A stretch of DNA of 64,000 nt, from positions 124,001 through 188,000 of the IMG/VR virus record IMGVR_UViG_3300017917_001342, one strand, 5' to 3'. Below the pieces are notes generated by a model. The model was not told the DNA's origin and searched no databases. It saw nothing but the letters and a program-made list of their open reading frames with translations. The position numbers and the translations under genes are program-made. This document shows, one piece after another, positions 1-64,000 of the stretch. Position 1 is the first letter of the stretch, and every line of letters begins with the position of its first letter.

Positions 1-76
1 GGCTTAAAGCAGCGGTTTGCTAAACCGTCGAGGGTCGAAAGGCCCTCCACTGGTTCGAATCCAGTACGCTCCGCCA
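1..76 (+). tRNA. tRNA-Ser(GCT), 5' end truncated by window edge
   Basis: anticodon arm CGGTT-TGCTAA-ACCG, long variable arm, GGTTCGAATCC T arm, CCA. Confidence 0.9.
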
Positions 77-314
77 ATAAAGTTGTCATTAACCGGTTGA
101 CACTGTAACCTAAACCATATAGTAATATGGCTGTAGCAAACGGAGAACTGCAATGGATATGGACTTTGAAGACTATCTGAACTATGTTCGTCAACTGCTT
201 GAGCAAGCCGAAGAAGACGGCTTTGAGATTGACGGATAACTGACACTCGGTACTGCTTGGCGGTTAAAGCAGCTAAGTCGCCTTTGTTCCTAGAGGTAGA
301 GCCACACACTTAAT

Positions 315-398
315 GGGTCGTACCCCGCAAGGTGCGGGAGCGGACTGTAACTCCGTCGGGGAAACCCACGCTTGGTTCGATTCCAAGACGACCCACCA
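315..398 (+). tRNA. tRNA-Tyr(GTA)
   Basis: GGGTCGT/ACGACCC acceptor, CTGTAAC loop, long variable arm, ACCA. Confidence 0.9.
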
Positions 399-486
399 AA
401 TACTAGGTAAGGCCCAAGGTTGGATACACGGTTGTGTGAAGGTTTGGGAGAAGCAGCAGAGCGAGAGGATGGGGCTGCGTGCTGTA

Positions 487-777
487 TTACTTTGCTTCTA
501 ATGTATCGAGACGATGCTCTAACACTGCAATGGCTTGTGAATTAGCTGCAATTAGTTCTTTGAGGTCAGCTCTAAGCTTTTCTCGTTCTAATTCGCTGTT
601 AACATTCATTGCCGGTTGATTGTCGTCTGTTACTACTACAGTGACTTTTGCTTTGAGATTGAGTATTTCTTCTTGCATGCTAATCATTGAGGATATAACG
701 TAGATAACACCCGATGTTAGCACTGGCAGAAATGCAAATACTACTTTTTCTAAAATACTACTCATGCTATGCTCCAA
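487..777 (-). CDS. membrane-anchored coiled-coil protein
   Basis: N-terminal hydrophobic helix then heptad-rich C-terminus; TAAATA motif just upstream on - strand. Confidence 0.55.
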   Translation of the reverse strand: MEHSMSSILEKVVFAFLPVLTSGVIYVISSMISMQEEILNLKAKVTVVVTDDNQPAMNVNSELEREKLRADLKELIAANSQAIAVLEHRLDTLEAK

Positions 778-801
778 ATTGCATACATATTTAAAGATTT
801 T

Positions 802-878
802 TGTCCCTTAGCTCAGGTGGTTAGAGCGAAGAGCTGATAACTCTTAGGTCGGTGGTTCGAGTCCACCAGGGACAACCA
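802..878 (+). tRNA. tRNA-Ile(GAT)
   Basis: cloverleaf, AGAG-CTGATAA-CTCT, ACCA. Confidence 0.92.
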
Positions 879-887
879 AACTAGGAG

Positions 888-1097
888 ATGTCAATGCCAC
901 AATTTAACTGTGATAGAGAATGGTGGTCTACTTTAACCAAAGAAGAACAAGATCACTGGCTTGATTTTGCAGAAAGTTGTGGTGCGCCTAGAGAACCGTT
1001 TTTAGTTGATCGCAATCCGGATTATCCAGATTTGGTTTGCATGCCCTGTGTTACTGTTGATATAGACGATGACGAATTAATAGAATTACTCCCGTAG
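888..1097 (+). CDS. small acidic hypothetical protein
   Basis: AGGAG RBS; 3' end overlaps the 5' end of tRNA-Glu. Confidence 0.5.
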   Translation: MSMPQFNCDREWWSTLTKEEQDHWLDFAESCGAPREPFLVDRNPDYPDLVCMPCVTVDIDDDELIELLP

Positions 1098-1165
1098 GAC
1101 TACTCGGTGATGGTCGCTGGCCTTTCAAGTCGGAGAAATGGGTTCGAAACCCATACGGGGGACCA
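1089..1165 (+). tRNA. tRNA-Glu(TTC)
   Basis: CTGGC-CTTTCAA-GTCGG, T arm TGGGTTCGAAACCCA, ACCA. Confidence 0.85.
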
Positions 1166-1177
1166 AAATTACTATGT

Positions 1178-1335
1178 GCCTGCGATGGCGAAATTGGAGA
1201 GACGCACCGGCAGGTGAGGCCGGCGGGCTCTAAGGAGTAGCAGTGAGCGAATGGGAGTAGGTCCGGAACGAAACCGCTAGCAATAGAATGCGAAAGTTAC
1301 CCCACATGTAGGTTCAAATCCTACTCGCAGCACCA
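1178..1335 (+). ncRNA. CCA-ended tRNA-like RNA with 84-nt variable region
   Basis: CTGCGA/TCGCAG acceptor, D-like arm, CCGGC/GCCGG stem, GTAGG-TTCAAAT-CCTAC, ACCA. Confidence 0.65.
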
Positions 1336-1361
1336 TTATTATTGTCGTGTAACCTCTGTAC

Positions 1362-1441
1362 GCTGTCGACATACGGGGGTATAGATAGGCTAGCGCAAGC
1401 CTGAAAGTGTATGTGGGTGCAACTCCTACCACGACAGCCAA
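1362..1441 (+). ncRNA. D-armless tRNA-like RNA (copy 1)
   Basis: GCTGTCG/CGACAGC stem, CATAC/GTATG arm, GTGGG-TGCAACT-CCTAC T-like arm. Confidence 0.5.
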
Positions 1442-1631
1442 ACAAAAGGTTCGAGAATGAATGAAGAATTATTAAAACAAGCAGAAATTGCATTGGGATC
1501 GTCATTCCGTCTTATGGAACAATATTACTTCTTAAAAAAACGCGGCTGGCATTGTTATTGGAATCTAGATACTGCTATTGCGCATGCAGCAAAAAATGTT
1601 AAATCATTGATTTGGTGTTAATACCAATCAT

Positions 1632-1707
1632 CCCTAGGTAGCTCAGTTGGTAGAGCACGTGCCTGAAGAGCATGGTGTCGGCGGTTCGATCCCGTCCCTA
1701 GGGGCCA
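1632..1707 (+). tRNA. tRNA-Phe(GAA)
   Basis: cloverleaf, CTGAAGA loop, CCA. Confidence 0.92.
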
Positions 1708-1746
1708 TTAGATCAAGTCTAGCTGATCTCGAAATAAGCTAGACCC

Positions 1747-1814
1747 GCTCCTGCAAGAGGATATACAGTTGTTCGAGCGACTGTATGTGGGATCGTTCCC
1801 CACCAGGAGTATCA
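1747..1814 (+). ncRNA. D-armless tRNA-like RNA (copy 2)
   Basis: GCTCCTG/CAGGAGT stem, 9-bp ATACAGTTG/CGACTGTAT arm, GTGGG-ATCGTTC-CCCAC. Confidence 0.5.
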
Positions 1815-1820
1815 AATATC

Positions 1821-1903
1821 GCGGGCGTGGTGGAATGGTAGACACAGGAGACTTAAAATCTCCCGCTTGATGCATGTCGGTTCGAGTCCGACCGCCCGCA
1901 CCA
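1821..1903 (+). tRNA. tRNA-Leu(TAA)
   Basis: GGAGA-CTTAAAA-TCTCC, long variable arm, ACCA. Confidence 0.93.
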
Positions 1904-1948
1904 AAATATAAGGTACGATAAATACTCACATAATTGGGAGTATTGGTT

Positions 1949-2452
1949 ATGCCTAGTAGAGAATTGCCGTGGATAGCAGAAGGTAAAACTGTTTTTGGTT
2001 TACACGAAACCAATAATAATCGACAACTTAGAGAGTGGCTTGTAAGTGATCGTAAAACACTAGGCGACCCCAAAGCGTTACCGTGGTGCGGCGATTACGT
2101 TGAAACTGCTATTAAGAAAAGTTTACCAAAAGAACCATTTACTGGTCCGCTTGCAGACAACCCATATTGGGCAAGAAACTGGATGAGTTTTGGTGTAGCT
2201 ACTAAACCTGTATATGGTGCAGTTGCAGTTTTCCAAAGAGAAGGCGGCGGCGGCCATGTTGGGTTTCTAGTAGGTGAAGATGCTACAGACTATTATGTAC
2301 TAGGTGGTAACCAGTCAAATGCTGTTAACATTAGCAGAATAGATAAAAAGCGTTGTTTAGGTACAAGATGGCCGAGCAGTTACAACAATCTTGGATTGAC
2401 ATTGCCTAGACTTTCTGCTACTAATATACCGAAAACAACAAACGAATTTTAA
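1949..2452 (+). CDS. TIGR02594-family NlpC/P60-like cell-wall hydrolase
   Basis: motifs LPWIAE, PWCGDYV, GGGHVGF, VLGGNQS. Confidence 0.8.
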   Translation: MPSRELPWIAEGKTVFGLHETNNNRQLREWLVSDRKTLGDPKALPWCGDYVETAIKKSLPKEPFTGPLADNPYWARNWMSFGVATKPVYGAVAVFQREGGGGHVGFLVGEDATDYYVLGGNQSNAVNISRIDKKRCLGTRWPSSYNNLGLTLPRLSATNIPKTTNEF

Positions 2453-2458
2453 GACTAT

Positions 2459-2533
2459 TGGGAGATAGTTCAGTGGTAGAACACGGGTTTTTGGTACCCG
2501 GTGTCGGGGGTTCGAGCCCTCCTCTCCCAGCCA
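2459..2533 (+). tRNA. tRNA-Gln(TTG)
   Basis: TGGGAGA/TCTCCCA, CGGGT-TTTTGGT-ACCCG, GCCA. Confidence 0.88.
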
Positions 2534-2540
2534 ATTATGT

Positions 2541-2617
2541 CAGGGTGTAGCTTAGCCTGGTAAAGTGCCGGACCTGGACTCCGGAGACCGTTGGTTCAAC
2601 TCCAACTACCCTGACCA
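2541..2617 (+). tRNA. tRNA-Pro(TGG), C at position 33
   Basis: CAGGGTG/TACCCTG, CCGGA-CCTGGAC-TCCGG, ACCA. Confidence 0.8.
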
Positions 2618-2625
2618 AACTATAT

Positions 2626-2702
2626 CTGGGTATAGCTCAGTCTGATAGAGTGCTGCACTCGGAATGCAGAGGCCGCTGGTTTGAATCCAGTTACCCAGAC
2701 CA
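2626..2702 (+). tRNA. tRNA-Pro(CGG)
   Basis: CTGCA-CTCGGAA-TGCAG, ACCA. Confidence 0.88.
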
Positions 2703-2707
2703 AACAC

Positions 2708-2715
2708 TATAAATA
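2708..2715 (+). promoter_or_regulatory. T4-like late promoter TATAAATA
   Basis: exact TATAAATA 5 nt before ATG at 2720; TAAATA recurs ahead of ORFs at 1917, 8664, 24561, 27118, 29966, 56802 and on - strand at 793 and 15743. Confidence 0.55.
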
Positions 2716-2719
2716 CTGT

Positions 2720-3022
2720 ATGCTTATAAGAGAAATACTTTCAGAACTAACATTCATGGGCAGTCCTTGCACAAAGGATTGCAGCGGACACAAAGCTGGC
2801 TATGAATGGGGCATACGTCACAAAGGCAGAACTGCTAAAAGTTGGAGCAACAGTTTCAACAACGGCACGGATATTGCTAAACAAAAAATTGCAATGCGTC
2901 CACAAGGTGGGGGTAAGCTGCCGGGTTATGTAAGCCAAACACCTAGTGCAGTCCGTAAACGTGCTCAACGAGCAGCTAGACCTGCTGTAGCACAGCCGCC
3001 GCAAGCACCTGTTGCAGAATAA
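2720..3022 (+). CDS. hypothetical phage protein (CTKDCSGHKAGYEW motif)
   Basis: ORF directly downstream of TATAAATA. Confidence 0.65.
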   Translation: MLIREILSELTFMGSPCTKDCSGHKAGYEWGIRHKGRTAKSWSNSFNNGTDIAKQKIAMRPQGGGKLPGYVSQTPSAVRKRAQRAARPAVAQPPQAPVAE

Positions 3023-3027
3023 ATTAT

Positions 3028-3116
3028 AGGCATCCGGCGACGATGGAGTGTCGTGCTGGTCTCCAAAACCAGTGTCTGTAAAGACTTAGCGAGTTCGAAT
3101 CTCGCGATGCCTGCCA
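3028..3116 (+). tRNA. tRNA-Trp(CCA) with long variable arm
   Basis: AGGCATC/GATGCCT, CTGGT-CTCCAAA-ACCAG, GCCA. Confidence 0.8.
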
Positions 3117-3161
3117 AAAAAGAACTTGTATTAAACGAGTTAAATAGTATACTTAAAAAGT

Positions 3162-3238
3162 CGGAGTGTAGCTCAGTTTGGTAGAGCGCCTGGTTTGGGA
3201 CCAGGATGTCGTGGGTTCAAATCCTGCCACTCCGACCA
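3162..3238 (+). tRNA. tRNA-Pro(TGG)
   Basis: CGGAGTG/CACTCCG, CCTGG-TTTGGGA-CCAGG. Confidence 0.93.
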
Positions 3239-3263
3239 TTTTATTTTGTACTGTGGGGCAATA

Positions 3264-3410
3264 ATGTGTAAGTCTAGTATAGAATACGCAGAATTAGCAG
3301 GTATCAACATATCTGCGTCAAATCTTTCAGCAAAAAAAGACTTGACAAAAGACGAAGAAACTGTTTTAACTTGGCTTACAAAACGTGCAGAATATTTGAA
3401 AAAACTATAG
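3264..3410 (+). CDS. small hypothetical protein
   Basis: fills spacer between tRNAs; ATG at 3264. Confidence 0.45.
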   Translation: MCKSSIEYAELAGINISASNLSAKKDLTKDEETVLTWLTKRAEYLKKL

Positions 3411-3414
3411 TTAC

Positions 3415-3491
3415 GCCTTCGTAGCTCAGTGGACTAGAGCGGTGCGCTTCGAACGCATTGGCCGGGGGTTCGAATCCCTCCGAGGGCTCCA
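3415..3491 (+). tRNA. tRNA-Arg(TCG)
   Basis: GTGCG-CTTCGAA-CGCAT, TCCA. Confidence 0.9.
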
Positions 3492-3556
3492 TTTTAACCT
3501 GTGAACACTGTGTTCACCCTGTATCAGTAAGCAGGCGCGGTATGTGAGAGGACAAT

Positions 3557-3817
3557 ATGAAAACACCCGATGAAAAACAAAAATTCTACGAAACATGCAG
3601 TGCAATATTGAACATTGCACATGAATATAATACTCCTGTAAGACGTAGAACAAGATGGAATACAAGACGACTTGGTAACGGTAGATATCCGGGCTTTGGA
3701 CTAATTCAATGCTTTGGCAGTACTGTGCGAGTTGTTAGTAAACAAGGTACGCGAATGTTCAAAACCTACGAAGAAGTTTATGAATATTTGCATAAAACTA
3801 TTAACATTATAGAATAA
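3557..3817 (+). CDS. hypothetical protein
   Basis: GAGG RBS, 86 aa. Confidence 0.6.
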   Translation: MKTPDEKQKFYETCSAILNIAHEYNTPVRRRTRWNTRRLGNGRYPGFGLIQCFGSTVRVVSKQGTRMFKTYEEVYEYLHKTINIIE

Positions 3818-3819
3818 AT

Positions 3820-3893
3820 GGCTGCGTGATGAAATGGTATCATACCGGATTGTCTATCCGAGGTCGTGGGTTCGATTCCCATCGCGGTCGCCA
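3820..3893 (+). tRNA. tRNA-Asp(GTC)
   Basis: CGGA-TTGTCTA-TCCG, GCCA. Confidence 0.88.
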
Positions 3894-3900
3894 ATTTTTA

Positions 3901-3990
3901 GGATAGATGGCCGAGAGGCTTAAGGCGTTGCTCTCGAAAAGCAAAGGCGGGTAACACCGTCCGTGAGTTCGAATCTCACTCTATCCGCCA
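3901..3990 (+). tRNA. tRNA-Ser(CGA)
   Basis: TTGCT-CTCGAAA-AGCAA, long variable arm, GCCA. Confidence 0.92.
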
Positions 3991-4001
3991 TAGTGAATTT
4001 T

Positions 4002-4077
4002 GGGGTCTTAGCTCAGTTGGGAGAGCGGTAGCTTTGCAAGCTTCAGGTCATCGGTTCGATCCCGATAGGCTCCACCA
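4002..4077 (+). tRNA. tRNA-Ala(TGC)
   Basis: GGGGTCT acceptor with G3.U70, TTTGCAA loop. Confidence 0.93.
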
Positions 4078-4080
4078 AAA

Positions 4081-4213
4081 TTAAAGTACTGCGAAAGTGG
4101 TCCTACGGGAGATACGGGTATCTTCCAGTTAAAACAAAAACCCTCCGACGAGTGGACGTAATGCGTCAGAAAACATGCTATTTGATACGACATGCAATGT
4201 CGCAGTACTTTAA
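4081..4213 (+). ncRNA. structured spacer RNA closed by a perfect 14-bp stem
   Basis: TTAAAGTACTGCGA / TCGCAGTACTTTAA with internal hairpins. Confidence 0.5.
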
Positions 4214-4221
4214 ACTATAAC

Positions 4222-4296
4222 GCCCTAATAGCTCAGTGGTAGAGCAACCGCCTTGTAAGCGGTAGGCCGGGAGTTCAAATCTCTCTTGGGGCACCA
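4222..4296 (+). tRNA. tRNA-Thr(TGT)
   Basis: ACCGC-CTTGTAA-GCGGT. Confidence 0.92.
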
Positions 4297-4302
4297 TAAT
4301 AT

Positions 4303-4377
4303 GCGGGATTAGCGCAGTGGTAGCGCACCTCCTTTACACGGAGAGGGTCGGGAGTTCGAATCTCTCATCCCGCACCA
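4303..4377 (+). tRNA. tRNA-Val(TAC)
   Basis: CTCC-TTTACAC-GGAG. Confidence 0.92.
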
Positions 4378-4400
4378 TATTATCTGTATAACTAAGTTGT

Positions 4401-5177
4401 ATGCAGGATACCAAGATGTCGTCTAACCTTTATATAGATAAATTCAAAAAAACCGTTTTAAATCCAAATATAGTTTGGGACACTGATGAAAATACTGACA
4501 TGTGGGTGTTAGATGTGTTTGGATTTGATCGAACTGGTACTTTTATCGATGCAGGTGCAGCCGGAAGAAGCAACAGTTACAACTTAGAAACACACTTTAA
4601 CTGGTCCGGTATTTGTTTAGAACCACACGAAAAATCCTATAAAGAACTAGTCGAATCTGGTAGAAAATTAGTATTAAACAAATGTCTATACGGATACAGC
4701 GGTGAAGTTGAATTCTATGAGTGCAATGGTATTGTACCCGGTAAAACTAACAAAAATGGTGGCGATTGGGTGTCTGATCAATTAAGCTGCATACCGCAAC
4801 ATATTATGCCATGGCATGAAAACGATGTAAAATCAACTGGTAAACTGGTTAGAAAAACTGCTGTTACAATTAGCGAATTACTAGCTACCTATAACATTCA
4901 AACACCTATAGAACTGTTATTGATGGACATCGAAGGGTCTGAAGAATCTGTAATAGAAACGTTACCGTTCGATAGTTGTGTATTTTTGTCAATGGTAATA
5001 GAAAACGGTTTACGATTTGCTGAGTTGCTGTATAATAACAATTACTATATGGTAGAAAATCCCTATAGAGAAAAACCCTACTACGATTATTACTTTTTAC
5101 ACGAGTCGATGATACAACAGTATCCACATAAAATTTACTCGTTAAGTGACATAATAAACATGCGAAATACAAATTAA
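4401..5177 (+). CDS. FkbM-family SAM-dependent methyltransferase
   Basis: FIDAGA motif I, NWSGICLEP, LLMDIEGSE. Confidence 0.75.
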   Translation: MQDTKMSSNLYIDKFKKTVLNPNIVWDTDENTDMWVLDVFGFDRTGTFIDAGAAGRSNSYNLETHFNWSGICLEPHEKSYKELVESGRKLVLNKCLYGYSGEVEFYECNGIVPGKTNKNGGDWVSDQLSCIPQHIMPWHENDVKSTGKLVRKTAVTISELLATYNIQTPIELLLMDIEGSEESVIETLPFDSCVFLSMVIENGLRFAELLYNNNYYMVENPYREKPYYDYYFLHESMIQQYPHKIYSLSDIINMRNTN

Positions 5178-5178
5178 T

Positions 5179-5254
5179 GGCCTGTTAGTCGAGTGGTTAA
5201 GACGCCTGCCTGTCACGCAGGAGAACACCGGTTCAATCCCGGTACAGGTCGCCA
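5179..5254 (+). tRNA. tRNA-Asp(GTC)
   Basis: CCTGC-CTGTCAC-GCAGG. Confidence 0.93.
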
Positions 5255-5348
5255 TTGGTGTTGAGACTGTCCCAACTTAGCGGTGGTTCTCCCTGGGATG
5301 AGATTACGTTCAATAGGGGCCCAGATCGACCACAGGCAGACTAACAAT

Positions 5349-5422
5349 GCGGGTATCGTATAAAGGTATTACATCTGCTTGCCAAGCAGAAGAAATGGGA
5401 TCGTTCCCCATTACCCGCTCCA
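5349..5422 (+). tRNA. tRNA-Gly(GCC)
   Basis: TCTGC-TTGCCAA-GCAGA, TCCA. Confidence 0.88.
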
Positions 5423-5436
5423 ATAAATAGAATCAT

Positions 5437-5511
5437 GCTGCCATAGCTCAGTGGTAGAGCTACTGATTAGTAATCAGTGGGTCGGGAGTTCGAATCTCTC
5501 TGGCAGCACCA
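5437..5511 (+). tRNA. tRNA-Thr(AGT)
   Basis: ACTGA-TTAGTAA-TCAGT, canonical D and T arms, ACCA. Confidence 0.88.
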
Positions 5512-5518
5512 TAATCAC

Positions 5519-5593
5519 GGGTTTGTAGCTCAACGGTAGAGCAGGTGTCTCTAAAACATCGAGGTGTGGGTTCGAATCCCATCTTACCCGCCA
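5519..5593 (+). tRNA. amber suppressor tRNA (CTA)
   Basis: GGTGT-CTCTAAA-ACATC; acceptor has two U.U mismatches; GCCA. Confidence 0.8.
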
Positions 5594-5732
5594 ATTTTGT
5601 ATAAGTAACAATGAGATAGCATCAGAAGAGGAAAAGATGCCAAACGACGGTCATAGACTATAGCCATCAGGAACATGGTAGCTTGATCGACGCTCCCGTG
5701 CTCTTGATGGCGTTAACATTAAGGAGCACGGA

Positions 5733-6062
5733 ATGAACCAGGCCATTCACACTGGATTTGATTTTCTTAGCAATTGGATTGCAAGAATAACAGGTAAACC
5801 GCAGAGTTTTTTAATTGCATGTGCAATAGTATTGTGTTGGGCAATAACAGGTCCGCTATTTCATTTTAGCGACACTTGGCAATTGGTCATCAACACAGGT
5901 ACTACTATCACAACATTCCTTATGGTATTTTTGCTGCAAAACACAGGCAACAGAACTATCGAAGAAATGCATGATAGACTGCGTATGTTGGAATCACAAA
6001 ACGCAGAAATTATTGCTGCGTTGAGAAAAATACCGGTTGACCACGCTGCTATAGAAGTGTAA
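5733..6062 (+). CDS. low-affinity iron permease family protein
   Basis: WAITGPLFHFSDTWQLVINTGTTITTFLMVFLLQNT signature. Confidence 0.85.
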   Translation: MNQAIHTGFDFLSNWIARITGKPQSFLIACAIVLCWAITGPLFHFSDTWQLVINTGTTITTFLMVFLLQNTGNRTIEEMHDRLRMLESQNAEIIAALRKIPVDHAAIEV

Positions 6063-6092
6063 GATACACACATAACAAAAGGGTACTACGCA

Positions 6093-6272
6093 ATGAAACG
6101 CAAAAACAAACCAGCGCCTAAAGAGCGCAATCCGTTTGTTCAGCATGCTATGTTCCGCAGCGGAGCAGGCGTGCATGACAAACCTCACAAAGTTAAACGT
6201 GCATCCGAAAAGGTTGCCATGAAGAAACGGGTCAGGGACGGATTCGACCCTGACTATCAAATTGCTGCATAA
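6093..6272 (+). CDS. small highly basic protein (59 aa, not in ORF track)
   Basis: MKRKNKPAPKERNPFVQHAMFRSGAGVHDK...YQIAA. Confidence 0.55.
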   Translation: MKRKNKPAPKERNPFVQHAMFRSGAGVHDKPHKVKRASEKVAMKKRVRDGFDPDYQIAA

Positions 6273-6275
6273 CAT

Positions 6276-6353
6276 GGACCAGTAGCTGAGTTGGTTTAGC
6301 GGGAGACTTTTAATCTCTGTCATACGTGAGTTCGATCCTCACCTGGTTCACCA
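6276..6353 (+). tRNA. tRNA-Lys(TTT)
   Basis: GGAGA-CTTTTAA-TCTCT. Confidence 0.9.
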
Positions 6354-6453
6354 TTACTTTGACGATAACAGTATAGCAGATCTTGGGTGATTAAGTTCGC
6401 TTTAAAGTGGGATCAGGGATATGTTGCGAGCCCTGCTGTTATCTTCTAAGTAA

Positions 6454-6574
6454 TGATTGTTTTGATGATATACTAAGTTGGGTTCCTAGCTTCGCTAGGC
6501 TACAGTGGGTGCCGGCTATCCTGTGAAAATCCGCCGGCACGTTGGATTTTCTTAGTATATCTTCAAAACAATTG
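6454..6574 (+). ncRNA. multibranch RNA on a ~22-bp closing stem
   Basis: TGATTGTTTTGATGATATACTAAG / CTTAGTATATCTTCAAAACAATTG, internal CCTAGC-TTC-GCTAGG and GTGCCGGC stems. Confidence 0.5.
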
Positions 6575-6581
6575 TTTTTAT

Positions 6582-6664
6582 GATACACTTGTGGGCACCC
6601 AAGCGTCTTAGTGCGGTATCTGCGGATTGAAAGGGGAGACGGTTCAAATCCGTCGAAGTGTATC
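6582..6664 (+). ncRNA. tRNA-like core on an extended stem, no CCA
   Basis: GATACACTT/AAGTGTATC closing stem; GACGG-TTCAAAT-CCGTC T arm. Confidence 0.45.
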
Positions 6665-6694
6665 TTAACAACAATTTGCAACAACAGGTGCAAC

Positions 6695-6997
6695 ATGGCA
6701 GAGTTTTGTTTTATTGGTAAAAAATGCGAAGACGCAGACAAAACTATGCTGTTTGCTGCAACTGATGACCTGCAACCAATTCTAGAAACAGACACATCTA
6801 TGGCACACTTGCTTGCACGTATTGGCAAGTTTAGCAGTGTTAAAGATGCTAAACGCAATGGCTGGGATAAACCAATCCCTAAAGGTTGGGCAGAGTTTAC
6901 TGTTGGTAAAGGTGTTAACAGAGTTGACATTTACATTTGGAACCCAACTACAACACTAGCGGAATTTGTCGAACAGGACGCTGCGACTGAGCAATAG
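6695..6997 (+). CDS. hypothetical protein, possibly S4-like RNA-binding
   Basis: LLARIGKFSSVKDAKRNGW resembles the S4-domain helix pattern; AGG RBS. Confidence 0.45.
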   Translation: MAEFCFIGKKCEDADKTMLFAATDDLQPILETDTSMAHLLARIGKFSSVKDAKRNGWDKPIPKGWAEFTVGKGVNRVDIYIWNPTTTLAEFVEQDAATEQ

Positions 6998-7117
6998 GTA
7001 ATCCTAGTAGTAGGTACAACGCTCATGCAAATAGAAGCATTGTATTTGGGTGTTGATCTATTGCTTGACAAGTTTTTTAAACTGTGCTACAACACAATTC
7101 CAATTTAAGAGGACAGT

Positions 7118-7522
7118 GTGATGCTAGAATGTTTGATCATGGGCGATAGTATTGCTGTTGGCATTGCTCAGCAACGCCCCGAATGTGTAGTTGAAGCCAA
7201 AATTGGTATCAACAGCATGGATTATGTTAATGGGTTGTACTTTTTCTATGCAGTACCAGATGCAAAGACTACCGTGATTAGTCTTGGTAGTAACGACTTT
7301 GACAATAGCGAAACTTATCCTGTGCTGTTGACACTGCGTGAAGAAATCAAGGGTAACGTGTTGTGGATTTTGCCTGCACGAAATGACGAGGCACGTAATG
7401 TTATGCTAACCATTGCTCGAGAGCGTGGTGACGCAGTTGCAGATACTCGTGCTTGGCCATTGTCACCAGACGGTGTTCATCCTACCGTAAAAGGATACAA
7501 AGGACTGGCACAGTCTTGGTAA
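7118..7522 (+). CDS. SGNH/GDSL hydrolase
   Basis: GDSIAVG, SLGSND, DGVHPTVKGY blocks. Confidence 0.85.
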   Translation: MMLECLIMGDSIAVGIAQQRPECVVEAKIGINSMDYVNGLYFFYAVPDAKTTVISLGSNDFDNSETYPVLLTLREEIKGNVLWILPARNDEARNVMLTIARERGDAVADTRAWPLSPDGVHPTVKGYKGLAQSW

Positions 7523-7530
7523 AGAATAAT

Positions 7531-7612
7531 GCTCACGTATCCCCCTCCGCTACGAACGGAGAGTCAGGTAATTGGATGGAAGATGGGGGTTCGAGTCCCT
7601 CCGTGAGTACCA
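7531..7612 (+). tRNA. atypical D-armless tRNA-Arg(ACG)
   Basis: GCTCACG/CGTGAGT, CTCCG-CTACGAA-CGGAG directly after a 7-nt linker, 23-nt variable region, T arm, ACCA. Confidence 0.7.
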
Positions 7613-7812
7613 TATAAAGGAGAATGCACTATGCATGGTTATCAATATCTATTGCCAGCATGTTTGATAGCATGGGCTGTTGCTGTTGTCACACTGTTTC
7701 AATGGCCGCCCTGTGCTAAAATGTATTGGGCAACAGATCAACGATTGAATTGTGTATTGACATCCTGGCACGGTCCTGTACTAAACAATGGTACGTGGAC
7801 CTGGTAAATTTT

Positions 7813-7902
7813 GGACGGTTGTTAGAGTGGTTGATTATACGCCCCTGGAAAGGGCGTCTGGATGAAAGTCCAGCGGGGGTTCGAATCCCTCACCGTCCGC
7901 CA
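7813..7902 (+). tRNA. tRNA-Ser(GGA)
   Basis: CGCCC-CTGGAAA-GGGCG, long variable arm. Confidence 0.92.
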
Positions 7903-7924
7903 TTGATTAGTGAAAGGGCATATT

Positions 7925-8116
7925 ATGAAAATCATTGGATTTAAGAAAGGTGCTAACTCAATTAATGCTATAAAATCAGTAAGAAACCATACAGGTATGA
8001 GTCTTGCAGAAAGCAAACGTCTTATTGAAAGTGTACTCGAAGGTAAAATGGTAACACTTGATGAAGACATTGTGCTACGTGAAGAATTAACAGATCAGCT
8101 TTTTATTGTACATTGA
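7925..8116 (+). CDS. ribosomal protein L7/L12 C-terminal-domain-like protein
   Basis: GANSINAIKSVRNHTGMSLAESKRLIES aligns with [28 protein letters not shown] of bL12. Confidence 0.7.
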   Translation: MKIIGFKKGANSINAIKSVRNHTGMSLAESKRLIESVLEGKMVTLDEDIVLREELTDQLFIVH

Positions 8117-8168
8117 TTTTGTTCTTTGAAACGGTTAGCGAAAACAGATAAAACAATTCTGTTTTCAT

Positions 8169-8252
8169 CTATACACAAGGCGTAGGCCGCGCCGATGTTA
8201 TGGAAACAGGTTGGCATCAGCCGACTAGGTGGTTCGATTCCACAGTGTATAG
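8169..8252 (+). ncRNA. tRNA-like core on an extended stem, no CCA
   Basis: CTATACAC/GTGTATAG, D-like GGCG/CGCC, GATGTT/GGCATC arm, GTGG-TTCGATT-CCAC. Confidence 0.5.
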
Positions 8253-8267
8253 TTGAAAACGGAATAT

Positions 8268-8342
8268 TGGGGATTAGCCAAGTGGTAAGGCACCGGACTT
8301 TGATTCCGGCATACGGAGGTTCGACCCCTCCATCCCCAGCCA
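8268..8342 (+). tRNA. tRNA-Gln(TTG)
   Basis: CCGGA-CTTTGAT-TCCGG. Confidence 0.93.
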
Positions 8343-8348
8343 AATACT

Positions 8349-8423
8349 GCGCCGGTAGCTCAGAGGCAGAGCAGGGAGCTCTTAACTCCAAGGTCGGGAT
8401 TTCGAAATTCCCCCGGCACACCA
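8349..8423 (+). tRNA. tRNA-Lys(CTT)
   Basis: GGAG-CTCTTAA-CTCC. Confidence 0.88.
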
Positions 8424-8428
8424 ATCTA

Positions 8429-8539
8429 GGGCTGTTACGTCAAACGGACAACACTGGGGCCTGTGTAATACCAAGACAGTAATGTCCTCTGGAGTCAGAT
8501 AACCTTGGGATATCGGTTCGATCCCGATACAGTCCACCA
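8429..8539 (+). ncRNA. 111-nt CCA-ended tRNA/tmRNA-TLD-like RNA with G3.U70
   Basis: GGGCTGT/ACAGTCC-ACCA, ATCGG-TTCGATC-CCGAT, two internal hairpins. Confidence 0.65.
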
Positions 8540-8696
8540 TTGATAAGCTGTATCTCTAGGGTTAGAGAGAACAGGGCAGAGTGGGTGAAGCGGGGTTCGA
8601 GTCCCCAAACGATGAGGTTCGACTCCAAATCGTGCAGGTGCAATAGACCGCTGTTTTGATCACTAAATATTCCTGTTAACAACAGGAGTGTTTAAC

Positions 8697-8894
8697 ATGG
8701 AGTTTCTAAAAGGTTATAAAACTGTAATTTTTAACGTATTAGTATTAATTGCAGGGCTAGCACAAATAACAGATCTTGTTCAATTAGTTGCACCAGAATA
8801 TCTGCCAGCAGTAACGTTAGCAGTTGCAGTTGCAAATCTAATACTGCGTTGGGCAACTGATACTGGAATTTTTAAAACTACACCAACTGTGTGA
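8697..8894 (+). CDS. small two-TM holin-like protein
   Basis: KGYKTVIFN...ANLILRWATDT, AGGAG RBS, TAAATA upstream. Confidence 0.55.
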   Translation: MEFLKGYKTVIFNVLVLIAGLAQITDLVQLVAPEYLPAVTLAVAVANLILRWATDTGIFKTTPTV

Positions 8895-9082
8895 TTTAGA
8901 AGGTAAGAACAAAAGGGTAGCGGGCCGTGTGCCTACAGAGATGATGCTCTGCCGAGTAGGGACTACTGAAAGCTGTTTTAAGGTGTCAGCGACAAACCTT
9001 ATTTTTTTACAAAATCATCATTGACAAGTTAGATCAACTAGTATAGTTACAGTGTTGTAGAAACACACTAGGAGATACTACA

Positions 9083-9430
9083 ATGCCTTGCAGAGTTGAC
9101 GAAGACTGGGACACTACGCCGCGCCGCGTTGAACGTCACGGGATGGAACTTGCAGACTTTGAAGCTGCACTGTGCGGCGTTTTTACTGCCATTGAGCGGT
9201 GGGGTAATGATACTACCATTGAAGGTCGACTTAAACAGATGCTCGACAAAGTTGATTGGGATGAAGCTGGCGTCCGGCGCAAGACTGTTGAGACCTGGTG
9301 GAAAAAGCATAAAAAAGAAGACGAAGAACGCCGCGTTCGCGAAGCTGCTGCTCGTCGCAAAGAAGAACTCAAAGCTGCTGCAATCAGCAAGCTTTCTATG
9401 GAAGAACGTGCGGCGCTTGGTCTGCTGTAA
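9083..9430 (+). CDS. hypothetical protein with charged C-terminal helix
   Basis: TTGACA promoter and AGGAG RBS upstream. Confidence 0.7.
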   Translation: MPCRVDEDWDTTPRRVERHGMELADFEAALCGVFTAIERWGNDTTIEGRLKQMLDKVDWDEAGVRRKTVETWWKKHKKEDEERRVREAAARRKEELKAAAISKLSMEERAALGLL

Positions 9431-9457
9431 TAAAAACAATATAAGAAAGGTAGACGC

Positions 9458-9973
9458 ATGAAATACTTGGCATTTTTAGACATAGATGGCGTGTTTACGT
9501 CCAACCGTGTGCAATATGCGTCTGCCAATCCCAACGATATGTGGAATAAGTTTGATCCTATTGCAGTAGACTTTATGAACAAGCTTCACGATCGCGTAGA
9601 CGATTTGCATTTTGTTCTGATCTCTACATGGAAAGAATATCTGCGCGAAGCCGATGAGCAAACGTCACATTGGATAATTGCTGCATTTCGTAACGCAGGC
9701 TTCCGCGGCGAGTTTGCTTCGCCGTGGAAAACTAACCCAGAAAACTTCCCACGTTTTTATGAGCGTGGTATGACTCGTGCAAATGAAATCAAAGAATATC
9801 TTGAAGTCTATGCACCTAGTAACAAAGACTACATTATCTTTGATGATAATGATTACGGGTTTGAAAAGGTACTCGGTAAAAAACGTTGGGTGCATACAGA
9901 CCATGAAAACGGCATCCTTTGGAAACATCAACAACATGCAATGAGCATTGTTGGCCAGTGGGATCCAAAATAA
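9458..9973 (+). CDS. HAD-superfamily phosphatase (Swiss-army-knife RNA-repair type, HAD_SAK_2-like)
   Basis: FLDIDGV, LISTWK, YIIFDD motifs. Confidence 0.75.
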   Translation: MKYLAFLDIDGVFTSNRVQYASANPNDMWNKFDPIAVDFMNKLHDRVDDLHFVLISTWKEYLREADEQTSHWIIAAFRNAGFRGEFASPWKTNPENFPRFYERGMTRANEIKEYLEVYAPSNKDYIIFDDNDYGFEKVLGKKRWVHTDHENGILWKHQQHAMSIVGQWDPK

Positions 9974-9976
9974 TCT

Positions 9977-10050
9977 GCTCTAATGGTGTAGTGATAACGC
10001 AGGTCCTTGGTACGGACCAATCTCAGGTTTGATTCCTGGTTAGAGCACCA
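9977..10050 (+). tRNA. tRNA-Thr(GGT)
   Basis: GGTCC-TTGGTAC-GGACC, ACCA. Confidence 0.85.
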
Positions 10051-10055
10051 AAATA

Positions 10056-10270
10056 AAGTATCAGAAGGTTGGCTTAGAAGCAGCACATCCTTTAAAGAGT
10101 GGAACGAAGTACCACAGGAGCGAAAGATGCTATGTCGTACTGCATTGCAAGTGGCATAGTAAGATAGCTAAGTGGGAAAATACGGATAGCAACAGAGTCC
10201 CCAGAGAATACAATGGTATTACAACTGTAAGGCAACTGTTTTCCTTTGGCGTAACAGCACACTGATACTT
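10056..10270 (+). ncRNA. 23S rRNA H42-H44 (L11/GTPase-associated centre) mimic with ~150-nt insert
   Basis: AAGTATCAG/CTGATACTT stem enclosing AAGGTTGGCTTAGAAGCAGCACATCCTTTAAAGAGT ... GCGTAACAGCACA. Confidence 0.75.
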
Positions 10271-10566
10271 AGAATTCGAACGTCGTAAAGGGCATTGATG
10301 TGAAGCTGTAAACTCAGTTTAACAAGCGAAGAACCTATGGACGGTGGCATTGGTCTATGACTTGGCCATGAATGAGATCTTGAAAAATTAGATACTGGGA
10401 ACCTTTTAAGCTAACCGGGAGCCGCTATCATTCACGTTCGATTATAAGAATGCTCCTTGCTGTGTTCTGCACATTTCACGGCGAGGGAAGGGGGACAGTG
10501 CAGGTCCCCCGAGAGATTTGACAAACCGTACTGTTTACAGTAATCTATAAAAAAGATAGGCACAAT

Positions 10567-11016
10567 ATGAAGATCGAATATCGCAAAGGCAACCTGTTTG
10601 ATACCGACATACTGCACATTGTACACGGTTGCAATGCACAGGGTGTAATGGGATCCGGTGTTGCTAAAATTGTCAAAGAACAGTACTTCGATGCATTTAA
10701 GTTCTATGCAGAACAGTATGATGAATCAGGTCTTAAACTAGGCGATGTTCAGTTTGTACCATCTAACGGTAAAGTAATTGTCAACGCTATTACTCAAGAA
10801 AATTTCGGTCGCGATGGTAAACGCTATGTCGACTATAATGCGATTACCGCTGCAATGACTACAATCAATCGCGTATTAAAACTCGGTGGATACACAGAAG
10901 TTGCTATGCCACAAATTGGTGCCGGTTTAGGCGGCGGCGATTGGGATAATGTTATTTCAGGATTAATTGAATACGCAATGACTGATGTTAAACCTGTGGT
11001 TTATGTTTTAGAATAA
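10567..11016 (+). CDS. macro domain protein (ADP-ribose processing)
   Basis: KGNLF, HGCNAQGVMGSGVA, MPQIGAGLGGGDW. Confidence 0.9.
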   Translation: MKIEYRKGNLFDTDILHIVHGCNAQGVMGSGVAKIVKEQYFDAFKFYAEQYDESGLKLGDVQFVPSNGKVIVNAITQENFGRDGKRYVDYNAITAAMTTINRVLKLGGYTEVAMPQIGAGLGGGDWDNVISGLIEYAMTDVKPVVYVLE

Positions 11017-11072
11017 ACTATACAAACAATCATATAGATCATAAAATGTGTTAGACTTATGGAGTTTAACAC

Positions 11073-12017
11073 ATGGCTAGTTTACTAGACCCTGCAATAT
11101 TGTTTTTTATATTTGGTATTTTTGCGGGTTTGATTAAATCAAATCTAGCCATACCAGAACAGATTTCTAAATTTCTATCACTGTATTTGCTAATGGCATT
11201 AGGCCTTAAAGGTGGTTTTGCATTAGCTGCAAATGGCTTTACAGGCGAAATTGCATCGGTAATAGCAATAGGTTTACTATTAGCATTTGCTGTACCTATA
11301 TTAGGATATGCTGTGCTACGAACCAAATTAAATGGTTTTGACGCCGCAGCAGTTGCAGCAACTTACGGTTCAGTAAGTGCCGTCACATTTGTTACTGCAA
11401 CTCAATACTTGTCTATGGTTAACGTAGAATATGGCAGTTACATGGCAGCAGTAATGGCACTGATGGAATCACCTGCTATCATCATGGCTGTGGCATTAGC
11501 AGCGTATATCAGAGCAAGTAAGAGCGTTAGCATTAAACATGTATTGCACGAAAGCTTTACAGATGGTGCTCACATATTGCTGTTAGCAGCATTGGCTATT
11601 GGTTTTGTAACAGGTGCTAGTGGCGAAACAGTAATGAAACCATTTGTTGGTGACCTATTCAAAGGGCTGTTGGCATTCTTCCTGTTAGACATGGGACTAC
11701 AAGTTGCCAAGCGCATACCAGAACTTAGAGATAAAAGCATTGCATTGATAGTATATGCTGTTGCGTCTCCTATAGTTCATAGTATACTTGCATTAACACT
11801 GGCAGTGCTGTTTGGTGTATCTGTAGGCAACGCAATACTGTTAATGGTACTTGCTGCTAGTGCAAGTTACATTGCAGTACCAGCCGTATTAAAATTTGCC
11901 ATACCAGAAGCTAACCCTAGTGTTTACTTTGGATTGAGTTTAGGTATTACGTTCCCCTTTAACGTGCTAATAGGTATACCGTTGTATCATTGGCTAGCAT
12001 CATTAGTGATTGGATAA
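11073..12017 (+). CDS. sbtA: sodium-dependent bicarbonate transport family permease
   Basis: LLDPAILFF...SLYLLMALGLKGG, AATYGSVSAVTF, ASASYIAVPA. Confidence 0.85.
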   Translation: MASLLDPAILFFIFGIFAGLIKSNLAIPEQISKFLSLYLLMALGLKGGFALAANGFTGEIASVIAIGLLLAFAVPILGYAVLRTKLNGFDAAAVAATYGSVSAVTFVTATQYLSMVNVEYGSYMAAVMALMESPAIIMAVALAAYIRASKSVSIKHVLHESFTDGAHILLLAALAIGFVTGASGETVMKPFVGDLFKGLLAFFLLDMGLQVAKRIPELRDKSIALIVYAVASPIVHSILALTLAVLFGVSVGNAILLMVLAASASYIAVPAVLKFAIPEANPSVYFGLSLGITFPFNVLIGIPLYHWLASLVIG

Positions 12018-12020
12018 CAA

Positions 12021-12116
12021 ATGAAATACATTCTAAAATTCTTCGCTACATCGACATCGGGTGATAAGAGTTCACACAGACTCTATACTACTAGGTATGA
12101 GGATCTCTGCCAATGA
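12021..12116 (+). CDS. 31-aa ORF translationally coupled (ATGA overlap) to AOX
   Basis: MKYILKFF...YTTRYEDLCQ; stop overlaps the AOX start. Confidence 0.45.
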   Translation: MKYILKFFATSTSGDKSSHRLYTTRYEDLCQ

Positions 12117-12715
12117 CAGAGCCACAACCAAAAGACTTTAGCGATAGATTTGCTTATAGTTTAACTATGTTCTTTCGTTGGTTTGCTGATACATTTTTTG
12201 CAAAACGCTACGGACACCGTGCAGTGGTTTTAGAAACTGTTGCCGGTGTACCCGGTATGGTTGCAGGCATGTGGCAGCATCTGCGCAGTCTACGTAAAAT
12301 GGAACCAGACAAGCGTGGATGGATTCACACACTGTTAGCAGAAGCTGAAAATGAACGTATGCATTTGATGATCTTTATTGAAATTGCAAAACCAAATTGG
12401 TTTGAACGATTGATTGTAATGTTTGCACAGTTTGTGTTTTGGCATTTCTATTTTGTGCTGTATGTGTTTTTTCCAAAAACTGCACATCGCATGGTTGGAT
12501 ACTTTGAAAATCAAGCAGTTGTAAGTTATACACATTACCTGGAAGAAATTGATGCAGGTCGAGCAGAAAACATACCTGCTCCTAAAATTGCAATTGATTA
12601 CTATCACTTGCATCCCGACGCAAGGTTACGTGATGTTGTTATCGCAGTGCGATTAGATGAACAAGGTCATGCAGATGTTAATCACAGCATGGCAAATGAA
12701 TTAAGCAACGTTTGA
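12113..12715 (+). CDS. aox: alternative oxidase
   Basis: LETVAGVPGMV, EAENERMHL, ENQAVVSY, DEQGH di-iron motifs. Confidence 0.93.
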   Translation: MTEPQPKDFSDRFAYSLTMFFRWFADTFFAKRYGHRAVVLETVAGVPGMVAGMWQHLRSLRKMEPDKRGWIHTLLAEAENERMHLMIFIEIAKPNWFERLIVMFAQFVFWHFYFVLYVFFPKTAHRMVGYFENQAVVSYTHYLEEIDAGRAENIPAPKIAIDYYHLHPDARLRDVVIAVRLDEQGHADVNHSMANELSNV

Positions 12716-12721
12716 TACAAT

Positions 12722-12799
12722 GCTTCCGTAGCTCAATGGAATTAGAGTAGCGAGCTTCTACCTCGTTGGTTGTGGGTTCGAGTCCTACCGGGAGCACCA
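12722..12799 (+). tRNA. tRNA-Arg(TCT)
   Basis: GCGAG-CTTCTAC-CTCGT. Confidence 0.9.
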
Positions 12800-13027
12800 A
12801 TATACTAAAGGATTACCCATCGTCCTCCCGCAAGGGTTTATATATGAGGTTGACTAGAGTGGCGTTTAGTTAGTAGCAGACTTCTAAAACTAGAGAGGTC
12901 ACTGGTGTTGTTCGAAATGACAACTAGGTAGCTGGCGCCGAATAAAGCCAGCACACTAAATTTTTACTGTTGACAACCTAGACATTGTGTTGCAGTATAG
13001 TGTACAGATTTTCGAAAAGGAAAACTT

Positions 13028-13240
13028 ATGGAACTGATCTTTTTTCTCATTGGCATTGCACTGGTTGCATGGCTAAATCACTATCTTGCTACACAGCGCG
13101 GTCGTAACGCAGTGGGTTGGGCTATTGCGGGTGCAATTTTTGGCATTCTGTCAACAGTGCTATTGCTTATCCTAGGCAAGACTGAAGCACGTGAAGTTGA
13201 AATTACAAGCAAAGCAATCAACACTGCTAACAAAAACTAA
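13028..13240 (+). CDS. small membrane protein
   Basis: two hydrophobic segments, RGRNAVGW loop. Confidence 0.7.
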   Translation: MELIFFLIGIALVAWLNHYLATQRGRNAVGWAIAGAIFGILSTVLLLILGKTEAREVEITSKAINTANKN

Positions 13241-13371
13241 TAGAAAAACGGCAACGGCTTCTGGTACACCGGTTAACATTCCGAGAAGAAGTGCGGGCTA
13301 GCGTGATTGAATGTGGTAGGAGTAATTACCCTGCCTACATGAGCGCCAAGTGCATAGTTGCCACCAATTTT

Positions 13372-13477
13372 GCTGGGTATGGCATGGTGCTGCTGAAGAG
13401 GTTGATCACTCCAAGGCGAAGTAGAGAAATGAAACGCTCAAGTGCTTCATCCCGTTCGAATCGGACGCCCGGCGCCA
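13372..13477 (+). ncRNA. CCA-ended tRNA-like RNA with ~46-nt structured insert in the anticodon loop
   Basis: GCTGGGT/GCCCGGC-GCCA, TGAAG/CTTCA stem, TTCGAAT loop. Confidence 0.55.
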
Positions 13478-13492
13478 TTTAAGGAAATTACA

Positions 13493-13777
13493 ATGGAAGA
13501 ATTGCTTAATGCACATAGGTTTATGATGCGTAGATACAAGTCTATCATCTTAAACCGCAAACTAGAAGATCAAGAGTTTTTAGTAAACTTCTGTGATACT
13601 GCGCAGACTTTAACCAATCCAGACAAACTTAGCCGCTGGGTTGGTTACATACAAGGCATACTGATTGAACGCAAGATAATAGATACAGATTTTGAACGCG
13701 ATGTTAGTAGAGAAATCTACAAACCAATCTATGAACGGTTAGGTTACGATAGTTCAACAGTTGAGGTAACAAAATAA
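13493..13777 (+). CDS. hypothetical protein
   Basis: AAGGA RBS; KLSRWVGYIQG motif. Confidence 0.65.
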   Translation: MEELLNAHRFMMRRYKSIILNRKLEDQEFLVNFCDTAQTLTNPDKLSRWVGYIQGILIERKIIDTDFERDVSREIYKPIYERLGYDSSTVEVTK

Positions 13778-13783
13778 TTTAAC

Positions 13784-14059
13784 ATGCTGCAAACATATTT
13801 TGATCCTGTAACAGTTAATGGCACTGTATATCATCTTAGTACACACGGTGTTGTATTGGAAAGTGCAATAAAACAGAATGAAATACAGCTTGTGCCTGTT
13901 ATGCGTGTTTATGTAACTATCAATGGTGTTACACACAAACTGCATAATAAAGTTTGTTTTTATGACACGGAAGAAATATCATCAATGGATCTTTTTAAAG
14001 TTCAAAATGACTTTTATGCCAATGTTCAACAAGAAATAAAACACATTTTGTTAAACTAA
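13784..14059 (+). CDS. hypothetical protein
   Basis: operon spacing. Confidence 0.55.
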   Translation: MLQTYFDPVTVNGTVYHLSTHGVVLESAIKQNEIQLVPVMRVYVTINGVTHKLHNKVCFYDTEEISSMDLFKVQNDFYANVQQEIKHILLN

Positions 14060-14114
14060 CTATTGACACCAATCACAGTCCTATGCTATGTAAACTCAAG
14101 CAAAGGAGAACGTC

Positions 14115-14429
14115 ATGGGTTATGCATTTGAAAACTACTATCGCGGTGAGTTTGAGAATCACCGAGTTGAGATTTTCATTGGACGCGATTTGGACCTTGA
14201 TGTACTCAATGCTACCGGTGATGTTGTACCAGGTCGTATCAGAGACACACAGCTTTATGTTGATCTTGTGATTAACGGCGAAGTGTTGAAAGAAGATACT
14301 GTGTACGGTGATATTGTTGCTGGCGAGTTTCTGCGTGATGCAATTGGCTATGGGCCTGCAAAGGACATGCTTACAAAAATGAATCTACCTAAAAACAGCC
14401 TTATGTGGCGGCTAGGACAAAAGAGTTAA
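14115..14429 (+). CDS. hypothetical protein
   Basis: TTGACA promoter, AAGGAG RBS. Confidence 0.7.
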   Translation: MGYAFENYYRGEFENHRVEIFIGRDLDLDVLNATGDVVPGRIRDTQLYVDLVINGEVLKEDTVYGDIVAGEFLRDAIGYGPAKDMLTKMNLPKNSLMWRLGQKS

Positions 14430-14432
14430 ATT

Positions 14433-14777
14433 ATGCGATTGGTTAATCGTCCGTTGGCAGAAATACAAAATAAAACGCCCGAACTTGCACGTGATATAAT
14501 CGAATGCATTTTTTCCAATTGGTTTGTTTACCATAAAAACAGCAAGACATTTACACGAATTCCCGTTATCAGATATGCAAATAATGATGCAAATATCAGC
14601 ATGGGATATTGCGCTGCTGAAAAAGCAGTATGGATAGCAGCAAGTAGTCCTAATGTAACTGCTCGCGATTTGCTACTAGTATGGCAGCTAACATTAGTTA
14701 AACACCAGATGTCATTACGTATTGACAATGTGCTTAAAAGCTGCTATAAACAGCTAGATAATTTGACAACGCCGTAA
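14433..14777 (+). CDS. hypothetical protein
   Basis: operon spacing. Confidence 0.55.
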   Translation: MRLVNRPLAEIQNKTPELARDIIECIFSNWFVYHKNSKTFTRIPVIRYANNDANISMGYCAAEKAVWIAASSPNVTARDLLLVWQLTLVKHQMSLRIDNVLKSCYKQLDNLTTP

Positions 14778-14787
14778 GGCTTAAAAT

Positions 14788-14863
14788 CCTGACTTAGTGA
14801 TAGCGGTTAGCACGTCGGTCTGTGGAACCGATAGGGGTGGTTCGAATCCACCAGTCAGGACCA
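14788..14863 (+). tRNA. tRNA-His(GTG), A73 and no genomic G-1
   Basis: TCGGT-CTGTGGA-ACCGA; CCTGACT/AGTCAGG-ACCA. Confidence 0.88.
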
Positions 14864-14879
14864 ATAAACGGAGCATGAA

Positions 14880-15212
14880 ATGACTGCTGAAATGACAGAT
14901 GCACAAGTCGAATCAACTCTAATCAACATTGCCCTTGAAAAAGGCAATGATGATAAAGCTATAGTTGATTGGTTTTTGGCATTGCCTAATGAAACTAGGA
15001 CGCGAATTGGAAAATTTATCAGCGATGCAAATAACCGCGAAGGTTTCTATCCAGCATGGCAAGTTGAATACATGCGCATCAAACGTGATGTTCATGGTAA
15101 AAACATTTTTGTTCCTAAGAATCCAGAACTGTGGAAAGACTATTGGAACAAGCCCGGGTCAGCACCACAAGGCCATGTCGAATCTTTGCCGCGCACTGCG
15201 GTAAATAGTTGA
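14880..15212 (+). CDS. hypothetical protein
   Basis: GGAG RBS. Confidence 0.65.
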   Translation: MTAEMTDAQVESTLINIALEKGNDDKAIVDWFLALPNETRTRIGKFISDANNREGFYPAWQVEYMRIKRDVHGKNIFVPKNPELWKDYWNKPGSAPQGHVESLPRTAVNS

Positions 15213-15222
15213 TAGAATACGT

Positions 15223-15296
15223 AGGGGTGTGGTGAAATGGTATCACAGAAGTCTCCAAAACTTTTAGCGGGGGTTCGATTCCCTCCACCCCTGCCA
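15223..15296 (+). tRNA. tRNA-Trp(CCA)
   Basis: GAAGT-CTCCAAA-ACTTT, GCCA. Confidence 0.9.
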
Positions 15297-15300
15297 TAAC

Positions 15301-15732
15301 TTACTTAGATTGAAAAGCGTTACAGCAGCCTTTTGCGTCAACTTTTTCGTTTAGATCAAATGCATCTGGCATTTTTTCATTTAGTAGTTTGAATAAGTCG
15401 CAAGCTGAATCTTTGAACCATACACAGTTTTCGCAGCGTACTTGACCTAACACATAGCCAGCTTGTTCCGGAGTCACTGCGCCCGATATAGGTTGATCAT
15501 CATGTGGTTTACCGTGCAGATACAATCCGCAACTTGCATTGGCAACTACTTTGTCATTTTTGCCAAAAATGCCGCAACGTTCTTTAGTTGGTAAAAACAA
15601 TTGGCAGGTACTGCACTGTGCAAATTCGTCTTTATCACCTTTAGGTGGCAAATAGATGAATGCATTCACTGTTAGCTTGTTTGAACCGCTATCAGTAGCT
15701 TCTAACAGATTTATAATACGTCGCATATCCAT
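15301..15732 (-). CDS. Cys-rich protein with two HiPIP-like 4-Cys repeats
   Basis: CSTC..F..RCGIF..VVANASCGLY and CENC..F..ACDLF..VDAKGCCNAF. Confidence 0.6.
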   Translation of the reverse strand: MDMRRIINLLEATDSGSNKLTVNAFIYLPPKGDKDEFAQCSTCQLFLPTKERCGIFGKNDKVVANASCGLYLHGKPHDDQPISGAVTPEQAGYVLGQVRCENCVWFKDSACDLFKLLNEKMPDAFDLNEKVDAKGCCNAFQSK

Positions 15733-15876
15733 AAAGTTATTTATTACCTATAAACCATAGCGTTTGGACGCACAACCATTGGGTATAGTGTAGTCACTAA
15801 GTGGGGCACTTGTGCCGAACAGGGTTCGCGCCTGTTCTTTTTTTCAAAAAAACTGCATTTATTTTAAAAAATGCTG

Positions 15877-15943
15877 TTGACCATGCTGGCAAGAACAGCT
15901 ATGTTATGTGAGTAAGCAAAACAGCTTACACGCTCTTTGACAA
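15877..15943 (+). promoter_or_regulatory. sigma70 promoter + hairpin + rrn-type boxA leader (unit A)
   Basis: TTGACC-17-TATGTT; GTAAGC/GCTTAC; CGCTCTTTGACAA. Confidence 0.6.
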
Positions 15944-15949
15944 GATAGA

Positions 15950-16386
15950 AAACACAATAGACTTGGTAGTGTGAGGAACACGTAAACCCAAGTTGCGTAA
16001 CGTGTGCTGTTACTACCGCGCGGTTCGGGATACTGTAAAGTATTACTCGTATTGCTAATTGTAGCAGCACACACTAAACAGAAACTGGTAGCTATAGCAT
16101 ATTGTTAATGCGCTATGATATCAGAGGAAGACAGTGTGGCGGCTGTCCAGAGCACTAGCTCTGCAAGCACAAATCAGCTAACATGTGTACTGATACTGGA
16201 GAAACCTGTCGATTCAGGTCAATGGCTGTTTCTGTTTTTACTTGCAACCTGCCTATGTGGAATTGCGTGATAATCTGCTGCGTCAGGCCTGAAGGGACAA
16301 TTCCCGCGGCGCAATGGAAGAGCCACATTAGTCAAAACGTTGAGATTGTATCAAGATGCGAGTGGGTTGCAACTAAAAACAGAAAA
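15950..16386 (+). ncRNA. large structured ncRNA, unit A
   Basis: no credible ORF; long stems 16076-16085/16228-16237 and 16229-16249/16365-16385. Confidence 0.5.
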
Positions 16387-16390
16387 GGCA

Positions 16391-16459
16391 TTGACGTAGT
16401 AAATACGCGATGCTACATTAACTACGTAGACGGTAAACAGTTTACAGGTTCTTTGACAA
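16391..16459 (+). promoter_or_regulatory. sigma70 promoter + hairpin + boxA leader (unit B)
   Basis: TTGACG-17-TACATT; GTAAA/TTTAC; GGTTCTTTGACAA. Confidence 0.6.
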
Positions 16460-16469
16460 TTAGGGAATA

Positions 16470-16575
16470 CTAACAGTTGCGGTTGGGGCACAAGTGGTTG
16501 GCCTGAATCCATAAAACTCCTTGGGTGATGCCTGTCGGGAGCAAGCTGAGTTCGAATCTCAGACGCAACTGTTAG
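16470..16575 (+). ncRNA. tRNA-like core on a 12-bp stem, no CCA
   Basis: CTAACAGTTGCG/CGCAACTGTTAG; CTGAG-TTCGAAT-CTCAG. Confidence 0.55.
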
Positions 16576-16584
16576 TTAATAAAC

Positions 16585-16704
16585 AGCAACGCAAGTCTGT
16601 GTAATGCTAAGAGATCGGGGTTCAAATCCCCGGATTGCGGGGAAACCAGGCGAACTAGCTTAACTGGTAAAAGCGATTAGCGTAACAGGTATGCTTGCGT
16701 TGCT
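16585..16704 (+). ncRNA. circularly permuted tRNA-like module 1 (YrlA-type topology)
   Basis: long stem, then GAGAT, T arm, GAAA-capped acceptor-like stem, TAGCTT-AACTGGTA-AAAGC D arm, back into stem. Confidence 0.7.
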
Positions 16705-16712
16705 TTGATAAT

Positions 16713-16829
16713 ACAGGGTGTTGTTTGAATAACACTTGCCGGTGTCACGGGTTCGAGTCCCGTTCGGTCCATTGCGGGTCGATAGCTCAGTTGGTAGAGC
16801 ATGGTGAGAGTATCAAACATTCATCCTGT
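16713..16829 (+). ncRNA. circularly permuted tRNA-like module 2 (YrlA-type topology)
   Basis: GTGTC, ACGGG-TTCGAGT-CCCGT, TCGGTCC-ATTGC-GGGTCGA, TAGCTCAGTTGGTAGAGC. Confidence 0.75.
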
Positions 16830-17376
16830 TGTAAACGACATGGGCCCGAACTAAGTATCGGATAATAAAATAAAAAGGCCATAAGCGCAGCAGCGCAACG
16901 TCTTAAGTGACCATTTGTAGCAGCCTAGGCTACACCGAGGCACATGTTAACTAGCGCAGGGTGACGAACCCGTAAGACGCAAGAATATTGGTACTGCTAC
17001 TTGAAATGCAGCTAAGTCGCTCGAATACGAGAGTAGAGCCACACGCAGGAGGGTCCAACTGAAAGAGAAGGCGCTACCAAGTACACCATCAACTAAGTTG
17101 AATGTTTGTGCGACTTTAGGTAGAGATGCTACCCAGCAGAGTTTGCAAATCTAATGAGCTCGCACTGAAATTGGAATACGGTGTTAAAAGTTGCAATACT
17201 GATTCAAACGTATTAGTATACCCATCTTAATACGTTGGTGTTAATGGCTTGTGGGTAACGGTAACTTAACTTAGCAATAGGTTAGACGCGGAGGGACTAT
17301 CAGCGAAAGCTTGCATACCCATAGATGTGATGCCGGGCTGGCAGGGAGGAATGAGACTCCCACTTTGATAGATTTT

Positions 17377-17453
17377 GGGGGATTAGCTCAATTGGTTAGA
17401 GCGCCGGACTCATAATCCGTAGGTTGCTGGTTCGAGTCCTGCATTCCCTACCA
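17377..17453 (+). tRNA. tRNA-Met(CAT)
   Basis: CGGA-CTCATAA-TCCG. Confidence 0.9.
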
Positions 17454-17476
17454 TGTTTTATTAGTTGGAGAACAAT

Positions 17477-17647
17477 ATGAAAGTTGAAGCAAAAACACTT
17501 GTTGAATTGAAACAAAAAATTCGCAACAAAATGAAATGGCCAGACCGACGTACATGGACTCAACAAGAAACTGAAGAATTTAACTCTAAGTTTACAATTG
17601 AAATGGATCGCGATAGATCCGTATTTTTTGTTAAACCAAAAGAATAA
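17477..17647 (+). CDS. small hypothetical protein
   Basis: GGAG RBS. Confidence 0.55.
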   Translation: MKVEAKTLVELKQKIRNKMKWPDRRTWTQQETEEFNSKFTIEMDRDRSVFFVKPKE

Positions 17648-17650
17648 CAC

Positions 17651-18153
17651 GCCTGCTAGTCAAGAGTAGAAAAGCAATGAGACTAGTAGGTCCTTAGCGG
17701 GATAAACAAAGTAACCTGTGGCGCAGTGCTTGCGAGCATGGATGAAACGTAAGTGTTTAGACTATAACTGATATGCATCTCCTCCTTCCCCGCTAGCTAG
17801 GACGGGTTGGTTGTAGATCTGATGCTGATCGAATGGTTCGAATCCTGGGAGAGCACTGCATATCAGTTTAAATTCTGTTTTCACATGTACTATGTTCTGG
17901 GAACACTTTAACCAGGGTTAGAGTGCTGGGTTCGATTCCCGGGCGGGTTAAATGGGGGTTCGAGTCCCTCAGTAGTACAGTTGAAAGCAGAATTTGCAAT
18001 TCGGTTTCTACCTGCATTAGACAGTGTAAAGGTGCATATACTTTGGGCGAACGTAGTAAGATAGGATGAAGTACAAGTCCCGTATCTGCTAGTAGTTTTT
18101 GGACAAGGTGGGGCCAGTTCGAATCTGGCACTGATGCAGTTAGAAACAGAATT
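17651..18153 (+). ncRNA. ~500-nt structured RNA with several T-loop hairpins
   Basis: long stems at 17766/17857, 17871/17988, 17998/18141; GGTTCGA hairpins at 17926, 17954, 18113. Confidence 0.5.
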
Positions 18154-18155
18154 TT

Positions 18156-18234
18156 TGCGGGGTAGAGAAGTCTGGTCGTTCTCGCCGGGCTCATAACTCG
18201 GAGATCAGTGGTTCAAATCCACTCCCCGCAACCA
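18156..18234 (+). tRNA. tRNA-Met(CAT), initiator-like
   Basis: TGCGGGGTAGAG..., CCGGG-CTCATAA-CTCGG, AACCA. Confidence 0.85.
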
Positions 18235-18573
18235 ATATTATGAGTGTGTAACCCGCGGAGGGTTGAAGATACAAGAAGCTGTTGTATCGAGCGAGGTCAT
18301 TCTTCAGCGCAGACTCACCAATTATAACTAAATGCGGATAGCACCGCTTGCATACTGAGTAAGTATTAGCACGCCGCATATATCCCACCAGAGTGTCGGT
18401 AAACCACGGTAAGGGGAAGGTGCTTGAAGACATTGTATTACGTGTGGCAAATACTAGAGTATTACCTACTCCCACTTATCAGGGAATTACCTGCGCTGTA
18501 CATCTTAGATGATAACGGTTGCAAACACGATAAGACGTAATATAATTAAAACACTTATATAGGATATAATCCA

Positions 18574-18882
18574 ATGATTAAATCAATTATCGTTGTAGCA
18601 TTGCTTGCTGTTGCACCATTGTCTGCAAATGCAAACGAGTTAACAGCAGAACAAGAAAATTTTTGCATTAATATCGGTAAATTATCTGCTATGACTGCAA
18701 CACTTCGTGATACAGGACTCAGTGCATCTGATGTTTTTGGACTGTTATCCGATAAAGGTTTAAACGATAAACTTGCATTTATGGTAGTTAATATTGCATA
18801 TGAAAAAATGCCATATGCTTCACCTGATGCAGTTGCTGGTGTTACTCGCATTGCATGTGTGCAAGCTGTTAAAGAACAATAA
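18574..18882 (+). CDS. secreted hypothetical protein
   Basis: signal peptide ending ANA. Confidence 0.7.
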   Translation: MIKSIIVVALLAVAPLSANANELTAEQENFCINIGKLSAMTATLRDTGLSASDVFGLLSDKGLNDKLAFMVVNIAYEKMPYASPDAVAGVTRIACVQAVKEQ

Positions 18883-18889
18883 CAATTTC

Positions 18890-18966
18890 GGTGCCGTAGT
18901 TCAGATGGTTAGAACGCCTGGCTCATAACTAGGAGGTCGTTGGTTCGATTCCAACCGGCACTACCA
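18890..18966 (+). tRNA. tRNA(CAT), Met or Ile2
   Basis: CCTGG-CTCATAA-CTAGG. Confidence 0.88.
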
Positions 18967-19003
18967 AATAAATATCAAACACTAACACTGCATCGGAGAA
19001 ATT

Positions 19004-19222
19004 GTGTATACTGCAATAATAATGATGTGTTCTATGGATTTGCAGTGTTATACCATTGCAACTGACACTGGATATTTTGAAACCTATGCACAGTGTAAAC
19101 AAGCGATAAAAGAATTGATAACCGGCGAAGATTTTCAAACTACATACATGATTGAAAACGGTGAATACGTTTACTACGTGTACGGCGAACGATGTATAAA
19201 TTGGAATGACGTTGACGTTTAA
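19004..19222 (+). CDS. small Cys-containing hypothetical protein
   Basis: GGAG RBS. Confidence 0.5.
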   Translation: MYTAIIMMCSMDLQCYTIATDTGYFETYAQCKQAIKELITGEDFQTTYMIENGEYVYYVYGERCINWNDVDV

Positions 19223-19281
19223 AATATTTTTTGATATTGCATATATCAGAGATAAGTACTAACATAGTAAAGAGATAGCGT

Positions 19282-19356
19282 TCCCTAGTAGCTCAGGGGC
19301 AGAGCAGCTGACTGTTAATCAGCGGGTCGGTGGTTCGAAACCATCCTGGGGAGCCA
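19282..19356 (+). tRNA. tRNA-Asn(GTT)
   Basis: GCTGA-CTGTTAA-TCAGC. Confidence 0.93.
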
Positions 19357-19729
19357 AAATTTTCAAAAGGCAGTATAGTTTGCACGGATGAGTGTACCAA
19401 TGCAAATCAAACGCTTTGCGTTTTGAATGTTGTAAGTCGCCACATCGAGGTCGGGAAAATAGATGCTTTATATAGGGCCTTGCGGGGCGCTTATGTAGAC
19501 AACCTCTATTTGTAACCTTGGGAACCCGGATACTGAAAAGTGGATGCATACACGTTCCTTTTGATTTTGAATGGTCCGGAATCGCCTCTTAACAATGCGC
19601 ACCATTTATAGCAGGGATTTACCTGTGAACCCCGAGGACGCTCGGGACTACGGACATCCCGGGGTAATAAGCCCCATTTTATTATAAAATTTACACATAT
19701 ATCAAGTATAATTACTTGTAAAATATAGT

Positions 19730-20971
19730 GTGATAATGGATCAATTTTTTCAAAAAACTGTAGGTAGCAATTTTGCATGCGGCTATAAATGGGCATGGAG
19801 TACCATACGGTTACAGACTAGAACAACAAATAGTTGTCATAGAACCGATCAAGACATTATCACACCAGAAACATTTGATTCATTTCATAACACACCAATT
19901 AAATTGCAAACTCGCAAAGCCATGTTAAATGGACAATGGCCGGGTCACGGTTGCGAGTACTGTAAACACATAGAAGATTCTGGTGGCATCAGTGATCGCA
20001 TGTATGCTAATGAACATATACACAACGCTTACATACCTCATGAACTAATAACTAATCCAAAATCGTTAAAAACTACACCCACTATGGTTGAGGTGTATTT
20101 TAGTAATCTTTGCAATATGAGTTGCATTTACTGTAATGAATCATTTAGCACAGTTTGGGAACAAGAAAAACTCAAACACAACGAGCCGATTGCATCTAAT
20201 TTACTGTCGATTAGTTCTGTCGATTACAAAAAAATGACAGACGCATTTTTTACTTGGTTAGATAAAAATATCTATTCGATATTTGAGCTAAACATTTTGG
20301 GCGGCGAACCATTCTTTCAACCAGAACTTGATAGAATGTTAGCATTTATAGAAACGCACCCAAATCCAGATCTAACACTTAAAATATTTTCTAACTTAAA
20401 AGTTCCTACACAAAAGTTTTCTACTATTCTACGTAAATTAGATAGTTTTATCGAATGTAATATAGTCAAACAAGTTGAAATAATAACCAGTATAGACTGT
20501 TGGGGGCCGGAACAAGAATACATACGTACAGGAATTTCTCTTCGTCAATGGGAAGAGAATTTTTCGTACATGGTAAAAAATCATCAAAATATTAACATAC
20601 GAACCCACGGTACCATCACCTGTCTTACCATTAAGACTATATATGGCTTAATTGAAAAAATTAACTTTTACAATAGTTTCAGATCTAACTCTGAGATAAT
20701 TTATTCGTCCGATTTGCTAGTAGAACCAGAGTTCTTACAGTCGGGTATATTCCCATCGGGTTTTTTCGACGATGATTTTGCTGCTATTTTACAAATAGTA
20801 CAAGAAGATTATACAAAAGAGAAAATAACCAATCATTGGTTATCTGTAAACAATCATCAGTATAAACCAGAACTTATTTCAAAACTAAAAGCATTTTTAA
20901 CAACACTTGATATCAGACGCAACACCAACTGGAAATCTACATTTAAATGGCTAGATGAGTTTCAAGTGTAA
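19730..20971 (+). CDS. radical SAM protein (twitch/SPASM-type N-terminus), paralog 1
   Basis: NLCNMSCIYC, GGEPFF, N-terminal C..KW / SCH / CEYC. Confidence 0.88.
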   Translation: MIMDQFFQKTVGSNFACGYKWAWSTIRLQTRTTNSCHRTDQDIITPETFDSFHNTPIKLQTRKAMLNGQWPGHGCEYCKHIEDSGGISDRMYANEHIHNAYIPHELITNPKSLKTTPTMVEVYFSNLCNMSCIYCNESFSTVWEQEKLKHNEPIASNLLSISSVDYKKMTDAFFTWLDKNIYSIFELNILGGEPFFQPELDRMLAFIETHPNPDLTLKIFSNLKVPTQKFSTILRKLDSFIECNIVKQVEIITSIDCWGPEQEYIRTGISLRQWEENFSYMVKNHQNINIRTHGTITCLTIKTIYGLIEKINFYNSFRSNSEIIYSSDLLVEPEFLQSGIFPSGFFDDDFAAILQIVQEDYTKEKITNHWLSVNNHQYKPELISKLKAFLTTLDIRRNTNWKSTFKWLDEFQV

Positions 20972-20973
20972 AC

Positions 20974-22209
20974 ATGGAAAATATGTTTGAAAAATTAACA
21001 GGTTATCGTGCCGGATGTGCAGCTAAATGGAATTGGAGCACAGTTTTTTTAAACCAAGGCACAACTGCTAGCTGCCACAGAACCGATACTGATACTGTAG
21101 ATCATATATCTATACACAATTTTCATAATACCCCGCTAAAGTTGAAAACACGTCAACTGATGCAGCAAGGACAATGGCCAGGGCATGGGTGTGAGTATTG
21201 TAAACATATAGAAAACTCCGGTGGTATCAGCGACAGAATGAATTCAAATTCTCTGTTTAATGGCAAAAAGATTCCGCACGAATTGCTTGTTAATACAGAT
21301 GCAATACACACAACGCCCACGGTACTAGAAATAAATTTTACCAATTTATGTAACATGAGTTGTATATATTGCAGCGAAGGATGGAGTTCTGTATGGGAAC
21401 AGGAAAATATCAAATTCAATGATCGCATTGAACAAGCCCCTAGACTATTAAAAGGCGCAGAGTACGAAAGAATCCTGTTTGAATTCTTTCAATGGTTAGA
21501 CACAAACGTCGAACATTTGTCAGACCTACACATATTAGGTGGGGAACCATTTATTATGCCAGAATTTGACAAAACCGTCGAGTTTCTAAAAACACGCAAG
21601 TTGCCAGATTTGAATTTGGTAGTAATTACCAATTTGAAAATAACCAGAGACAAGCTAACTCAACACCTGTCGGTATTGAATTCGCTATTAGACAACAATG
21701 CCATTGGATCTGTAAGAATAGTTGCTAGTTTAGATTGTTGGGGACCGGAACAAGAGTATATACGTACTGGATTGTCCTTGCAGCAATGGGAAGACAACTT
21801 TGCATTTATAGTAAAAAACTATCGTAACATAGACATCAATGTACACAGTACAATCACAGGTCTTTCTATAAAGACCACCGACAGTTTAATAGACAAAATC
21901 AACTATTACAGGACATTGCTAGATAACAATAAAAACATTATTCATTCTAAGAATTTTGTTACAGGCTTTAGTTACTTGAGTCCAAAAATTTACCCTTATG
22001 GTTTTTTTGATAGCGATTTTGAAAAAATATTGACCAAAATAACTGATAGTTATGAGCTAGAAGAAATGAAAGGCTATAAATTATCAATTGATAACGAGCC
22101 ATATAACCCAGCTCTAATAGAAGATTTAAAACGATATCTAGATAAATTGGATTTTAGAAGAAACACAAATTGGCGTAACTATTTTTCATGGTTAGACGAG
22201 TTTAATTAA
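20974..22209 (+). CDS. radical SAM protein, paralog 2
   Basis: NLCNMSCIYC, GGEPF. Confidence 0.88.
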   Translation: MENMFEKLTGYRAGCAAKWNWSTVFLNQGTTASCHRTDTDTVDHISIHNFHNTPLKLKTRQLMQQGQWPGHGCEYCKHIENSGGISDRMNSNSLFNGKKIPHELLVNTDAIHTTPTVLEINFTNLCNMSCIYCSEGWSSVWEQENIKFNDRIEQAPRLLKGAEYERILFEFFQWLDTNVEHLSDLHILGGEPFIMPEFDKTVEFLKTRKLPDLNLVVITNLKITRDKLTQHLSVLNSLLDNNAIGSVRIVASLDCWGPEQEYIRTGLSLQQWEDNFAFIVKNYRNIDINVHSTITGLSIKTTDSLIDKINYYRTLLDNNKNIIHSKNFVTGFSYLSPKIYPYGFFDSDFEKILTKITDSYELEEMKGYKLSIDNEPYNPALIEDLKRYLDKLDFRRNTNWRNYFSWLDEFN

Positions 22210-22210
22210 A

Positions 22211-23461
22211 ATGGAAGATCAGTTTTCAAAACTCACCAATGGAAAATTTGGATGTGGTTACAAATGGGCATGGAGCACAATTTTTTTACAGCAAGGGTCT
22301 AGCTCTAGTTGTCATCGTACTATGCAGGACTTTTTTGATGAACAAACTGTGCAACAGTTTCATAACTCTCCATTGAAGCTGCAAAGTCGTAAAGCCATGT
22401 TAGATGGTCAATGGCCGGGGCATGGTTGTGAATACTGCAAAAATATAGAGGCTGCTGGCGGTATTAGTGATAGACAACAAATAAACAAAAAATTTCAAGG
22501 TCTTATTGTACCTAAAGAACTGTTAACTGATTCTACTGCAATCAATGTATCGCCTACTATGATTGAATTGCATTTTAGTAATTTGTGTAATATGAGTTGC
22601 ATATATTGTAACCAACGATTCAGTTCGGTATGGGAACAAGAAAATTTAAAGCACGGCAACATATTTGCAGATACCGAATTTCTATTAAATCACAGTGCAA
22701 CCGGTCGTATGATAGATTCATTTTTTGATTGGCTGCACTACAATATAGGCAATTTAGTTAAAATTAACATACTTGGTGGTGAACCATTTTATCAATCTGA
22801 GTTTTATAGATTTATAGATTTCTTAGCCGAGCATCCAAATCCAAATTTAGACATTACTGTGTTTTCTAATTTAAAAGTTAATGAAAATAAATTTTCATCG
22901 GCATTGAAACGATTAGAAACTTTTGTAAAATCCAACATTGTCAAAAGTGTAGAAATAGTTGCTAGTTTAGATTGTTGGGGACCTGAACAAGAATACGTTA
23001 GAACTGGGCTGTCTTTACAACAATGGGAAGATAATTTTGCACTGTTGGTAAACAATTTTCAAGATATTGAAGTACAAATTCATGGCACAATATCAAGTTT
23101 GACTATTAAAACTATCCCAGATCTACTCAACAAGATTAATTTTTACAATAGTATGCGTAGTAAACACCCAATAAGTTACTCTAATAACATACTAGTGCAT
23201 CCAAATTGCTTACAACCTGGTATATTTCCTTTGGGGTTTTTTGATGATGATTTCAACAAAATACTGCCTCTTATACAAAATCAAGCAGAACACGATGAAA
23301 TGCAAGGCTATTTCAAAACCATTAACAATACAGACTACAATCCTCAATTGATAATTGAATTGAAACAATACCTAGACACGTTGGATATCAGACGACACAC
23401 AAATTGGAAAACAGTGTTTCCATGGTTAGATCAGTTCGATGTTGACAAACATCACAGTTAG
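22211..23461 (+). CDS. radical SAM protein, paralog 3
   Basis: NLCNMSCIYC, GGEPFY. Confidence 0.88.
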   Translation: MEDQFSKLTNGKFGCGYKWAWSTIFLQQGSSSSCHRTMQDFFDEQTVQQFHNSPLKLQSRKAMLDGQWPGHGCEYCKNIEAAGGISDRQQINKKFQGLIVPKELLTDSTAINVSPTMIELHFSNLCNMSCIYCNQRFSSVWEQENLKHGNIFADTEFLLNHSATGRMIDSFFDWLHYNIGNLVKINILGGEPFYQSEFYRFIDFLAEHPNPNLDITVFSNLKVNENKFSSALKRLETFVKSNIVKSVEIVASLDCWGPEQEYVRTGLSLQQWEDNFALLVNNFQDIEVQIHGTISSLTIKTIPDLLNKINFYNSMRSKHPISYSNNILVHPNCLQPGIFPLGFFDDDFNKILPLIQNQAEHDEMQGYFKTINNTDYNPQLIIELKQYLDTLDIRRHTNWKTVFPWLDQFDVDKHHS

Positions 23462-23491
23462 TGATAGTATCACTGTAGAAAGGGCTGTGTT

Positions 23492-23971
23492 ATGAATGAC
23501 GATTATTACAAGTTGCGAGCAGAAGCTGTAACACGAGAACATATTCAACGTGTAGCAGAGCTACTTGGCAAATGTGCAACAGAATTAATTGCTCGTGGAG
23601 TAAACCACGACAAATCTAAACTAGAAGATCCGGAATTGCCAATTCTAGCAACTGTACAAGAAATTGTTGATAAAAATGGCTATTCTGAATATGGATCACC
23701 AGAATACTACGAAGTAATGCGTATTCTAAAACCTATGCATGAACATCATTATGCAAACAATAGGCATCATCCCGAATATTACCCAGATGGTGTAAACGGA
23801 ATGACACTGTTCGACCTTATTGAAATGTTTATAGATTGGAAAGCTGCTAGTGATCGCGCAAATGATCCACTAATGCACATTAGTCATTCTACAAAACGCT
23901 ACGGTATCGACACACAACTAGCTACGATACTGCGTAACACTGCTGATTATTTAGATTTTAAACACAACTGA
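23492..23971 (+). CDS. DUF5662-like HD-type protein
   Basis: HDKSK, HHYANNRHHPEYY, DLIEMFIDW. Confidence 0.7.
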   Translation: MNDDYYKLRAEAVTREHIQRVAELLGKCATELIARGVNHDKSKLEDPELPILATVQEIVDKNGYSEYGSPEYYEVMRILKPMHEHHYANNRHHPEYYPDGVNGMTLFDLIEMFIDWKAASDRANDPLMHISHSTKRYGIDTQLATILRNTADYLDFKHN

Positions 23972-24056
23972 AACAACTTGATTTTTTCCTAAGTGTGTGT
24001 TAAATATATAAAGTGCGGTATAGATCCGTACTACACACACAGAGAAAGTTATTAAA

Positions 24057-24380
24057 ATGAATACACCAGATTATCAAAAAATGGCCAATGATGTTGCAGA
24101 AACTGTAAAAGCTGCATTGGTTCCTGAAATTAAATTCAGCAAAAACGGCTATGAAATCCGTAGCGACATTCTCAAAGAAGCCAAGGACTTGGTTGCTCAA
24201 GACTTCCACATGAAATGGCAAGGTTGGGAACTTACTGCGAAACGTGACGAAAAAACTGGTCAAATTGTTACAGCAGTTGGCATGCCTGAGTTTCCAGGAC
24301 TTGATAAGGTTCTAGAAACTGCTGAAAAAATGTACGAGTTTGTTAACTACGGCAAGCGCCGCGAAGATAACAAAAAGTAA
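24057..24380 (+). CDS. hypothetical phage protein
   Basis: SKNGYEIRSDIL motif; terminator hairpin follows. Confidence 0.7.
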   Translation: MNTPDYQKMANDVAETVKAALVPEIKFSKNGYEIRSDILKEAKDLVAQDFHMKWQGWELTAKRDEKTGQIVTAVGMPEFPGLDKVLETAEKMYEFVNYGKRREDNKK

Positions 24381-24426
24381 TATCAACTGTAGTGGGCGTA
24401 ACTGCCCACTACACTTTAACAAATTT

Positions 24427-24446
24427 GGTTCCTTAGCTCAGCTGGA
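24427..24446 (+). pseudogene. 5' fragment of a disrupted tRNA-Arg
   Basis: GGTTCCTTAGCTCAGCTGGA; its acceptor strand pairs with AGGGACC of the fragment at 24915-24957. Confidence 0.7.
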
Positions 24447-24463
24447 ACAGGAAAACATATGCT

Positions 24464-24540
24464 GGTTCCGTAGCTCAGTTGGATAGAGCAGGGAACTTCT
24501 AATTCCAAGGTCGAGGGTTCGAATCCTTCCGGGACCGCCA
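24464..24540 (+). tRNA. tRNA-Arg(TCT)
   Basis: GGAA-CTTCTAA-TTCC, GCCA. Confidence 0.92.
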
Positions 24541-24586
24541 TATGTTTTCCATTGGTTAGAGATAAATACTCTAACCAGGAGCAATA

Positions 24587-24919
24587 ATGACATCATTCAC
24601 TTGTAGAACATGCGGCATAGAAGGTGAAGAAAACTTCTATAAAACTGCAAAGTATCAATGCAAGAAGTGCTGGAATCAGCGCACTTACAAAACAGGCATT
24701 GACAAGATCAATAAACTTAAATCTGAACTAGGCGGATGCTGTGCGCGATGCGGTTACGATAAGTATCTAGGCGCACTTGAGTTCCACCATTTGGATCCCA
24801 CAGTAAAAGAATTTGCACTAGGACACAAGAGGGGGCTGTCTGAAGAAGCACTTCGAAAAGAGATTAACAAGTGCATCCTACTGTGTGCGAACTGTCATAG
24901 AGAAGAACATCAAGTCTAA
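24587..24919 (+). mobile_element. HNH endonuclease inserted in a tRNA-Arg gene
   Basis: CARCGY..ALEFHH..LLCANCHREEH; stop codon lies in the TCTAA anticodon loop of the orphan 3' tRNA half. Confidence 0.8.
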
Positions 24920-24957
24920 GCAGTGGGTCGCAGGTTCGAGTCCTGCAGGGACCGCCA
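24915..24957 (+). pseudogene. 3' half of the disrupted tRNA-Arg(TCT)
   Basis: TCTAA-GCAGT-GGGTC-GCAGGTTCGAGTCCTGC-AGGGACC-GCCA. Confidence 0.75.
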
Positions 24958-25001
24958 TTTTAATTGACACAGTACAAGTTCTGTGCTATAAATAAGTTAA
25001 T

Positions 25002-25076
25002 GCGGGTGTAACTCAGAGGTAGAGTGTCAGCCTTCCAAGCTGTTCGTCGTGGGTTCGATTCCCATCGCCCGCTCCA
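25002..25076 (+). tRNA. tRNA-Gly(TCC)
   Basis: CAGC-CTTCCAA-GCTG. Confidence 0.92.
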
Positions 25077-25082
25077 AATTAC

Positions 25083-25157
25083 AGACTGTTAGTTCATTAG
25101 TAGAACGCTTGCGTGACATGCAAGAGGTAGTGGGAGCGTAACCCACACAGTCTACCA
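25083..25157 (+). tRNA. tRNA-Val(GAC), non-canonical T loop
   Basis: CTTGC-GTGACAT-GCAAG; T loop AGCGTAA. Confidence 0.75.
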
Positions 25158-25167
25158 GATAGAAAAC

Positions 25168-25839
25168 ATGTTCACATATCAACACATACGTAACGAAGTT
25201 AAACGACGCTGTAAAGCACAGCCGGCAACAATGATAGTGCCATGGGTATTAGATTATATCAATGCACACTTAGCAACACTGCCACCTAACAGTGTTATAG
25301 CAGAACTAGGTACATTTGTTGGTGGTACAGCAGTTTTATTTGCACAATCGCATCCATCGTTTGTGATACACACATATGATATAAACAAGTTTGACAATTT
25401 TGCCAACAGTTCAATGCTACAGTCATTAGATAAACGATACGACCTGCCATTGCTTAACAAAGATGATATTGTTGAAATTCAACGGTTGCATTTAGAAGAC
25501 TACCCTAATATAGTAATGCATGTTGAAGATTCGGCTAAGATCACAGTTGATAATTTATCAGCAGTACTAATAGACGATAATCGAGACGAGCACTCACTAT
25601 TTGAGTTGTTACACACTATTTGGCCGTTGTTGAATGATAACGGTATGATTTTTGCAGATGACGCAGATAATCCACATATACACAATGCGTTTTATAAATT
25701 TGCTAAAATCAAAGATTTAGAGTTGACAATATACAGTAAATGCATTAAATTAGTAAAAACAGCAGCAATGTCGGACAAAAGACAGTTTGATTTTAAAGAC
25801 ACCCTGTTGCACAGAATAACAATAGGAGACCACGTATGA
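25168..25839 (+). CDS. class I SAM-dependent methyltransferase
   Basis: IAELGTFVGGT, YDI, VLIDD. Confidence 0.65.
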   Translation: MFTYQHIRNEVKRRCKAQPATMIVPWVLDYINAHLATLPPNSVIAELGTFVGGTAVLFAQSHPSFVIHTYDINKFDNFANSSMLQSLDKRYDLPLLNKDDIVEIQRLHLEDYPNIVMHVEDSAKITVDNLSAVLIDDNRDEHSLFELLHTIWPLLNDNGMIFADDADNPHIHNAFYKFAKIKDLELTIYSKCIKLVKTAAMSDKRQFDFKDTLLHRITIGDHV

Positions 25840-25949
25840 GAAAAGCAGTTCACAAAGCAAACGTTAAGCGTCAGGCGCTTATGCTCAAGCGTGGTTGGGT
25901 AGGTCGAAAGAATCGCAAGCAAAAGCGCATGGCTGTTGCTGCAAGTTAA
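25836..25949 (+). CDS. 37-aa basic peptide
   Basis: AGGAG RBS; MRKAVHKANVKRQALMLKRGWVGRKNRKQKRMAVAAS. Confidence 0.45.
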   Translation: MRKAVHKANVKRQALMLKRGWVGRKNRKQKRMAVAAS

Positions 25950-25956
25950 ATTATTT

Positions 25957-26032
25957 GGGGTGTTAGCTCAGCTGGGAGAGCGGTAGCTTTGCAAGCTTCA
26001 GGTCAGGAGTTCGATCCTCCTACACTCCACCA
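25957..26032 (+). tRNA. tRNA-Ala(TGC)
   Basis: cloverleaf, TTTGCAA loop. Confidence 0.93.
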
Positions 26033-26050
26033 AAATATAAGGATGATATC

Positions 26051-26233
26051 ATGTTTGGTTTTTTGAATTCGACTCTTAAAGCAGCAGCAGCCGTAGTTGA
26101 TATTCCTGTTTCTATTGCAGCCGATGTGGTTACACTTGGCGGAGCATTGACAGATAAAGATACACTGTATACTACAGATGCAGCAAGTCGACTGGTTCAA
26201 AATGTCAAGAACATGACCGATCCAAAGGAATAA
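26051..26233 (+). CDS. small hypothetical protein
   Basis: AAGGA RBS. Confidence 0.65.
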   Translation: MFGFLNSTLKAAAAVVDIPVSIAADVVTLGGALTDKDTLYTTDAASRLVQNVKNMTDPKE

Positions 26234-26234
26234 T

Positions 26235-26309
26235 GCGGAATTAGCTCAGTGGTAGAGCGTCTCGTTTACACCGAGAATGTCGGGAGTTCGAAACTCTCAT
26301 TCCGCACCA
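26235..26309 (+). tRNA. tRNA-Val(TAC)
   Basis: TCTCG-TTTACAC-CGAGA. Confidence 0.92.
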
Positions 26310-26317
26310 TAAACTAG

Positions 26318-26763
26318 TTATAGAACAACTGTTGCGCGGCGCCAATCGGCGAAAGGTTGGGCAGTTGTCATAGCAAAATAGATTTGAGCGATAGAATGTT
26401 ATGCGCGGTGCACTCTGAATGCAACAGGCGATAACAACATGGCAATAATCAAATACCGTTCGTAACGATAGAATGTTATGCGCGATGCCCTTAGAAGGTA
26501 GCAGGCGATAACAACATGGTGAGAACAACAATAGAACATGCGATTTTACTGAATAGACTGCATGTCATTGTAAATTAGAAAGCAGAATACAACATAGTTG
26601 TTGCTATAGAATGTATTCTTTTTATATTAAAATAGACTGCTAAACACTATAGAGCCTGTGTATCACTAACAAAACATTATCTAGTAAGCACAGGCCATAG
26701 ACAAGAAAACTGTTGCTAAACCTATAGAGTAGCTTTTCTTTTAGATAGAAAGGATGCCATAGG
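26318..26763 (+). repeat. array of six hairpins sharing an AGAR/(Y or A)C internal loop
   Basis: NNAT-AGAR-[stem-loop]-HC-ATNN at 26318, 26389, 26466, 26529, 26647, 26722. Confidence 0.65.
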
Positions 26764-26836
26764 AGGCAAAAATAAATTGCAAAATTATCGAATATTCTGC
26801 GTATGAATATCATAATTAGGCATAAATTAACTTAGT

Positions 26837-26912
26837 GCTGTCATAGCTCAGCTGGTAGAGCATCTGATTTGTAATCAGAGGGTCGGGAGTTCAAGTCTCT
26901 CTGGCAGCACCA
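26837..26912 (+). tRNA. tRNA-Thr(TGT)
   Basis: TCTGA-TTTGTAA-TCAGA. Confidence 0.93.
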
Positions 26913-26923
26913 TTCAATACAAT

Positions 26924-26998
26924 GTCGCGTTAGCAAAACGTTAATGCGCTGCCCCGCAAAGGTAGAGGACTGTGGTTAAATTCCCAGACGCGACTCCA
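26924..26998 (+). tRNA. tRNA-Cys(GCA), divergent
   Basis: GTCGCGT/ACGCGAC-TCCA, CTGCC-CCGCAAA-GGTAG; D loop lacks GG. Confidence 0.7.
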
Positions 26999-27005
26999 AT
27001 TCAAT

Positions 27006-27089
27006 GCGACTGTGGTGGAATGGTAGACACGCTAGCTTGAGGTGCTAGTGGCGCAAGCCGTGGAAGTTCGAATCTTCTCAGTCGCACCA
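27006..27089 (+). tRNA. tRNA-Leu(GAG)
   Basis: CTAGC-TTGAGGT-GCTAG. Confidence 0.93.
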
Positions 27090-27129
27090 AATATTTCTCA
27101 ATAGTAGTTTTTTCACAGTAAATATCTTT

Positions 27130-28251
27130 ATGGAAAACACTGATAAAGATTTTTATTGTGCAGCACCGTTTGTGAATAGATCGTACGATCCAAACGGTAA
27201 AGTTAAACCTTGTTGCGAATGGCACAACTTAGATACAACTGTCGACGATGAACAACAGTTGATTTCTCTACGATCTCAATTTTTACAAAACAAACCAAAT
27301 CCCTGTTGTAAAGTCTGTCATAAAACAGAAGCTGCTGGGGTACAATCTACTAGAAATGATTTTAACAACAGGTACGGTAGACCAACTGTACCTGTGCTGC
27401 GTCATTTGGATCTAAGTCTAGGCAATCTATGTAATTTCAAATGTAGAATGTGCAGCAGTTTTTTTAGCACAAAATGGGCCAGTGACGAACAAGCATTGGG
27501 ATTGATTCCACACAAGTTGTACAGACGTACCTGGGATGAATTGAAACATTTAGACATATCAAATGTAGATATGATCAAGTTCAAAGGTGGCGAGCCTTTT
27601 CTAGAACAAGAAACAATGATCAATACCCTAACTGCAATCTTATCTCAAAAAGGCTCGTTAGAAAATATTACAGTTGTTGTAAACACAAATGGATCTATAG
27701 AAATAGAACCAAGATTGATAGAGTTGTTGTCTCTTTGCAAAACTGTTAACTTAACAGTTAGTATAGATGGATACGGTAAAGTAAACGAATATCAACGCAC
27801 AGGCGCAGTATGGAATGTAATAGAAAAAAATCTATTAGATTTTCAAAAAAATCTCAACAATAACTTTGACTTATCTATATGGTCTGTGTGGACTATACTC
27901 AACATTACTAACTTAAAAACACTGTTAGGCTGGGTTACAACCAACTTGCCTAGATACAAAATCTATGGTACTACGCTGCATTTTCCAGAAGAGTTTGCTA
28001 TACGCAATATACCAGACCAACTAAAAACGCAATTTTTTAATGACATTAGCAATTGGTGTGAACTCGATCACAACGACGGTGTGCTAGAAAACAAATTACA
28101 GATTTTAAATGAGTTACAACAACAGCCTATAAAAACGATCAACGAAGTTAAATCTTACATAGATAGCCTTGACAAAGTTAGAAATGAGTCGTTTTCTTTA
28201 ATAGATCCTGTGATGTATGCGGCATTTTTTGAATCAACTGTTGACATATGA
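27130..28251 (+). CDS. radical SAM protein with twitch/SPASM domain
   Basis: CAAPF..PCC, NLCNFKCRMC, GGEPF. Confidence 0.88.
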   Translation: MENTDKDFYCAAPFVNRSYDPNGKVKPCCEWHNLDTTVDDEQQLISLRSQFLQNKPNPCCKVCHKTEAAGVQSTRNDFNNRYGRPTVPVLRHLDLSLGNLCNFKCRMCSSFFSTKWASDEQALGLIPHKLYRRTWDELKHLDISNVDMIKFKGGEPFLEQETMINTLTAILSQKGSLENITVVVNTNGSIEIEPRLIELLSLCKTVNLTVSIDGYGKVNEYQRTGAVWNVIEKNLLDFQKNLNNNFDLSIWSVWTILNITNLKTLLGWVTTNLPRYKIYGTTLHFPEEFAIRNIPDQLKTQFFNDISNWCELDHNDGVLENKLQILNELQQQPIKTINEVKSYIDSLDKVRNESFSLIDPVMYAAFFESTVDI

Positions 28252-28306
28252 TATAAGACCTATTATCTTCTACGCTAATCATTGACAACCCTTGTGAGGT
28301 GACATT

Positions 28307-28693
28307 ATGGCTAGCAAAACTGATATGCTTATTGCTAAAGCACTTAGCACCGATAGCGAAGATGAAGCTATTGCATGCCTTAAAATGGCACGTAAACAAG
28401 GTGCATCTCATACCGCAGTTTCTACTAACAAGTCAACTCAAGACTGGGAAGCACTTGCACGCAAGTATCATAAAATTGCCTATGAAAATCAAGAAGACCT
28501 TAAACGTACCAAAGCTGCATTGAAATCACTGATGGTTTCAAAAACCATACATGCTGCGTACAGCAGTCTACAAGAAAACGATGCTGCTAAACTGCGTAAA
28601 CAGTTGTCGGCAGCAAAGAATGAAACTTACAAATGGAAAATGGTAAGTTTTGGTATACTGTGTTTTTGTACTTTTTTAATGTTTTTGATTTAA
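28307..28693 (+). CDS. coiled-coil protein with C-terminal TM helix
   Basis: GAGG RBS; EAIACLKMARK N-terminus. Confidence 0.65.
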   Translation: MASKTDMLIAKALSTDSEDEAIACLKMARKQGASHTAVSTNKSTQDWEALARKYHKIAYENQEDLKRTKAALKSLMVSKTIHAAYSSLQENDAAKLRKQLSAAKNETYKWKMVSFGILCFCTFLMFLI

Positions 28694-28798
28694 TTTACTG
28701 TTGACAACGTTCAAGTAACACACTATATTAACAACATGAAGCAGCACAAATTGAGTTGAAAAACAAAAAAGTGCTGCTTCAAAAAAAATAAAAAACAG

Positions 28799-28868
28799 TT
28801 GACACGCTGTACGTAAGGTGTTAAAGTAACTGAGTAAACAACAAAACGGTTTACATGCTCTTTAAAAA
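28799..28868 (+). promoter_or_regulatory. sigma70 promoter + hairpin + boxA leader (unit C)
   Basis: TTGACA-17-TAAAGT; GTAAAC/GTTTAC; TGCTCTTTAAAAA. Confidence 0.65.
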
Positions 28869-28914
28869 TTTACATGTGGTCCTAGCGCAAGCGATAATGG
28901 ACAAGAAGCGAAAG

Positions 28915-29036
28915 TTTCTGTTTACACATATTGTAACTGCTTTAGGTAATAGCATTTCGGTAATGCGCACTTGCTTAATCGAGTGAGATACGGTTCGAGT
29001 CCGCACCAAGCAAATTACAATAGCTGTAAACAGAAA
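28915..29036 (+). ncRNA. tRNA-like cloverleaf at the tip of a long helix
   Basis: TTTCTGTTTACA/TGTAAACAGAAA; GCATT-TCGGT-AATGC; CACTTG/CGAGTG; CGG-TTCGAGT-CCG. Confidence 0.6.
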
Positions 29037-29039
29037 TTG

Positions 29040-29920
29040 CACGATATTAACGTTGTGAAACGTGGATGTTGTGTTTACGCATTGGGGGTTTAGCCTCAAC
29101 AGGATAAGTGCAGTGATGCACCCAAAGCTAGAAAGCCTACATACTAGCGCCAGCAGTGGTCCATCTAAACAAGCCTGAACTAGACTTGACTCGGGTTAAA
29201 CCGAAAGCAAGTCCCGTCCGTAGAAAGGCGGTAGGCAGTAAGTTAGGAATAGTGTCCGAAAGGATAGTTGCAGAGCCAGTCGGTGAGCGATAAGAGGGTT
29301 GGCGCCCAAACACTGTTCAGCCAAACTAACGAATGCTGAAAGTTAACAGGTAGGTACAGAGTCTGAGCCCGCAAGCAAAGGCATGGTACCATTTCGAGAG
29401 TGGAAGGGTTAGGCCCCGGATACTTGAAGAAACACTGATTAGTCCGCAAGACGAAAGGTATGAGGTGTGCTGTATTGGGTATGTCAAAAGCATATTCAGC
29501 AGCCGAGGTAGCACATCTCGGATAGGTTGCAAAATCAGCTAATGGTAAGCTAATTCCCTTCTAAGGAATCGATTGCAGGTTCAACTCCTGTTTTTGAAAA
29601 ATGCAAAGTCTACCTCGGTATGTAGTGTAAGGTGTCAAATACTTGAGGCGCAAGCCAATCAAGTTCAACAAAGCTCGCAAGGCAGCGTTGATTTGTGCTA
29701 GAAGTTTCGTAGCCCGCAAGGCTTAATGGTCCGCAAGATCAACGGAAAACAAGGTGCAGAATAGCTACATACGACGAGTCTACTGCCTGACTCTAAAAAC
29801 GGCGACACTGTTAATGGACTAGGTTACCGCAAGGGACTTAGTGGATGTCGGAAGAAAGCGGCTCGCAAGGCTGGCAATAATGTCCGAAGCGTTAACATCG
29901 AACGTGTAATCTCAGCGTTT
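29040..29920 (+). ncRNA. GOLLD-like large ncRNA (5' boundary uncertain)
   Basis: ~0.9 kb without credible ORF, at least 9 GCAA/GAAA-capped hairpins, GGTAGGTAC..GAGTCTGAG, GAGGTAGCACATCTC and terminal GTAATCTCAG blocks recalled from GOLLD; tRNA-cluster context. Confidence 0.6.
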
Positions 29921-29924
29921 GTTT

Positions 29925-29950
29925 TAAAAAGGTCCTTCGGGACCTTTTCT
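29925..29950 (+). terminator. intrinsic terminator
   Basis: AAAAGGTCC-TTCG-GGACCTTTT. Confidence 0.85.
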
Positions 29951-29999
29951 CATGACTGATGCATTGATAAATATTCTGCATTTTAAATGGTATATTACA

Positions 30000-30665
30000 A
30001 TGAGATACAACGAGATCATAGCAGAAGCAGAAGTACCACAAGTCGACATCGAACATCTGGGAAACTGGACGGTATCTCTGAGTAAAGAACCTATTATACT
30101 CAAGTCAGTAACTGGCGACAAACCACAATTTGTAGCCAGAATCACTAACAAACGAAAAACAGGCGTAGTATTCACAGGCGCGGGACCTACACAAGGTGCT
30201 GCTCGCGATGCAGCAATGGCAAATGCTGCAAAAATGGATAGACCCGAAACTGTGAAAAAATATTCACATATCGAATGCCTAATGAACGTAGATTTCATTA
30301 ATACGTACATAGATGACCTATCTAATACGTATTTTAAATTTGTTCGAGACGATAACGACCAAACTGAATTAGTACTTGCTAGCAAGCATTTTGCAAAAGT
30401 ATATGCTAAAGAATTGATTCAACAGGGTTTTATGAAAGCATATCCCCATGCAAATCGTACTGCATGTAGATTCCTAATTAACCAACAAATCATGGAAAAA
30501 TACGGTCTTGTACCAAATATGCGTTACATTCTCAGAGAAGGAGACACTGACGACTATGGTAACCAAATGTTCGAATTGGTACCAACATTTAGGTCACAAG
30601 GACCGTGGGACAGTTTATTGCTAAACACCCCCGGTATGACTATAGCTGCAATTCCAGAGAAATAA
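30000..30665 (+). CDS. hypothetical protein
   Basis: GATAAATA upstream; MRYNEII-type start. Confidence 0.7.
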   Translation: MRYNEIIAEAEVPQVDIEHLGNWTVSLSKEPIILKSVTGDKPQFVARITNKRKTGVVFTGAGPTQGAARDAAMANAAKMDRPETVKKYSHIECLMNVDFINTYIDDLSNTYFKFVRDDNDQTELVLASKHFAKVYAKELIQQGFMKAYPHANRTACRFLINQQIMEKYGLVPNMRYILREGDTDDYGNQMFELVPTFRSQGPWDSLLLNTPGMTIAAIPEK

Positions 30666-30796
30666 TCAAAATACTTAATCTTACACGATTGACAGACTGT
30701 GGTTCTTAGGACACACTATGTACATGATGTTGCTAATCGGACACAGACCGGTAGCAAATCATTACATAGCACACCAGAACAAAATGGAGAACCAAA

Positions 30797-32032
30797 ATGT
30801 CAAGTGCAACGACAACTCTTGTCGCTAATCCCACACGGACAAATGTAGCGGCAACTCAACCTGTTGCAGCAAACTCTACTCAGAGTTATGCTGCTGTTCG
30901 CAATAAGCGATTTTCTAACAAAAAAGGTCTTAGCGTTACTATTGCTAAACGTTGGAACGATCTTGTTGCAGCGATGACCCCAACTGAACAAGCATCAGTA
31001 CAACAGCAATTAAACAATGCAATTGCTGAATTTCAACGGCGCATGCCGCATGTTAAATCCTGGGACGATTTAGATCTAGTTGAATCTAAAACTGTAACAA
31101 TGACTGCAATCTATATCGATGTAACTATTCAGCGTCTATTAGATGTTAATTGGGTATTGAAGATACTGAACAAATTCAAAGAAACCATGGTAATGCCAAT
31201 ATCACTATACAAGGATGATAATGGGGTTTACCATGCTCGAGACGGGCAACACACACTTATCATGCTATGGTTAGTTGCTACTAAGATACTAGGACTAAAC
31301 CCTGACACTGTTCAAGTACCAGTTAACATCTACAAAGATAAAACTCGTGCAGAAGTTCGTGAAAACTTTATCACTAGCAACAGCGACGGTAAACTACCTC
31401 TTGATGCATTTGACATCTACGAGCAAAAAGTAACAGGTGTACGGGTAGATAACAGCAAGAACCCAGAGTGGATCGAAGCAGAACGTAAACAACAACATAT
31501 TGAAAACAACGGATTGTTTGTTACTTCTAAAAAGTTCGGCGATGAAAATCAACCAGGCGCAATTAGTCGTTTGCACGAAATTAACAAAATGACTGTAGAC
31601 GCTGTAAAGAATTGCTGTGAATATCTCAAACTAGTAGGTTGTGACAAGCGACCTGTTAAAGAAAAAGAAATGGTAATGATGGGTCAATTCTTTGATCGTT
31701 GTTATCATGCAGAACAAAAATACAAGTACAATAGAGAAGACGGTGATCCAAAAGTTGTTGTTAATACAGCATTTATTGCTGATCTTGCAACAACCACAAC
31801 AAAGCTTTGGGATGCAGATTTTGCACCAGAAAGCAAATTTTGGAAGAAGGGTGCTGTTGCATATGTGAACTGGCATAAGACTACTGGTATTAATACCAAG
31901 CCAAAGTTTCTAAGCGAACCTGTTCATGGCTTACCTTTTATGCTTGCTTGTTTGAATAAACATTTTGCACATGCGATACCGCAGAATCGCAGCACATCAG
32001 AATTTACTCCAGCAGAAAAGGATCTATTCTAA
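30797..32032 (+). CDS. ParB/sulfiredoxin-like domain protein
   Basis: YIDVTIQR, RDGQHTL motifs. Confidence 0.55.
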   Translation: MSSATTTLVANPTRTNVAATQPVAANSTQSYAAVRNKRFSNKKGLSVTIAKRWNDLVAAMTPTEQASVQQQLNNAIAEFQRRMPHVKSWDDLDLVESKTVTMTAIYIDVTIQRLLDVNWVLKILNKFKETMVMPISLYKDDNGVYHARDGQHTLIMLWLVATKILGLNPDTVQVPVNIYKDKTRAEVRENFITSNSDGKLPLDAFDIYEQKVTGVRVDNSKNPEWIEAERKQQHIENNGLFVTSKKFGDENQPGAISRLHEINKMTVDAVKNCCEYLKLVGCDKRPVKEKEMVMMGQFFDRCYHAEQKYKYNREDGDPKVVVNTAFIADLATTTTKLWDADFAPESKFWKKGAVAYVNWHKTTGINTKPKFLSEPVHGLPFMLACLNKHFAHAIPQNRSTSEFTPAEKDLF

Positions 32033-32517
32033 TGTTGTATGCAGAATATGATGTTGTAAAATCCGCTGCTGTGTTGCGTGCAGAAGTTGGTAAAATCTGT
32101 ATTGTACCAGGTTGTAATGGGCACTTAACTCAGATGCAAGGACCGGGTAGCGGAGTGCTATGTAGAACTCATCAGCTCAAGCAACGTGAATACGGCGGCA
32201 TGGGTAGGATTGACAGACCTTGGACATTCCATCGCAAAAAGCACTGTCAACAATGTGGGTTTAATCCGTTTGAAGATAGTAAAAACCAATACTTTCATCT
32301 CAGTGTTTCAGACCCAGATCTGTGGAATAGATTGTGTAGAAACAAGCTGATAGGTGATCACATTATTAGAAAAGCAGATGGCGGTGAGGACACAGAAGAA
32401 AACATACAAACACTGTGTCTTAACTGTAACAGCGACAAAACTATCTTTAACGAAGACTGGCGCAGACCTGATAAGAAAGTGTTGTTAGACGAAGACAACA
32501 ACGTTATCGAAGACTAA
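32032..32517 (+). CDS. Zn-binding HNH endonuclease
   Basis: DHIIRKADGGEDTEENIQTLCLNCNSDK. Confidence 0.8.
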   Translation: MLYAEYDVVKSAAVLRAEVGKICIVPGCNGHLTQMQGPGSGVLCRTHQLKQREYGGMGRIDRPWTFHRKKHCQQCGFNPFEDSKNQYFHLSVSDPDLWNRLCRNKLIGDHIIRKADGGEDTEENIQTLCLNCNSDKTIFNEDWRRPDKKVLLDEDNNVIED

Positions 32518-32594
32518 CTGAAAGGCGCTAAGCGCCTTTCATATTGACAATAAGTTTTAAATTTGTTAACATAGACTGATTAAAGGATAACATC

Positions 32595-32804
32595 ATGGCT
32601 AAAAAATCTATTACTAAAATCAGCGATAAATTGGCTAAAGTAAACGAAAACTTCACTGTTAACATGTACGACAACGGATTTATGATCGAAGTCGGTGGTC
32701 GCGATCACGACGAAGAATGGGCAACAGTAAAGCTAATGGTAAGCACAGTAGACGAGCTAGTTGCACTAGTTCGTGAAACTGTTGATATGGATCGAGATAA
32801 TTAA
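32595..32804 (+). CDS. hypothetical protein
   Basis: TTGACA promoter, AAGGA RBS. Confidence 0.7.
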   Translation: MAKKSITKISDKLAKVNENFTVNMYDNGFMIEVGGRDHDEEWATVKLMVSTVDELVALVRETVDMDRDN

Positions 32805-32811
32805 TACACAA

Positions 32812-32899
32812 GGACGGGTGCGAGAGTGGTTTAATCGAGCGGTCTTGAAAACCGTCGTACCGCAAGGTACCGTGGGTTCGAATCCCACCCCGTCCGCCA
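32812..32899 (+). tRNA. tRNA-Ser(TGA)
   Basis: GCGGT-CTTGAAA-ACCGT. Confidence 0.94.
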
Positions 32900-33143
32900 T
32901 AATCCCCGTACAATAGTATTGAGGGTCTTATCAAAAACTGTGTTTGTGTAACAACGAGCGTGTTGACCACTAGTGTACATTAACACACGATAAGCGTATG
33001 CTGAAGTACGATAGCGTTCAGTAGGCTACATGATGTGAAGGTGGCAGTTGTGCAGCACAGCTAAAGGAGGATGATACCCCATGCTGCAATATTTGTTGAT
33101 TTTTTGTTTTTTAGACAGTAATATATGTATAAATAAATTTGAT

Positions 33144-33218
33144 GCGGGTGTAGCTCAGGGGTAGAGCGGCGGCTTGCCAAGCCTCAGGTCGTGGGTTCGA
33201 ATCCCATCGCCCGCTCCA
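33144..33218 (+). tRNA. tRNA-Gly(GCC)
   Basis: TTGCCAA loop, TCCA. Confidence 0.9.
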
Positions 33219-33237
33219 TGAATCCAAAAGGTCTTAA

Positions 33238-33789
33238 ATGGAAATTAAACTTCCCACAATTGATCAACTTAGATCAATGGGAACACCTGCATACTTTGGT
33301 TTAGGATTTATCCAACTCAAAGTGGATCAGACCTATCGCTTTCATTTTTATCACAACAGTTTAGAACCTATTGTACCAGACGATGAAATACATGATCATC
33401 GTTACAATTTCAAAAGTCATGTACTGCAAGGTACTTTTACACAATATCTATTTGAACTTGTACCAAATCCCAATGGTGCATTTGAAATACAAAACGTAAA
33501 CTGTCAAGGTCCAACTGATCAAGTTTTTGAAAAAACCTACGGTAATCTAAAATTGCTTAATCAAAGTACTTATACTGCTGGTTCAAGTTACTGGATAAAC
33601 GGCGATGTGTTACATACTGTGTTTGCAAAAAATAATGCAATAACTCTGTTAGAACGCGAAGATATTAAAAAAGACTACGCAAGAGTTGCAAGACCTGTTG
33701 GTGTAGAAACAGTATGCCCGTTTTCACAACCCCTAGAAGAATCGCGTTGTTGGGAATTAATTGAAGACATGTTACCTAAACAGTCTTGA
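33238..33789 (+). CDS. cupin-like hypothetical protein
   Basis: IHDHRYNFKSHVLQG ... DVLHTV. Confidence 0.55.
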   Translation: MEIKLPTIDQLRSMGTPAYFGLGFIQLKVDQTYRFHFYHNSLEPIVPDDEIHDHRYNFKSHVLQGTFTQYLFELVPNPNGAFEIQNVNCQGPTDQVFEKTYGNLKLLNQSTYTAGSSYWINGDVLHTVFAKNNAITLLEREDIKKDYARVARPVGVETVCPFSQPLEESRCWELIEDMLPKQS

Positions 33790-33827
33790 CAATTTTGAAA
33801 TAAGTAGTAATATAACTGTTAACAAAC

Positions 33828-33911
33828 GCCCCAGTGGTGGAATGGTAGACGCGGTTGACTCAAAATCAATTGCCGAAAGGCGTGGGGGTTCAAGTCCCTC
33901 CTGGGGCACCA
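33828..33911 (+). tRNA. tRNA-Leu(CAA)
   Basis: GTTGA-CTCAAAA-TCAAT. Confidence 0.93.
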
Positions 33912-33932
33912 TACACTGAATCGAGAACCTAA

Positions 33933-34145
33933 TTGGAAGCTGTAGTAGGGCTATTTTTTATAGTAGCAATCATAGTAGGTCTTATCGTCGGCGGTATACA
34001 GACATTCCAACGACATTGGGTTGTAGCACTGCTGCTTTTGATATTTTTCACACCGTTGTGGATTTGTTGGGCAATAGTAGAACTATTTCTACCAAAACCA
34101 GTCAAGAAACCATTGCACATAACTGTAACCCATCACTACAAATAA
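33933..34145 (+). CDS. small membrane protein
   Basis: two TM helices. Confidence 0.55.
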   Translation: MEAVVGLFFIVAIIVGLIVGGIQTFQRHWVVALLLLIFFTPLWICWAIVELFLPKPVKKPLHITVTHHYK

Positions 34146-34160
34146 TTACCTAGGTGATAC

Positions 34161-34646
34161 ATGAAACTTGTTCGTCAAAGCCGTGCTGTACGCAAAAATC
34201 AAGTCGTAGCTTCTTTCCTTGAACGTCAAGCTGAATATGCAGAAGCAAAAACTGCGTATGACAGTGCTTATGCAAAACTCAAAGCTGAAGCTACTAGAGT
34301 GCTAAAACTCTATGTACCGCTAAAAAATGCAGTCAGTGATCGCAACTGGTCTAACAAAACCATTGATAAAATCAAAATTAAAAAAAGTGGTCGAGTTATT
34401 GAACTAGAACTATATCTAAGCAGTAGGTATGGTGACGAGCATCTATCATATTGGGAATTTCCGTCCTGGATGATCGGTGCTACCGACGAGCGCATTGTTG
34501 AAGGTCTTAACCAGATCATTGAAGAAGACGGCCGAAGATTTGCTCGCAAAGAACAGGAACGTCAAGCACAGATTCGCGCAGCAGAACTTGCCAAACTTGA
34601 AGAACTAAAACAAAAATACAGTGAGAGTGAAAATGTCGTATCGTAA
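34161..34646 (+). CDS. hypothetical protein
   Basis: AGGTG RBS. Confidence 0.7.
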   Translation: MKLVRQSRAVRKNQVVASFLERQAEYAEAKTAYDSAYAKLKAEATRVLKLYVPLKNAVSDRNWSNKTIDKIKIKKSGRVIELELYLSSRYGDEHLSYWEFPSWMIGATDERIVEGLNQIIEEDGRRFARKEQERQAQIRAAELAKLEELKQKYSESENVVS

Positions 34647-34821
34647 GATAGAAGTAGACGGTAAAGAATACCAATATGTAGTTGGCAAAAGCAATGTCAA
34701 AGTCAAAGGCGTAGGCGTCTGGGGCAAGCATGAGATTGGCTATGTTATTGATGATCGCGAAGTTCGTGTGCAGCCTTCGCATGTTGTTGATGCAATTCGT
34801 AAAACAGTAAATAGTCATTGA
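34633..34821 (+). CDS. small hypothetical protein
   Basis: overlapping operon. Confidence 0.55.
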   Translation: MSYRKIEVDGKEYQYVVGKSNVKVKGVGVWGKHEIGYVIDDREVRVQPSHVVDAIRKTVNSH

Positions 34822-34860
34822 CAACTGTGTAATAGGCTGTAATATATAGATAAGAAATAT

Positions 34861-34945
34861 GCGGGTATGGCGGAATTGGCAGACGCACTGGATTTAGGTT
34901 CCAGCGCCGCAAGGCGTGAAGGTTCGACCCCTTTTACCCGCACCA
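34861..34945 (+). tRNA. tRNA-Leu(TAG)
   Basis: CTGGA-TTTAGGT-TCCAG. Confidence 0.94.
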
Positions 34946-35186
34946 AGTTTAAAGGAAACAGTTTGAAGTGGCGTTGTTTAATTACCGATCCGCCAACTGG
35001 TGATGAATATGCTGTTTTGCTGTTTCCTTTAAAGACAGATTGTGGTGTGCTTTACACTGTGAGTAATCCTCATTATGCTCGTGGAAAGTATGCATTAGAT
35101 CAGGGATACACACATTGGTGTGAATTTGAATTAGCGCCAGACCACGATAAATGGGAAGAATGGCAAAATAATTTAATTTCGGAGCA

Positions 35187-35393
35187 TTGACTATGGCAAA
35201 ACCCCAATTCGGTAAAGGTAGCGTAGTACAACTTGCAAGTGGTGGTCCTACAATGACTGTTATGGAACATTACACCGATTATAGCAAACCCGGTCTCTAT
35301 GGTACCGACACTGTGAGATGTGGTTGGTTTGATAACGAAAATAATTACCGTGAAGGTAAATTTACAACCGAATCTGTACTTTGGATAAAATGA
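35187..35393 (+). CDS. YodC/DUF2158-family protein
   Basis: GSVVQLASGGPTMTV ... CGWF. Confidence 0.8.
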   Translation: MTMAKPQFGKGSVVQLASGGPTMTVMEHYTDYSKPGLYGTDTVRCGWFDNENNYREGKFTTESVLWIK

Positions 35394-35411
35394 ATTTATA
35401 ATGACTATAAT

Positions 35412-35496
35412 GCCCGCTTGGTGAAACAGGTAGACACAAGAGACTTAAAATCTCTCGCTTTATTGCGTGCCGGTTCGACCCCGGCAGCGGGCACCA
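35412..35496 (+). tRNA. tRNA-Leu(TAA)
   Basis: AGAGA-CTTAAAA-TCTCT. Confidence 0.93.
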
Positions 35497-35517
35497 ATTA
35501 ATAAAAATGAAAATGAA

Positions 35518-35754
35518 ATGACACCTCAAGAAATTGCAGACTACAAACAACAATGGCTTAGCAAAGGCGGTTATGTTGTAGATACACACAGTGATCTAGA
35601 TGTTGCAGGTAAAGATTGGTGTAGACGCAATATCGGTAGGCACGAGTGGACATTTAAACCGCACACTGCTGTATATCAACACACATTTTGTTTTGAATCC
35701 AAAACACATGCTGAGCAGTTTGCAACGCATTTTAACGCAAAGGTTTCAACATGA
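35518..35754 (+). CDS. hypothetical protein
   Basis: GKDWCRRN..HTFCFE. Confidence 0.65.
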   Translation: MTPQEIADYKQQWLSKGGYVVDTHSDLDVAGKDWCRRNIGRHEWTFKPHTAVYQHTFCFESKTHAEQFATHFNAKVST

Positions 35755-36005
35755 AATTAGATCTTGATAAACTCACAGTGACATTCAACTACGCACCATA
35801 TCATCACGTGTTAGTTGAGCCAGGACCAAAAGACTATGATTGGGTGTTTACACAGCAATTTAAAAGTTGGTTAAGCACTAATATGATCAAAGTGTTTACT
35901 GATTTTGATTGTGGTGACAGCGGTGATCATAGTCCAATTACCACACTGCGATTTCAAACGCCACAAGATGCACAAGAGTTTTATAACACTTGGAACAGAG
36001 AATGA
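35751..36005 (+). CDS. hypothetical protein
   Basis: ATGA overlap. Confidence 0.6.
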   Translation: MKLDLDKLTVTFNYAPYHHVLVEPGPKDYDWVFTQQFKSWLSTNMIKVFTDFDCGDSGDHSPITTLRFQTPQDAQEFYNTWNRE

Positions 36006-36032
36006 AAAAGACGGGCAATGCCCGTCTTTTTA
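36005..36032. terminator. bidirectional terminator
   Basis: AAAAAGACGGGC-AAT-GCCCGTCTTTTT between convergent ORFs. Confidence 0.8.
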
Positions 36033-36049
36033 TTTGACCTGTGTTACAG

Positions 36050-36301
36050 TTAGTTGATAACTGCGGTTTCGCGTTCTGCCATAGCTTCTGCAATTTCAGC
36101 TTGCGCAATTTCCTGCATCAGCAAGGACATTTCCGCTTGAATTTCTGCTTGGAATCGGTCTTTGTGCTTGTGAACAATGTACTTGATAGGTTCAAAGTCG
36201 CCCAGCATACCCATGATGCCAATTGCTTGAATAGCAACATCTGGCTCTGTAACCAGTTCGTCAAGCAACAGCTTTTGCGTTTCAGTAAGATCAAAAAACA
36301 T
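36050..36301 (-). CDS. hypothetical protein
   Basis: AGGAG RBS on - strand. Confidence 0.65.
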   Translation of the reverse strand: MFFDLTETQKLLLDELVTEPDVAIQAIGIMGMLGDFEPIKYIVHKHKDRFQAEIQAEMSLLMQEIAQAEIAEAMAERETAVIN

Positions 36302-36458
36302 CTTAGTCTCCTGCGTTGTGCTACATGTTCATATACATAGCAGGCTCTGTTATAGTGTCAACCATAAAATAAGAAATTTTGTTCTTGCAAGTTGTTTATA
36401 ACGAGTATATGTTGATCATATCGAAATTGACTATCTATACCTGAGAAAGGGTTGAACT

Positions 36459-37028
36459 ATGATTGATGTTGCATTTGCCGCTTTTGGTGGTGCTTGGCTT
36501 GCAATTTTTATGCTGGCCTTTGTTGTTGTTGGTGTGATTGCTAACGAACTTGACAGCTTCTTTATGGGTGCTGCTACACTGTTGGTTGGCTTTGTGGGTC
36601 TGCAATGGATGTTTGGCTTGCCAATTTGGCAAACAGTTGCAGCCAATCCGTTCGTGCTGATCCTCTACGTTGCAGTGTATGTTGCAATTGGTGCACTTAT
36701 TACTGGTCTTTGGAGTTGGCCTAACTATATCCGAGAGAATGCCGACAATATCAAATATGCGTTTGAAGAGCATGTGCGAGCACAGAAGCGCGGCGGCCAC
36801 GAAGTTACGTTTGATCAGTTTCTTGTGTCGATTAGCTATCCATACAAAGCTAGCAAAAACAAAGACCGTCTTGCTGCCTGGGTACTGATGTGGCCGTTCG
36901 GTTTGCTGTGGGATCTGATTCATCGCCCTGCACGTTGGATTTGGAACGTTGCTTACTTTGGGCTTGGTGATGTGTTCGAAACTATCAGCAAGAACACTGC
37001 TCGCAAGGTTTACGAACGCAGCAAATGA
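36459..37028 (+). CDS. membrane protein
   Basis: several TM helices. Confidence 0.75.
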   Translation: MIDVAFAAFGGAWLAIFMLAFVVVGVIANELDSFFMGAATLLVGFVGLQWMFGLPIWQTVAANPFVLILYVAVYVAIGALITGLWSWPNYIRENADNIKYAFEEHVRAQKRGGHEVTFDQFLVSISYPYKASKNKDRLAAWVLMWPFGLLWDLIHRPARWIWNVAYFGLGDVFETISKNTARKVYERSK

Positions 37029-37213
37029 GCTATACCTGTAGACTTAATGAAGATCTTACAGTTACGTATGCAGGCAGCGATGTCTGCATACGTTATAATG
37101 ACCATTACTGGAGTCATACACCAGAGCAGACAGTGACTATACCCATTGACAAACTCAATATGTTGATTGCTGCACTTAACGACATTAAAACAATACGAAG
37201 CAAAGAGTGGTAA
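37025..37213 (+). CDS. small hypothetical protein
   Basis: ATGA overlap. Confidence 0.5.
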   Translation: MSYTCRLNEDLTVTYAGSDVCIRYNDHYWSHTPEQTVTIPIDKLNMLIAALNDIKTIRSKEW

Positions 37214-37214
37214 T

Positions 37215-37568
37215 ATGAGCGAATTAAAACAAATGATTGTAATGCGCAAAGATTTGAATATGCGCAAAGGTAAACTTGTTGCCCAAGGTGCTCACGCAGC
37301 TATGAAAGCCACGCTGAAAAACTTTGGTCATCCAAATGTAGCCAAATGGCTAGAAGGCAAGTTTACTAAAATCGCTGTCAGTGTAGACAGTGAAGAAGAA
37401 CTGTTTGCTGTGATGAACAAAGCCAAAGACGCAGGTCTTATTGTAGAGTTGATCACTGATGCAGGTCTTACTGAATTCAATGGTGTACCTACCAATACCT
37501 GCATTGCCGTAGGCCCAGCTACTCACGAAGATCTGCTACCAATCACCGGCCATCTAAAATTATTATAA
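37215..37568 (+). CDS. pth2: peptidyl-tRNA hydrolase, Pth2 family
   Basis: KQMIVMRKDLNMRKGKLVAQGAHA, DAGLTE, TCIAVGP. Confidence 0.92.
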   Translation: MSELKQMIVMRKDLNMRKGKLVAQGAHAAMKATLKNFGHPNVAKWLEGKFTKIAVSVDSEEELFAVMNKAKDAGLIVELITDAGLTEFNGVPTNTCIAVGPATHEDLLPITGHLKLL

Positions 37569-37579
37569 AGGTTTAATCA

Positions 37580-38545
37580 ATGGAAATTTTAACGACACTG
37601 GTTTTAGGAACACCTGCTTGGATGTGGTTGGTGTTTTTATCAACTGTAATTGTACTACTGGTATTTGATCTAGGTGTTCTGCACAAGGATTCACATGAGA
37701 TTGGAGTTGCAGAAAGTCTTAAACTGTCTGCGGTATACATTGCTATCGGACTAGCATTTGCTGGCTTTGTTTGGTATCAGATCGGTGAAGCACAGGCATT
37801 TGAATATCTCACAGCGTTTGTTGTAGAAAAGACTCTGGCACTTGACAACATCTTTGTTATTGCGCTGATTTTTGGATTCTTTGCTATACCGCGTGAATAT
37901 CAGCATCGTGTGTTGTTTTGGGGTATTCTAGGTGTTATTGTTCTACGCGGTATTATGATTGGGCTTGGTGCTACACTAGTAGCAGAGTTTGGTTGGATAC
38001 TTTATATATTTGCCGCATTCTTAATTGTCACCGGTATTAAGATGCTGTTTGTTAAAGAAAAGGAAAACAATCTAGAAAACAACATTGCTCTAAAGTTTAT
38101 GCGTAAACGTTTTAACGTTACTGATAAACTACACGGTCAGAAGTTTCTAGTAAAGATTGCAGACAAATGGTTTGTGACACCACTGTTTTTGGCATTGGTA
38201 TTAGTTGAATTTGCAGATGTCATTTTTGCTGTAGACAGTGTACCAGCGGTTTTTGCAATTACTACTGATCCATTTATTGTGTATACCAGCAACATCTTTG
38301 CAATTCTTGGACTGCGAGCATTGTACTTTGCACTGGATGCAGTACTGCATCGTTTCCACTATCTAAAATCTGCACTGTCTATACTGTTGGTGTTTATTGG
38401 TAGCAAGATCTTTATAGCAGACTTCCTTGGATTAGAAAAGTTTCCAGCTGAATGGTCTCTAGGTATCACTTTTGCTATACTCGGTGCAGGTGTGATCTAT
38501 TCGTTGATTAAGACACGAACCAAGACGGAGATTACAAATGGGTAA
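37580..38545 (+). CDS. terC: TerC/Alx-family membrane protein
   Basis: EKTLALDNIFV, QHRVLFWGILG, DVIFAVDSVPA. Confidence 0.92.
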   Translation: MEILTTLVLGTPAWMWLVFLSTVIVLLVFDLGVLHKDSHEIGVAESLKLSAVYIAIGLAFAGFVWYQIGEAQAFEYLTAFVVEKTLALDNIFVIALIFGFFAIPREYQHRVLFWGILGVIVLRGIMIGLGATLVAEFGWILYIFAAFLIVTGIKMLFVKEKENNLENNIALKFMRKRFNVTDKLHGQKFLVKIADKWFVTPLFLALVLVEFADVIFAVDSVPAVFAITTDPFIVYTSNIFAILGLRALYFALDAVLHRFHYLKSALSILLVFIGSKIFIADFLGLEKFPAEWSLGITFAILGAGVIYSLIKTRTKTEITNG

Positions 38546-38729
38546 AAAAGTCAAAGATCCATTTAAAGTTTGGACTAAAACACTATGTCATCATAACTTC
38601 ACAGCAGTAGATCCCAGACAGCCTTGCGATAGGGCTGTCTGTGTCTGCAACCAGTCATATAATCATAGACTCGAAGTTAGTAGACAACGACGTAGAGAAC
38701 ACAAAGTAAAAACTTCGGAAAATGCATAA
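38538..38729 (+). CDS. small Cys-rich basic protein
   Basis: overlap with terC. Confidence 0.45.
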   Translation: MGKKVKDPFKVWTKTLCHHNFTAVDPRQPCDRAVCVCNQSYNHRLEVSRQRRREHKVKTSENA

Positions 38730-38737
38730 TTAATTAT

Positions 38738-38965
38738 ATGTACAAAGTAATAGTCATAGGCAATGACGGATACACTATAAAATTAGCAGACTGGGATAAT
38801 AAGCCAGATTGCGAAGATGTGGTCTGTTTTAGTGGCGACGATACAGATCTTGTACCTCATGTTTATGAAAATCCCAATTCCGAATCTGCTATAGAAAAAC
38901 GCAATTGGGCAATTAAAAATGAATGTCAACAACGAATGTTTAAAGCCTACTACGACAAAAAATAA
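38738..38965 (+). CDS. hypothetical protein
   Basis: operon spacing. Confidence 0.5.
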   Translation: MYKVIVIGNDGYTIKLADWDNKPDCEDVVCFSGDDTDLVPHVYENPNSESAIEKRNWAIKNECQQRMFKAYYDKK

Positions 38966-39225
38966 CTGTTGCATTTTTAACTGCACTGTGCTATAGTGAG
39001 TTATTGATTATGCGAAAAAAGGTTCGTAGTAGCGGCTAGTAATCCAGGAACCTTGCGGCAAATAAGGTGAGAACGCCCGCCTCACACACCAGCAATGGTA
39101 AAGTAGCGAAAGCGAAGAGATGTAGGAATCTTGTCTATATGGCAAGTTGAAAACAGGGACCCTACTATTTGCCAATACCCATTAAGATCGTCTGTAGGCT
39201 AGCCAAATTTTTAAAAAGGTGTGTT

Positions 39226-39663
39226 ATGCAGCTAGAGCTATTGTTGGTATTACAAATATTATTTGCACATTGGGTCAGCGACTTTGTGTTGCAAAGCCAT
39301 TGGATGGCAACAAATAAAAGCCGTGATTGGCTGGCACTAACTGCCCATGCTGTGACTTACACTGTGAGTATGTTGTTGATAATGTTTGTTTTTATCACTG
39401 CAACTATGTATTTTAATACAGAACCGGGAACACTAGGTTCAATATTGTTTGTGTTTTTTCCAGTCACAGTTGCATATTTTGTTGCAGTATGGGCAGTTAT
39501 CAACGGTGTGTTACATTTTATAACTGACGCTGTGACAAGTAGAATTACATCTAAGCTGTGGCAAAAAGGCGACATGCATAACTTTTTTGTAGTAGTTGGA
39601 TTTGATCAACTCTTGCATTATGTGTGTTTATTTGCTACGTTGACCGCATTGTGGAATTATTAA
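39226..39663 (+). CDS. DUF3307-family membrane protein
   Basis: AHWVSDFVLQS, LTAHAVTY, HFITD, DQLLH. Confidence 0.8.
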   Translation: MQLELLLVLQILFAHWVSDFVLQSHWMATNKSRDWLALTAHAVTYTVSMLLIMFVFITATMYFNTEPGTLGSILFVFFPVTVAYFVAVWAVINGVLHFITDAVTSRITSKLWQKGDMHNFFVVVGFDQLLHYVCLFATLTALWNY

Positions 39664-39675
39664 GAGGATATAGGA

Positions 39676-40230
39676 ATGAGTAGATATAAAGATGAACAAA
39701 GGTTTTCGGCGGGCGACACTGTTATTGCAATCAACGGCAAGCGTCCTTTTAGAGTAACATCTACATGGGGTAATCGTGTGTCTGGTCGTTATTTGCACAG
39801 TGACAACCCTGCAAACTTTTACACAGACCAAGTAAAGCTTTACGAAGAAAACGATACAGATGAAGGAAAGAAAATGAGTCAATCCATTTACAAAGTTACA
39901 CTAGATAACGGCGAAGTTACTTTTGGTACCAAAGCTGGTGCAACTGCACAAGGCATGGTACTGATTGAAGAAAAAGGTACAGGCAAGATTCTGATTGTCA
40001 ATGACGGTCAACTTGAAGAACAACTGCCGTACACTTTTGCAGTACGTACACAAGGCAACACTCAACACTACATTGGCAAGCCGGGTATTGTTGAAAAGGG
40101 CGACATTGTGATCGTCATGGATCAAGGTGTTGACAAGTTTGTTGTTGGTATGGTTTCGGCCGTTGATACCAAGAACAAGAGCGCAACTAAGACTTTCAAG
40201 GGCCGCAAGGTACTAACAGAAGATCTTTAA
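39676..40230 (+). CDS. hypothetical protein
   Basis: GAGG RBS; terminator follows. Confidence 0.75.
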   Translation: MSRYKDEQRFSAGDTVIAINGKRPFRVTSTWGNRVSGRYLHSDNPANFYTDQVKLYEENDTDEGKKMSQSIYKVTLDNGEVTFGTKAGATAQGMVLIEEKGTGKILIVNDGQLEEQLPYTFAVRTQGNTQHYIGKPGIVEKGDIVIVMDQGVDKFVVGMVSAVDTKNKSATKTFKGRKVLTEDL

Positions 40231-40275
40231 GATAAGGCGGGCAACCGCCTTATCTACAACATAAAGGAACACACT

Positions 40276-40527
40276 ATGTCTAAACCACAGATGGAAATTA
40301 TCTTTGCACCCGGATGCTTTGATGAGTTTGAAGGTACGCAAGAAGAACTAGAAGCCTTTATAGCTGAGATCACTGAAACATTGTTGTCCGGTAATATTCA
40401 AGAAGACTGTGTAGTCAGTGATGAATTCGTTGCTACACGACATGTAGTTGAAGACGACGAAGATGAGTTTGATATTGCTGCATCAATTGAGCAGATGACG
40501 CAAGCACGAAAGCGTATGCTGAACTAA
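40276..40527 (+). CDS. acidic hypothetical protein
   Basis: IIFAPGCFDEFEGTQEELE. Confidence 0.7.
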   Translation: MSKPQMEIIFAPGCFDEFEGTQEELEAFIAEITETLLSGNIQEDCVVSDEFVATRHVVEDDEDEFDIAASIEQMTQARKRMLN

Positions 40528-40688
40528 ATAACTGCATGAGACTGCATGAGATCAAATCAAAGCCTCAGACTATTGCGTCTGCAACTGGCAAAAACGGTAT
40601 GATAAACCGTAAAAAATCTGCTGCGGCAGTGGACCCACGTGGCTATTTCAAAAATACCAAAAGTGCTTTTAAAAACGTTAAAGAGTAA

Positions 40689-40763
40689 GCCTTGTTAGTT
40701 CAAGTGGTATAACAGCGGATTCGTAACCCGCGGTCAACAGTTCGATTCTGTTACAAGGCACCA
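40689..40763 (+). tRNA. tRNA-Thr(CGT)
   Basis: GCGG-ATTCGTAAC-CCGC, ACCA. Confidence 0.85.
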
Positions 40764-41048
40764 TTACAGCAATGGATCATCTAACCACCGCATAATTGCA
40801 AATTTAAGCATAGACACAGCACGGTCTGGTGTAAGATTAAACCATTCACCTTTCAATCGCAAATACCCAAGTTCTGTGTGTAGTTTGCGTTCTAGTATAC
40901 GTACACGATGTTCTGGTACTGGTTCAGTATGATGAATTTTTAGTGGTGTAGGGTTGCCAGTTTGCAAAGTTTTCAAACGCTTTGCAACGTCTTTGCTAAA
41001 TCCAATTTTCTGGCGATCAGTGTCAGTGCCTATAATATACAAGTACAT
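40764..41048 (-). CDS. GIY-YIG (T5orf172/MUG113-like) nuclease
   Basis: YLYIIG..KIGFS..RLKTLQTGNP..E..LH..GEWF; abuts tRNA-Thr. Confidence 0.8.
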   Translation of the reverse strand: MYLYIIGTDTDRQKIGFSKDVAKRLKTLQTGNPTPLKIHHTEPVPEHRVRILERKLHTELGYLRLKGEWFNLTPDRAVSMLKFAIMRWLDDPLL

Positions 41049-41150
41049 GAAGATACTTATACAGTGTCGAGACCAAGTTAATGGTTGACACTGTGAAAAT
41101 CTTTGTGCTATACGTCTGTTTGTCATAACGTATTCAATAAAGGACATCAC

Positions 41151-42131
41151 ATGCAAGATGTAACTATCCTCAACGGTAGCTATCGCAACCAACCTCTCAC
41201 TGATGTTCGTTGCACACTGGTCCGTCCTATCAAAATTGGTAGCCGCGGTTGGTATGGCAACTTTCAAATCACTGGCATGGGTAACATTCGTGTTCAACTG
41301 CCCGACGAAAACAGCCTGATCTATCACGGCACTATCAAGTCAAAGAATTCAGATGCAGTTGCAGCAGAAGAAGCTACAGATGAGCAGATTGCAAATCGCA
41401 TTGAGGATCGTTTTAAGATCCTTGAAGAAATCACCGCAGGTGTTGCAAGCGACAATGTTCGCAGTCTGATTGTCAGCGGTGCGCCTGGTATGGGTAAAAG
41501 CGTTGGCATTCAAAACGTTCTCGATAACAACGACGACCTTGAATACAACAAGGTCAGTGGTTCTATCGCCAGTGCGTTCCAACTGTATCAACTGCTGTTT
41601 GACAATGCAGAGCATCACAATGTGTTGATCCTCGATGACTGCGACAGCCTGTTGTTTGACGGCGACTGTGTTAACCTGCTCAAAGCTGCACTTGAAAGCG
41701 GTGATCGTCCTCGCATTGTGAACTATAACAGCGAAAGTGTTGTCAAGCTGGGTATGCCCAAAAGCTTTGAGTTCAATGGGCGTGTGATTTTCATCACTAA
41801 CCTGGACTTCCAACAGATCATTGACAAAGACCGCGGTGCTGCAAAACACATTGCTGCACTGGTTGACCGTAGCCTGTATCTTGACTTGAGCATGCATACA
41901 CGCCGCGAAATTTGGTGCAGGATCGAAACCATGGTGCGTAAGCACAAGATGTTGAAGACCTTTGGTCTCGACGATGATATGATTGAACTGCTGCTGGAAT
42001 ATGTCAAAGAGCGTCGCGATGATTTCCGTCGCCTTAGCCTGCGCACAGTGGTTCAACTTGCACAGTTTGCTAAGACTAGCCCGGATGGTTGGCGCCGTAT
42101 GAGCGAAGCGTTCCAAATGAGGCCGCGGTAA
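41151..42131 (+). CDS. AAA+ ATPase
   Basis: SGAPGMGKS Walker A, LILDDCD Walker B, RVIFITN. Confidence 0.85.
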   Translation: MQDVTILNGSYRNQPLTDVRCTLVRPIKIGSRGWYGNFQITGMGNIRVQLPDENSLIYHGTIKSKNSDAVAAEEATDEQIANRIEDRFKILEEITAGVASDNVRSLIVSGAPGMGKSVGIQNVLDNNDDLEYNKVSGSIASAFQLYQLLFDNAEHHNVLILDDCDSLLFDGDCVNLLKAALESGDRPRIVNYNSESVVKLGMPKSFEFNGRVIFITNLDFQQIIDKDRGAAKHIAALVDRSLYLDLSMHTRREIWCRIETMVRKHKMLKTFGLDDDMIELLLEYVKERRDDFRRLSLRTVVQLAQFAKTSPDGWRRMSEAFQMRPR

Positions 42132-42406
42132 TGCCCGCTAGACAGGACCCGCGATTCCTAACTGCACAAGAGCATCGTAGAACCTTTGAGGAAACTGCTA
42201 AACAGTTTCCTCACTGTGTCACGGTCAAGGCTCTCAAAATTGCAAACGGTAAACGTCTTCGTGTAAGAGAATGGTTCCATGATCATAACCTCAGAGTATA
42301 TCAACTCTACGGTGACCGCGCTGATGTGTTGTGGAATACTAAATGGAACCAATTCTATTTCAAGAACAAAGAACACGCTTTACAATTTGCACTAACATGG
42401 TCATAG
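42131..42406 (+). CDS. hypothetical protein
   Basis: TAATG coupling. Confidence 0.55.
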   Translation: MPARQDPRFLTAQEHRRTFEETAKQFPHCVTVKALKIANGKRLRVREWFHDHNLRVYQLYGDRADVLWNTKWNQFYFKNKEHALQFALTWS

Positions 42407-42415
42407 GAGGACTGT

Positions 42416-43069
42416 ATGTCAGACACTGTTAAGCGCCATTGGCGCATTGCTATTCACGGTTGGGGTGGAGAGATTGTATTCGATCCCAGCACTGAAGAAG
42501 AATATGAATATTGGAACAGTGATCAACCATATATTGATATGGATATTGATCCAGCTGAAGAAGAAAGCGCACTTGCGTATTATGTTTGGGAAAATAGCTG
42601 TGAGCCAGGTATGTTTCCCAATGTCCCAGATCAGTTTCAAAACGACAACAACTGGTTTGATAGAGACACACTGCTTCATATCAACGGAGCAGATTTTGAA
42701 TCTGCATATATAACCATTGAAGAAGTCAACGGCGATGATTGGGATGCTGATCCAATTGCAGAACTTGTTGAAAACATGGGGCTTGGCGACTATGCTGAAC
42801 AAAACAGTGTGGCATTTGAACAAGTAGACTTTGAACCAGACGAAGAGTATCTTTTCCATGGTTTTAGCGAAGAAAAAGGTACGTTTTTCAATGGCATAGT
42901 TTCCACAGATGGCGAGTTTAACCCGTACAAGCTGAGTTTTGTTATTACCAACACCCCTGTTGGTTACAGTATTGTATCCGAAGTAAAATATGACGGAGAA
43001 TTTGTGGAGAATTCTCTAGGGTCTGATACCGATGGTAAAGGCATGACCATCGAGATTATCAGCAACTAA
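42416..43069 (+). CDS. acidic hypothetical protein
   Basis: GGAGG RBS. Confidence 0.7.
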   Translation: MSDTVKRHWRIAIHGWGGEIVFDPSTEEEYEYWNSDQPYIDMDIDPAEEESALAYYVWENSCEPGMFPNVPDQFQNDNNWFDRDTLLHINGADFESAYITIEEVNGDDWDADPIAELVENMGLGDYAEQNSVAFEQVDFEPDEEYLFHGFSEEKGTFFNGIVSTDGEFNPYKLSFVITNTPVGYSIVSEVKYDGEFVENSLGSDTDGKGMTIEIISN

Positions 43070-43211
43070 CTGTCATAAATCTGTTACAAAAACGCATAGC
43101 TGGTATCAATAAAATATAGAGAACATGCATATCAGCTATGCATTTGCAGCAATTGTTTTTTGCACCGCAGCATGATATATAGTATGTACACAGAGACAGA
43201 AGGATATCATT

Positions 43212-43424
43212 ATGATTAGAAAAATCATTGCAATTGTGGCTGCAAATCTTGCAGAACGTAGTACTATCAGAGAACTTAATAGACTAAGTGATCGCGAACT
43301 CAATGACATTGGCATCAGCCGTTGGGACATTCCAAACCTTGCTAAGCAAGAAGCCAATGCAAAGTTTAGCGAATTTTTTTCGTATAAAACACCTGTTAGA
43401 GCAAACGGTGTTACACATGCATAA
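43212..43424 (+). CDS. DUF1127-domain small protein
   Basis: RELNRLSDRELNDIGISRWDI. Confidence 0.85.
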   Translation: MIRKIIAIVAANLAERSTIRELNRLSDRELNDIGISRWDIPNLAKQEANAKFSEFFSYKTPVRANGVTHA

Positions 43425-43590
43425 TTTTGTGCTAGCGTTTTTTAACGCATTTACAAATATGTTTGGTCGTAGCGACTACCGATCCGAACAACAAAAGTTA
43501 GAACGCTTTTTAGGTCAAGCTGAAAATCGTTATCATCTAGAACAACTGGAACGTGAATATTTCAGTAAAGCAGGAAACACATGGCGCTGA
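43417..43590 (+). CDS. small protein (DUF3563-like)
   Basis: ERFLGQAENRYHLEQLEREY; terminator follows. Confidence 0.55.
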   Translation: MHNFVLAFFNAFTNMFGRSDYRSEQQKLERFLGQAENRYHLEQLEREYFSKAGNTWR

Positions 43591-43855
43591 ACAGCGCCAT
43601 GTTTTTTATTAGGGAATTGTATCATGTGGCCATATAATGACGACGAATGGGATTTTATAAGCAAGCCAAGAAACAAAGGCAAGCAACCCAAGTAATCTAA
43701 CACTGTAACATACTGTAACAGAACGTGTAGATTAAATGTTTACTTTATTATGAGTTGAGTTGACTTTTAGTCATAAATTAAACATACTAACGCATACAAA
43801 AAGGGTGCTAAGTCGACTCACACCCTTATGTGTAAATTTTACAAAGGAAAAATCA

Positions 43856-44413
43856 ATGAAAAAGACTATGATTGCTGTTGCTGCATTTGCAGCGTTTGCC
43901 GCTACTGCTGCTGTTGCTGAAACTACAGTTGCACTAACTTACGGTCAAGATTTCACTGCTGCTGGTTTCGGTGAAAAGACTTCTGACACTGTGGGTATCG
44001 CTGTTGCACATGATCTTGGTGCTTACACACTCGGCGCTTCTTACAGCGGTGATGCAGATGCACAAAACCTCGAAGCAACTGTTGGCCGTCACTTTGCAGT
44101 TAACGATCAACTCAGCATCGGTGCTGCACTTGGTGTTGGCCAGCGTTTTGACACCAACGACTTTGCATACTACACTGTTTCTGCAGATGCAGATGTTAAG
44201 GTCACTGACAAGCTGAGCTGGACTGCTGTTGAGTACCGTTATCGTAACGCATTTGACACTGCTAACGATTACGAATCGCATCGTCTTGGCACAGGTGTTA
44301 GCTATGCACTTACAGACGCTGTTGCTGTAAACGCAAGTGTTTACCGTAACTTTGACGGTGATCTTGATGCAACCGGCAATGCTGCATCAGTTGGTCTTGC
44401 TTACAAGTTCTAA
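43856..44413 (+). CDS. outer-membrane beta-barrel (porin/OmpA-TM-like) protein
   Basis: signal peptide, alternating beta strands, C-terminal VGLAYKF; terminator follows. Confidence 0.8.
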   Translation: MKKTMIAVAAFAAFAATAAVAETTVALTYGQDFTAAGFGEKTSDTVGIAVAHDLGAYTLGASYSGDADAQNLEATVGRHFAVNDQLSIGAALGVGQRFDTNDFAYYTVSADADVKVTDKLSWTAVEYRYRNAFDTANDYESHRLGTGVSYALTDAVAVNASVYRNFDGDLDATGNAASVGLAYKF

Positions 44414-44528
44414 TAGCAGACACAGCTAAAACTAAAGAGCCCTGGGGTAACACCCAGGGTTTCTTTTTGACCATTGACAAGTTGTCTATCACTGTATATT
44501 ATGTGATAATGAACAATGGTAAGAGAAA

Positions 44529-44738
44529 ATGAAAACTCTAATTGAAGTTGTAGATAGACTAGCACCCATTGGCATTGCAACTTGGTTGATTATGGATATG
44601 GTTTCTTATCCAGAACATGCGTTGATTGCAGTAGCTGGTATTGGTGGTTGGCTGTGTTATGTGCATGAGCGTAGACGCAGTTTTTTACTTGCAATTCAAT
44701 TAGCACATCTATTGAAAGAAATAAGAAAAAATGCTTGA
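44529..44738 (+). CDS. small membrane protein
   Basis: two hydrophobic segments. Confidence 0.55.
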   Translation: MKTLIEVVDRLAPIGIATWLIMDMVSYPEHALIAVAGIGGWLCYVHERRRSFLLAIQLAHLLKEIRKNA

Positions 44739-45294
44739 TGTAATTACAAACTCCGTTAAGGACATTTGGTTTATCAGTGACACACATTTTGGTCACTCAA
44801 ACTTCCTTAACTTCAAAGACTCAAACGGTAATCAAATCCGTAAGTTTGCTAACGTGAACGAAATGGATGATTTTATGATCACCAATTGGAACGAAAATAT
44901 CAAACCTGGTGACAAGGTTTATCACCTTGGTGATGTTGCTATGGGCAATCCTGCCGCAGCAAATACACTAGGTAAACTGCACGGTCATAAGCGACTGATT
45001 CTTGGTAACCACGACATTGTTAATCAAGATCTTACTAAACATTTCCGTAAGATCAGCATGTGGCGTGTGTTCCGCGAATATGACTTTATCTGTAGTCATG
45101 TACCGCTGCGTGAAGATTCAATGATGACTACGTTTAACCTGCACGGTCATATTCACCAAAATCCCAGCCCGAGCAATCGGCATATGAATCTCTGCGTAGA
45201 GCATACTGGTTACAAGCCCGTGCATCTAGAAGACATTCTCACTGAACTGGAACGTCGTCGTCCTGAAATTGGCGAGATTGCCCGTGCATATTAA
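44731..45294 (+). CDS. calcineurin-like metallophosphoesterase
   Basis: SDTHFGH, HLGD, GNHD, HGHIH. Confidence 0.9.
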   Translation: MLDVITNSVKDIWFISDTHFGHSNFLNFKDSNGNQIRKFANVNEMDDFMITNWNENIKPGDKVYHLGDVAMGNPAAANTLGKLHGHKRLILGNHDIVNQDLTKHFRKISMWRVFREYDFICSHVPLREDSMMTTFNLHGHIHQNPSPSNRHMNLCVEHTGYKPVHLEDILTELERRRPEIGEIARAY

Positions 45295-45520
45295 TCTGTT
45301 TACCGCCAATGGCTATTTGGTAGTACAACTGTTAGAAGGTAATCTAGTTGTAAGTGAAAGCAGTATTTCAGTAAGGGATCTACTTGCTGCTGTACCTAAC
45401 AATGCAATGCCTACAGATGATCTCTATATTCATGGTGCACCAAGACACAATCAGCAGATACTGACTAGAGAACAAAACGAAGCACTGCTTTTAGCAGAAC
45501 TTAAAAACAAAACCACTTGA
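45269..45520 (+). CDS. hypothetical protein
   Basis: overlapping operon. Confidence 0.45.
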   Translation: MARLPVHINLFTANGYLVVQLLEGNLVVSESSISVRDLLAAVPNNAMPTDDLYIHGAPRHNQQILTREQNEALLLAELKNKTT

Positions 45521-45574
45521 CACTGCTTTTATCTATGCTATTGTCTGCATAGAACAGCACAATAGGAAACTGAG

Positions 45575-46015
45575 ATGAGCAAAGTAATTGTATTTGATGT
45601 TGATGGCACGCTGGCCGACATGGAGCACCGCCGTCATTGGGTTGCAGAAAAACCCAAGAACTGGCCTGCATTTAATGCTGGTATGATTCGTGACACTACG
45701 CATGAAGACATTGTATGGCTCGCTCAACTGTTTGCTGCACAGGGTCACACTATCATCATCTGTTCTGGGCGTGGCGACGAAACTCGCAATGTAACTGAGC
45801 AATGGCTGCGTGATAACAGCGTACCGTTCACTCAGGTCTACATGCGTAGCTTCAAAGACTATCGCCAAGACAGCATTGTCAAAGTTGAACTGCTGGCACA
45901 GATTCGCGAACAACATGGCGAGCCTTGGCTGTGGTTTGATGATCGTCAACAGGTTGTTGATGCTATTCGTGCAGAAGGCGTTCGTGTTCTGCAAGTTGCA
46001 CCGGGGAATTTCTAA
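45575..46015 (+). CDS. PNKP-type 3'-phosphatase (HAD) domain protein
   Basis: FDVDGTLA, CSGR, FDDRQQVV as in the T4 Pnk C-terminal domain. Confidence 0.85.
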   Translation: MSKVIVFDVDGTLADMEHRRHWVAEKPKNWPAFNAGMIRDTTHEDIVWLAQLFAAQGHTIIICSGRGDETRNVTEQWLRDNSVPFTQVYMRSFKDYRQDSIVKVELLAQIREQHGEPWLWFDDRQQVVDAIRAEGVRVLQVAPGNF

Positions 46016-46016
46016 A

Positions 46017-46391
46017 ATGACTTACAAACTGTTTCTCGATGATTACCGTCATCCTCCGTTTCTTGATATCAAAGGGTTTAGCTATCCACATCAGGGCGAA
46101 TGGATAATTGCTCGTAGCATGGATCAGGCAATCCAAATTGTTAAAAATCGTGGGTTGCCCGACTTCATTGCTTTTGATCATGATCTCGAAGATCAACACT
46201 ATGATGGCGAACTTGGCCAGGAACGCACTGGTTATGAATTTGCCAAATGGTTTGCTGATTATGTGCTTGACAATAACCTCGAACTGCCTGCACACTTTGA
46301 TTACGTAGTTCACAGCATGAATCCTGCTGGTGCCGAAAACATTCGCGCATACATGCGTAACTTCATGCGATTTTATCAAAGTGGTAGGTAA
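46017..46391 (+). CDS. cyclic-phosphate-processing receiver-domain protein
   Basis: LFLDDYRHP, W..ARS, FDHDL, VHSMNPAGA. Confidence 0.75.
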   Translation: MTYKLFLDDYRHPPFLDIKGFSYPHQGEWIIARSMDQAIQIVKNRGLPDFIAFDHDLEDQHYDGELGQERTGYEFAKWFADYVLDNNLELPAHFDYVVHSMNPAGAENIRAYMRNFMRFYQSGR

Positions 46392-46588
46392 TGAAGTTTT
46401 CAGAAAAGCAGCGTGATTGGTTTCATGTTATGAAACTGTGGGTCCGTGTTAATACATTCTTTCCGCCTAGTGCGATGGTTTTTACTCTCATGGACCCACA
46501 TGTACAACAATGCTTTCGAGATGCGTTAAAAGAATACGATGCTGCGTTAGCTGCATATAATCTAAAATATCCTAAGAAATGGTATTGA
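46391..46588 (+). CDS. small hypothetical protein
   Basis: TAATG coupling. Confidence 0.5.
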   Translation: MKFSEKQRDWFHVMKLWVRVNTFFPPSAMVFTLMDPHVQQCFRDALKEYDAALAAYNLKYPKKWY

Positions 46589-46647
46589 CTGTATCTACAT
46601 TGATGCTATTGTCTATGTATAGGATTTAGCACACTGGAGCGTTTGCT

Positions 46648-47046
46648 ATGAAACTCGGCGAAAAACTGGCTAAAACTGTTGACGAACTTGAGGCTGCAAA
46701 GATCAAAAAGCTTGAAGAACAAGCTGCGGCTGACCTTGCAAAGGTTCGCAAAGAACGTCAAGAGCTTCACAATTTTGTCGATGATTTCCGTCAGTATCTG
46801 ATTGATACTATCACGGCTGACAAAGTACCTGCACAGAAGGTTAAAAACTACGAACGGCAGCAGTGGATTCGCGATGCCGTTAAAGGCACTGCTAAGCATC
46901 AGGACATTTGGAATGGCCTGCGCAATTGGGCTCGTGAACAAGCGTTGACAATCATTGCTCGCGAAGATCACGACGGCATGGGTATGGAAAGCTGGATCAC
47001 GCTCACTGCTGATGCAGTTCGTCCAGGTACTAGGGGTCTGTATTGA
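46648..47046 (+). CDS. hypothetical protein
   Basis: GGAG RBS, promoter upstream. Confidence 0.7.
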   Translation: MKLGEKLAKTVDELEAAKIKKLEEQAAADLAKVRKERQELHNFVDDFRQYLIDTITADKVPAQKVKNYERQQWIRDAVKGTAKHQDIWNGLRNWAREQALTIIAREDHDGMGMESWITLTADAVRPGTRGLY

Positions 47047-47291
47047 GTGATGTAATTAAATCTGCAAGACTAAGTGTTTCAAATCTTGGCGGCAGCGAGT
47101 TAAAAGCCGTTGCTGCCAATGAAGGTCTTCAAGAACTTTTTAAACAAAAACAAGCGTTGATGGCAGAAATGAATGTTGCTAAAAGAGCAGCAGCAGATGC
47201 CGCCGCAGTCCCATATTTAGAAGCAATTGCAGAAGTAGATCAAATGTATGCAATGCTGCTAGCAATGCTAGGGGACAACAAAGATGGCTAA
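47043..47291 (+). CDS. hypothetical helical protein
   Basis: GTGA overlap. Confidence 0.55.
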   Translation: MSDVIKSARLSVSNLGGSELKAVAANEGLQELFKQKQALMAEMNVAKRAAADAAAVPYLEAIAEVDQMYAMLLAMLGDNKDG

Positions 47292-47523
47292 GACCATTAT
47301 ACATGTCAATCAACATGTAATTAGAAGTAATCACAAAACTGGCGAACGCAATCCCACGCTAACTGTAAAGCGTGGCAAGACCAATACCTATGCTAGTGAA
47401 GTTGTAATCAACGGTCCTAGCAGAGTTGTATACAGTCCAGATAAGCCGCTTAGCTGTGGCGCAAAAGTATGGATTGAAACTGAAAGCGAAGTATCATTTA
47501 TAGGCGATCATAAGGAACTCTAA
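47284..47523 (+). CDS. conserved phage hypothetical protein
   Basis: IHVNQHVIR..PDKPLSCGAKVWIET. Confidence 0.7.
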   Translation: MAKTIIHVNQHVIRSNHKTGERNPTLTVKRGKTNTYASEVVINGPSRVVYSPDKPLSCGAKVWIETESEVSFIGDHKEL

Positions 47524-47526
47524 TCA

Positions 47527-48747
47527 ATGGCAATCAACAGCATTAAAATTCCAGCTAAGCACTATGTTGGCATGGTTAAACGACAGACTGAAAAAATCCC
47601 TCTTGGTTTTATTACACCTTGGGGAGAAGATGCTGCTGCAAAGAAACGTATGGACACTGTCGATAGTTGGTCCAAACAGAGTTACTATGGTAATAAAGCG
47701 TTGCCAGCAATGGTAATTGACAACGTGCCAATGGCTGGATTTAAGATGACTACTGACATTCGCAGTAGCAGCTATGGCGGCGTTGACAAATGGCGCATTG
47801 AAGATCCACGTGGTTTTGAGTTGGAAATCACCAGTCACAACCTTGCACAACTGCTCAGTGTTGGTATGATCGATCGTGGCGAAATTATGGATACCTGTGT
47901 TTGGGCTCGCAATGGTCAACAGAATGTACTGCTCAGTACTAACACTGATGAATATAAGGAGGCTGTAGAAAACACTGCTGTTGCTAATATGAAGGCAGAA
48001 TGGAAAGACGTCAAAGTCGGAAATAAGATTCTGTTGCAAAATAACATCACTGGTGTTTGGCTTGGACGTATGCATCAGCTGGGCTGGAATAGCAGTCATT
48101 ATGACGAAGCGGCCTGGACTAAGAACGAAGTTGTATCAGCTGATAAAAGTCAACACATCATCTATGTAGAAACCGCAGATAGCGAAGAACTACATGTTAT
48201 TGCAAGTCCAAAACTCGCAGCTATTGTAGAATCTACTACAATGACTGATGCAGATGCAGAACTGTTTGCAAATCGCAAACTCGTAAATCCAAAATGCAAA
48301 ACTGTTACTAATGGATACAGCACAATTCTTGCACTCACAGTTGGTAGTGTTAAAGCTGGAAAAACTATGACGTTTGAACTAACGCCAACTGATATCGGTA
48401 CCGAAGCAGAATTGCAGGCACATGTAAAAAATCGTCGCAGCAGCACAGCTATTTTTATTGATGCAGGTGACAAGGGCATTGTTAAACTGTTTGATCAAAG
48501 CTATTACGGCCGCACTAACACTACTCCAATTGGTGCAGTTGTGTATCTAAAGGATCGATTTGCAGCACATGAACTAGTGCCGCATACAACACAAGAACTA
48601 AATGACAACTATTACAACCGTCGCTATTATACTAAACAGCTAAGCTACAATTTTCAGTGGACTGATAATTGCGTTGGTAAACTCTGCACACTGACTATCA
48701 AATTGCAGACTAAAACTGGCAACATTATCCGTTGCACACTGCAATAA
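47527..48747 (+). CDS. hypothetical protein
   Basis: 406-aa ORF; IEDPRGFELEI. Confidence 0.75.
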   Translation: MAINSIKIPAKHYVGMVKRQTEKIPLGFITPWGEDAAAKKRMDTVDSWSKQSYYGNKALPAMVIDNVPMAGFKMTTDIRSSSYGGVDKWRIEDPRGFELEITSHNLAQLLSVGMIDRGEIMDTCVWARNGQQNVLLSTNTDEYKEAVENTAVANMKAEWKDVKVGNKILLQNNITGVWLGRMHQLGWNSSHYDEAAWTKNEVVSADKSQHIIYVETADSEELHVIASPKLAAIVESTTMTDADAELFANRKLVNPKCKTVTNGYSTILALTVGSVKAGKTMTFELTPTDIGTEAELQAHVKNRRSSTAIFIDAGDKGIVKLFDQSYYGRTNTTPIGAVVYLKDRFAAHELVPHTTQELNDNYYNRRYYTKQLSYNFQWTDNCVGKLCTLTIKLQTKTGNIIRCTLQ

Positions 48748-48811
48748 CAGTTGACACACTCAAACTATCCTGCTATAACTCACACATCGAAAACAACACA
48801 CAGAGGCTAAA

Positions 48812-49885
48812 ATGACTCATTACCTTAAGAACGGCAACGCCTACAAAGTAGCTGACGAAAACAGCATGGAAATGTATAGCAAGTTGCCAGTAGGTAACTA
48901 TATTATCGGACAGGATATGTTTGGTAATTTCTATCTTGAACAAGTTGATTCGTTCACTGCACCGTCGCGTATCTACGGTGATACCACTAAGATGGTTGAT
49001 CGTATTCTGCGCACTTACCAAAGCCGTCCGGCTAGCACTGGTGTTATGCTTACTGGCGAAAAGGGTTCCGGTAAGACTCTGCTCAGCAAGATGCTTAGCA
49101 TTGTTGGAGCCGAACAGGGCATTCCCACAATTATCATCAACAGCGCCTGGAAAGGTGATGCATTCAACAAGCTGATGCAAGACATTGATCAGCCGTGCAT
49201 TGTTGTTTTCGATGAATTTGAGAAAGTCTACGACAGCAATGAGCAGGAAGCTATCCTTACGCTGCTCGACGGTGTGTTTCCCAGCAAGAAACTGTTTGTG
49301 CTGACTTGCAACGACAAATGGCGTGTTGACCAACATATGCGTAACCGTCCGGGACGTATTTTTTACATGCTGGACTACACTGGTCTTGATCAGGGATTTG
49401 TTCGCGAGTACTGCGAAGAAAACCTCGACGACAAAACTCAAATCGACGCTGTGTGCAATGCTGCTAGCCTGTTTACCAGCTTCAACTTTGACATGCTCAA
49501 GGCAGTTGTTGAGGAAATGAACCGCTACAACGAAACTCCGCAGCAAGTGCTTAAGTACCTCAATGCTAAGCCAGAGTTCATCAATGCTGACAGCTTTACT
49601 GTTGAAGCTGTTGTTGACGGCGAGCCGATCAAGCGTGCTGACATTTCGCCGGAAACTTGGCGCGGTAACCCACTGCGTGACGAGCTTAACATCAGCGTTA
49701 AGCGTGTGCTCGAAAATGTCGATGAAGACGAAGACGAGTACGAATGGGTTGACATTGAGATGAACAATGGCAACCTTAAGAAAGTCGACGGCAACAACGG
49801 TCGCTTTGTGTTTACCAACGAGGATGGCACTATCATCCTTACTCGTGTGCAAGCACCGAAAGTTGATTACTGGGGTGTGCTCTAA
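48812..49885 (+). CDS. AAA ATPase
   Basis: GEKGSGKT, VFDEFEK, RPGR. Confidence 0.88.
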   Translation: MTHYLKNGNAYKVADENSMEMYSKLPVGNYIIGQDMFGNFYLEQVDSFTAPSRIYGDTTKMVDRILRTYQSRPASTGVMLTGEKGSGKTLLSKMLSIVGAEQGIPTIIINSAWKGDAFNKLMQDIDQPCIVVFDEFEKVYDSNEQEAILTLLDGVFPSKKLFVLTCNDKWRVDQHMRNRPGRIFYMLDYTGLDQGFVREYCEENLDDKTQIDAVCNAASLFTSFNFDMLKAVVEEMNRYNETPQQVLKYLNAKPEFINADSFTVEAVVDGEPIKRADISPETWRGNPLRDELNISVKRVLENVDEDEDEYEWVDIEMNNGNLKKVDGNNGRFVFTNEDGTIILTRVQAPKVDYWGVL

Positions 49886-49902
49886 GTTATCACTAACACC
49901 AA

Positions 49903-49928
49903 TCAGGGCGCTTCGGCGCCCTGATTCT
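49903..49928 (+). terminator. intrinsic terminator
   Basis: AATCAGGGCGC-TTCG-GCGCCCTGATT. Confidence 0.8.
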
Positions 49929-49948
49929 ATTTCGTATAGGAGTTCGAT

Positions 49949-50620
49949 TTGATACAACCATTTATACACAAGGACGACGTACTGATTGTAGAAAGACTAT
50001 GCAGTGTTAGATCTAATTTTTGGATTGCTGGCGGTGCACCTTTAAATTGGTATCAAAATATACCAGCAGACAGCGACATAGATTTATATTTCAAAAGCCA
50101 AAAAGATTACAACACATTAAACGATGCGTTATCCGCTGCATATGAGTCCGACGAGCATGTAGCAACAGACGGATACTTTACACTGTTTAGCAGTGCAACA
50201 AAGAAAAAAGCAAGACTGTTTAAAAACGATATTGTAGTCCAACACCGACACAATACAGAAAACGCAGTTACCTACACACTAGGTGTTGCTACTAAAACCG
50301 GTGACATAGACGAAGACTTTCCTATTTGGAAAGTTCAGTTGATCAAACGTAAATTCTACGATACCGTACAAGAAGTCATTGATGATTTTGATATTACTGT
50401 GTGTCAAATTGCACTAGACGTGCTTGTTAGACCCGTCACTGGTAAACTGTTTGCAGAAGATGTTGCTGCTAAACGTTTGAGATTTAATCGTCTATCACCT
50501 GGCAGCGCAAAAAGATTGATAAAATATTGGACCTATGGCTATACTCCCAGCGATGAGGTATTACAATCAGTTATTGATCATCCAGACCTAGATCTGCGTG
50601 TATCGGGAGATGACTACTAA
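49949..50620 (+). CDS. nucleotidyltransferase (polyA polymerase/CCA head-like)
   Basis: WIAGGAP..DSDIDLYF..DDFDITVCQIA. Confidence 0.7.
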   Translation: MIQPFIHKDDVLIVERLCSVRSNFWIAGGAPLNWYQNIPADSDIDLYFKSQKDYNTLNDALSAAYESDEHVATDGYFTLFSSATKKKARLFKNDIVVQHRHNTENAVTYTLGVATKTGDIDEDFPIWKVQLIKRKFYDTVQEVIDDFDITVCQIALDVLVRPVTGKLFAEDVAAKRLRFNRLSPGSAKRLIKYWTYGYTPSDEVLQSVIDHPDLDLRVSGDDY

Positions 50621-51024
50621 TGAGTACGCAAAGACATCAAGCTGCTTGGAGCAAACTCAGTCCAGTTCCAACTATGCATTATCATCCGCCTAGTGCTAGT
50701 CACATTGTCTATTGGAATGGTGTTGGTATGGTACGCAGCACTGCATTAATACTGTTAGGCACATGGTGGAACGTAATGTGGCCAACACCTAAGATGCGAG
50801 ACAAATCCTATGAAGAGTTTATCAAAGCATATAGACTGGGCGCATTTGGTGATGTAGACTGGGACAATATCATCCCACGTGATCCCAAACAATATTATGC
50901 GTTAATTACCAAATGGATAAACAAACACCAAGACCAACCTCCGCATCAACTAAAAGAACAATATACATTCCAAGAAGCATTGGCTTGGTTTAAAACAGAT
51001 AACGAAACTGTAATTGACGACTAA
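50620..51024 (+). CDS. hypothetical protein
   Basis: TAATG coupling. Confidence 0.6.
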   Translation: MSTQRHQAAWSKLSPVPTMHYHPPSASHIVYWNGVGMVRSTALILLGTWWNVMWPTPKMRDKSYEEFIKAYRLGAFGDVDWDNIIPRDPKQYYALITKWINKHQDQPPHQLKEQYTFQEALAWFKTDNETVIDD

Positions 51025-51069
51025 CATGGTCGTAAGGTATAGTTATAGATTAACTCAATAGGAGAATAT

Positions 51070-52167
51070 ATGTCGTACCTTTTCACTAGTGAAAGTGTCA
51101 GCGAAGGGCATCCGGACAAAGTAGCAGATGCTATTAGTGATGCTGTTTTAGACATGGTAATGAGTCATAAAGATTCAGCAATGCGTTGTGCATGTGAAAC
51201 CCTGGTTACTACTAATCGTGTTGTGATTGCAGGCGAATACAAAGGCGTACTAGGTTCTAGCGCAGTTGATGACACTGTACGCAGTGTTATTAGACAAATA
51301 GGTTATGAACAACCAGGGTTTGATTGGCGTACCGTAGAAATTACAAACCTCATGCACGGCCAAAGTGCTGATATTGCACTTGGCACTGATAATTTTGGTG
51401 CAGGTGATCAAGGTCTTATGTTTGGCTATGCTTGCAACGAAAACAGCAACTACATGCCAAGTGCAATCTACTACAGTCACCGTATCGTAGAAGAACTAAC
51501 TAGACTGCGCAAGCTAGGCGGCGAAGAAAGCTGGCTTGGCCCAGACGCAAAAAGTCAAGTTACATTTGAATACGACGACAACAATAAACCTGTGCGTATT
51601 GCCAAAGTTGTTTGTAGTACACAGCATAGCGAGTCAGTTGACATTGTTCGTGTACGCGAAGTAGTAGAAACTATCATACGCGGTGTATTGCCTGCTAATC
51701 TAGTTGATACTAATACAGAATTCTACATTAACCCAACTGGACGTTTTGTTATCGGCGGACCAGATGGTGACACAGGCTTAACCGGTCGTAAGATCATTGT
51801 TGATACCTATGGTGGTTATGCACCGCACGGTGGTGGTGCGTTTAGTGGTAAAGATCCTACCAAAGTTGATCGCAGTGCTGCATATATGATGCGTTATCTT
51901 GCAAAGAACATTGTGGCAAGTGGTCGTGCTGATTGGGCAACTGTACAGGTCAGCTATGCTATTGGTGTTAAAGATCCAATGAGTTTCTACGTAGAAAGCA
52001 ACGGCGATAGCAGAGCTCTTACTGCATGGATTAAAGACAATGTTGATCTAACTCCCGCAGGAATTATTAAACATTTCGACTTGTTCAGACCTATCTATAG
52101 TGCTACAACTAACTACGGACACTTCGGCAAGAATGGCTTGCCATGGGAAAAGGTAGATCTATTCTAA
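51070..52167 (+). CDS. metK: S-adenosylmethionine synthetase
   Basis: FTSESVSEGHPDK, GAGDQGLMFG, GGGAFSGKDPTKVDRS. Confidence 0.97.
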   Translation: MSYLFTSESVSEGHPDKVADAISDAVLDMVMSHKDSAMRCACETLVTTNRVVIAGEYKGVLGSSAVDDTVRSVIRQIGYEQPGFDWRTVEITNLMHGQSADIALGTDNFGAGDQGLMFGYACNENSNYMPSAIYYSHRIVEELTRLRKLGGEESWLGPDAKSQVTFEYDDNNKPVRIAKVVCSTQHSESVDIVRVREVVETIIRGVLPANLVDTNTEFYINPTGRFVIGGPDGDTGLTGRKIIVDTYGGYAPHGGGAFSGKDPTKVDRSAAYMMRYLAKNIVASGRADWATVQVSYAIGVKDPMSFYVESNGDSRALTAWIKDNVDLTPAGIIKHFDLFRPIYSATTNYGHFGKNGLPWEKVDLF

Positions 52168-53192
52168 TGACAAACTCTTCAATCAAGCGCATTGGTTTTG
52201 CTTGCAAATGGCTCGACAGCGACATTGCTGCACGAAATGATGATCTTAACACAAGTACTACCACTGTGGCTTGGTTGAACAGGCAAACTCGAGACGTCGC
52301 AGAACAGCGTCTTTGGGATCTTATGATTCACAACATTCGATCTGCTAGACTGCTAGTGGAAGCAGTTGCTAAACTAGCGCCGCAATTGCGTATGGTACGA
52401 CTGGGCAGCGATATTTTGCCAGTATATACTGAATCAACTTGGAGTTATTTTTGGTCTAAGCCAGATGTCATTGCCTACGCTGAACGTGAGTTTGCTCGTG
52501 TAGGTGAAGCAGCTCGTGTCAATGATGTTCGATTGAGCATGCACCCTGGCCAGTTCACTGTGCTTGCTAGCGACAATCCTGATATTGTCAATCGCAGTAT
52601 TGCAGAATTTGAATATCATGTTGACATGGCTCGTTGGATGGGCTATGGTCAACGTTTCCAAGATTTTAAAATCAATGTGCATATCAGTGGCAAACAAGGT
52701 CCGGCGGGTATTCGTGCAGTACTGCCGCGCCTTTCAATTGAAGCACGTAACTGTATTACCATTGAGAACGACGAGAACGGTTGGGGGCTCGATGCTAGTC
52801 TTGAACTAGAACGAGACGTCCCGCTTGTGCTTGATATCCACCATCATTGGGTTCGCTCAGGTGAATATATTCAAGCCAACGACGATCGTGTTAAGCGTGT
52901 GATTGATAGTTGGCGCGGTGTACGTCCTGCAATGCATTACAGTGTTAGCAGAGAAGACTATGTGGTTAACCACGATGTTAACAATCTTCCTGATATGGAA
53001 TCTTTGTTGTCAACTGGTTACAAGAAACAGAAACTGCGGGCGCATAGCGACTACTATTGGAATGTTGCTGCCAACAATTGGGCGCTGAGTTTCAACGAAA
53101 ATTTTGATATTATGTGCGAAAGCAAGGCAAAGAATCTTGCTAGCAAAAAACTATTTGAATACGCAAATCAGACCGGCATACTGCTAGTCTAA
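52167..53192 (+). CDS. uvsE: UV-damage endonuclease
   Basis: RIGFACK, RLSMHPGQF, IENDE, LDIHHH, HSDY. Confidence 0.92.
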   Translation: MTNSSIKRIGFACKWLDSDIAARNDDLNTSTTTVAWLNRQTRDVAEQRLWDLMIHNIRSARLLVEAVAKLAPQLRMVRLGSDILPVYTESTWSYFWSKPDVIAYAEREFARVGEAARVNDVRLSMHPGQFTVLASDNPDIVNRSIAEFEYHVDMARWMGYGQRFQDFKINVHISGKQGPAGIRAVLPRLSIEARNCITIENDENGWGLDASLELERDVPLVLDIHHHWVRSGEYIQANDDRVKRVIDSWRGVRPAMHYSVSREDYVVNHDVNNLPDMESLLSTGYKKQKLRAHSDYYWNVAANNWALSFNENFDIMCESKAKNLASKKLFEYANQTGILLV

Positions 53193-53194
53193 CT

Positions 53195-53750
53195 TTGTAG
53201 AACACTGCTGATAACCTGACCCGGGTGGTTGAATTGGGTGGCTCACCTTCAGGATAGGAGGGACGCCAGTGTGCAGCAGCACGGCTGATTTTCACTACCC
53301 ACTGATGGTGGATGAGTGAAGTCCACCAAAGTGGTTCCGTATTACAAATCAAACTTCCTGAACTTCAGCGCAAAAAGCAAGCAAACGGTAAAAGCTTCGA
53401 AAGAAGCACTTGAGATATTAGGCGGTAATCTCACGTCTATGATTATCAGTGGTGGTGTGTCCGAGGGTCACTGGTATAGACGAGCAGGCATTAAGCGTAA
53501 TTAGGGAGGCAATCGTAACAGCCCCTATCCTGTAACAAGGTGGTGAACAGATGGACAGGTGAAATGACTCAGCGAATAGCATTTTATTTTTTACACGGTG
53601 GCAAAGTTGTCGCCGTGTGGCTAGAGATCTAGCGAATAACAATAGAATATTAATTCATTATCAATAAGATAAAAGCGATTGAGTTTATGAGTGCAGCTTG
53701 CGAAACGACATAAACGAAAGGCGCATTGAGTCTTTAGACTCAATATCAAA
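53195..53750 (+). ncRNA. ~550-nt hairpin-rich non-coding region
   Basis: GC-richer than flanks, many hairpins, no convincing ORF. Confidence 0.4.
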
Positions 53751-53825
53751 CTGATTTACACTTTAATGAATAATTCTGATTTAACTTTTTTGGTTTAGCA
53801 GCTACAATAGAAAAAAGGAAAGCAT

Positions 53826-54539
53826 ATGAAATACGGCAATGTTGTTAAGTTTAATCTAGATGTATCGGGTACTATTTTGTCTGTAAAAGACATGTACGAA
53901 CCTAACACAGTAAAAGACATAAAAGAAAAAATCGCCAATCGAGAAGTTGGTAAACAAGTTGATCGTTGGGCTAGTTATACATTTAAAAATTATAATCATG
54001 GTAAAGGTGCAGATACTTCATTTAACGGTATCCCTCTTGAGATTAAAAGTAGGTGGGATCAAGCCAAACTTAATAGCACTGTATCTATAGGTAACATTAC
54101 AGAAAATGCAATTAAAACGAATAGATATAGTAACTTAGTTGATATTAAAAACAAGCTACAATATATGGTAATGGTTCATTACAAACTAGTATTAGTTAAT
54201 AACGTCATTGATCATGATCATATAGAAATAACAGGACATGATTTCTATAATCTAACCAGTAACGAAATACAAGCTGAACTAGAACACTTGCTTAACTGTG
54301 CTATTGATGCCTATAACAATAAAAATATAAAGCCGGTAACTAATGAGTGTTTAACACCTGTTAGCGATGATAATACAACACATTGGTATAAGTTTGGGGA
54401 TACGTCTAAGCTGTATATTGAAACTGAAATTAATTCAGGTAGACTTGCTGTTAAAATGTCATATTCATATCTACTTAGCTTAGGCAGACAAGTGCAAAAT
54501 ATTCGAGTTTTAAACAAAAACCCTTGTTTTGAATATTAA
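53826..54539 (+). CDS. PD-(D/E)xK nuclease-like protein
   Basis: GADTSFNGIPLEIKSR; AT-rich. Confidence 0.45.
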   Translation: MKYGNVVKFNLDVSGTILSVKDMYEPNTVKDIKEKIANREVGKQVDRWASYTFKNYNHGKGADTSFNGIPLEIKSRWDQAKLNSTVSIGNITENAIKTNRYSNLVDIKNKLQYMVMVHYKLVLVNNVIDHDHIEITGHDFYNLTSNEIQAELEHLLNCAIDAYNNKNIKPVTNECLTPVSDDNTTHWYKFGDTSKLYIETEINSGRLAVKMSYSYLLSLGRQVQNIRVLNKNPCFEY

Positions 54540-54550
54540 AAGATAAAACT

Positions 54551-54790
54551 ATGTTCTGGGATCAAGAACCAAGCGATTTTGTTGTAGACTCTGTGCATAC
54601 CAGTCATGTGATGCACTACACTAATGAAACTTGGTATGATAAATTCTGCATCAATTGTGGAGAAACCAATCAAGTACCGAAAGGATTGAGCAAGCTTGTA
54701 TTGCTCTGTCCTAACGAACCAGAACAGCATCGTATCGCCCGACTGCTGGGAGCAAGTGATGAATTTATTAAATCTACGGAGCAAACATGA
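54551..54790 (+). CDS. small CxxC protein
   Basis: CINCG. Confidence 0.5.
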   Translation: MFWDQEPSDFVVDSVHTSHVMHYTNETWYDKFCINCGETNQVPKGLSKLVLLCPNEPEQHRIARLLGASDEFIKSTEQT

Positions 54791-55395
54791 TAGATTACAA
54801 CCAGATTGCCGCAGCTATAGATTTTTATGCTAACAAGGGGTTTCAGCGTATCGAAACCCCTTGGCTAGTGTCTAAAGATATTGCAGATCTAACAAAACCG
54901 TTAGATGCTAGCACTTACATTGTTCAAAAAGACAGTGAACGTAAACAAAAAGCGTTTGTTGCCAGCGGTGAACAGAGTTTTCTCTATTTGATCAACAAAG
55001 GGCATTTGCCTTCGAGTGGTCGGTATCAAACTGTGACACCTTGCTTAAGAGATGATGCGTGGGATACAACTCACATGAAAAACTTTATCAAACTTGAATT
55101 GATAGAGTATATCACCTACAGCGATTATTCAAACATCAAACTAAACACTATTACTGCTGTGCATCGCATGGTTGATCAAGCACTGAGTTTCTTTTCAACC
55201 AAAGTAGATGCATCACTGCTGTCAGTGATAAACACTTCTACAAAAGATTCTGTATCATTTGATATCAACCTTGACGGCGTTGAAATTGGCAGTTATGGTT
55301 ACAGAAACAGTATGTTCTGTGAATGGATCTACGGCACAGGCATAGCAGAACCCAGATTTTCAAGATTAGTTAACAGTGTAAAAAGGAAACGATAA
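54787..55395 (+). CDS. class II aaRS catalytic-core-like protein (no anticodon-binding domain)
   Basis: GFQRIETPWLV (motif 1), ASGEQSF, PCLR (motif 2), YGTGIAEPR (motif 3). Confidence 0.7.
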   Translation: MIDYNQIAAAIDFYANKGFQRIETPWLVSKDIADLTKPLDASTYIVQKDSERKQKAFVASGEQSFLYLINKGHLPSSGRYQTVTPCLRDDAWDTTHMKNFIKLELIEYITYSDYSNIKLNTITAVHRMVDQALSFFSTKVDASLLSVINTSTKDSVSFDINLDGVEIGSYGYRNSMFCEWIYGTGIAEPRFSRLVNSVKRKR

Positions 55396-55655
55396 TGGCT
55401 GGATATCATCTACGAGAGATTCCACGCGGTGAATACGGCGAAGTATCTAAAATCAAAGAAGAATATGAAGAATTCTTAGAAAGTCTCGAACAGAACAATC
55501 CCATAATGGCCCTGGTAGAACTCAGTGATCTCATTGGCGCAATCGAAGGCTACGCTAAGAAACACTATAACATATCACTAGATGAAATTATGGCATTGAA
55601 AAATGCTACAGAACGTGCATTTAAATCAGGATGCCGTACACCCAAACGCTATTGA
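55395..55655 (+). CDS. MazG-like NTP pyrophosphohydrolase
   Basis: KIKEEYEEF..ELSDLIG. Confidence 0.7.
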   Translation: MAGYHLREIPRGEYGEVSKIKEEYEEFLESLEQNNPIMALVELSDLIGAIEGYAKKHYNISLDEIMALKNATERAFKSGCRTPKRY

Positions 55656-55714
55656 CACTGTGCAACGACTGTGTTATATACCAAGCATCGTAACCGAATA
55701 TAGAGGATATTCGA

Positions 55715-56287
55715 ATGTCTAAGATTAAGTTTGTTCTTGCAATTGTGTTTACACTGTTTGCTACCAACATCGCAGTAGCAGGTTCGTGTGATCAACTAGA
55801 AGTGCCAGGCATGACTGACAGTCAACTGATTGATCTCAAGAAAAAGTGTGTTGACATGTCTGGGACTGGATCTGCTACTGTATCTGCTAACAACATGGCA
55901 GAATATGCAGAACTTGGCAAAAAGTATGGCATTGCACTTAGCGAAGTTGCAAAGAGCATTGGCACTACTGTAAACGAACTTGCACAAACCCCGGTTGGTA
56001 AGTTTATGCTGGTTATGGTTGCGTATCAGGTTCTTGGCAACGATCTGCTTGGTATTGTGGGTAGCTTCCTGTGGTTTGGTATTATGATCCCGCTGTGGGT
56101 TTACATGTTCCACCGCATGGTATTAAGCACTCGCAAAACATATGAAAACTTTGATGCCAACGGCAAACTGACCAAGCGTGAGATTCAGCCAGTTAACTGG
56201 AGTGATGCGCCGGGTGTCATTGCTATTGTGATGATGTTTGTAATGCTGTTCATCTGCGTTAGCGGCTTCTTTATGGCGTTTGGTTAA
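55715..56287 (+). CDS. exported/membrane hypothetical protein
   Basis: signal peptide + TM helices. Confidence 0.75.
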   Translation: MSKIKFVLAIVFTLFATNIAVAGSCDQLEVPGMTDSQLIDLKKKCVDMSGTGSATVSANNMAEYAELGKKYGIALSEVAKSIGTTVNELAQTPVGKFMLVMVAYQVLGNDLLGIVGSFLWFGIMIPLWVYMFHRMVLSTRKTYENFDANGKLTKREIQPVNWSDAPGVIAIVMMFVMLFICVSGFFMAFG

Positions 56288-56297
56288 TAGGTGTAAA

Positions 56298-56792
56298 GTG
56301 AAAGAAGAACTGCAAACTCAACTAGAAACACGGTATCCGCTGATTTTTTCACAACGTTGTGAAATCTCATGTGGTGACGGCTGGTTTAATCTAGTTAATA
56401 CTCTGTGTCATACTATCCAAGGTCACATTGACAGTCGTGCTAGACAACGCGATTGGGCGATCAAACAGAATGAACGTCGTGAGCAGCGTATCGCTGCTGG
56501 TGAAACTGCGGTACAAGCAGAATACGACATACCAGAAGTTGTTGAGCAAGCAATTGCTCAACAGATCAAAGAAAAGTTCGGTACACTGCGTTTTTATATC
56601 ACAGGCGGTGACGATTACATCCATGGTGCAATTAATCTAGCTGATCATCTTAGCGAAACTATTTGCGAAGAATGTGGCAACGTTGGTCAACGACGTAATG
56701 GCAGTTGGATTAGAACACTGTGTGATGACCATCATGTGGCAAAGAGTCTTGGTGCGCATAGTGGCTTTTTGAATAAGATTGACAACCAATAA
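56298..56792 (+). CDS. conserved hypothetical protein
   Basis: CGDGW, QIKEKFGTLRFY, CEECG. Confidence 0.7.
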   Translation: MKEELQTQLETRYPLIFSQRCEISCGDGWFNLVNTLCHTIQGHIDSRARQRDWAIKQNERREQRIAAGETAVQAEYDIPEVVEQAIAQQIKEKFGTLRFYITGGDDYIHGAINLADHLSETICEECGNVGQRRNGSWIRTLCDDHHVAKSLGAHSGFLNKIDNQ

Positions 56793-56856
56793 ACTAGACA
56801 ATATAAATAACTGCGCAACGGGATAGACCCAACGCATAACAATAGTAGGATTTACT

Positions 56857-57954
56857 ATGGACAAAAAATATGATATGGCTGTATTCATCGGCCGCCTTGA
56901 GCCCTTTACTGAAGCACACCGTCGAAATGTGCAAACTGCGCTCAACAATGCAAAAAAAGTCACTGTGATTATTGGCTCTGCAAATGCGCCACGCAGTCAT
57001 CGTTTGCCTTTTACTTTTGAAGAACGTGCAGCAATGGTCAAAGCTGCGTTTCCGGCAGATGCAGATCGTATCTACTGCGAACCTGTTGAAGATACTATCT
57101 ACAACGACGAACAGTGGGTTAAAAACGTACAAGCTGCTGTGAAGCATGCGTTTACTGCTGCATTTGGTGCTTGGCATCCACTGGCAAAAGTTGCACTGGT
57201 TGGGCACGGCAAAGACAGCACTAGCTTTTACCTAAAACTGTTTCCACAGTGGGAAAGCATCAACGTACCTAATCACAAAAATATCAATGCAACTGATGTT
57301 CGTAAAAAGTTTTTCAGCGTTGATTCGATGTATGAACCAATTATGAATGTGCTGTCGCTAGACGAACTTCCGCAGTCGACTATTGATTTTCTACACAAAT
57401 TTTCTATGTCGCCTGACTACAGCAACATTGTAGATGAATACGAATTTGTTAAAAAGTATCGCAGTGCATGGGATGCTGCACCGTTTCCTCCGACATTTGT
57501 CACTGTTGACAGTGTGATTGTGCAGAGTGGTCACATCTTGCTTGTAGAACGTGGTGCTCGTCCTGGTAAAGGACTTTGGGCATTGCCGGGTGGGTTCCTT
57601 CGTGCATACGACGAACTTGACAGCAAATCTGGTAAGATGAAGCCAGCAGACAAGACTATGCTCGACGGTGCTATCCGCGAACTGCGTGAAGAAACTAAGA
57701 TCAAAGTGCCAGAACCAGTTCTGCGTGGCAATGTAAAAGCATCACAGGTGTTTGCTGATCCGAACCGCAGCAGCCGCGGGCGTACTATTACACATGCGTT
57801 TCTTATTCATCTTCCGCCAAACGAAGAACTGCCTAAAGTCAAAGGCAGCGACGATGCAAAGAAAGCCAAATGGGTACCGCTTGCAGACGTTAAACGCAAT
57901 ATGATGTTTGAAGATCACTATGACATCATTTTGTCTATGACTGCACTGATCTAA
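56857..57954 (+). CDS. nadM: bifunctional NMN adenylyltransferase / Nudix ADP-ribose hydrolase
   Basis: FIGRLEPFTEAH, IGSAN, LPGGF, AIRELREET Nudix box. Confidence 0.92.
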   Translation: MDKKYDMAVFIGRLEPFTEAHRRNVQTALNNAKKVTVIIGSANAPRSHRLPFTFEERAAMVKAAFPADADRIYCEPVEDTIYNDEQWVKNVQAAVKHAFTAAFGAWHPLAKVALVGHGKDSTSFYLKLFPQWESINVPNHKNINATDVRKKFFSVDSMYEPIMNVLSLDELPQSTIDFLHKFSMSPDYSNIVDEYEFVKKYRSAWDAAPFPPTFVTVDSVIVQSGHILLVERGARPGKGLWALPGGFLRAYDELDSKSGKMKPADKTMLDGAIRELREETKIKVPEPVLRGNVKASQVFADPNRSSRGRTITHAFLIHLPPNEELPKVKGSDDAKKAKWVPLADVKRNMMFEDHYDIILSMTALI

Positions 57955-57965
57955 GGACAAAGAAA

Positions 57966-58196
57966 ATGGCACATTACACTCAGGGTGACAAAAGTCGAGC
58001 AATATGCGAAGACTGTAATCGCATTGTTACTACTACATTTGAAATTCGTGATGTGCCATTTTTTGACGGATCTGGCCTAGCAGAAAATGTTCTTGTTGCT
58101 GTATGCGATGATTGTAACAGTGTAGTAGCAATACCTGCACAATCTGCATTGGAAATACGAGCAGCTTGGGATAAAACAAGATTGGAATCAAAATGA
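57966..58196 (+). CDS. small Zn-ribbon protein
   Basis: CEDC ... CDDC. Confidence 0.65.
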   Translation: MAHYTQGDKSRAICEDCNRIVTTTFEIRDVPFFDGSGLAENVLVAVCDDCNSVVAIPAQSALEIRAAWDKTRLESK

Positions 58197-58594
58197 AAAT
58201 TGGTGTTACAGGTACTCGCAGCGGAATGAATGAAACACAATTTGCCGAAGTGCAAAACTATCTAAGTCAGTTTGATCCTGCTACTACAGAACTACATCAC
58301 GGTGACTGTGTTGGCGTAGATGCCGAAGTAGCTGTTCTTGCAAAATCGTTGGGTATGCGTGTTGTATGTCATCCACCTGAGAAGGATGATCTTCGTGCAT
58401 TCGTTGAAAGTGACGAATCTAAAACGCCGCTAAGCTACTTTGCTCGTAACCGTAACATTGTAGATGAAACTGATCAATTGCTAGTTGTGCCATATCAAGA
58501 TAAACATCAGCCCAATGGTGGTACTTGGTACACACATGACTATGCAAAGAAAAAACATAAAAACACCATTGTGTTTTTTCCTAAAAGAGACTAA
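58193..58594 (+). CDS. SLOG-family nucleotide-binding protein
   Basis: IGVTGTR, LHHGDCVGVD, RNRNIVD, GGTW. Confidence 0.7.
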   Translation: MKIGVTGTRSGMNETQFAEVQNYLSQFDPATTELHHGDCVGVDAEVAVLAKSLGMRVVCHPPEKDDLRAFVESDESKTPLSYFARNRNIVDETDQLLVVPYQDKHQPNGGTWYTHDYAKKKHKNTIVFFPKRD

Positions 58595-58650
58595 ATTATA
58601 GTATAAGTCCTCGAAATAGATTGAGGCAGCAACGTCAAGGGATACTTGAA

Positions 58651-58995
58651 ATGACCGTTAAACCTATTAAGCCGAGCGAACTGCCGGCTGTGCGACTAAA
58701 ACAAATTCCAGACACTGTGATTGACTGCTGGAATAACATTATCGCAAAAAACTGGAACCCCACAAACAAGCGCAGTTGTGTACTGCAAAAGGATATTGTC
58801 GCGCTTATCCTCGAACAGCATCCAGATATTGAACGTCATACTGTATTTGACGAGCATTGGCTGGATATCGAAGATCTCTATCGCGAACAGGGTTGGCTTG
58901 TAAAATATGACAAGCCACACTACACTGAAAGCTACGAAGCTAATTTTGAATTCCGTGAAAATCCTGTGCCTGATCTAAGTGACAGGCAACGCTAA
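58651..58995 (+). CDS. hypothetical protein
   Basis: WLDIEDLYREQGWLVKYDKP. Confidence 0.65.
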   Translation: MTVKPIKPSELPAVRLKQIPDTVIDCWNNIIAKNWNPTNKRSCVLQKDIVALILEQHPDIERHTVFDEHWLDIEDLYREQGWLVKYDKPHYTESYEANFEFRENPVPDLSDRQR

Positions 58996-59056
58996 CAGTT
59001 ACTAACCAAGTCCAACTGATAGACAGTTGGCATCTAACTCAAGGGAGACTTGAAAA

Positions 59057-60436
59057 ATGACTAACCTAATCCTAAACACAGACAGCTACAAAGCCAGCCA
59101 TTGGGGACAATACCCTAAAGGCACTGAAAACGTTTTCAGCTACATCGAAAGCCGCGGTGGCATCTTTGATCGCACAGTGGTATTTGGACCGCAGATGTTT
59201 GTCAAAAACACGCTGATGAAAGGTGTCACAGTAGACAACGTTAAAGAAGCCAAAGAAATGTGGACTGCACATGGCGAGCCTTTTAACGAAGACGGCTGGA
59301 TGGACATTGCAACACGACTCGGTGGTAAACTACCTCTGCTAATCAAAGCTGTACCCGAAGGCACTGTGCTACCAACTCACAACGCTATGGTTACAGTTGA
59401 AGCTACTGATCCCAAGCACTACTGGTTGACCAGCTACGTTGAAACACCACTGCTTCGTGCAGTTTGGTACCCAACTACAGTTGCTACTCTCAGCTGGCAT
59501 ATCAAGCAGTTGATCAAAGCTGCAATTGAAAAGACTAGTGATGTTCCTGAACAGATTGCATTCAAACTGCATGACTTTGGTGCTCGCGGTGTCAGCAGCG
59601 AAGAAACTGCTATGATCGGTGGCGCTGCACACCTTGTCAACTTCATGGGTACTGACACTATGAGCGGCATTGTTGCTGCTAAGCGTTTCTATCATGAACC
59701 CATGGCAGGTTTCAGTATTCCTGCTGCTGAACACAGCACTATGACTAGCTGGGAACGCGATCACGAAGTAGATGCGTATGCAAACATGATTGATCTCTAT
59801 GCTAAGCCTGGTGCACTGTTTGCAGTTGTTAGCGACAGCTATGACTTTTGGAATGCTGTTAGCAACATCTGGGGCGAGCAACTGCGAGAACGTGTGATCA
59901 ACAGTGGTGCAACACTGGTAGTGCGTCCTGATAGCGGTGATCCTACTACTGTGCCTGTTAAAGCTATTCAGTTGCTTGCTGAAAAGTTTGGTTACACTGT
60001 AAACAGCAAAGGTTACAAAGTTCTGCCTAGCTGTGTGCGAGTGATCCAAGGTGACGGTATCACACTGGACAGCATCAAAGTTATCATCAAGAATCTCACT
60101 GATGCTGGCTTTGCTATTGACAACCTTGCATTTGGTATGGGCGGCGGACTTGGTCAGATGGTCAACCGTGACACACTGAAGTTTGCACAGAAAGCCAGTG
60201 CTGCTAAAGTCAACGGTGTATGGCGCGATGTCTACAAAGACCCCGTAACTGACCACGGTAAGCGTAGCAAGCGCGGTCGTCTTGCACTGGTACGTGACCG
60301 TGGACACTGGGAAACTGTACGCGAAGAAGATCGCATGGGTGTTGATTACCTGGAACCAATCTTCTGCAACGGCGAACTGCTGCGTGACCAAACCTTTGCA
60401 GATATTCGCGCTCGTAGCGAAATTGCACAAGACTAA
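59057..60436 (+). CDS. nadV: nicotinamide phosphoribosyltransferase
   Basis: TDSYKASH, LHDFGARG, PAAEHST, VSDSYD, RPDSGDP, QGDGI. Confidence 0.95.
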   Translation: MTNLILNTDSYKASHWGQYPKGTENVFSYIESRGGIFDRTVVFGPQMFVKNTLMKGVTVDNVKEAKEMWTAHGEPFNEDGWMDIATRLGGKLPLLIKAVPEGTVLPTHNAMVTVEATDPKHYWLTSYVETPLLRAVWYPTTVATLSWHIKQLIKAAIEKTSDVPEQIAFKLHDFGARGVSSEETAMIGGAAHLVNFMGTDTMSGIVAAKRFYHEPMAGFSIPAAEHSTMTSWERDHEVDAYANMIDLYAKPGALFAVVSDSYDFWNAVSNIWGEQLRERVINSGATLVVRPDSGDPTTVPVKAIQLLAEKFGYTVNSKGYKVLPSCVRVIQGDGITLDSIKVIIKNLTDAGFAIDNLAFGMGGGLGQMVNRDTLKFAQKASAAKVNGVWRDVYKDPVTDHGKRSKRGRLALVRDRGHWETVREEDRMGVDYLEPIFCNGELLRDQTFADIRARSEIAQD

Positions 60437-60556
60437 AACTTTAGTAGAGAGTGTAATAACTCTCTACTATCTTTTTCTAAAGTAACTATTGACACCATTC
60501 AAAATAACTGCTATAAATCAACTCTTAGATTAACAACTCATACGAGGTCGAATACC

Positions 60557-62221
60557 ATGAGTGCTAGCGCATCACTATCGCGTAAACAACAACTTGAAGA
60601 AATTCTTGCCGTTCGCGGCAAGGCTGCACCAACTGCTAAGCAAAAAGAAGAAGTTGCTGCAAAAGATTCTCGATTTGCAAAGATTGAAACTAATCCTTTC
60701 TTTCAAGCAATTTTCGACGAATCACTAAGCCCTGAACAAAAGCAAGCTGCTGTTACCAAGCTGCTTACATTCACAGGTACACGAGAAGAAAATCGTGAAC
60801 GTGTTAAGGCGTTTGACCTGTTCAAAGAATATCTGCAAAGTGAACGCGAAGTTATGGCTACGCAGATCATCAAGATGAGCGATACCAAAAACTTTGCCAC
60901 GCTGAAAACTACGTTTGAAGATATCAACTCGTCGCTGATTCAGTTTGAAAACGACATGAAGCCGTTGACAGACATTATCGACGCACTGCATGAACTGCGG
61001 GCTGATAACCAAACACTTGATGCGTTCCGTGAAATCAAAGATGAAGAAGCTCGTGCTGCTGCTATTGCAAAGCGTGATGCCGAAATCACTGACCAGATTA
61101 ATGCTGTGCAGGCACGTATCAATGAACTCAAAACTCAAAACAAAGTTGAAGAACAAAAGAAAGGTTTCTTTGGCTTTGGTGGGTTGAAGCCCGATGCGAT
61201 CCAAAACATCGCACGTAACAATGTAGCTATTGAAAACGCTGCTGCTGAACTGCAAAAAATGGCAGACGAGGCCAAAGCCAATGCTGCAAAAAATACCAAC
61301 ACTGAAAGCAAAGTTACTAATCTTGCAGCTAAAGAAAAGCTGAAAGAAATGCTTAACCTTGCCACTGATGAACATCAGCAACGTTCGCAGAACTTGATCA
61401 ATAGTGCTGTTAACTTTGTTCAAACTTCTAAGAGCAAGATTGAAACTATTCGTGAACACCTGTCTAACATGGGTGGGCAGATTCAAAATCTCGATGATGC
61501 TAACAGCCAAATGAGTTTCATCTATGCTATCCTTGGTGAAGGTGTCAAGGGTGCAGAAAATGAAAACAAAAAGCTGCGCGAATCTGTACTGCAAGCACCT
61601 GAAACTGAAAACATGGTTGAGAAACTGACACGCGAATCCAAACAGCGTGATCTCAATGAGCATATTCAAATGCTTGAAGTCAGTGCTGCTGATACCACTG
61701 CAACGGTTGCGGACTTGACCAGTGCTAGCATTCGTATTAAGAATATGAATGACGCTAACCAAAGTCAGATCCAAATGGCTCGTGACATGCATGCTCGCGG
61801 TGTTGCTGGTGTTGCAGACCGACTGAGTACTGTTATCCAAGCTGTTGGTGCTGCTGCAATTGCCGAGTCTAATGCTATGACTGCTGAAACACTGCACACT
61901 ATGTCTACTAACACTGACATTATTGCGCAGAAAGAGTCGATGCGTATCGCAATGGGTCTGCAGGATCGCAACAACGACATGGTTCGTGCTATCGAAAGCC
62001 TTGCACAGTATGGCGAAGTCAACAAGGTTGCTACCGAGTTTACACGTCAAGGTATCGAAACGCTGCGTGAAAATCTTAACTTGATGGAACAGACTGCCCG
62101 AGAGGTTGCAGAAACTGTGCTTGAAAGCAAGAGCGTAGTTGCTGATGTTGTCATGGGTAAGAATGCCGATGACAACAAAGCAGTTGAAACCAAAAAAGCC
62201 AAAAGCCCGTTTAACCTCTAA
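60557..62221 (+). CDS. large coiled-coil protein
   Basis: 554-aa helical, Ala/Glu/Lys-rich ORF; promoter and GAGG RBS upstream. Confidence 0.8.
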   Translation: MSASASLSRKQQLEEILAVRGKAAPTAKQKEEVAAKDSRFAKIETNPFFQAIFDESLSPEQKQAAVTKLLTFTGTREENRERVKAFDLFKEYLQSEREVMATQIIKMSDTKNFATLKTTFEDINSSLIQFENDMKPLTDIIDALHELRADNQTLDAFREIKDEEARAAAIAKRDAEITDQINAVQARINELKTQNKVEEQKKGFFGFGGLKPDAIQNIARNNVAIENAAAELQKMADEAKANAAKNTNTESKVTNLAAKEKLKEMLNLATDEHQQRSQNLINSAVNFVQTSKSKIETIREHLSNMGGQIQNLDDANSQMSFIYAILGEGVKGAENENKKLRESVLQAPETENMVEKLTRESKQRDLNEHIQMLEVSAADTTATVADLTSASIRIKNMNDANQSQIQMARDMHARGVAGVADRLSTVIQAVGAAAIAESNAMTAETLHTMSTNTDIIAQKESMRIAMGLQDRNNDMVRAIESLAQYGEVNKVATEFTRQGIETLRENLNLMEQTAREVAETVLESKSVVADVVMGKNADDNKAVETKKAKSPFNL

Positions 62222-62237
62222 TTAAGGGACTATAACA

Positions 62238-64000
62238 ATGCAATTTCTGATTTCGGGTCGCGAAGTTCTTGAACGTAACAAAGACTTTAAACTAGTAGGA
62301 CGCGACAACGATCTCAAGCGTTTGTCCTCGGTACTGATGCGGACCAAAGCCGCATCAGTAATCCTAGTTGGTCCTGGCGGTGTAGGTGTTACTGCACTGT
62401 GCATGGGGCTACAAGCTGCTAAAGAAGATCCTAACGTTGCCTTTGACATTGTTAGCAAGCGTATCTTCTGGCTTAAAACAGATGAACTGTTTGGCCAAGG
62501 CAATATGGAAGCTATCAACAAAGGCTTTACCAGTGTTCTAAATATTCTCAAACGTACACCTGATAGTATCCTTGTAATTGAAGACACTCGTGATTTTATC
62601 GAAGCTGCTCGCAACAACGGTTGCAGCCACTTTATCAACGGTCTTAACTCTGTAGTAAAGAATGGTGAAAGTCAGGTTATTCTTGAAGCAAAAGATCAAG
62701 ACTTGGATATGATCTTTGCTGCACACAGCGACATGCGTCAATGCTACACTATGATTGACATCAGCGAACCGTTTGGTAATGATCTCAAAGAGATTGTAAA
62801 AACAAATGCTGCATCACTTGAACAGCATCACGGTATTCGTATTGAGCCGGATGCTATTGATACTGCAATTGATCTTACAAACAAGTATCGTACTCGTGAT
62901 GCTAGCCTTAGTCGTGCTCAACCAGAACGCAGCTATAACCTGCTAGACCGTGCTCTTGCAACATATCGTCTTGAAGCACATAAGCGTCATCCAAAGATTG
63001 ATCTGCTGCTCAGCAAAGGTGTGCCAGCTGATTCTGCTGAAATTCTTCAACTAGAAACTGAGTTTGCAAAAACTCAAGCTAGGATTAAAGAACTCTACAA
63101 TCTACAGCGTGAAGGCGAGATTGCAGTGATCAACCTAGAAGAGCAAATTGCTAAGCAAAAGCAACTAGATGACGAAGCTGCTGCTCGTGGTGAAACAGTA
63201 GAAGAAGAGCAGCCACAGCGTCGTATTCAAATGTTCAGCAGTGTTGCTAAAGCTGCGGGCTTTGAAAGCGCAAAAGTTCGTGCGCTGCGTGAAGAAGTTC
63301 GTCGCTTCCAAGCAGTGATCAACGAAAATCGTGCAGAGTTTGATGTGCTTACAGAAGCTATCAACGAACAACTGTGTCTTACCAAAGACATTGTGCTTGC
63401 AGAGTTTAGTCGTTTGAGCGGTATCCCTGCTAACAAGCTAAACGAAGATGAACGCGAAAAACTGCGTAATCTTGAAGCTACACTAAATGGTCGTGTGTTT
63501 GGTCAAAGCACAGTTATTGCTAAGATTGCCAATGCTATCAAAGTTGCACGTATTGGTCGTCGCAATGGTAACAAGCCGCAGGCTAGCTTCTTGATCATGG
63601 GCCCAAGTGGTACTGGTAAGACTGAAGTCTGTAAAGCACTGGCACATGCACTGAAAGATGATGAAGCTGCACTTACTCGCTTTGACATGAGTGAATACAT
63701 GGAAAAGCACAGTGTTGCTAAACTGATTGGTGCACCTGCAGGTTACGAAGGCAGCGAGCGCGGTGGTATTCTTACCAACGCAATGCGTCAGAATCCAAAC
63801 CGTATCATTCTGTTTGATGAAATTGAAAAAGCTGACCCCGCAGTGTTTGACCTGTTCCTACAGATTCTCAGTGATGGTCGACTGACTGATAACCATGGGC
63901 GTACTGTTAACTTCAGTGAGTCTATGATTATCATGACTACTAACATAGGGCAAACATTCTTCCTCAATGACAGCCTTAGCGATGAAGAAAGCGAACGTCT
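62238..64000 (+). CDS. clpB: ClpA/ClpB-family AAA+ chaperone, runs off window (absent from ORF track)
   Basis: LVGRD, degenerate GPGGVGVT, second domain GPSGTGKT, RFDMSEYMEKHSVAKLIGAPAGY, LFDEIEKA, DGRLTD. Confidence 0.88.
   Translation, partial: MQFLISGREVLERNKDFKLVGRDNDLKRLSSVLMRTKAASVILVGPGGVGVTALCMGLQAAKEDPNVAFDIVSKRIFWLKTDELFGQGNMEAINKGFTSVLNILKRTPDSILVIEDTRDFIEAARNNGCSHFINGLNSVVKNGESQVILEAKDQDLDMIFAAHSDMRQCYTMIDISEPFGNDLKEIVKTNAASLEQHHGIRIEPDAIDTAIDLTNKYRTRDASLSRAQPERSYNLLDRALATYRLEAHKRHPKIDLLLSKGVPADSAEILQLETEFAKTQARIKELYNLQREGEIAVINLEEQIAKQKQLDDEAAARGETVEEEQPQRRIQMFSSVAKAAGFESAKVRALREEVRRFQAVINENRAEFDVLTEAINEQLCLTKDIVLAEFSRLSGIPANKLNEDEREKLRNLEATLNGRVFGQSTVIAKIANAIKVARIGRRNGNKPQASFLIMGPSGTGKTEVCKALAHALKDDEAALTRFDMSEYMEKHSVAKLIGAPAGYEGSERGGILTNAMRQNPNRIILFDEIEKADPAVFDLFLQILSDGRLTDNHGRTVNFSESMIIMTTNIGQTFFLNDSLSDEESER

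What the first reader, a model, noticed from the sequence alone, without database searches (positions are those of the whole stretch)
15877..28868. Three non-coding units share an rRNA-operon-style leader: promoter, hairpin, boxA
At 15877, 16391 and 28799 a TTGAC(A/C/G)-17-TAnnnT promoter is followed by a GTAA(A/G)C...G(T/C)TTAC hairpin and then GCTCTTTGACAA, GTTCTTTGACAA or GCTCTTTAAAAA. A fourth boxA-like GTTCTTTGAAAC lies at 8121. Established: rrn boxA (TGCTCTTTAACA) recruits NusB/S10 antitermination and RNA-folding complexes. Each leader precedes long ORF-free structured sequence. This is independent evidence that these regions are stable-RNA operons using the host rRNA transcription machinery.
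Basis: partly seen in the sequence, partly recalled or inferred. Interest (0 to 1): 0.78.

Follow-up and report, generated by a model that had tools for sequence, protein, structure and literature searches.

The report
Ribosomal-style boxA leaders on phage RNA genes
A 518-kb freshwater phage puts the start signal that bacteria use for ribosomal RNA (strong promoter, small hairpin, boxA) in front of its own non-coding RNA genes, including the giant GOLLD RNA, most likely to borrow the host's Nus antitermination machinery.

Summary
The composite hairpin-NN-boxA motif occurs at 15912, 16433 and 28834, against 0 expected by chance, and nowhere else in the 518,643-bp phage genome. A fourth full copy with a different hairpin lies 1.8 kb left of the window.

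- **Conservation:** The same leader recurs in at least 10 other viral contigs inside tRNA arrays. The -35 and -10 elements and boxA are conserved, spacers vary, and the hairpin stem changes in compensatory ways.
- **Match to rrn leaders:** Two phage boxA variants share their 14-mer (L2) or 12-mer (L1) with boxA strings 197-211 nt upstream of 16S genes in Pseudomonadota. The promoter / hairpin / 2-nt gap / boxA layout matches E. coli and Shewanella rrn leaders.
- **What leader 3 drives:** GOLLD RNA (Rfam 234 bits). About half of 19 related GOLLD loci have such a leader.
- **Expression:** Metatranscriptome contigs cover only the GOLLD body, not the leader or flanking genes.
- **Phage genes:** No NusB, NusG, S10 or Rho, but an RpoD-like sigma factor.

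Best reading: host Nus-factor (rrn-type) antitermination and folding leaders co-opted for phage non-coding RNA operons. Function is inferred, not tested. Two hairpins are marginal and unit 2 is not fully ORF-free. No precedent was found in the searched literature.

The parts
8121..8132 (+). boxA-like GTTCTTTGAAAC without an upstream hairpin, 4 nt after the stop of a 63-aa L7/L12-CTD-like ORF (7925-8116) and ahead of tRNA-Gln/Lys. Possibly an internal boxA; weakest member.
   Evidence: The downstream hairpin is 84% identical over 37 nt to that of the left-flank leader. Not conserved in L004.
15817..15844 (+). Intrinsic-terminator-like hairpin plus T-run that closes the preceding unit just before leader 1.
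15846..15876 (+). A/T-rich, UP-element-like tract upstream of the -35 of leader 1. The same is seen upstream of L2, L3 and the homologous leaders.
15877..15905 (+). Leader 1 promoter, TTGACC-17-TATGTT.
   Evidence: The -35 TTGA is invariant, -10 T/A/T are 90-100% conserved and the spacer is free across 14 leaders.
15912..15929 (+). Leader 1 boxB-like hairpin, 6 bp with a 6-nt loop, -7.5 kcal/mol. It starts 6 nt after the -10, so it is probably the 5' end of the RNA.
   Evidence: Covariation.
15932..15943 (+). Leader 1 boxA, GCTCTTTGACAA.
   Evidence: The first 12 nt of the 14-mer GCTCTTTGACAATT found 211 nt upstream of 16S in L097 are identical. Single-stranded in predicted folds.
15944..16390 (+). 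Unit 1: 447-nt structured non-coding RNA of unknown class. No Rfam match and no homolog in the related loci.
   Evidence: Fold z = -3.93, 0 of 100 shuffles as stable. Rfam, blast. Only short ORFs without family matches.
16391..16419 (+). Leader 2 promoter, TTGACG-17-TACATT, with TG before the -10.
16433..16445 (+). Leader 2 hairpin remnant, GTAAAC A GTTTAC. Only 5 bp with a 3-nt loop is possible, -0.8 kcal/mol.
16448..16459 (+). Leader 2 boxA, GTTCTTTGACAA.
   Evidence: The 14-mer GTTCTTTGACAATT is identical to an rrn-leader boxA 197 nt upstream of 16S in L099.
16460..19356 (+). Unit 2. About 900 nt of tRNA-like modules, including a sub-threshold YrlA-like match at 16722-16822. Then tRNA-Met x3 (17377, 18156, 18890) and tRNA-Asn (19282), with at least one small real ORF (18574-18882).
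28701..28729 (+). Second, upstream promoter TTGACA-17-TATATT (11 of 12 consensus positions), 98 bp before the leader 3 promoter. A tandem arrangement as in rrn P1/P2.
   Evidence: The E. coli comparison is.
28799..28827 (+). Leader 3 promoter, TTGACA-17-TAAAGT, with TG before the -10 and preceded by an A-tract.
28834..28854 (+). Leader 3 hairpin, GTAAAC / 9-nt loop / GTTTAC. Weak: it competes with an alternative fold.
28857..28868 (+). Leader 3 boxA, GCTCTTTAAAAA. With its flanks it matches the E. coli rrnB TGCTCTTTAACAATTTA at 16 of 17 positions, and it is a perfect match to the published consensus GYTCTTTAANA.
28879..28902 (+). Third leader element: GNRA-capped hairpin with a UA / GAUAAU internal loop, at the position where rrn leaders have boxC.
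   Evidence: Seven copies, all 26-55 nt after a boxA. Unique in the 518-kb genome. Both helices covary.
28869..29080 (+). Non-conserved spacer between boxA and the GOLLD body, including a long hairpin with a tRNA-like insert. Behaves as a removable leader.
   Evidence: No similarity to relatives before about 29081. No RNA-run contigs here. Fold z = -3.8.
29081..29920 (+). GOLLD RNA body, about 840 nt. The 5' domain is 88-90% identical to relatives. The 3' domain is the Rfam match at 29462-29918.
   Evidence: Rfam RF02032, 234.1 bits against a gathering score of 150. Alignment. RNA-run contigs at depths of tens to about 1000 cover roughly 29097-29871 only.
29527..29600 (+). tRNA-Arg(TCT) nested in the GOLLD linker.
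   Evidence: The literature notes tRNAs in the GOLLD linker.

Best explanation
These are rrn-type processive-antitermination leaders that a huge phage uses for its own non-coding RNA operons.

Proposed mechanism, step by step:
1. Host core RNA polymerase, carrying host sigma-70 or the phage's own RpoD-like sigma, starts at a strong TTGAC-17-TAnnnT promoter with an A-rich UP-like tract.
2. The first 20 or so nucleotides form a small 5'-terminal hairpin, equivalent in position to boxB. This may also protect the 5' end.
3. Two nucleotides later the single-stranded boxA (GYTCTTTRAMAA) emerges and is bound by host NusB-S10.
4. Together with NusG, NusA and SuhB, this converts the elongation complex into the Rho-resistant, fast, RNA-chaperoning form normally reserved for rRNA.
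5. That lets the polymerase run through long, untranslated, highly structured RNA: a 447-nt unknown RNA, a tRNA-like/tRNA-Met cluster, a tRNA array, and the roughly 840-nt GOLLD RNA.
6. The leader and a variable spacer are then trimmed off, as in pre-rRNA.

Shown: the presence, conservation, strand specificity and geometry of the elements; identity of the boxA strings to those in real rrn leaders; that leader 3 precedes GOLLD; that the GOLLD body accumulates as RNA; and that the phage lacks its own Nus factors.

Inferred: the transcription start, Nus binding, antitermination or chaperoning, and leader removal.
For: Non-random and unique:
- 3 composite motifs against 0 expected, only 3 in 518 kb, plus a fourth copy with another hairpin.

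Conserved in other phages:
- 10 of 11 viral-contig hits are true leaders inside tRNA arrays.
- The generic hairpin+boxA scan finds more, with hairpins such as CATAAGCA/TGTTTATG, GTAAC/GTTAC and AAGACGA/TCGTCTT.

Promoter footprint:
- -35 TTGA invariant, -10 T/A/T 90-100% conserved, 17-nt spacer free, A-rich tract upstream.

RNA-level hairpin:
- Compensatory G-C to A-T and A-T to T-A changes, and a G-C / G.T / A-T series where G.T pairs only as sense-strand RNA.
- Loop lengths from 2 to 13 nt argue against a DNA operator.

Strand bias and enrichment:
- 30 boxA cores against 2 for the reversed-pattern control in 293 kb. 26 lie on the RNA-sense strand once L009 is oriented by its leader.

Same layout as real rrn leaders:
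- E. coli rrnB P2 / boxB / ACT / GCTCTTTAACAATTTA.
- Shewanella promoter / TGACC-GGTCA / AC / boxA, 228 nt before 16S.
- B. subtilis rrn is described as a 5' hairpin immediately followed by the boxA-like AUGAUCUUUGAAA (PMC13753749).
- The G8 variants occur in rrn leaders 95-211 nt upstream of 16S in Pseudomonadota.
- L3 fits the functional consensus GYTCTTTAANA (PMC5725501).

Other points:
- boxA is predicted single-stranded in most copies.
- About 10 of 19 GOLLD loci have such a leader 170-540 nt upstream of the 5'-domain anchor.
- RNA-run contigs cover the GOLLD body only.
- No phage NusB, NusG, S10 or Rho.
- There is a precedent for boxA protecting long untranslated arrays: CRISPR operons and suhB are cited in PMC13753749, and PMC5725501 states explicitly that non-coding RNAs were not surveyed.
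Against: - No functional test of any step was possible. Complex prediction does not score protein-RNA jobs.
- The host is unknown, so its own boxA and Rho status cannot be checked.
- About half of the related GOLLD loci have a promoter without boxA, or sit directly after tRNAs. The leader is therefore dispensable for GOLLD as such.
- The L2 and L3 hairpins are marginal, and the L3 minimum-energy fold can sequester the first 4 nt of boxA.
- No GU-rich boxC was found.
- The lack of RNA coverage over the leader may reflect divergence among the strains that supplied the contigs rather than processing. Contigs cannot map 5' ends.
- The stem sequence GTAAGC/GTTTAC is more conserved than pairing alone would require, which hints at an extra, sequence-specific role.
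Confidence: 0.68

Rival explanations
1. The leader is a phage-specific regulatory module. The conserved hairpin stem (GTAAGC/GTTTAC), with or without the boxA-like string, is recognised by a phage-encoded factor such as an N-like antiterminator or a processing or stabilising protein. Host NusB-S10 plays a secondary role or none.
For: - The stem sequence is conserved beyond what pairing needs, across paralogous leaders and across phages.
- The exact hairpin is absent from cellular rrn leaders.
- A third phage-specific conserved hairpin follows boxA in 7 leaders.
- Lambdoid phages set the precedent of combining boxA with a phage protein bound to a hairpin (own knowledge; lambdoid role of Nus factors noted in PMC5725501).
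Against: - Loops differ in length and sequence even within this one genome: GT, AAAACA, CAG, and a 9-nt loop. N-type recognition is loop-specific.
- Other leaders use unrelated stems, such as GTTAGCA/TGCTAAC, CATAAGCA/TGTTTATG and AAGACGA/TCGTCTT.
- The order is hairpin then boxA, as in rrn, not boxA then boxB as in nut.
- The boxA strings are full rrn-type strings, identical to cellular ones.
Confidence: 0.12
2. The shared leader is only a strong-promoter cassette with a 5'-terminal stabilising hairpin, spread by duplication together with tRNA and ncRNA cassettes. The boxA-like string is an inherited passenger with no Nus-dependent function.
For: - The four copies in this genome and those in relatives are clearly homologous.
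- tRNA arrays evolve by duplication and carry homing endonucleases (HNH; a GIY-YIG-like ORF read by eye).
- Half of the GOLLD loci do without boxA.
Against: - boxA is the best conserved block of the leader, with 11 invariant columns, while the adjacent spacers, loops and downstream sequence diverge freely.
- It survives when the hairpin is replaced by an unrelated one.
- It shows a strong sense-strand bias and roughly 15-fold enrichment over a reversed-pattern control.
Confidence: 0.12
3. boxA acts negatively here, as it does in the suhB 5' UTR. Nus-complex assembly would attenuate or time expression of the phage RNAs rather than protect them.
For: BoxA-dependent repression of suhB is documented (PMC5725501).
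Against: - In suhB the effect is on a translated gene, whereas these units are untranslated RNAs.
- The GOLLD body is highly abundant in RNA libraries.
- The layout matches rrn and CRISPR-type protective leaders.
Confidence: 0.05

Closest known systems
Bacterial rrn operon leader (boxB-boxA-boxC; NusB/S10/NusG/NusA/SuhB antitermination complex), e.g. E. coli rrnB P2 leader
   Same: - sigma-70 promoter, in one case a tandem pair.
- A-rich upstream tract.
- Short hairpin, a 2-3 nt gap, then boxA.
- L3 matches TGCTCTTTAACAATTTA at 16 of 17 positions.
- The G8 variants match boxA strings in rrn leaders of Pseudomonadota: identical 14-mer for L2, 12-mer for L1.
- The leader lies upstream of a long structured RNA and appears not to be retained in the stable product.
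   Different: - No rRNA downstream. The cargo is phage tRNA arrays, tRNA-like RNAs, an unknown 447-nt RNA and GOLLD.
- No GU-rich boxC; some leaders have a different GNRA-capped hairpin in its place.
- The hairpin sequence is phage-specific.
- It is encoded by a virus that lacks Nus factors.
B. subtilis rrn leaders (5'-terminal small hairpin immediately followed by boxA-like AUGAUCUUUGAAA; PMC13753749)
   Same: - The hairpin sits at the very 5' end and boxA follows directly.
- G at boxA position 8 (CUUUGAAA), as in three of the four phage copies.
   Different: - The phage boxA starts with GCUC or GUUC, not GAUC.
- The promoter and sigma context points to Pseudomonadota rather than Firmicutes.
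boxA upstream of non-rRNA targets: CRISPR arrays and suhB (cited in PMC13753749; PMC5725501)
   Same: boxA placed at the start of a long untranslated, repetitive RNA array, presumably to stop Rho. This is the same logic proposed here for the tRNA and ncRNA arrays.
   Different: - Those are cellular loci.
- No phage-borne ncRNA operon with an rrn-type boxA was found in the literature searched.
Lambdoid phage nut sites (boxA + boxB + N protein)
   Same: A phage uses boxA and host Nus factors for processive antitermination.
   Different: - nut has boxA before boxB, a shortened boxA and a loop-specific N protein.
- Here the hairpin precedes a full rrn-type boxA, the loops are not conserved, and the targets are RNA genes rather than delayed-early mRNAs.
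GOLLD RNA (Rfam RF02032)
   Same: Unit 3 is a bona fide GOLLD: 234 bits, a nested tRNA, and a location in a phage tRNA island.
   Different: Earlier descriptions, as read here (PMC12286853), do not describe its natural promoter, leader or termination control. This locus and its relatives supply candidates for all three.

Membership tests
rrn-type boxA (Nus factor) antitermination leader | boxA matching the functional consensus (gamma-proteobacterial GYTCTTTAANA; E. coli UGCUCUUUAACA) | tested here: met
   L3 (GCTCTTTAAAA) is a perfect match. L1, L2 and the left-flank copy differ only at position 8 (G). Strings with that G occur 95-211 nt upstream of 16S genes in Pseudomonadota genomes: the L2 14-mer and the L1 12-mer are identical to them, and the left-flank copy differs at one position. 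B. subtilis rrn boxA also has this G.
rrn-type boxA (Nus factor) antitermination leader | Located in the transcribed leader just downstream of a promoter, on the sense strand | tested here: met
   boxA starts 27-46 nt after the -10 in the four copies of this genome. The promoter footprint is conserved. There is a sense-strand bias. The transcription start itself has not been mapped.
rrn-type boxA (Nus factor) antitermination leader | boxB-like hairpin immediately upstream of boxA | tested here: met
   - Stable, with compensatory changes, in L1, the left-flank copy and most relatives: -7 to -12 kcal/mol.
- Marginal in L2 (-0.8) and weak in L3.
- The gap to boxA is 1-3 nt in all copies, against 3 nt in E. 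coli and 2 nt in Shewanella.
rrn-type boxA (Nus factor) antitermination leader | boxC (GU-rich) downstream of boxA | tested here: not met
   No conserved GU-rich element was seen. A different conserved GNRA-capped hairpin occupies that position in 7 leaders.
rrn-type boxA (Nus factor) antitermination leader | Binds NusB-S10 and confers Rho-resistant read-through | not testable with these tools
   Complex prediction returned no score for a protein-RNA job. This needs EMSA or ITC and terminator read-through reporters.
rRNA operon | 16S/23S/5S rRNA genes downstream of the leader | tested here: not met
   Rfam finds no rRNA gene in the window. The only LSU match is a 21-bit fragment. The leaders precede ncRNAs and tRNAs.
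Lambdoid nut site | Order boxA then boxB, with a conserved N-binding loop | tested here: not met
   The hairpin precedes boxA, and the loops vary in length and sequence.
GOLLD RNA (RF02032) | Covariance-model score above the curated gathering threshold | tested here: met
   234.1 bits against 150, full model 1-416. Relatives score 190-196 bits.
GOLLD RNA (RF02032) | Phage-encoded, in or beside a tRNA island, about 800 nt, with a variable 5' domain and a conserved 3' domain | tested here: met
   - Complete virus record with terminal repeats.
- 46 tRNAs in the window.
- Body of about 840 nt.
- Within this phage group the 5' domain is the more conserved part in sequence.

The most novel reading that the evidence does not exclude
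Huge phages recruit the host's rRNA-dedicated transcription and chaperone complex (boxA-NusB-S10-NusG-NusA-SuhB) to make their own ribosome-sized RNA machines. On this reading, GOLLD needs, or is strongly helped by, this complex for co-transcriptional folding and for assembly into its 14-mer nanocage. The leader-plus-spacer would be a pre-GOLLD segment processed off like a pre-rRNA leader. The multiple strong boxA leaders would also draw Nus factors away from host rrn operons during infection. A smaller variant of this reading is that the conserved stem and the GNRA-capped hairpin after boxA mark a new phage-specific accessory factor that modifies the Nus complex.
Probability: 0.25. Interest if true: 0.85.

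Novelty: new member of a known kind. Interest (0 to 1): 0.6.

Why it matters
- boxA/Nus antitermination has been treated as a device of rRNA operons, lambdoid early genes and, more recently, suhB and CRISPR arrays. Finding full rrn-style leaders on phage tRNA arrays and large ornate RNAs would extend it to virus-encoded non-coding RNA operons. The published boxA survey states that it did not consider that class.
- It gives the first concrete handle on how GOLLD is made in vivo: candidate promoters, a 5' boundary, a removable leader and a testable dependence on Nus factors. GOLLD has a solved 14-mer cage structure but unknown function and biogenesis.
- It offers a simple sequence rule, promoter / hairpin / boxA, for locating the starts of non-coding transcription units in huge-phage genomes.

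Tried and rejected
- **Close cultured relatives:** megablast and blastn of the region, of GOLLD and of a leader, and tblastn of the Sbt-like protein, against 50,697 phage records. Only a 63-nt tRNA match turned up.
- **Relatives through a neighbouring protein** (30797-32032): none.
- **Idea that the phage copied a host rrn leader wholesale:** rejected. The exact hairpin+boxA is at chance frequency in 596 Gb of cellular genomes and is never upstream of 16S.
- **NusB+S10+RNA complex prediction:** the tool does not score protein-RNA jobs, so this is no evidence either way.
- **Genuine Y RNA in unit 2:** unlikely. The YrlA score is 44.8 against a gathering score of 69, and there is no TROVE/Ro60 gene.
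- **Host identification:**
  - The Pseudomonadota pattern scan returns no taxon names.
  - Sbt-like protein neighbours and the RpoD-like sigma point only weakly to Pseudomonadota.
- **Universal GOLLD-boxA link:** rejected. About half of the related GOLLD loci lack boxA.
- **Alignment for covariation:** MAFFT could not register the 5' arm because loops vary, so pairs were tabulated by script instead of with the count of structure pairs.
- **Morgado et al. 2020** on GOLLD in Mycobacterium tRNA arrays is not held in the library.

Full report
**Context.** The window is bases 124001-188000 of a single 518,643-bp contig with 40.7% G+C. IMG/VR classes it as a complete virus record with direct terminal repeats. 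It carries 55 tRNA genes and a tmRNA. Forty-six of the tRNAs are in the window, all on the + strand. Rfam also finds a GOLLD RNA at 29462-29918 (234 bits against a gathering score of 150) and a skipping-rope RNA. So the finding lies in the non-coding RNA island of a huge freshwater phage. DNA runs that hold the sequence are pond, aquatic, freshwater and aquaculture metagenomes.

**Observation.**
- The composite pattern GTAARC-loop-GYTTAC-NN-GYTCTTTRAMAA gives 3 matches against 0.00 expected in shuffles. These are the only 3 in the whole genome.
- The boxA core alone is also over-represented in the window: 7 matches against 0.61 expected.
- A generic scan for any hairpin followed by a boxA core picks out four sites with the same geometry: a perfect 6-7 bp stem, a 2-nt gap, then boxA, all on the + strand within 31 kb.
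- The fourth site is 1.8 kb left of the window (boxA at genome 122176-122187). It has the same promoter type (TTGACA-17-TAAGTT) but a different stem, GTTAGCA/TGCTAAC.
- The 8121 site has boxA only. It lies 4 nt after the stop codon of a 63-aa ORF that passes the Pfam threshold for the L7/L12 C-terminal domain. It shares a downstream hairpin with the left-flank leader.

**Conservation.**
- The same pattern retrieves 11 viral contigs. Ten of them carry the whole leader, promoter included, inside tRNA arrays, and four of those also hold GOLLD.
- In 596 Gb of cellular genomes the pattern gives 55 hits, about my estimate of the chance expectation (~50). None is upstream of a 16S gene. The single hit with a promoter and downstream tRNAs is a 3-kb contig from a lake MAG that is nearly identical to the phage leaders, so it is probably a mis-binned phage fragment. 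The hairpin sequence is therefore a phage trait, not a copy of a host rrn leader.
- An alignment of 14 leaders shows an invariant -35 TTGA, 90-100% conservation of the T, A and final T of the -10, a freely varying 17-nt spacer, and an A-rich tract upstream. This promoter footprint matters because hexamer matches alone are not enriched in the region.
- Downstream, the 3' arm and boxA are the most conserved block.
- The stem keeps pairing through change. At the pair 3 nt before boxA there are 13 G-C and 3 A-T. At -5 there are 14 A-T and 1 T-A. At -7 there is a G-C / G.T / A-T series, and the G.T pairs only in sense-strand RNA.
- Other leaders use unrelated stems (CATAAGCA/TGTTTATG, GTAAC/GTTAC, AAGACGA/TCGTCTT) and loops of 2-13 nt. 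That is hard to reconcile with a DNA operator.
- Across 293 kb of these phage regions the boxA core occurs 30 times, against 2 for a reversed-pattern control. Twenty-six of the 30 lie on the RNA-sense strand once L009 is oriented by its leader.

**Comparison with real rrn leaders.**
- E. coli rrnB reads P2 -10, 11 nt, boxB hairpin, ACT, GCTCTTTAACAATTTA. Phage leader 3 reads -10, 6 nt, hairpin, AT, GCTCTTTAAAAATTTA, which is 16 of 17 identical across boxA and its flanks.
- A Shewanella rrn leader has a promoter, a 5-bp hairpin, AC and boxA, 228 nt before 16S.
- The position-8 G in three of the four phage copies is not in the gamma-proteobacterial consensus GYTCTTTAANA (PMC5725501).
- However, GCTCTTTGACAATT, GTTCTTTGACAATT and GTTCTTTGAAAATT lie 95-211 nt upstream of 16S genes in other Pseudomonadota genomes.
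- B. subtilis rrn operons are described as starting with a small 5' hairpin followed at once by AUGAUCUUUGAAA, which binds NusB (PMC13753749).
- Hairpin stabilities are -7.5 kcal/mol (L1), -7.2 (left-flank copy) and -7 to -12 (relatives). L2 reaches only -0.8, and L3 is weak with an alternative fold that can pair the first 4 nt of boxA.
- No GU-rich boxC is present. Instead, seven leaders including L3 (28879-28902) have a GNRA-capped hairpin with a UA/GAU(G/A)AU internal loop 26-55 nt after boxA. It is unique in the genome and covaries in both helices.

**What the leaders drive.**
- Leader 1 precedes a 447-nt RNA with no Rfam match and no homolog in the relatives. It folds far better than shuffles (z = -3.9), with the hairpin formed and boxA unpaired.
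- Leader 2 follows directly, with no terminator in between. It precedes about 900 nt of tRNA-like modules (a sub-threshold YrlA-like hit, no Ro60 gene), then three tRNA-Met and one tRNA-Asn. This stretch contains at least one real small ORF (phrog_2315).
- Leader 3, itself preceded 98 bp upstream by a second near-consensus promoter, is followed by a 210-nt non-conserved spacer and then the GOLLD body. The body becomes 88-90% identical to relatives from about 29081.
- In each related GOLLD locus first retrieved, a leader lies 565-600 nt before the Rfam match, as it does here.
- In a wider set of 19 GOLLD loci, about 10 have a promoter-hairpin-boxA leader, one of them with the variant GCTCTTTATAAA. 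Nine have a promoter without boxA or follow tRNAs directly. The leader is common but optional.

**Expression.**
- Contigs from four metatranscriptome runs cover about 29097-29871 at depths of tens to about 1000. They show nothing over 28718-29087 or over the downstream ORFs.
- So the GOLLD body accumulates as RNA, with boundaries that match the conserved body.
- The absence of the leader fits processing. It could also reflect divergence among the strains that supplied the contigs, and contigs cannot map 5' ends.
- Two RNA runs from the same study hold 14% of the sampled words of units 1-2.

**Whose machinery.** The phage has no detectable NusB, NusG, S10, Rho or canonical multisubunit RNA polymerase. 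It does encode a 501-aa RpoD-like sigma factor with regions 1.2, 2, 3 and 4. Elongation, and any boxA function, must therefore rely on host core polymerase and host Nus factors. Initiation may use the phage sigma. The host is unknown. The boxA type, the sigma's best model and the Sbt-like transporter's neighbours point weakly to Pseudomonadota.

**Interpretation.** The best-supported reading is that these are rrn-type Nus-factor leaders co-opted for phage non-coding RNA operons. They would protect long untranslated transcripts from Rho, speed elongation and perhaps chaperone folding, with the leader later trimmed away. The sequence, geometry, conservation and cargo are shown. Transcription start, Nus binding, antitermination and processing are inferred. 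The rivals are less well supported but not excluded: a phage-specific factor acting on the conserved stem, a passenger motif in a duplicated promoter cassette, and a negative suhB-like role.

**Novelty.** Full-text searches found no paper that links boxA with GOLLD, with jumbo or huge phages, or with phage tRNA arrays. The GOLLD cryo-EM paper does not discuss natural promoters or termination. The boxA survey states that it did not consider non-coding RNAs. I therefore file this as a new member of a known kind: a boxA/Nus leader in a new, viral, non-coding setting. It is not a new mechanism.

Noticed in passing
window 7925-8116 (+): A 63-aa ORF with a ribosomal L7/L12 C-terminal-domain match (PF00542, 26.3 bits against a cut-off of 25.9), embedded in the tRNA array. 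Its stop codon is 4 nt before the 8121 boxA-like site.
   Followed up: partly
window 28879-28902; also L003, L004, L005, L006, L011, L014: A conserved GNRA-capped hairpin with a UA / GAU(G/A)AU internal loop (possibly kink-turn-like), always 26-55 nt after a boxA. Unique in the 518-kb genome. Both helices covary.
   Followed up: partly
genome 102524-104029 (L100:709-2214), outside the window: A phage-encoded RpoD-like primary sigma factor of 501 aa, with regions 1.2, 2, 3 and 4 and a weak non-essential-region match. No canonical multisubunit RNA polymerase genes were detected.
   Followed up: partly
window 16477-16830: A string of tRNA-like modules (acceptor plus T-arm minihelices, one arranged like a permuted tRNA) that are not called as tRNAs. 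There is a sub-threshold YrlA (Y RNA-like) match at 16722-16822, but no Ro60/TROVE gene in the genome.
   Followed up: partly
window 15944-16390: A 447-nt strongly structured RNA (z = -3.9) with no Rfam family and no homolog in the related phage loci.
   Followed up: partly
L067:3790-4417 (genome 122790-123417): A 5' fragment of a tRNA-Met, followed by an ORF with a GIY-YIG-like N-terminus (read by eye) that runs into an intact tRNA-Met. This looks like a homing endonuclease inserted at a tRNA gene.
   Followed up: no
window 5519-5593: A tRNA with anticodon CTA (amber-suppressor type, labelled tRNA-Pyl by ARAGORN) within the array.
   Followed up: no
window 19730-23461 and 27130-28251: Four paralogous ORFs of about 370-416 aa with radical-SAM-like matches (two above and two just below the Pfam cut-offs), lying between the RNA units. 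DUF5662 is at 23492-23971 and an HNH endonuclease at 32032-32517.
   Followed up: no
window 11073-12017 and 37580-38545: Auxiliary membrane proteins inside the tRNA island: an Sbt_1 sodium-dependent bicarbonate-transporter family protein (366 bits) and a TerC family protein.
   Followed up: partly
window 39057-39173: A skipping-rope RNA (RF02924, 46.9 bits against 36.7).
   Followed up: no
L009:13359-13979 (-): Four boxA cores within about 600 nt on one strand of a related viral contig, the first with the full promoter-hairpin-boxA leader.
   Followed up: no
window 29081-29925 vs L004, L007, L011: Within this phage group the GOLLD 5' domain is nearly invariant in sequence, while the Rfam-modelled 3' domain is much more diverged. 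This is the opposite of the family-wide description.
   Followed up: partly

What the first reader, a model, noticed from the sequence alone, without database searches (positions are those of the whole stretch)
16585..16829. Tandem circularly permuted tRNA modules: T arm first, loop-closed acceptor, D arm last
Module 2 is textbook: variable GTGTC, T arm 16747-16763, acceptor 3' strand TCGGTCC, 5-nt linker ATTGC, acceptor 5' strand GGGTCGA, U8-A9, D arm GCTC-AGTTGGTA-GAGC. The anticodon stem then continues as a ~25-bp irregular helix back to the 5' end. Module 1 repeats this with a GAAA-capped acceptor. Established: bacterial YrlA Y RNAs have this topology and work with Ro60/Rsr, and permuted tRNA genes exist in some algae and archaea. 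I see neither the bulged-C Ro60 helix nor a Ro60 gene in this window, and no anticodon loop can be rebuilt. This suggests Ro-independent elbow decoys or a new Y-RNA subclass expressed in tandem.
Basis: partly seen in the sequence, partly recalled or inferred. Interest (0 to 1): 0.85.

Follow-up and report, generated by a model that had tools for sequence, protein, structure and literature searches.

The report
Y-RNA-like tRNA mimics in megaphage
Two adjacent small RNA genes in the tRNA gene cluster of a 518-kb phage fold like tRNAs cut open at the anticodon and closed at the acceptor end; this is the design of bacterial YrlA "Y RNAs", but here no Ro-type partner gene lies nearby and the usual Ro-binding sequence is missing.

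Summary
Window 16583-16704 (M1) and 16713-16829 (M2) are each a circularly permuted tRNA cloverleaf on a 23-24 bp helix. They are the only two hits of a strict topology descriptor among about 48 tRNAs in the window.

They belong to the YrlA (Rfam RF02553) design. M2 scores 44.8 bits, inside the 34-51 bit range of viral YrlA-like RNAs that sit beside TROVE/Ro60 genes; M1 scores 27.6. All of these are below Rfam's cut-off of 69. The Levitt pair covaries between the two modules: G15:C48 in M2, A15:U48 in M1.

Tandem copies are ordinary: 15 of 42 TROVE loci with a module carry 2-4. A module inside a phage tRNA array with the Ro gene 37 kb away has a precedent in mycobacteriophage Phabba.

Three things differ:
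- No TROVE or DUF2828 gene occurs in the 107 kb examined. That is 21% of the source contig; the rest could not be read.
- The stems lack the Ro motif GNCGAAN0-1G. Only M1 carries the ACAGCAA signature that I found to mark DUF2828-linked modules.
- Three further helix-closed tRNA-like modules (M0, M3, M4) lie nearby.

Verdict: a new variant of a known kind. Ro-independence is unproven. Interest is moderate.

The parts
16583..16704 (+). Module 1 (M1): whole helix-closed permuted tRNA-like RNA. Terminal helix 16585-16596 / 16693-16704.
   Evidence: YrlA model 1-114, 27.6 bits; z -4.8.
16583..16589 (+). ACAGCAA at the 5' edge of M1. This is the motif found upstream of 13 of 16 DUF2828-linked modules and 0 of 52 TROVE-linked ones. 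Here it is mostly base-paired rather than sitting in an internal loop.
   Evidence: Chance of ACAGCAA in a 60-nt flank is about 1% per module.
16606..16681 (+). M1 tRNA-like core: anticodon-stem analogue GCTAA/TTAGC, variable GAGAT, T arm 16616-16632, acceptor-like hairpin 16633-16655 (6 outer positions, 5 of them paired with one A.A mismatch, then a small internal loop and a GAAA cap), TA, D arm 16658-16674.
   Evidence: Descriptor hit; direct reading. A15:U48 Levitt pair, G18 G19, U54 U55 C56, A58 are present.
16713..16829 (+). Module 2 (M2): whole helix-closed permuted tRNA-like RNA. 24-bp irregular helix 16713-16741 / 16802-16829.
   Evidence: YrlA 44.8 bits, E 3e-8; z -3.6.
16737..16806 (+). 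M2 tRNA-like core: TGCCG/TGGTG, variable GTGTC, T arm 16747-16763, 7-bp acceptor 16764-16770 / 16776-16782 joined by ATTGC, TA, D arm 16785-16800. The acceptor reads G1-C72, G2-C71, G3.U70, with A at the discriminator position.
   Evidence: 82-85% identity over 64-67 nt to the Y RNA downstream of the Ro-like gene of cluster-L mycobacteriophages.
16775..16776 (+). Predicted RNase P nick site in the M2 linker, 5' of G+1 of a 7-bp acceptor. Inferred, not shown.
   Evidence: By analogy with M. smegmatis YrlA, which is cleaved by RNase P and receives CCA because it has a 7-bp acceptor stem (PMC4201824).
16470..16575 (+). Module 0 (M0): tRNA-like RNA in normal order. D-arm-like hairpin, extra hairpin, T arm 16546-16562, all closed by a perfect 12-bp helix. 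No anticodon loop and no CCA.
   Evidence: z -3.9. Not called as a tRNA even with introns allowed.
17869..17995 (+). Module 3 (M3): 14-bp closing helix enclosing two T-arm-like hairpins (17926, 17954). Absent from a related strain contig.
   Evidence: z -6.9. L410 lacks 17888-17997.
17996..18155 (+). Module 4 (M4): long closing helix with a T arm (18113-18129) as the last element before the 3' strand, like M0.
   Evidence: z -3.0. Strain contig L409 carries C18115U + G18127A, a compensatory C-G to U-A change in the T stem; G18133A turns G.U into A-U.
16391..16419 (+). Promoter-like site (TTGACG-17-TACATT with TG) 50 nt upstream of M0. Candidate only.
   Evidence: the number of such sites is not above the shuffled expectation.

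Best explanation
M1 and M2 are two paralogous YrlA-type Y-RNA-like tRNA mimics carried by a 518-kb phage.

**Shown:**
- Each has the T-arm/D-arm elbow, the class-I variable loop and the tertiary-pair nucleotides of a tRNA.
- Each has an acceptor stem closed by a loop.
- In each, a 23-24 bp helix stands in place of the anticodon arm.
- The same design, on the same strand, flanks TROVE (Ro60) and DUF2828 ("Ro-like") genes in many viral contigs, often in tandem.

**Inferred:**
- They are transcribed with the + strand tRNA array, in an interval free of called genes (15727-17476), and released as RNAs of about 120 nt.
- The tRNA-like body is handled by tRNA enzymes (TruB, Dus). For M2, whose acceptor has 7 pairs, RNase P would nick the 5-nt linker and CCA would be added, as in M. 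smegmatis YrlA.
- The long helix docks a Ro60-family ring protein encoded elsewhere in the phage genome (more than 34 kb upstream or 47 kb downstream) or by the host.
- The resulting particle would steer exonucleolytic decay or repair of structured RNA such as tRNA during infection.
For: - **Topology and coordinates:**
- **Rfam YrlA is the best and only family hit:** 44.8 bits (E 3e-8) and 27.6 bits, both aligned over the full model 1-114.
- **The scores match known Ro-adjacent RNAs:** Finnry 39.5, L002 45.4, TROVE-adjacent viral modules 34-51 bits.
- **Sequence match:** M2 is 82-85% identical over 64-67 nt to the RNA just downstream of the Finnry/Lolly9 Ro-like gene.
- **Association:**
  - 61 clean descriptor hits in 42 of 80 TROVE loci, all on the gene's strand and upstream of it.
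  - 19 clean hits in 16 of 80 DUF2828 loci, all on the gene's strand.
  - 0 in 1.03 Mb of control loci.
- **Tandem copies are common:** 15 TROVE loci carry 2 or more modules.
- **Paralogue covariation between M1 and M2** (direct reading):
  - Levitt pair G15:C48 versus A15:U48.
  - D-stem pair C13-G22 versus U13-A22.
  - All four stems differ in sequence yet stay paired.
- **Not recent debris:** no tRNA in the window resembles either module beyond the universal D and T arms.
- **Precedent for a distant partner:** Phabba has a module in its tRNA array at 93.9 kb and a TROVE + vWA_Ro60 gene at 130.9 kb.
- **A hint at the partner:** M1 carries ACAGCAA, the signature of DUF2828-linked modules (13/16 versus 0/52).
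- **Context:** DUF2828 genes occur in 709 phage records including megaphage Lak-A1, often beside tRNA arrays, RtcB or RNA ligase.
Against: - No TROVE or DUF2828 gene was found by profile search in the window plus 15 kb upstream. None appears in the Pfam-annotated gene lists for contig positions 89.6-196.2 kb.
- The source contig was not among the best 80 viral loci for either protein family, though both lists were truncated.
- GNCGAAN0-1G is absent from 16400-16900.
- In the 60 nt upstream of its core, M2 has none of the three stem signatures tested: the TROVE-type G[AG]GC[CA]G[GA]A box, the GGUUAYC box, or the DUF2828-type CAGCAA. It therefore lacks both the TROVE-type and the DUF2828-type signature.
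- In M1 the ACAGCAA is paired inside the terminal helix, not in the asymmetric loop seen in DUF2828-linked modules.
- Both Rfam scores are below the gathering score. M1's is no better than a tRNA-dimer artefact at 3065-3221, which scores 26.3 bits.
- No orthologue of the locus was found, so the terminal helices have no covariation support.
- Transcription is not shown.
Confidence: 0.5

Rival explanations
1. Ro-independent tRNA mimics. M1/M2, together with M0, M3 and M4, would be a phage family of helix-closed tRNA-like RNAs that act through the tRNA elbow or acceptor alone. They could be decoys or sponges for host tRNA-recognising factors such as tRNA-directed defence nucleases, modification enzymes or RNase P. 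Alternatively M2, once nicked by RNase P, could be a two-piece CCA-tailed RNA that can be charged (G3.U70 + A73 is the alanine identity set).
For: - Neither Ro-family stem signature is present in M2, and neither is properly placed in M1.
- No Ro-family gene lies within 34 kb upstream or 47 kb downstream.
- Five differently built tRNA-like modules cluster within 1.7 kb of the tRNA array.
- M4 shows structure-preserving substitutions between strains.
- Permuted modules with no Ro-family gene in the fetched locus occur in other phage tRNA arrays: L265, L294, L300 (two modules) and L301. L285 is a further such module, but its locus has no predicted tRNA.
- M2 has a 7-bp acceptor with G3.U70 and A73, the same top three pairs as the phage's own tRNA-Ala.
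Against: - Absence of Ro was tested on only 21% of the contig and not at all in the host.
- Phabba shows that a module in a tRNA array can coexist with a distant Ro gene.
- Some of the "orphan" modules elsewhere do carry the DUF2828-type ACAGCAA signature (L267, L294), so being an orphan within a 10-kb locus says little.
- G3.U70 is not general among 7-bp acceptors (5 of 22) and may be chance.
- No decoy target is identified.
Confidence: 0.3
2. Non-functional debris of tRNA-array recombination: junctions of duplicated tRNA halves that happen to fold.
For: - The region is plastic. Strain contigs differ by cassette-sized insertions and deletions, and M3 is absent in L410.
- Orphan T arms and a duplicated tRNA-Arg 3' end occur elsewhere in the window.
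- tRNA dimers mimic YrlA for the Rfam model (PMC4201824).
Against: - The two acceptor strands of each module are complementary to each other and joined by 5 or 11 nt.
- Every tertiary-interaction nucleotide is kept, and the Levitt pair covaries between M1 and M2.
- Terminal helices of 23-24 bp fold far better than shuffles.
- No parental tRNA is present in the window.
- The descriptor finds no such object in 1.03 Mb of control phage DNA.
Confidence: 0.07
3. Circularly permuted tRNA genes, as in Cyanidioschyzon merolae, or a two-piece tmRNA, matured into a working tRNA or tmRNA.
For: The gene order (3' half before 5' half) is the same.
Against: - There is no anticodon loop. The anticodon-stem analogue runs on as a helix to the ends.
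- The acceptor ends are joined by 5-11 nt with no encoded CCA, although 45 of 46 tRNAs here encode CCA.
- ARAGORN with tmRNA and intron modes finds nothing here.
- Rfam's permuted-tmRNA model gives no hit in 15300-17400.
Confidence: 0.02

Closest known systems
YrlA Y RNAs of bacteria (Rfam RF02553; S. Typhimurium, M. smegmatis; Chen et al. 2014, PMC4201824)
   Same: - Permuted tRNA-like domain: T arm, loop-closed acceptor-like stem, D arm.
- Tertiary-pair nucleotides, including a covarying 15:48 pair.
- 5' and 3' ends paired in a long stem.
- Several copies per locus.
- M2 shares the 7-bp acceptor that makes M. smegmatis YrlA an RNase P and CCA-adding substrate.
   Different: - Below Rfam's gathering score.
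- No GNCGAAN0-1G motif.
- Not within 4 kb of a Ro60 gene (none within 34-47 kb).
- The stem is a nearly continuous 23-24 bp helix.
- Embedded in a phage tRNA array.
Phage Y RNAs next to Ro-family genes: cluster-L mycobacteriophages (Finnry gp54, DUF2828) and TROVE-encoding viral contigs
   Same: M2's core is 82-85% identical to the Finnry/Lolly9 RNA. Rfam scores are similar (39-51 bits). Tandem arrays lie on the gene's strand.
   Different: Those RNAs carry family-specific stem signatures: helix-ACAGCAA ... helix-UG for DUF2828, and G[AG]GC[CA]G[GA]A plus GGUUAYC for TROVE. They lie within about 2 kb of the gene. M2 has neither signature, and M1 has only ACAGCAA, in a paired context.
Mycobacteriophage Phabba (NC_054714): unannotated YrlA-like element at about 93.88 kb inside the tRNA array, with Ro (TROVE + vWA_Ro60) gp130 at 130.9 kb
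   Same: A permuted tRNA-like module sits between tRNA genes of a large phage, with the Ro gene tens of kb away.
   Different: Phabba's element keeps the TROVE-type stem (GGGUCGAC ... CGGUUAUC). A Ro gene is demonstrably present in that genome.
Deinococcus radiodurans Yrn1
   Same: M0 and M4 resemble its arrangement: T arm near the 3' side, with the acceptor-equivalent helix open and extended to the RNA ends.
   Different: No sequence similarity was tested. M0/M4 have no Rfam hit and no known protein partner.
Circularly permuted tRNA genes (Cyanidioschyzon merolae, some archaea) and two-piece tmRNA
   Same: The 3' half is encoded before the 5' half.
   Different: Those mature into RNAs with an anticodon loop or a tag reading frame and a free CCA end. 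M1/M2 have no anticodon loop, no tag and a closed acceptor.

Membership tests
YrlA / bacterial Y RNA (RF02553) | Permuted tRNA-like domain: T arm, then a stem-loop in the acceptor position, then a D arm | tested here: met
   Direct reading, folds, descriptor, for both M1 and M2.
YrlA / bacterial Y RNA (RF02553) | tRNA tertiary-interaction nucleotides, with 15:48 as G:C or A:U | tested here: met
   U8, A9, A14, G18 G19, G46, U54 U55 C56 and A58 are present in both. M2 has G15:C48 and M1 has A15:U48 (criterion from PMC4201824).
YrlA / bacterial Y RNA (RF02553) | Score at or above Rfam's gathering threshold (69 bits) | tested here: not met
   44.8 and 27.6 bits. TROVE-adjacent viral modules also score only 34-51 bits, so the threshold is tuned to bacterial members.
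YrlA / bacterial Y RNA (RF02553) | GNCGAAN0-1G motif near the 5' end (proposed Rsr contact) | tested here: not met
   No match in 16400-16900. The relaxed TROVE-type patterns are also absent upstream of M1 and M2.
YrlA / bacterial Y RNA (RF02553) | Encoded within about 4 kb of a Ro60 (TROVE) gene | tested here: not met
   No TROVE or DUF2828 gene in contig positions 89.6-196.2 kb.
YrlA / bacterial Y RNA (RF02553) | A Ro60-family protein is encoded somewhere in the genome (or host) | tested here: inconclusive
   Only 21% of the 518,643-bp contig could be read. The contig is not in the truncated best-80 lists. The host is unknown.
YrlA / bacterial Y RNA (RF02553) | Bound by Rsr; pseudouridine 55 and dihydrouridine made by TruB and DusA | not testable with these tools
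   Needs immunoprecipitation and modification mapping.
DUF2828-linked phage Y RNAs (class defined here) | Terminal helix followed on the 5' side by (A)CAGCAA in an asymmetric loop; 3' strand followed by UG; DUF2828 gene within about 2 kb on the same strand | tested here: not met
   M1 has ACAGCAA at 16583-16589 at a typical distance (16 nt) from the core, but paired in the helix. M2 lacks it. No DUF2828 gene is nearby.
Circularly permuted tRNA gene | An anticodon loop can be rebuilt after joining the ends; a processing motif at the junction; a free acceptor end after removal of the linker | tested here: not met
   The helix continues 23-24 bp to the ends with no 7-nt loop. ARAGORN finds nothing here.
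Two-piece (permuted) tmRNA | Tag reading frame and tmRNA pseudoknots; detected by ARAGORN or by Rfam's permuted-tmRNA model | tested here: not met
   No tmRNA call. No tmRNA hit in 15300-17400 at E up to 10.
tRNA-dimer artefact | T arm of one complete tRNA followed by the D arm of the next; acceptor strands belong to different tRNAs | tested here: not met
   The strands are mutually complementary and 5 or 11 nt apart. There are no flanking anticodon arms and no overlap with predicted tRNAs. True dimers (L003; 3065-3221) look different.

The most novel reading that the evidence does not exclude
The megaphage carries a family of at least five helix-closed tRNA mimics (M0-M4) that work without any Ro-type protein. 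They would be co-transcribed with the tRNA array. They could act as sponges for host factors that recognise the tRNA elbow or acceptor, for example tRNA-directed defence nucleases. Alternatively M2, after an RNase P nick and CCA addition, could act as a two-piece RNA chargeable with alanine. Similar orphan modules in other phage tRNA arrays (L265, L300, L301) would make this a general, undescribed accessory of phage tRNA islands.
Probability: 0.2. Interest if true: 0.75.

Novelty: new variant of a known kind. Interest (0 to 1): 0.5.

Why it matters
Bacterial Y RNAs are known almost only as neighbours of Ro60 genes.

This locus, and the small census made here, show the same tRNA-mimic design inside phage tRNA arrays, away from any Ro-family gene. 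The stem sequence of such modules tracks the partner family:
- ACAGCAA goes with DUF2828.
- GCCGGA-like and GGUUAYC boxes go with TROVE.
- M2 has neither.

If M1/M2 prove to bind a distant or host Ro protein, phages would be seen to reprogramme the Ro/exonuclease RNA-surveillance machine with their own Y RNAs. If they do not bind one, they define a Ro-independent use of tRNA mimicry during infection. Either result is directly testable with about 120 nt of RNA.

Tried and rejected
1. **Rfam at gathering score:** no hit in the region. Hits appear only at the E-value threshold.
2. **Ro-family gene in the window:**
   - tblastn with the Finnry Ro-like protein found nothing.
   - A profile of 9 phage DUF2828 proteins and phmmer with Phabba Ro, run on all six-frame ORFs of the window plus 15 kb upstream, found nothing.
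   - Pfam on 29 window ORFs found no TROVE or DUF2828.
3. **Ro-family gene on the rest of the contig:**
   - The search for related loci with DUF2828 (A1) and TROVE (A3) alignments did not return the source contig. Both outputs were cut to the best 80 of 487 and 323 relatives, so this is inconclusive.
   - Walking with the look-up of encoding contigs reached only positions 89.6-196.2 kb. I stopped because each step adds about 8-10 kb.
4. **Orthologues for covariation:**
   - Pattern scans of the viral and metagenome collections found only the source contig, an actinophage-type YrlA (L002), plain tRNA pairs, and one unrelated permuted module (L383).
   - The nearest radical-SAM relatives are 41% identical or less.
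   - Exact-protein look-ups gave strain contigs that cover M3/M4 but not M1/M2.
5. **A covariance model of my own:** not built. MAFFT misaligned the acceptor hairpins of unequal length, and covariation counted on descriptor-selected hits would be circular.
6. **Derivation from a tRNA in the window:** rejected.
7. **G3.U70 as a general feature of 7-bp acceptors:** rejected (5 of 22).
8. **Structure in 16830-17376:** none (z -0.5).
9. **Supplementary tables of Chen et al. 2014:** not held.

Full report
**Source and setting**

The window is positions 124,001-188,000 of a 518,643-bp viral contig: IMG/VR UViG 3300017917_001342, which is JGI contig Ga0192394_117770.
- Its first 41 kb is a + strand tRNA island with 46 ARAGORN tRNAs, a GOLLD RNA and a skipping-rope RNA.
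- The island continues 4.4 kb upstream of the window.
- Protein genes include SbtA, PTOX, many radical-SAM paralogues, MetK, UvdE, NAMPT and a ClpB-like ATPase.
- JGI calls no gene in window 15727-17476 or 17648-18573. The finding lies in the first of these gaps.

Yes. The minimum-free-energy fold is the permuted cloverleaf:
- a 7-bp anticodon-stem analogue,
- a 5-nt variable loop,
- the T arm,
- a 7-bp acceptor closed by ATTGC,
- UA,
- the D arm.

This core sits on a further 2+7+8 pairs running to 16713/16829 (z -3.6).

Module 1 threads onto the same plan. Its acceptor-like hairpin is 23 nt long and GAAA-capped, and its terminal helix has 12 bp. The cloverleaf is 3.9 kcal/mol above the minimum-free-energy fold, and the module has z -4.8.

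I wrote a descriptor that requires five things:
- a T arm with a consensus loop,
- an immediately following self-complementary hairpin,
- U8,
- a D arm with GG,
- a 5-bp stem joining the flanks.

Its results:
- In the window it finds only M1 (16606-16681) and M2 (16737-16806).
- It rejects a true tRNA dimer, L003.
- It finds no tRNA-free hit in 1.03 Mb of control large-phage DNA.

**What the two modules share**

Both keep the nucleotides of the tRNA tertiary network: U8, A9 with U12-A23, A14, G18 G19, G46, U54 U55 C56 and A58.

The Levitt pair covaries: G15:C48 in M2 and A15:U48 in M1. This is the covariation Chen et al. 2014 used as evidence for a tRNA-like fold in YrlA. All four stems differ in sequence between M1 and M2 but stay paired. 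One example is the D-stem pair C13-G22 versus U13-A22.

Neither module resembles any tRNA of the window beyond the universal D and T arms. They are therefore not recent recombination products.

**What family is it?**

The only Rfam family that matches is YrlA (RF02553). M2 scores 44.8 bits (E 3e-8 in a 2.1-kb search) and M1 scores 27.6 bits. Both align over the full model and both are below the gathering score of 69.

M1's score alone proves nothing. An ordinary tRNA pair at 3065-3221 reaches 26.3 bits, and Chen et al. warn about exactly this artefact.

The threshold is not decisive for viral members either:
- The RNAs just downstream of the Ro-like gene of mycobacteriophage Finnry and of L002 score 39.5 and 45.4 bits.
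- Modules upstream of TROVE genes in nine viral contigs score 34-51 bits.
- M2's core is 82-85% identical over 64-67 nt to the Finnry/Lolly9 RNA.

**Association with Ro-family proteins**

The Finnry "Ro-like RNA binding protein" is not TROVE. It is DUF2828 + DUF7788 with a vWA fold. Relatives occur in 709 phage records, including Lak-A1, Serratia BF, ValKK3, Felix-O1-like phages, P100 and Campylobacter phages. They often lie beside tRNA arrays, RtcB, RNA ligase or ROOL RNA.

Descriptor results in three sets of loci:

| Loci | Clean hits | Placement |
|---|---|---|
| 80 viral loci around DUF2828 genes | 19, in 16 loci | all on the gene's strand |
| 80 viral loci around TROVE genes | 61, in 42 loci | all on the gene's strand and upstream; 15 loci with 2-4 copies |
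| 79 control loci (1.03 Mb) | 0 | - |

Tandem modules are therefore the rule rather than a novelty.

**Stem signatures track the protein family**
- *DUF2828-linked modules:* an 8-12 bp terminal helix is followed on the 5' side by (A)CAGCAA, and the 3' strand is followed by UG. CAGCAA is present upstream of 13 of 16 such modules and 0 of 52 TROVE-linked ones.
- *TROVE-linked modules:* a G[AG]GC[CA]G[GA]A-like box (32 of 52) and a GGUUAYC-like box (49 of 52). Neither box occurs in any of the 16 DUF2828-linked modules.
- *M2:* none of these. The strict Rsr motif GNCGAAN0-1G is absent from the whole of 16400-16900.
- *M1:* ACAGCAA at 16583-16589, 16 nt before its core, which is a typical distance. 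The chance of this is about 1% per 60-nt flank. However, it is mostly paired within the terminal helix rather than lying in an asymmetric loop.

This hints at a DUF2828-type partner for M1, no more.

**Is a Ro-family gene present?**

Not in the window or nearby:
- tblastn, a DUF2828 profile and phmmer with a TROVE protein all found nothing on every ORF of 40 aa or more.
- Pfam on 29 window ORFs found nothing.
- The Pfam-annotated gene lists for contig positions 89.6-196.2 kb contain none.

That region is 21% of the contig, and the remainder could not be read. Two family-wide scans of the viral collection did not return this contig, but they show only the best 80 of 487 and 323 relatives.

Distance is not evidence of independence. 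Phabba carries an unannotated YrlA-like module between tRNA-Val and tRNA-Glu at about 93.9 kb, and its TROVE + vWA_Ro60 gene lies at 130.9 kb.

A sample of 80 viral loci picked by a loose T-arm/D-arm pattern gave 15 clean permuted modules in 12 loci:
- Four loci had a Ro-family gene in the fetched stretch.
- Five loci with adequate flanks did not: L265, L285, L294, L300 and L301. Four of these are tRNA-rich; L285 has no predicted tRNA.
- Some of the modules whose fetched stretch shows no Ro-family gene still carry ACAGCAA: L294, and L267, whose locus is only 1.5 kb long.

**More modules nearby**

- M0 (16470-16575, z -3.9) and M4 (17996-18155, z -3.0) are tRNA-like RNAs in normal order. The T arm is the last element inside a long closing helix, which recalls the Yrn1 arrangement and the T-arm-bearing YrlB.
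- M3 (17869-17995, z -6.9) encloses two T-arm-like hairpins.
- Two short contigs from other samples cover M3 and M4. One lacks M3 entirely. The other carries a compensatory C-G to U-A change in the M4 T stem and a G.U to A-U change in its closing helix.

The modules therefore behave as cassettes under structural selection. No such strain data could be obtained for M1/M2.

**Mechanism**

*Shown:* the fold, the family resemblance and the genomic association.

*Inferred:*
- co-transcription with the tRNA island;
- release of RNAs of about 120 nt;
- handling by tRNA enzymes;
- for M2, whose acceptor has 7 pairs with G at +1, an RNase P nick in the linker followed by CCA addition, as demonstrated for M. 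smegmatis YrlA;
- docking of a Ro-family ring on the long helix.

M2's acceptor (G1-C72, G2-C71, G3.U70, A73) copies the alanine identity set and the top of the phage's own tRNA-Ala. G3.U70 is not general in this class, so I treat this as a curiosity.

**Verdict**

This is a real, well-formed pair of YrlA-type tRNA mimics. It fails two defining features of the family (the motif and adjacency to a Ro gene). It is therefore best filed as a new variant of a known kind, not as a member of the family and not as a new class. Ro-independence is possible (about 0.3) but unproven.

Noticed in passing
window 16470-16575; 17869-17995; 17996-18155: Three further helix-closed tRNA-like modules (M0, M3, M4) with no Rfam family. 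M0 and M4 have the T arm last, before a long closing helix; M3 has two T arms. Strain contigs show loss of M3 and compensatory changes in M4.
   Followed up: partly
L013-L092 (viral loci with DUF2828 genes), e.g. L025:4346-4463, L049:4803-5126: Permuted tRNA-like RNAs flank DUF2828 "Ro-like" genes and share a terminal-helix + ACAGCAA ... UG signature. TROVE-linked RNAs lack it (13/16 versus 0/52). I found no paper describing this.
   Followed up: partly
L175:3455-3600 (Mycobacterium phage Phabba NC_054714, about 93.84-93.98 kb): An unannotated YrlA-like element lies between tRNA-Val and tRNA-Glu in the tRNA array, 37 kb from the phage's TROVE Ro gene gp130.
   Followed up: partly
L265:1674-1757; L300:8132-8202 and 8908-8977; L301:9652-9724: Permuted tRNA-like modules lie inside other phage tRNA arrays with no Ro-family gene in the fetched 10-14 kb. 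The two L300 modules share a different 5' motif (CAUCCUUCU).
   Followed up: partly
window 29462-29918: GOLLD RNA (234 bits) with a tRNA-Arg(UCU) gene embedded at 29527-29600.
   Followed up: no
window 39057-39173: skipping-rope RNA, above Rfam's gathering score (46.9 bits).
   Followed up: no
window 5519-5593: tRNA with a CUA anticodon (amber suppressor; ARAGORN labels it Pyl). The large genes checked read through normally in the standard code.
   Followed up: no
window 24464-24957: An orphan T arm + acceptor 3' strand + CCA (about 24930-24957) repeats the 3' end of tRNA-Arg 24464-24540, with a 115-aa ORF (24575-24919) between them. This looks like an insertion that duplicated the tRNA 3' end.
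   Followed up: no
window 8429-8539; 1308-1335; 6638-6654: tRNA-Tyr with a 16-nt intron, found only with ARAGORN's intron mode. Two further orphan T arms remain unexplained; the one at 1308 is followed by an acceptor strand and CCA.
   Followed up: no
window 19712-23461, 27049-28251; L378:10001-21224: At least ten radical-SAM or SPASM paralogues of about 410-470 aa lie in runs on both sides of the tRNA island. Relatives at 41% identity or less occur in many large viral contigs.
   Followed up: no
window 49940-50620, 56827-60436; L377:15080-15742: Gad2-family protein, NMNAT-Nudix, NAMPT and an NMN transporter: an NAD-salvage and anti-defence cluster.
   Followed up: no
window 11070-12715: SbtA bicarbonate transporter and PTOX-type alternative oxidase side by side. 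These are host-metabolism genes typical of phages of cyanobacteria.
   Followed up: no
window 10066-10116: Weak Rfam match (21 bits, E 0.02) to positions 1098-1144 of bacterial 23S rRNA. A gene with a weak ribosomal L12 domain hit lies at about 7925-8116.
   Followed up: no
L009:468-1019 (Listeria phage P100plus): A ROOL-like RNA (86 bits, below the cut-off) lies between tRNAs and the DUF2828 gene, with RtcB downstream.
   Followed up: no

What the first reader, a model, noticed from the sequence alone, without database searches (positions are those of the whole stretch)
24427..24957. HNH endonuclease cassette caught splitting a tRNA-Arg(TCT) and supplying a replacement copy
The 5' fragment GGTTCCT-TAGCTCAGCTGGA (24427) and the 3' half TCTAA-GCAGT...AGGGACC-GCCA (24915) are complementary halves of one tRNA. 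Between them lie an intact tRNA-Arg(TCT) with a different anticodon stem, a TAAATA promoter and an HNH gene whose TAA stop is the anticodon loop itself. Inference: an intron-less homing element that targets a tRNA gene and carries a cleavage-immune substitute.
Basis: partly seen in the sequence, partly recalled or inferred. Interest (0 to 1): 0.7.

Follow-up and report, generated by a model that had tools for sequence, protein, structure and literature searches.

The report
HNH-plus-tRNA cassette splitting a tRNA-Arg gene
In a 519-kb freshwater phage genome, a small mobile unit made of a tRNA-Arg(UCU) gene and an HNH nuclease gene sits inside another tRNA-Arg(UCU) gene, which it has destroyed, and related nuclease genes show the same break-and-replace layout at other tRNA genes.

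Summary
An intact tRNA-Arg(TCT) gene in an unrelated viral contig (L267) equals the window's 5' fragment (20/20), then 14 nt, then the 3' half (43/43). So 468 nt (24447-24914) have replaced exactly 14 nt of a tRNA gene.

The insert holds a complete, different tRNA-Arg(TCT), a conserved 23-nt hairpin with a Shine-Dalgarno site, and an intact 110-aa HNH gene. The HNH stop codon is the T-A-A of the broken anticodon loop.

Relatives lacking the HNH carry one uninterrupted tRNA-Arg at this locus. These are L187, L001 and near-identical strains in two metagenome runs, one of which holds both forms.

At least 11 of the 13 distinct closest HNH relatives have the same tRNA-Arg(TCT)-hairpin-HNH unit in unrelated contexts. 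More distant relatives show the full split layout around tRNA-Arg, tRNA-Met and tRNA-Glu.

Best reading: a free-standing homing-endonuclease cassette that travels with its own copy of the tRNA it disrupts. It is related in kind to T4 SegB and the T5 F-Tfl enzymes, but in a break-and-replace form I did not find described.

Cleavage specificity, immunity of the inner copy and promoter activity are inferred, not shown.

The parts
24385..24418 (+). Terminator-like hairpin after the upstream 107-aa gene. This is the last sequence shared with sister strains, so it marks the left edge of the variable block.
   Evidence: Inverted repeat I2. Contigs of X7 and X9 match up to 24418 and then diverge. The hairpin is conserved in L187 and L001.
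24427..24446 (+). Outer tRNA-Arg(TCT) 5' fragment: acceptor 5' strand, D-stem 5' strand and D-loop up to A20. It is a dead remnant.
   Evidence: 20/20 identical to the L267 intact tRNA. It is the only upstream 7-mer that pairs 7/7 with the 3' remnant. A G18-to-T change at 24444 occurs in two strain contigs, consistent with loss of constraint.
24447..24463 (+). 17-nt filler between the outer fragment and the inner tRNA. It contains the left arm (24450-24461) of a 12-bp inverted repeat.
   Evidence: It has no counterpart in the relatives' cassettes.
24464..24540 (+). Inner, intact tRNA-Arg(TCT) with encoded CCA: the replacement copy carried by the cassette.
   Evidence: ARAGORN and Rfam 64 bits. 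No substitutions in strain contigs. A tRNA-Arg(TCT) lies in the same position in at least 11 of the 13 distinct closest HNH loci.
24539..24550 (+). Right arm of the 12-bp inverted repeat that extends the inner tRNA's acceptor stem.
   Evidence: It is unique among the genome's 55 tRNA genes.
24554..24581 (+). Conserved 23-nt hairpin (8-bp stem, loop ATAAATA) followed by the AGGAG ribosome-binding site. It is a cassette-specific cis element.
   Evidence: 21-23/23 identical in 8 of 10 relatives whose HNH ORFs are 62-71% identical in DNA. It occurs once in the 518-kb genome.
24587..24919 (+). HNH endonuclease gene, 110 aa: N-terminal Cys4 zinc ribbon plus a zinc-stabilised HNH core. The stop codon lies in the broken anticodon loop.
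   Evidence: Catalytic and zinc residues are invariant in 62 homologues. AlphaFold pLDDT is 89.9, and the best PDB matches are all HNH domains, though weak. Strain differences in the one contig with the most changes (L186) are 4 synonymous and 1 conservative.
24915..24957 (+). Outer tRNA-Arg(TCT) 3' half: anticodon, 3' strand of the anticodon stem, variable loop, T arm, acceptor 3' strand and GCCA. It is a dead remnant.
   Evidence: 43/43 identical to the L267 intact tRNA.
24958..25001 (+). Spacer with TATAAATA (24987-24994) before tRNA-Gly(TCC). This is the right part of the variable block; homology with sister strains resumes at about 25000.

Best explanation
A two-gene selfish cassette has been inserted into a resident tRNA-Arg(UCU) gene. 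The cassette is a tRNA-Arg(UCU) gene, a short conserved hairpin with a ribosome-binding site, and a free-standing HNH homing-endonuclease gene.

Proposed course of events:
1. The HNH, made by a cassette-bearing phage in a mixed infection, breaks a cassette-free tRNA-Arg gene somewhere between the D loop and the anticodon arm (inferred).
2. The break is resected and repaired by copying the donor's tRNA-plus-HNH unit (inferred).
3. Donor and recipient shared little homology beyond the tRNA itself, so the joins were imprecise. 14 nt of the target were lost, a 17-nt filler was created, and both ends of the old gene were left behind as dead halves (anatomy shown).
4. The HNH frame now runs into the old anticodon loop and uses its TAA as its stop (shown).
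5. tRNA-Arg(UCU) supply at this locus now depends on the cassette's own copy (inferred from its intactness and conservation).

The composite block then spread, or was exchanged, among closely related strains, where it coexists with HNH-free alleles (shown).
For: Anatomy:
- An exact intact version of the split tRNA exists in L267, and the insertion replaces 14 nt.

Insertion polymorphism:
- L187 (upstream-gene product 94% identical) and L001 (74%) are syntenic. Each has one uninterrupted tRNA-Arg and no HNH.
- Run X7 has the flank at about 99% identity and no HNH depth. Its contig runs from 24418 into an intact tRNA start.
- Run X9 holds both forms.
- The composite is present in X1, X2, X4 and X8.

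Unit mobility:
- At least 11 of the 13 distinct closest HNH loci (63-77% aa identity) have tRNA-Arg(TCT), the hairpin and the HNH in different neighbourhoods. In L180 the unit sits alone between protein-coding genes.
- Arg(TCT) is the nearest upstream tRNA in 18 of 49 non-redundant loci, against a 7% background (P 3e-9).

Recurrence:
- Orphan T arms are 12-fold enriched within 40 nt after HNH stops (6 observed, 0.49 expected, P 1e-5).
- Five loci (window, L166, L110, L154, L100) have a matching 5' fragment upstream of an intact tRNA.
- The intact tRNA is of the same isoacceptor as the split one where that can be read: Arg, Met and Glu.

The gene looks active:
- All catalytic and zinc residues are intact, and strain differences are mostly synonymous.

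Precedent:
- T4 SegB cuts inside tRNA genes and drives inheritance and co-amplification of adjacent tRNA genes (PMC2330249, PMC13096335).
- The T5 HNH enzymes F-TflI, II and IV lie in the tRNA cluster (cited in PMC2330249).
Against: - No cleavage data exist for this HNH or any close relative, so its target could lie outside tRNA genes.
- HNH-linked tRNA-Arg genes are diverse, and one distant example (L114) has the same anticodon stem as the split allele. No immunity signature can be read.
- The protein is only 110 aa and lacks the extra DNA-binding domains of many longer relatives. High site specificity is therefore uncertain.
- The HNH-free alleles in the closest strains are not the split allele. 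They are a third and a fourth tRNA-Arg variant with different spacers. The direction and place of the original event cannot be fixed.
- The genome has another tRNA-Arg(TCT) at 12722-12799, so the inner copy is not strictly needed.
Confidence: 0.7

Rival explanations
1. The HNH is a passenger. tRNA arrays recombine illegitimately through their conserved D and T arms. A fragment that happened to carry a tRNA-Arg and an HNH gene was captured in a broken or replicating tRNA-Arg gene, without the HNH making the break.
For: The window holds many orphan T-arm-like motifs far from any HNH. The loci contain 84 orphan T arms away from HNH genes. The tRNA-Arg locus carries at least four different alleles among relatives, which shows frequent exchange.
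Against: Orphan 3' halves are 12-fold enriched directly after HNH stops. The layout recurs with the inner tRNA matching the split one in identity. The tRNA-Arg-hairpin-HNH unit is conserved across unrelated contexts.
Confidence: 0.15
2. The structure is a remnant of nuclease-driven segmental amplification. Tandem repeats of tRNA plus nuclease gene, as shown for SegB and tRNA-Tyr in phage T6, formed and later collapsed, leaving partial tRNA copies.
For: PMC13096335 shows repeat units of tRNA plus a truncated segB. They form by microhomology between the tRNA 5' end and the nuclease gene's 3' end, and they are unstable without selection.
Against: Outer and inner tRNAs are different alleles, with all five anticodon-stem pairs, two T-stem pairs and the T loop differing. 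They are therefore not copies of one another. There is only one HNH copy, full length, and no tandem repeat.
Confidence: 0.08
3. The outer halves still make a working tRNA. In this reading the insert is an intron removed at the RNA level, or the halves are joined in trans.
For: Group I introns do occur in bacterial tRNA anticodon loops (PMC3984707).
Against: 14 nt of the tRNA body are absent: the D-stem 3' strand, the anticodon-stem 5' strand and positions 32-33. No intron family matched at E up to 1. A conserved G18 is mutated in some strains.
Confidence: 0.01

Closest known systems
Phage T4/T6 SegB (GIY-YIG free-standing homing endonuclease in the tRNA gene cluster; PMC2330249, PMC13096335)
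   Same: It is a free-standing nuclease gene embedded among phage tRNA genes, and it cuts inside tRNA genes. It promotes inheritance or amplification of itself together with the adjacent tRNA gene. Its ORF end abuts the next tRNA.
   Different: It has a different fold (GIY-YIG, not HNH). No split resident tRNA with a carried replacement has been described for it. In that study the association showed no preference for a tRNA isotype, whereas this HNH clade is tied to tRNA-Arg(UCU).
[quoted passage not shown] 2004, as cited in PMC2330249 and PMC10644984)
   Same: They are HNH enzymes encoded inside a phage tRNA array. A homologue of the window's HNH lies in a Tequintavirus tRNA array and overlaps the next tRNA by 10 nt.
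   Different: I could not read the original paper, so their target sites are unknown to me here. No tRNA-plus-HNH cassette nested in a split isoacceptor is reported in the texts I could search.
HNH genes in mycobacteriophage and Mycobacterium tRNA arrays (PMC5966550, PMC6409571, citing Pope et al. 2014)
   Same: HNH genes are the most widespread protein-coding genes in tRNA arrays and have been proposed to generate tRNA repertoire diversity.
   Different: The proposal rests on association only. No insertion anatomy, split halves or replacement copy is described.
Genes split by homing-endonuclease insertion: 'fractured genes' (PMC2677866) and the Aeromonas phage Aeh1 mobE-split nrdA (from my own knowledge)
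   Same: A free-standing homing-endonuclease gene sits between the two halves of a gene it has interrupted.
   Different: There, function is kept by assembling or splicing the two protein halves. Here the halves are dead, and function is supplied by a second complete gene carried by the element.
Synthetic cleave-and-rescue gene drives (ClvR; from my own knowledge)
   Same: The logic is the same: a nuclease that destroys a useful gene is linked to a differing copy of that gene, so carriers keep the function.
   Different: ClvR is engineered, Cas9-based, and works in diploid animals by killing non-carriers. Here resistance of the rescue copy is unproven, and a further tRNA-Arg(TCT) exists in the genome.

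Membership tests
HNH (His-Me finger) endonucleases, Pfam PF01844 / PHROG 2255 | Sequence match to the family profile | tested here: met
   Pfam HNH 21.6 bits, against a cut-off of 21.4. phrog_2255 E 2.6e-27.
HNH (His-Me finger) endonucleases, Pfam PF01844 / PHROG 2255 | Catalytic His (HH), Asn and distal His, plus the Cys pairs that hold zinc | tested here: met
   C52, C55, H67, H68, N102, C103 and H104 are invariant; C100 and H108 are at least 90% conserved in 62 homologues. All are present in the window protein.
HNH (His-Me finger) endonucleases, Pfam PF01844 / PHROG 2255 | Beta-beta-alpha-metal fold | tested here: inconclusive
   The model is confident (pLDDT 89.9). Nearly all top PDB matches are HNH domains (Cap5, PacI, T5 SciA, Cas9 HNH, T4 endo VII), but all have E > 0.07 and TM about 0.4.
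HNH (His-Me finger) endonucleases, Pfam PF01844 / PHROG 2255 | Metal-dependent DNA cleavage or nicking | not testable with these tools
   Needs purified protein.
Free-standing homing endonuclease genes (intron-less homing) | Not inside a self-splicing intron or intein | tested here: met
   No intron family at E up to 1. The interrupted tRNA lacks 14 nt.
Free-standing homing endonuclease genes (intron-less homing) | Presence/absence polymorphism at one locus among close relatives | tested here: met
   L187, L001 and X7 lack the gene. X1, X2, X4 and X8 have it. X9 holds both forms.
Free-standing homing endonuclease genes (intron-less homing) | Same gene, with its linked flank, found in unrelated genomic contexts | tested here: met
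   The tRNA-Arg-hairpin-HNH unit occurs in at least 11 of the 13 distinct closest loci, each with different neighbours.
Free-standing homing endonuclease genes (intron-less homing) | The enzyme cuts the endonuclease-free allele at or near the insertion site, and the carrier allele is resistant | not testable with these tools
   Only indirect evidence is available. Junctions in independent split loci cluster between the D loop and the T stem, mostly in or next to the anticodon arm. No immunity signature is visible.
Free-standing homing endonuclease genes (intron-less homing) | Preferential inheritance in mixed infection | not testable with these tools
   The phage is uncultured (pond metagenome).
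Group I intron in a tRNA anticodon loop | Two exons that together make a complete tRNA | tested here: not met
   14 nt are missing relative to the intact allele.
Group I intron in a tRNA anticodon loop | Ribozyme core | tested here: not met
   No Rfam intron match in 23900-25400 at E up to 1.
Cleave-and-rescue type selfish element (functional analogy, not a natural family) | A nuclease gene linked to a complete, differing copy of the gene that is broken | tested here: met
   The inner tRNA-Arg(TCT) is intact and differs from the split one at all five anticodon-stem pairs. The same holds for Met and Glu in L110 and L154.
Cleave-and-rescue type selfish element (functional analogy, not a natural family) | The rescue copy is resistant and the broken gene is otherwise indispensable | tested here: inconclusive
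   Resistance is untestable here. A further tRNA-Arg(TCT) at 12722-12799 argues against strict dependence.

The most novel reading that the evidence does not exclude
This HNH family includes natural cleave-and-rescue elements. Each clade would recognise the anticodon-arm region of one tRNA species, destroy cassette-free copies of that gene, and carry a functional copy whose anticodon stem has covaried out of recognition. Because tRNA genes are conserved across unrelated phages, they would serve as portable landing pads. That would let the cassette hop between phage families and continually reshuffle phage tRNA repertoires. Breaking the resident gene would also make loss of the cassette costly.
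Probability: 0.3. Interest if true: 0.75.

Novelty: new variant of a known kind. Interest (0 to 1): 0.62.

Why it matters
Homing endonucleases in phage tRNA clusters are known, and HNH genes are the commonest protein genes in tRNA arrays. How they reshape those arrays has mostly been inferred from association.

This locus gives a base-exact record of one event: the target allele, the 14-nt loss, the cargo and the junctions. It also shows live presence/absence polymorphism in natural populations, and the same layout at other tRNA species.

If the enzyme is shown to cut the allele it split, three things follow:
- It would be a natural counterpart of engineered cleave-and-rescue drives.
- It would help explain why phage tRNA sets turn over so quickly.
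- It would offer very small (110 aa) nucleases with tRNA-gene specificity.

It also warns annotators that tRNA halves next to HNH genes are scars, not genes.

Tried and rejected
- **Close phage records.** A near-identity search of the phage collection found no close relative, only tRNA-Gly matches.
- **Intron reading.** Rejected. There is no ribozyme match and 14 nt are missing.
- **Paralogues.** The genome has no second copy of this HNH.
- **12-bp inverted repeat.** It is not a general processing signal of this phage. It is unique among the genome's 55 tRNA genes, so its origin stays open.
- **TATAAATA as a general promoter.** There are 4 matches against 3.55 expected in the window, so no support from counts. 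The cassette hairpin occurs once in the genome.
- **Immunity signature.** Aligning 14 HNH-linked (upstream), three HNH-downstream and four free tRNA-Arg(TCT) genes showed none.
- **Hairpin and D arm.** I noticed that the hairpin's 5' arm resembles the tRNA D-arm region (9 of 12 positions). By my estimate, about 0.3 such matches are expected over all offsets, so I dropped it.
- **Intact allele of the L110 split tRNA-Met.** Two viral-contig scans found only L110's own contig.
- **Left junction in other viral contigs.** None found.
- **Downstream methyltransferase as a query.** It gave only the L001 contig again.
- **Solved structures.** Sequence and fold searches gave only weak generic HNH matches.
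- **Complex prediction.** I did not run one, because no protein-protein claim is made and DNA jobs give no verdict.

Full report
**Setting.** The window is bases 124001-188000 of a single 518,643-bp contig with 40.6% G+C. The contig comes from a pond metagenome. It carries 55 tRNA genes and a tmRNA, and 46 of the tRNA genes lie in the window. It is a very large uncultured phage. No close relative is present in the collection of deposited phage genomes.

Reading the sequence and the repeat, tRNA and ORF scans gives, in order:
- a terminator-like hairpin after a 107-aa gene (24385-24416);
- a 20-nt tRNA 5' fragment (24427-24446);
- a 17-nt filler;
- a complete tRNA-Arg(TCT) with encoded CCA (24464-24540; Rfam 64 bits);
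- a hairpin and AGGAG;
- a 110-aa ORF (24587-24919) that matches Pfam HNH and PHROG 2255;
- a 43-nt tRNA 3' half (24915-24957).

The ORF's stop codon, 24917-24919, is the last anticodon base plus the two A's of the loop.

**The decisive check.** I searched viral contigs for the 3' half. One contig, L267, carries an intact tRNA-Arg(TCT) that is identical to the 5' fragment at 20 of 20 positions and to the 3' half at 43 of 43. Between them it has 14 nt, TAGAGCAACTGCCT. So the 468 nt at 24447-24914 have replaced exactly those 14 nt. The lost part is the end of the D loop, the D-stem 3' strand, position 26, the anticodon-stem 5' strand and positions 32-33. The outer gene is dead and no intron can rescue it. 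No intron family matched either.

**Relatives without the HNH are not split.** The upstream 107-aa protein is common in freshwater phage contigs, but only two fetched loci are syntenic here.
- L001 (74% identity) has the 107-aa gene, the hairpin, one uninterrupted tRNA-Arg(TCT), a TATAAATA spacer, tRNA-Gly(TCC) and the methyltransferase gene. Its tRNA shares the D arm and T stem, and four of five anticodon-stem pairs, with the split allele.
- L187 (94% identity) has the same order, including tRNA-Val(GAC). It has a single uninterrupted tRNA-Arg of yet another sequence and no HNH.

Public metagenome assemblies add population data.
- Contigs from runs X1 (probably the source sample), X2, X4 and X8 carry the composite with a handful of differences.
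- Run X7 has the flank at about 99% identity and no depth at all over the HNH. Its contig leaves the window sequence after 24418 and runs straight into an intact tRNA start.
- Run X9 holds both the composite and the L187-type allele.

The block that differs between strains runs from just after the hairpin (24419) to the start of tRNA-Gly (about 25000). It therefore includes the two dead halves and their spacers. The composite is a transferable allele. The original insertion need not have happened in this genome's direct ancestors.

**The cargo is a conserved unit.** The protein search found 614 homologues. I fetched 15 contigs carrying the closest ones (63-77% identity). They represent 13 distinct loci, because L167/L168 and L172/L173 are the same sequence.
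- In at least 11 of the 13 distinct loci, an intact tRNA-Arg(TCT) lies directly upstream of the HNH, followed by the same hairpin and ribosome-binding site.
- L171 is cut off within the tRNA but keeps its 3' end.
- The neighbourhoods otherwise differ: other tRNAs, oxygenase or deaminase genes, or no other tRNA at all.
- The 23-nt hairpin element is 21-23/23 identical in 8 of 10 relatives whose HNH ORFs are only 62-71% identical in DNA.
- The element occurs once in this 518-kb genome. It belongs to the cassette, not to the host phage.

Across 78 non-redundant loci, tRNA-Arg(TCT) is the nearest upstream tRNA in 18 of the 49 that have one. Its share of all tRNAs in those loci is 7% (P 3e-9).

**The layout recurs.**
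- L166 (HNH 73% identical) has the full arrangement around a different outer tRNA: a 5' fragment, an intact tRNA-Arg(TCT), hairpin, HNH and a 3' remnant whose acceptor strand pairs 7/7 with the fragment.
- L176 has a 5' fragment that ends in the D loop, as in the window.
- L110 splits a tRNA-Met(CAT) and carries an intact tRNA-Met(CAT).
- L154 does the same with a tRNA-Glu.
- L099-L101 again involve tRNA-Arg. In L099 and L101 the stop codon again lies in TCTAA.

In five loci, the only upstream 7-mer able to pair with the remnant's acceptor strand is followed at once by a canonical D-arm start. Orphan T arms are 12 times more frequent in the 40 nt after HNH stops than elsewhere in the same loci (6 against 0.49 expected, P 1e-5). 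The junctions fall between the D loop and the T stem, mostly in or next to the anticodon arm. That is where a break with variable resection would put them. It is also the part of a tRNA gene that best distinguishes one tRNA species from another. This is suggestive, not proof.

In another 12 loci the HNH frame ends with the TAG or TGA formed by bases near the 5' end of an intact downstream tRNA. A Tequintavirus homologue overlaps tRNA-Ile by 10 nt in the same way.

**The nuclease looks alive.**
- All zinc and catalytic residues are present, and they are invariant or nearly so in 62 homologues.
- The ORF ends two residues after the last conserved His, within the usual range.
- The model is confident, and nearly all its best structural matches are HNH domains, although weak.
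- In the strain contig with the most changes (L186), the ORF has four synonymous changes and one conservative change.
- Across the strain contigs, the inner tRNA has no changes.
- The outer 5' fragment has lost the universally conserved G18 in two of those contigs.

**What is known.** T4 SegB, a GIY-YIG enzyme in the tRNA cluster, cuts in tRNA genes of T2 and drives inheritance of the T4 tRNA region. The T5 HNH enzymes F-TflI, II and IV are encoded in its tRNA cluster (PMC2330249). In T6, SegB cuts within tRNA genes and co-amplifies itself with tRNA-Tyr, and segB genes are generally found near tRNA genes (PMC13096335). HNH genes are the most widespread protein genes in mycobacterial tRNA arrays (PMC5966550, PMC6409571).

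Homologues of the window's HNH lie in tRNA arrays of cultured Certrevirus, Felixounavirus and Tequintavirus phages. The kind is therefore known. In the searchable literature I did not find a nuclease travelling with a copy of the tRNA it interrupts, nested between the two halves of the resident gene.

**Limits.**
- Nothing here shows what the enzyme cuts.
- The linked tRNA-Arg genes are diverse and give no immunity signature.
- The protein is very small.
- A second tRNA-Arg(TCT) gene at 12722-12799 means the inner copy is not indispensable.
- The 12-bp inverted repeat that brackets the inner tRNA is unique among the genome's 55 tRNA genes and is predicted to extend the acceptor stem. It could be a processing stem or a template-switch scar.
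- Promoter function of the ATAAATA loop is untested.

**Verdict.** The mobile-cassette and replacement-copy anatomy is strongly supported. Targeting and immunity are plausible but unproven. This is a new variant of a known kind.

Noticed in passing
window 29462-29918 (+): Full-length GOLLD RNA (Rfam RF02032, 234 bits). The odd 'tRNA-Arg(tct)' that ARAGORN calls at 29527-29600 is embedded in it, so it is probably part of that large RNA rather than an ordinary tRNA gene.
   Followed up: partly
window 39057-39173 (+): A skipping-rope RNA match above the gathering score (46.9 bits).
   Followed up: no
window 5519-5593 (+): A tRNA with anticodon CTA, which reads the TAG stop codon; ARAGORN labels it 'Pyl'. 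Rfam scores it 60.9 bits as a tRNA. I did not test whether the phage recodes TAG.
   Followed up: no
window 15750-17370, especially 16722-16822 (+): An ORF-poor stretch with several orphan T-arm motifs and two orphan tRNA 5'-like starts. It has a Y RNA-like (YrlA) match at 44.8 bits, E 4e-8, which is below the gathering score. It may encode tRNA-like modules of larger non-coding RNAs.
   Followed up: partly
window + strand: 1308, 6638, 7585, 8228, 8512, 8591, 17926, 17954, 18113, 28989: T-arm-like motifs outside any called tRNA. A few are followed by 7 nt, one base and CCA. They could be further tRNA debris or tRNA-like elements.
   Followed up: no
window 26924-26995 (+) and 3028-3116 (+): A tRNA found by Rfam (46.6 bits) but missed by ARAGORN, and an unusually long, 89-nt tRNA-Trp(CCA).
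   Followed up: no
L084-L086, L090, L093, L105, L107, L118, L121, L138, L159, L160; L162 (Salmonella phage Kenya-K36): In 12 loci the HNH frame runs into the next, intact tRNA gene and stops at the TAG or TGA formed by bases near the tRNA's 5' end, mostly positions 8-10. In L084-type loci a tRNA-Met ends one base before the HNH start, so its acceptor strand supplies the GGGAG ribosome-binding site. The T5-like phage shows a 10-nt overlap with tRNA-Ile.
   Followed up: partly
L166 about 995-1026 and 530-895: A further orphan tRNA 3' remnant lies just upstream of the split locus. It sits next to an ORF with a faint NUMOD3 hit, possibly a second homing endonuclease.
   Followed up: no
window 24444: G-to-T change at the invariant G18 of the dead 5' fragment in two strain contigs, L183 and L185. 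The inner tRNA is unchanged in all strain contigs.
   Followed up: yes
window 24987-24994 and 33128-33135 (+): TATAAATA lies 15-16 nt before the start of two tRNA-Gly genes, and the same motif precedes tRNA-Gly in L001. The count in the window is no higher than chance.
   Followed up: partly
genome 311343-311751 (outside the window): A tmRNA gene with tag peptide ANDNVAPSYALAA.
   Followed up: no
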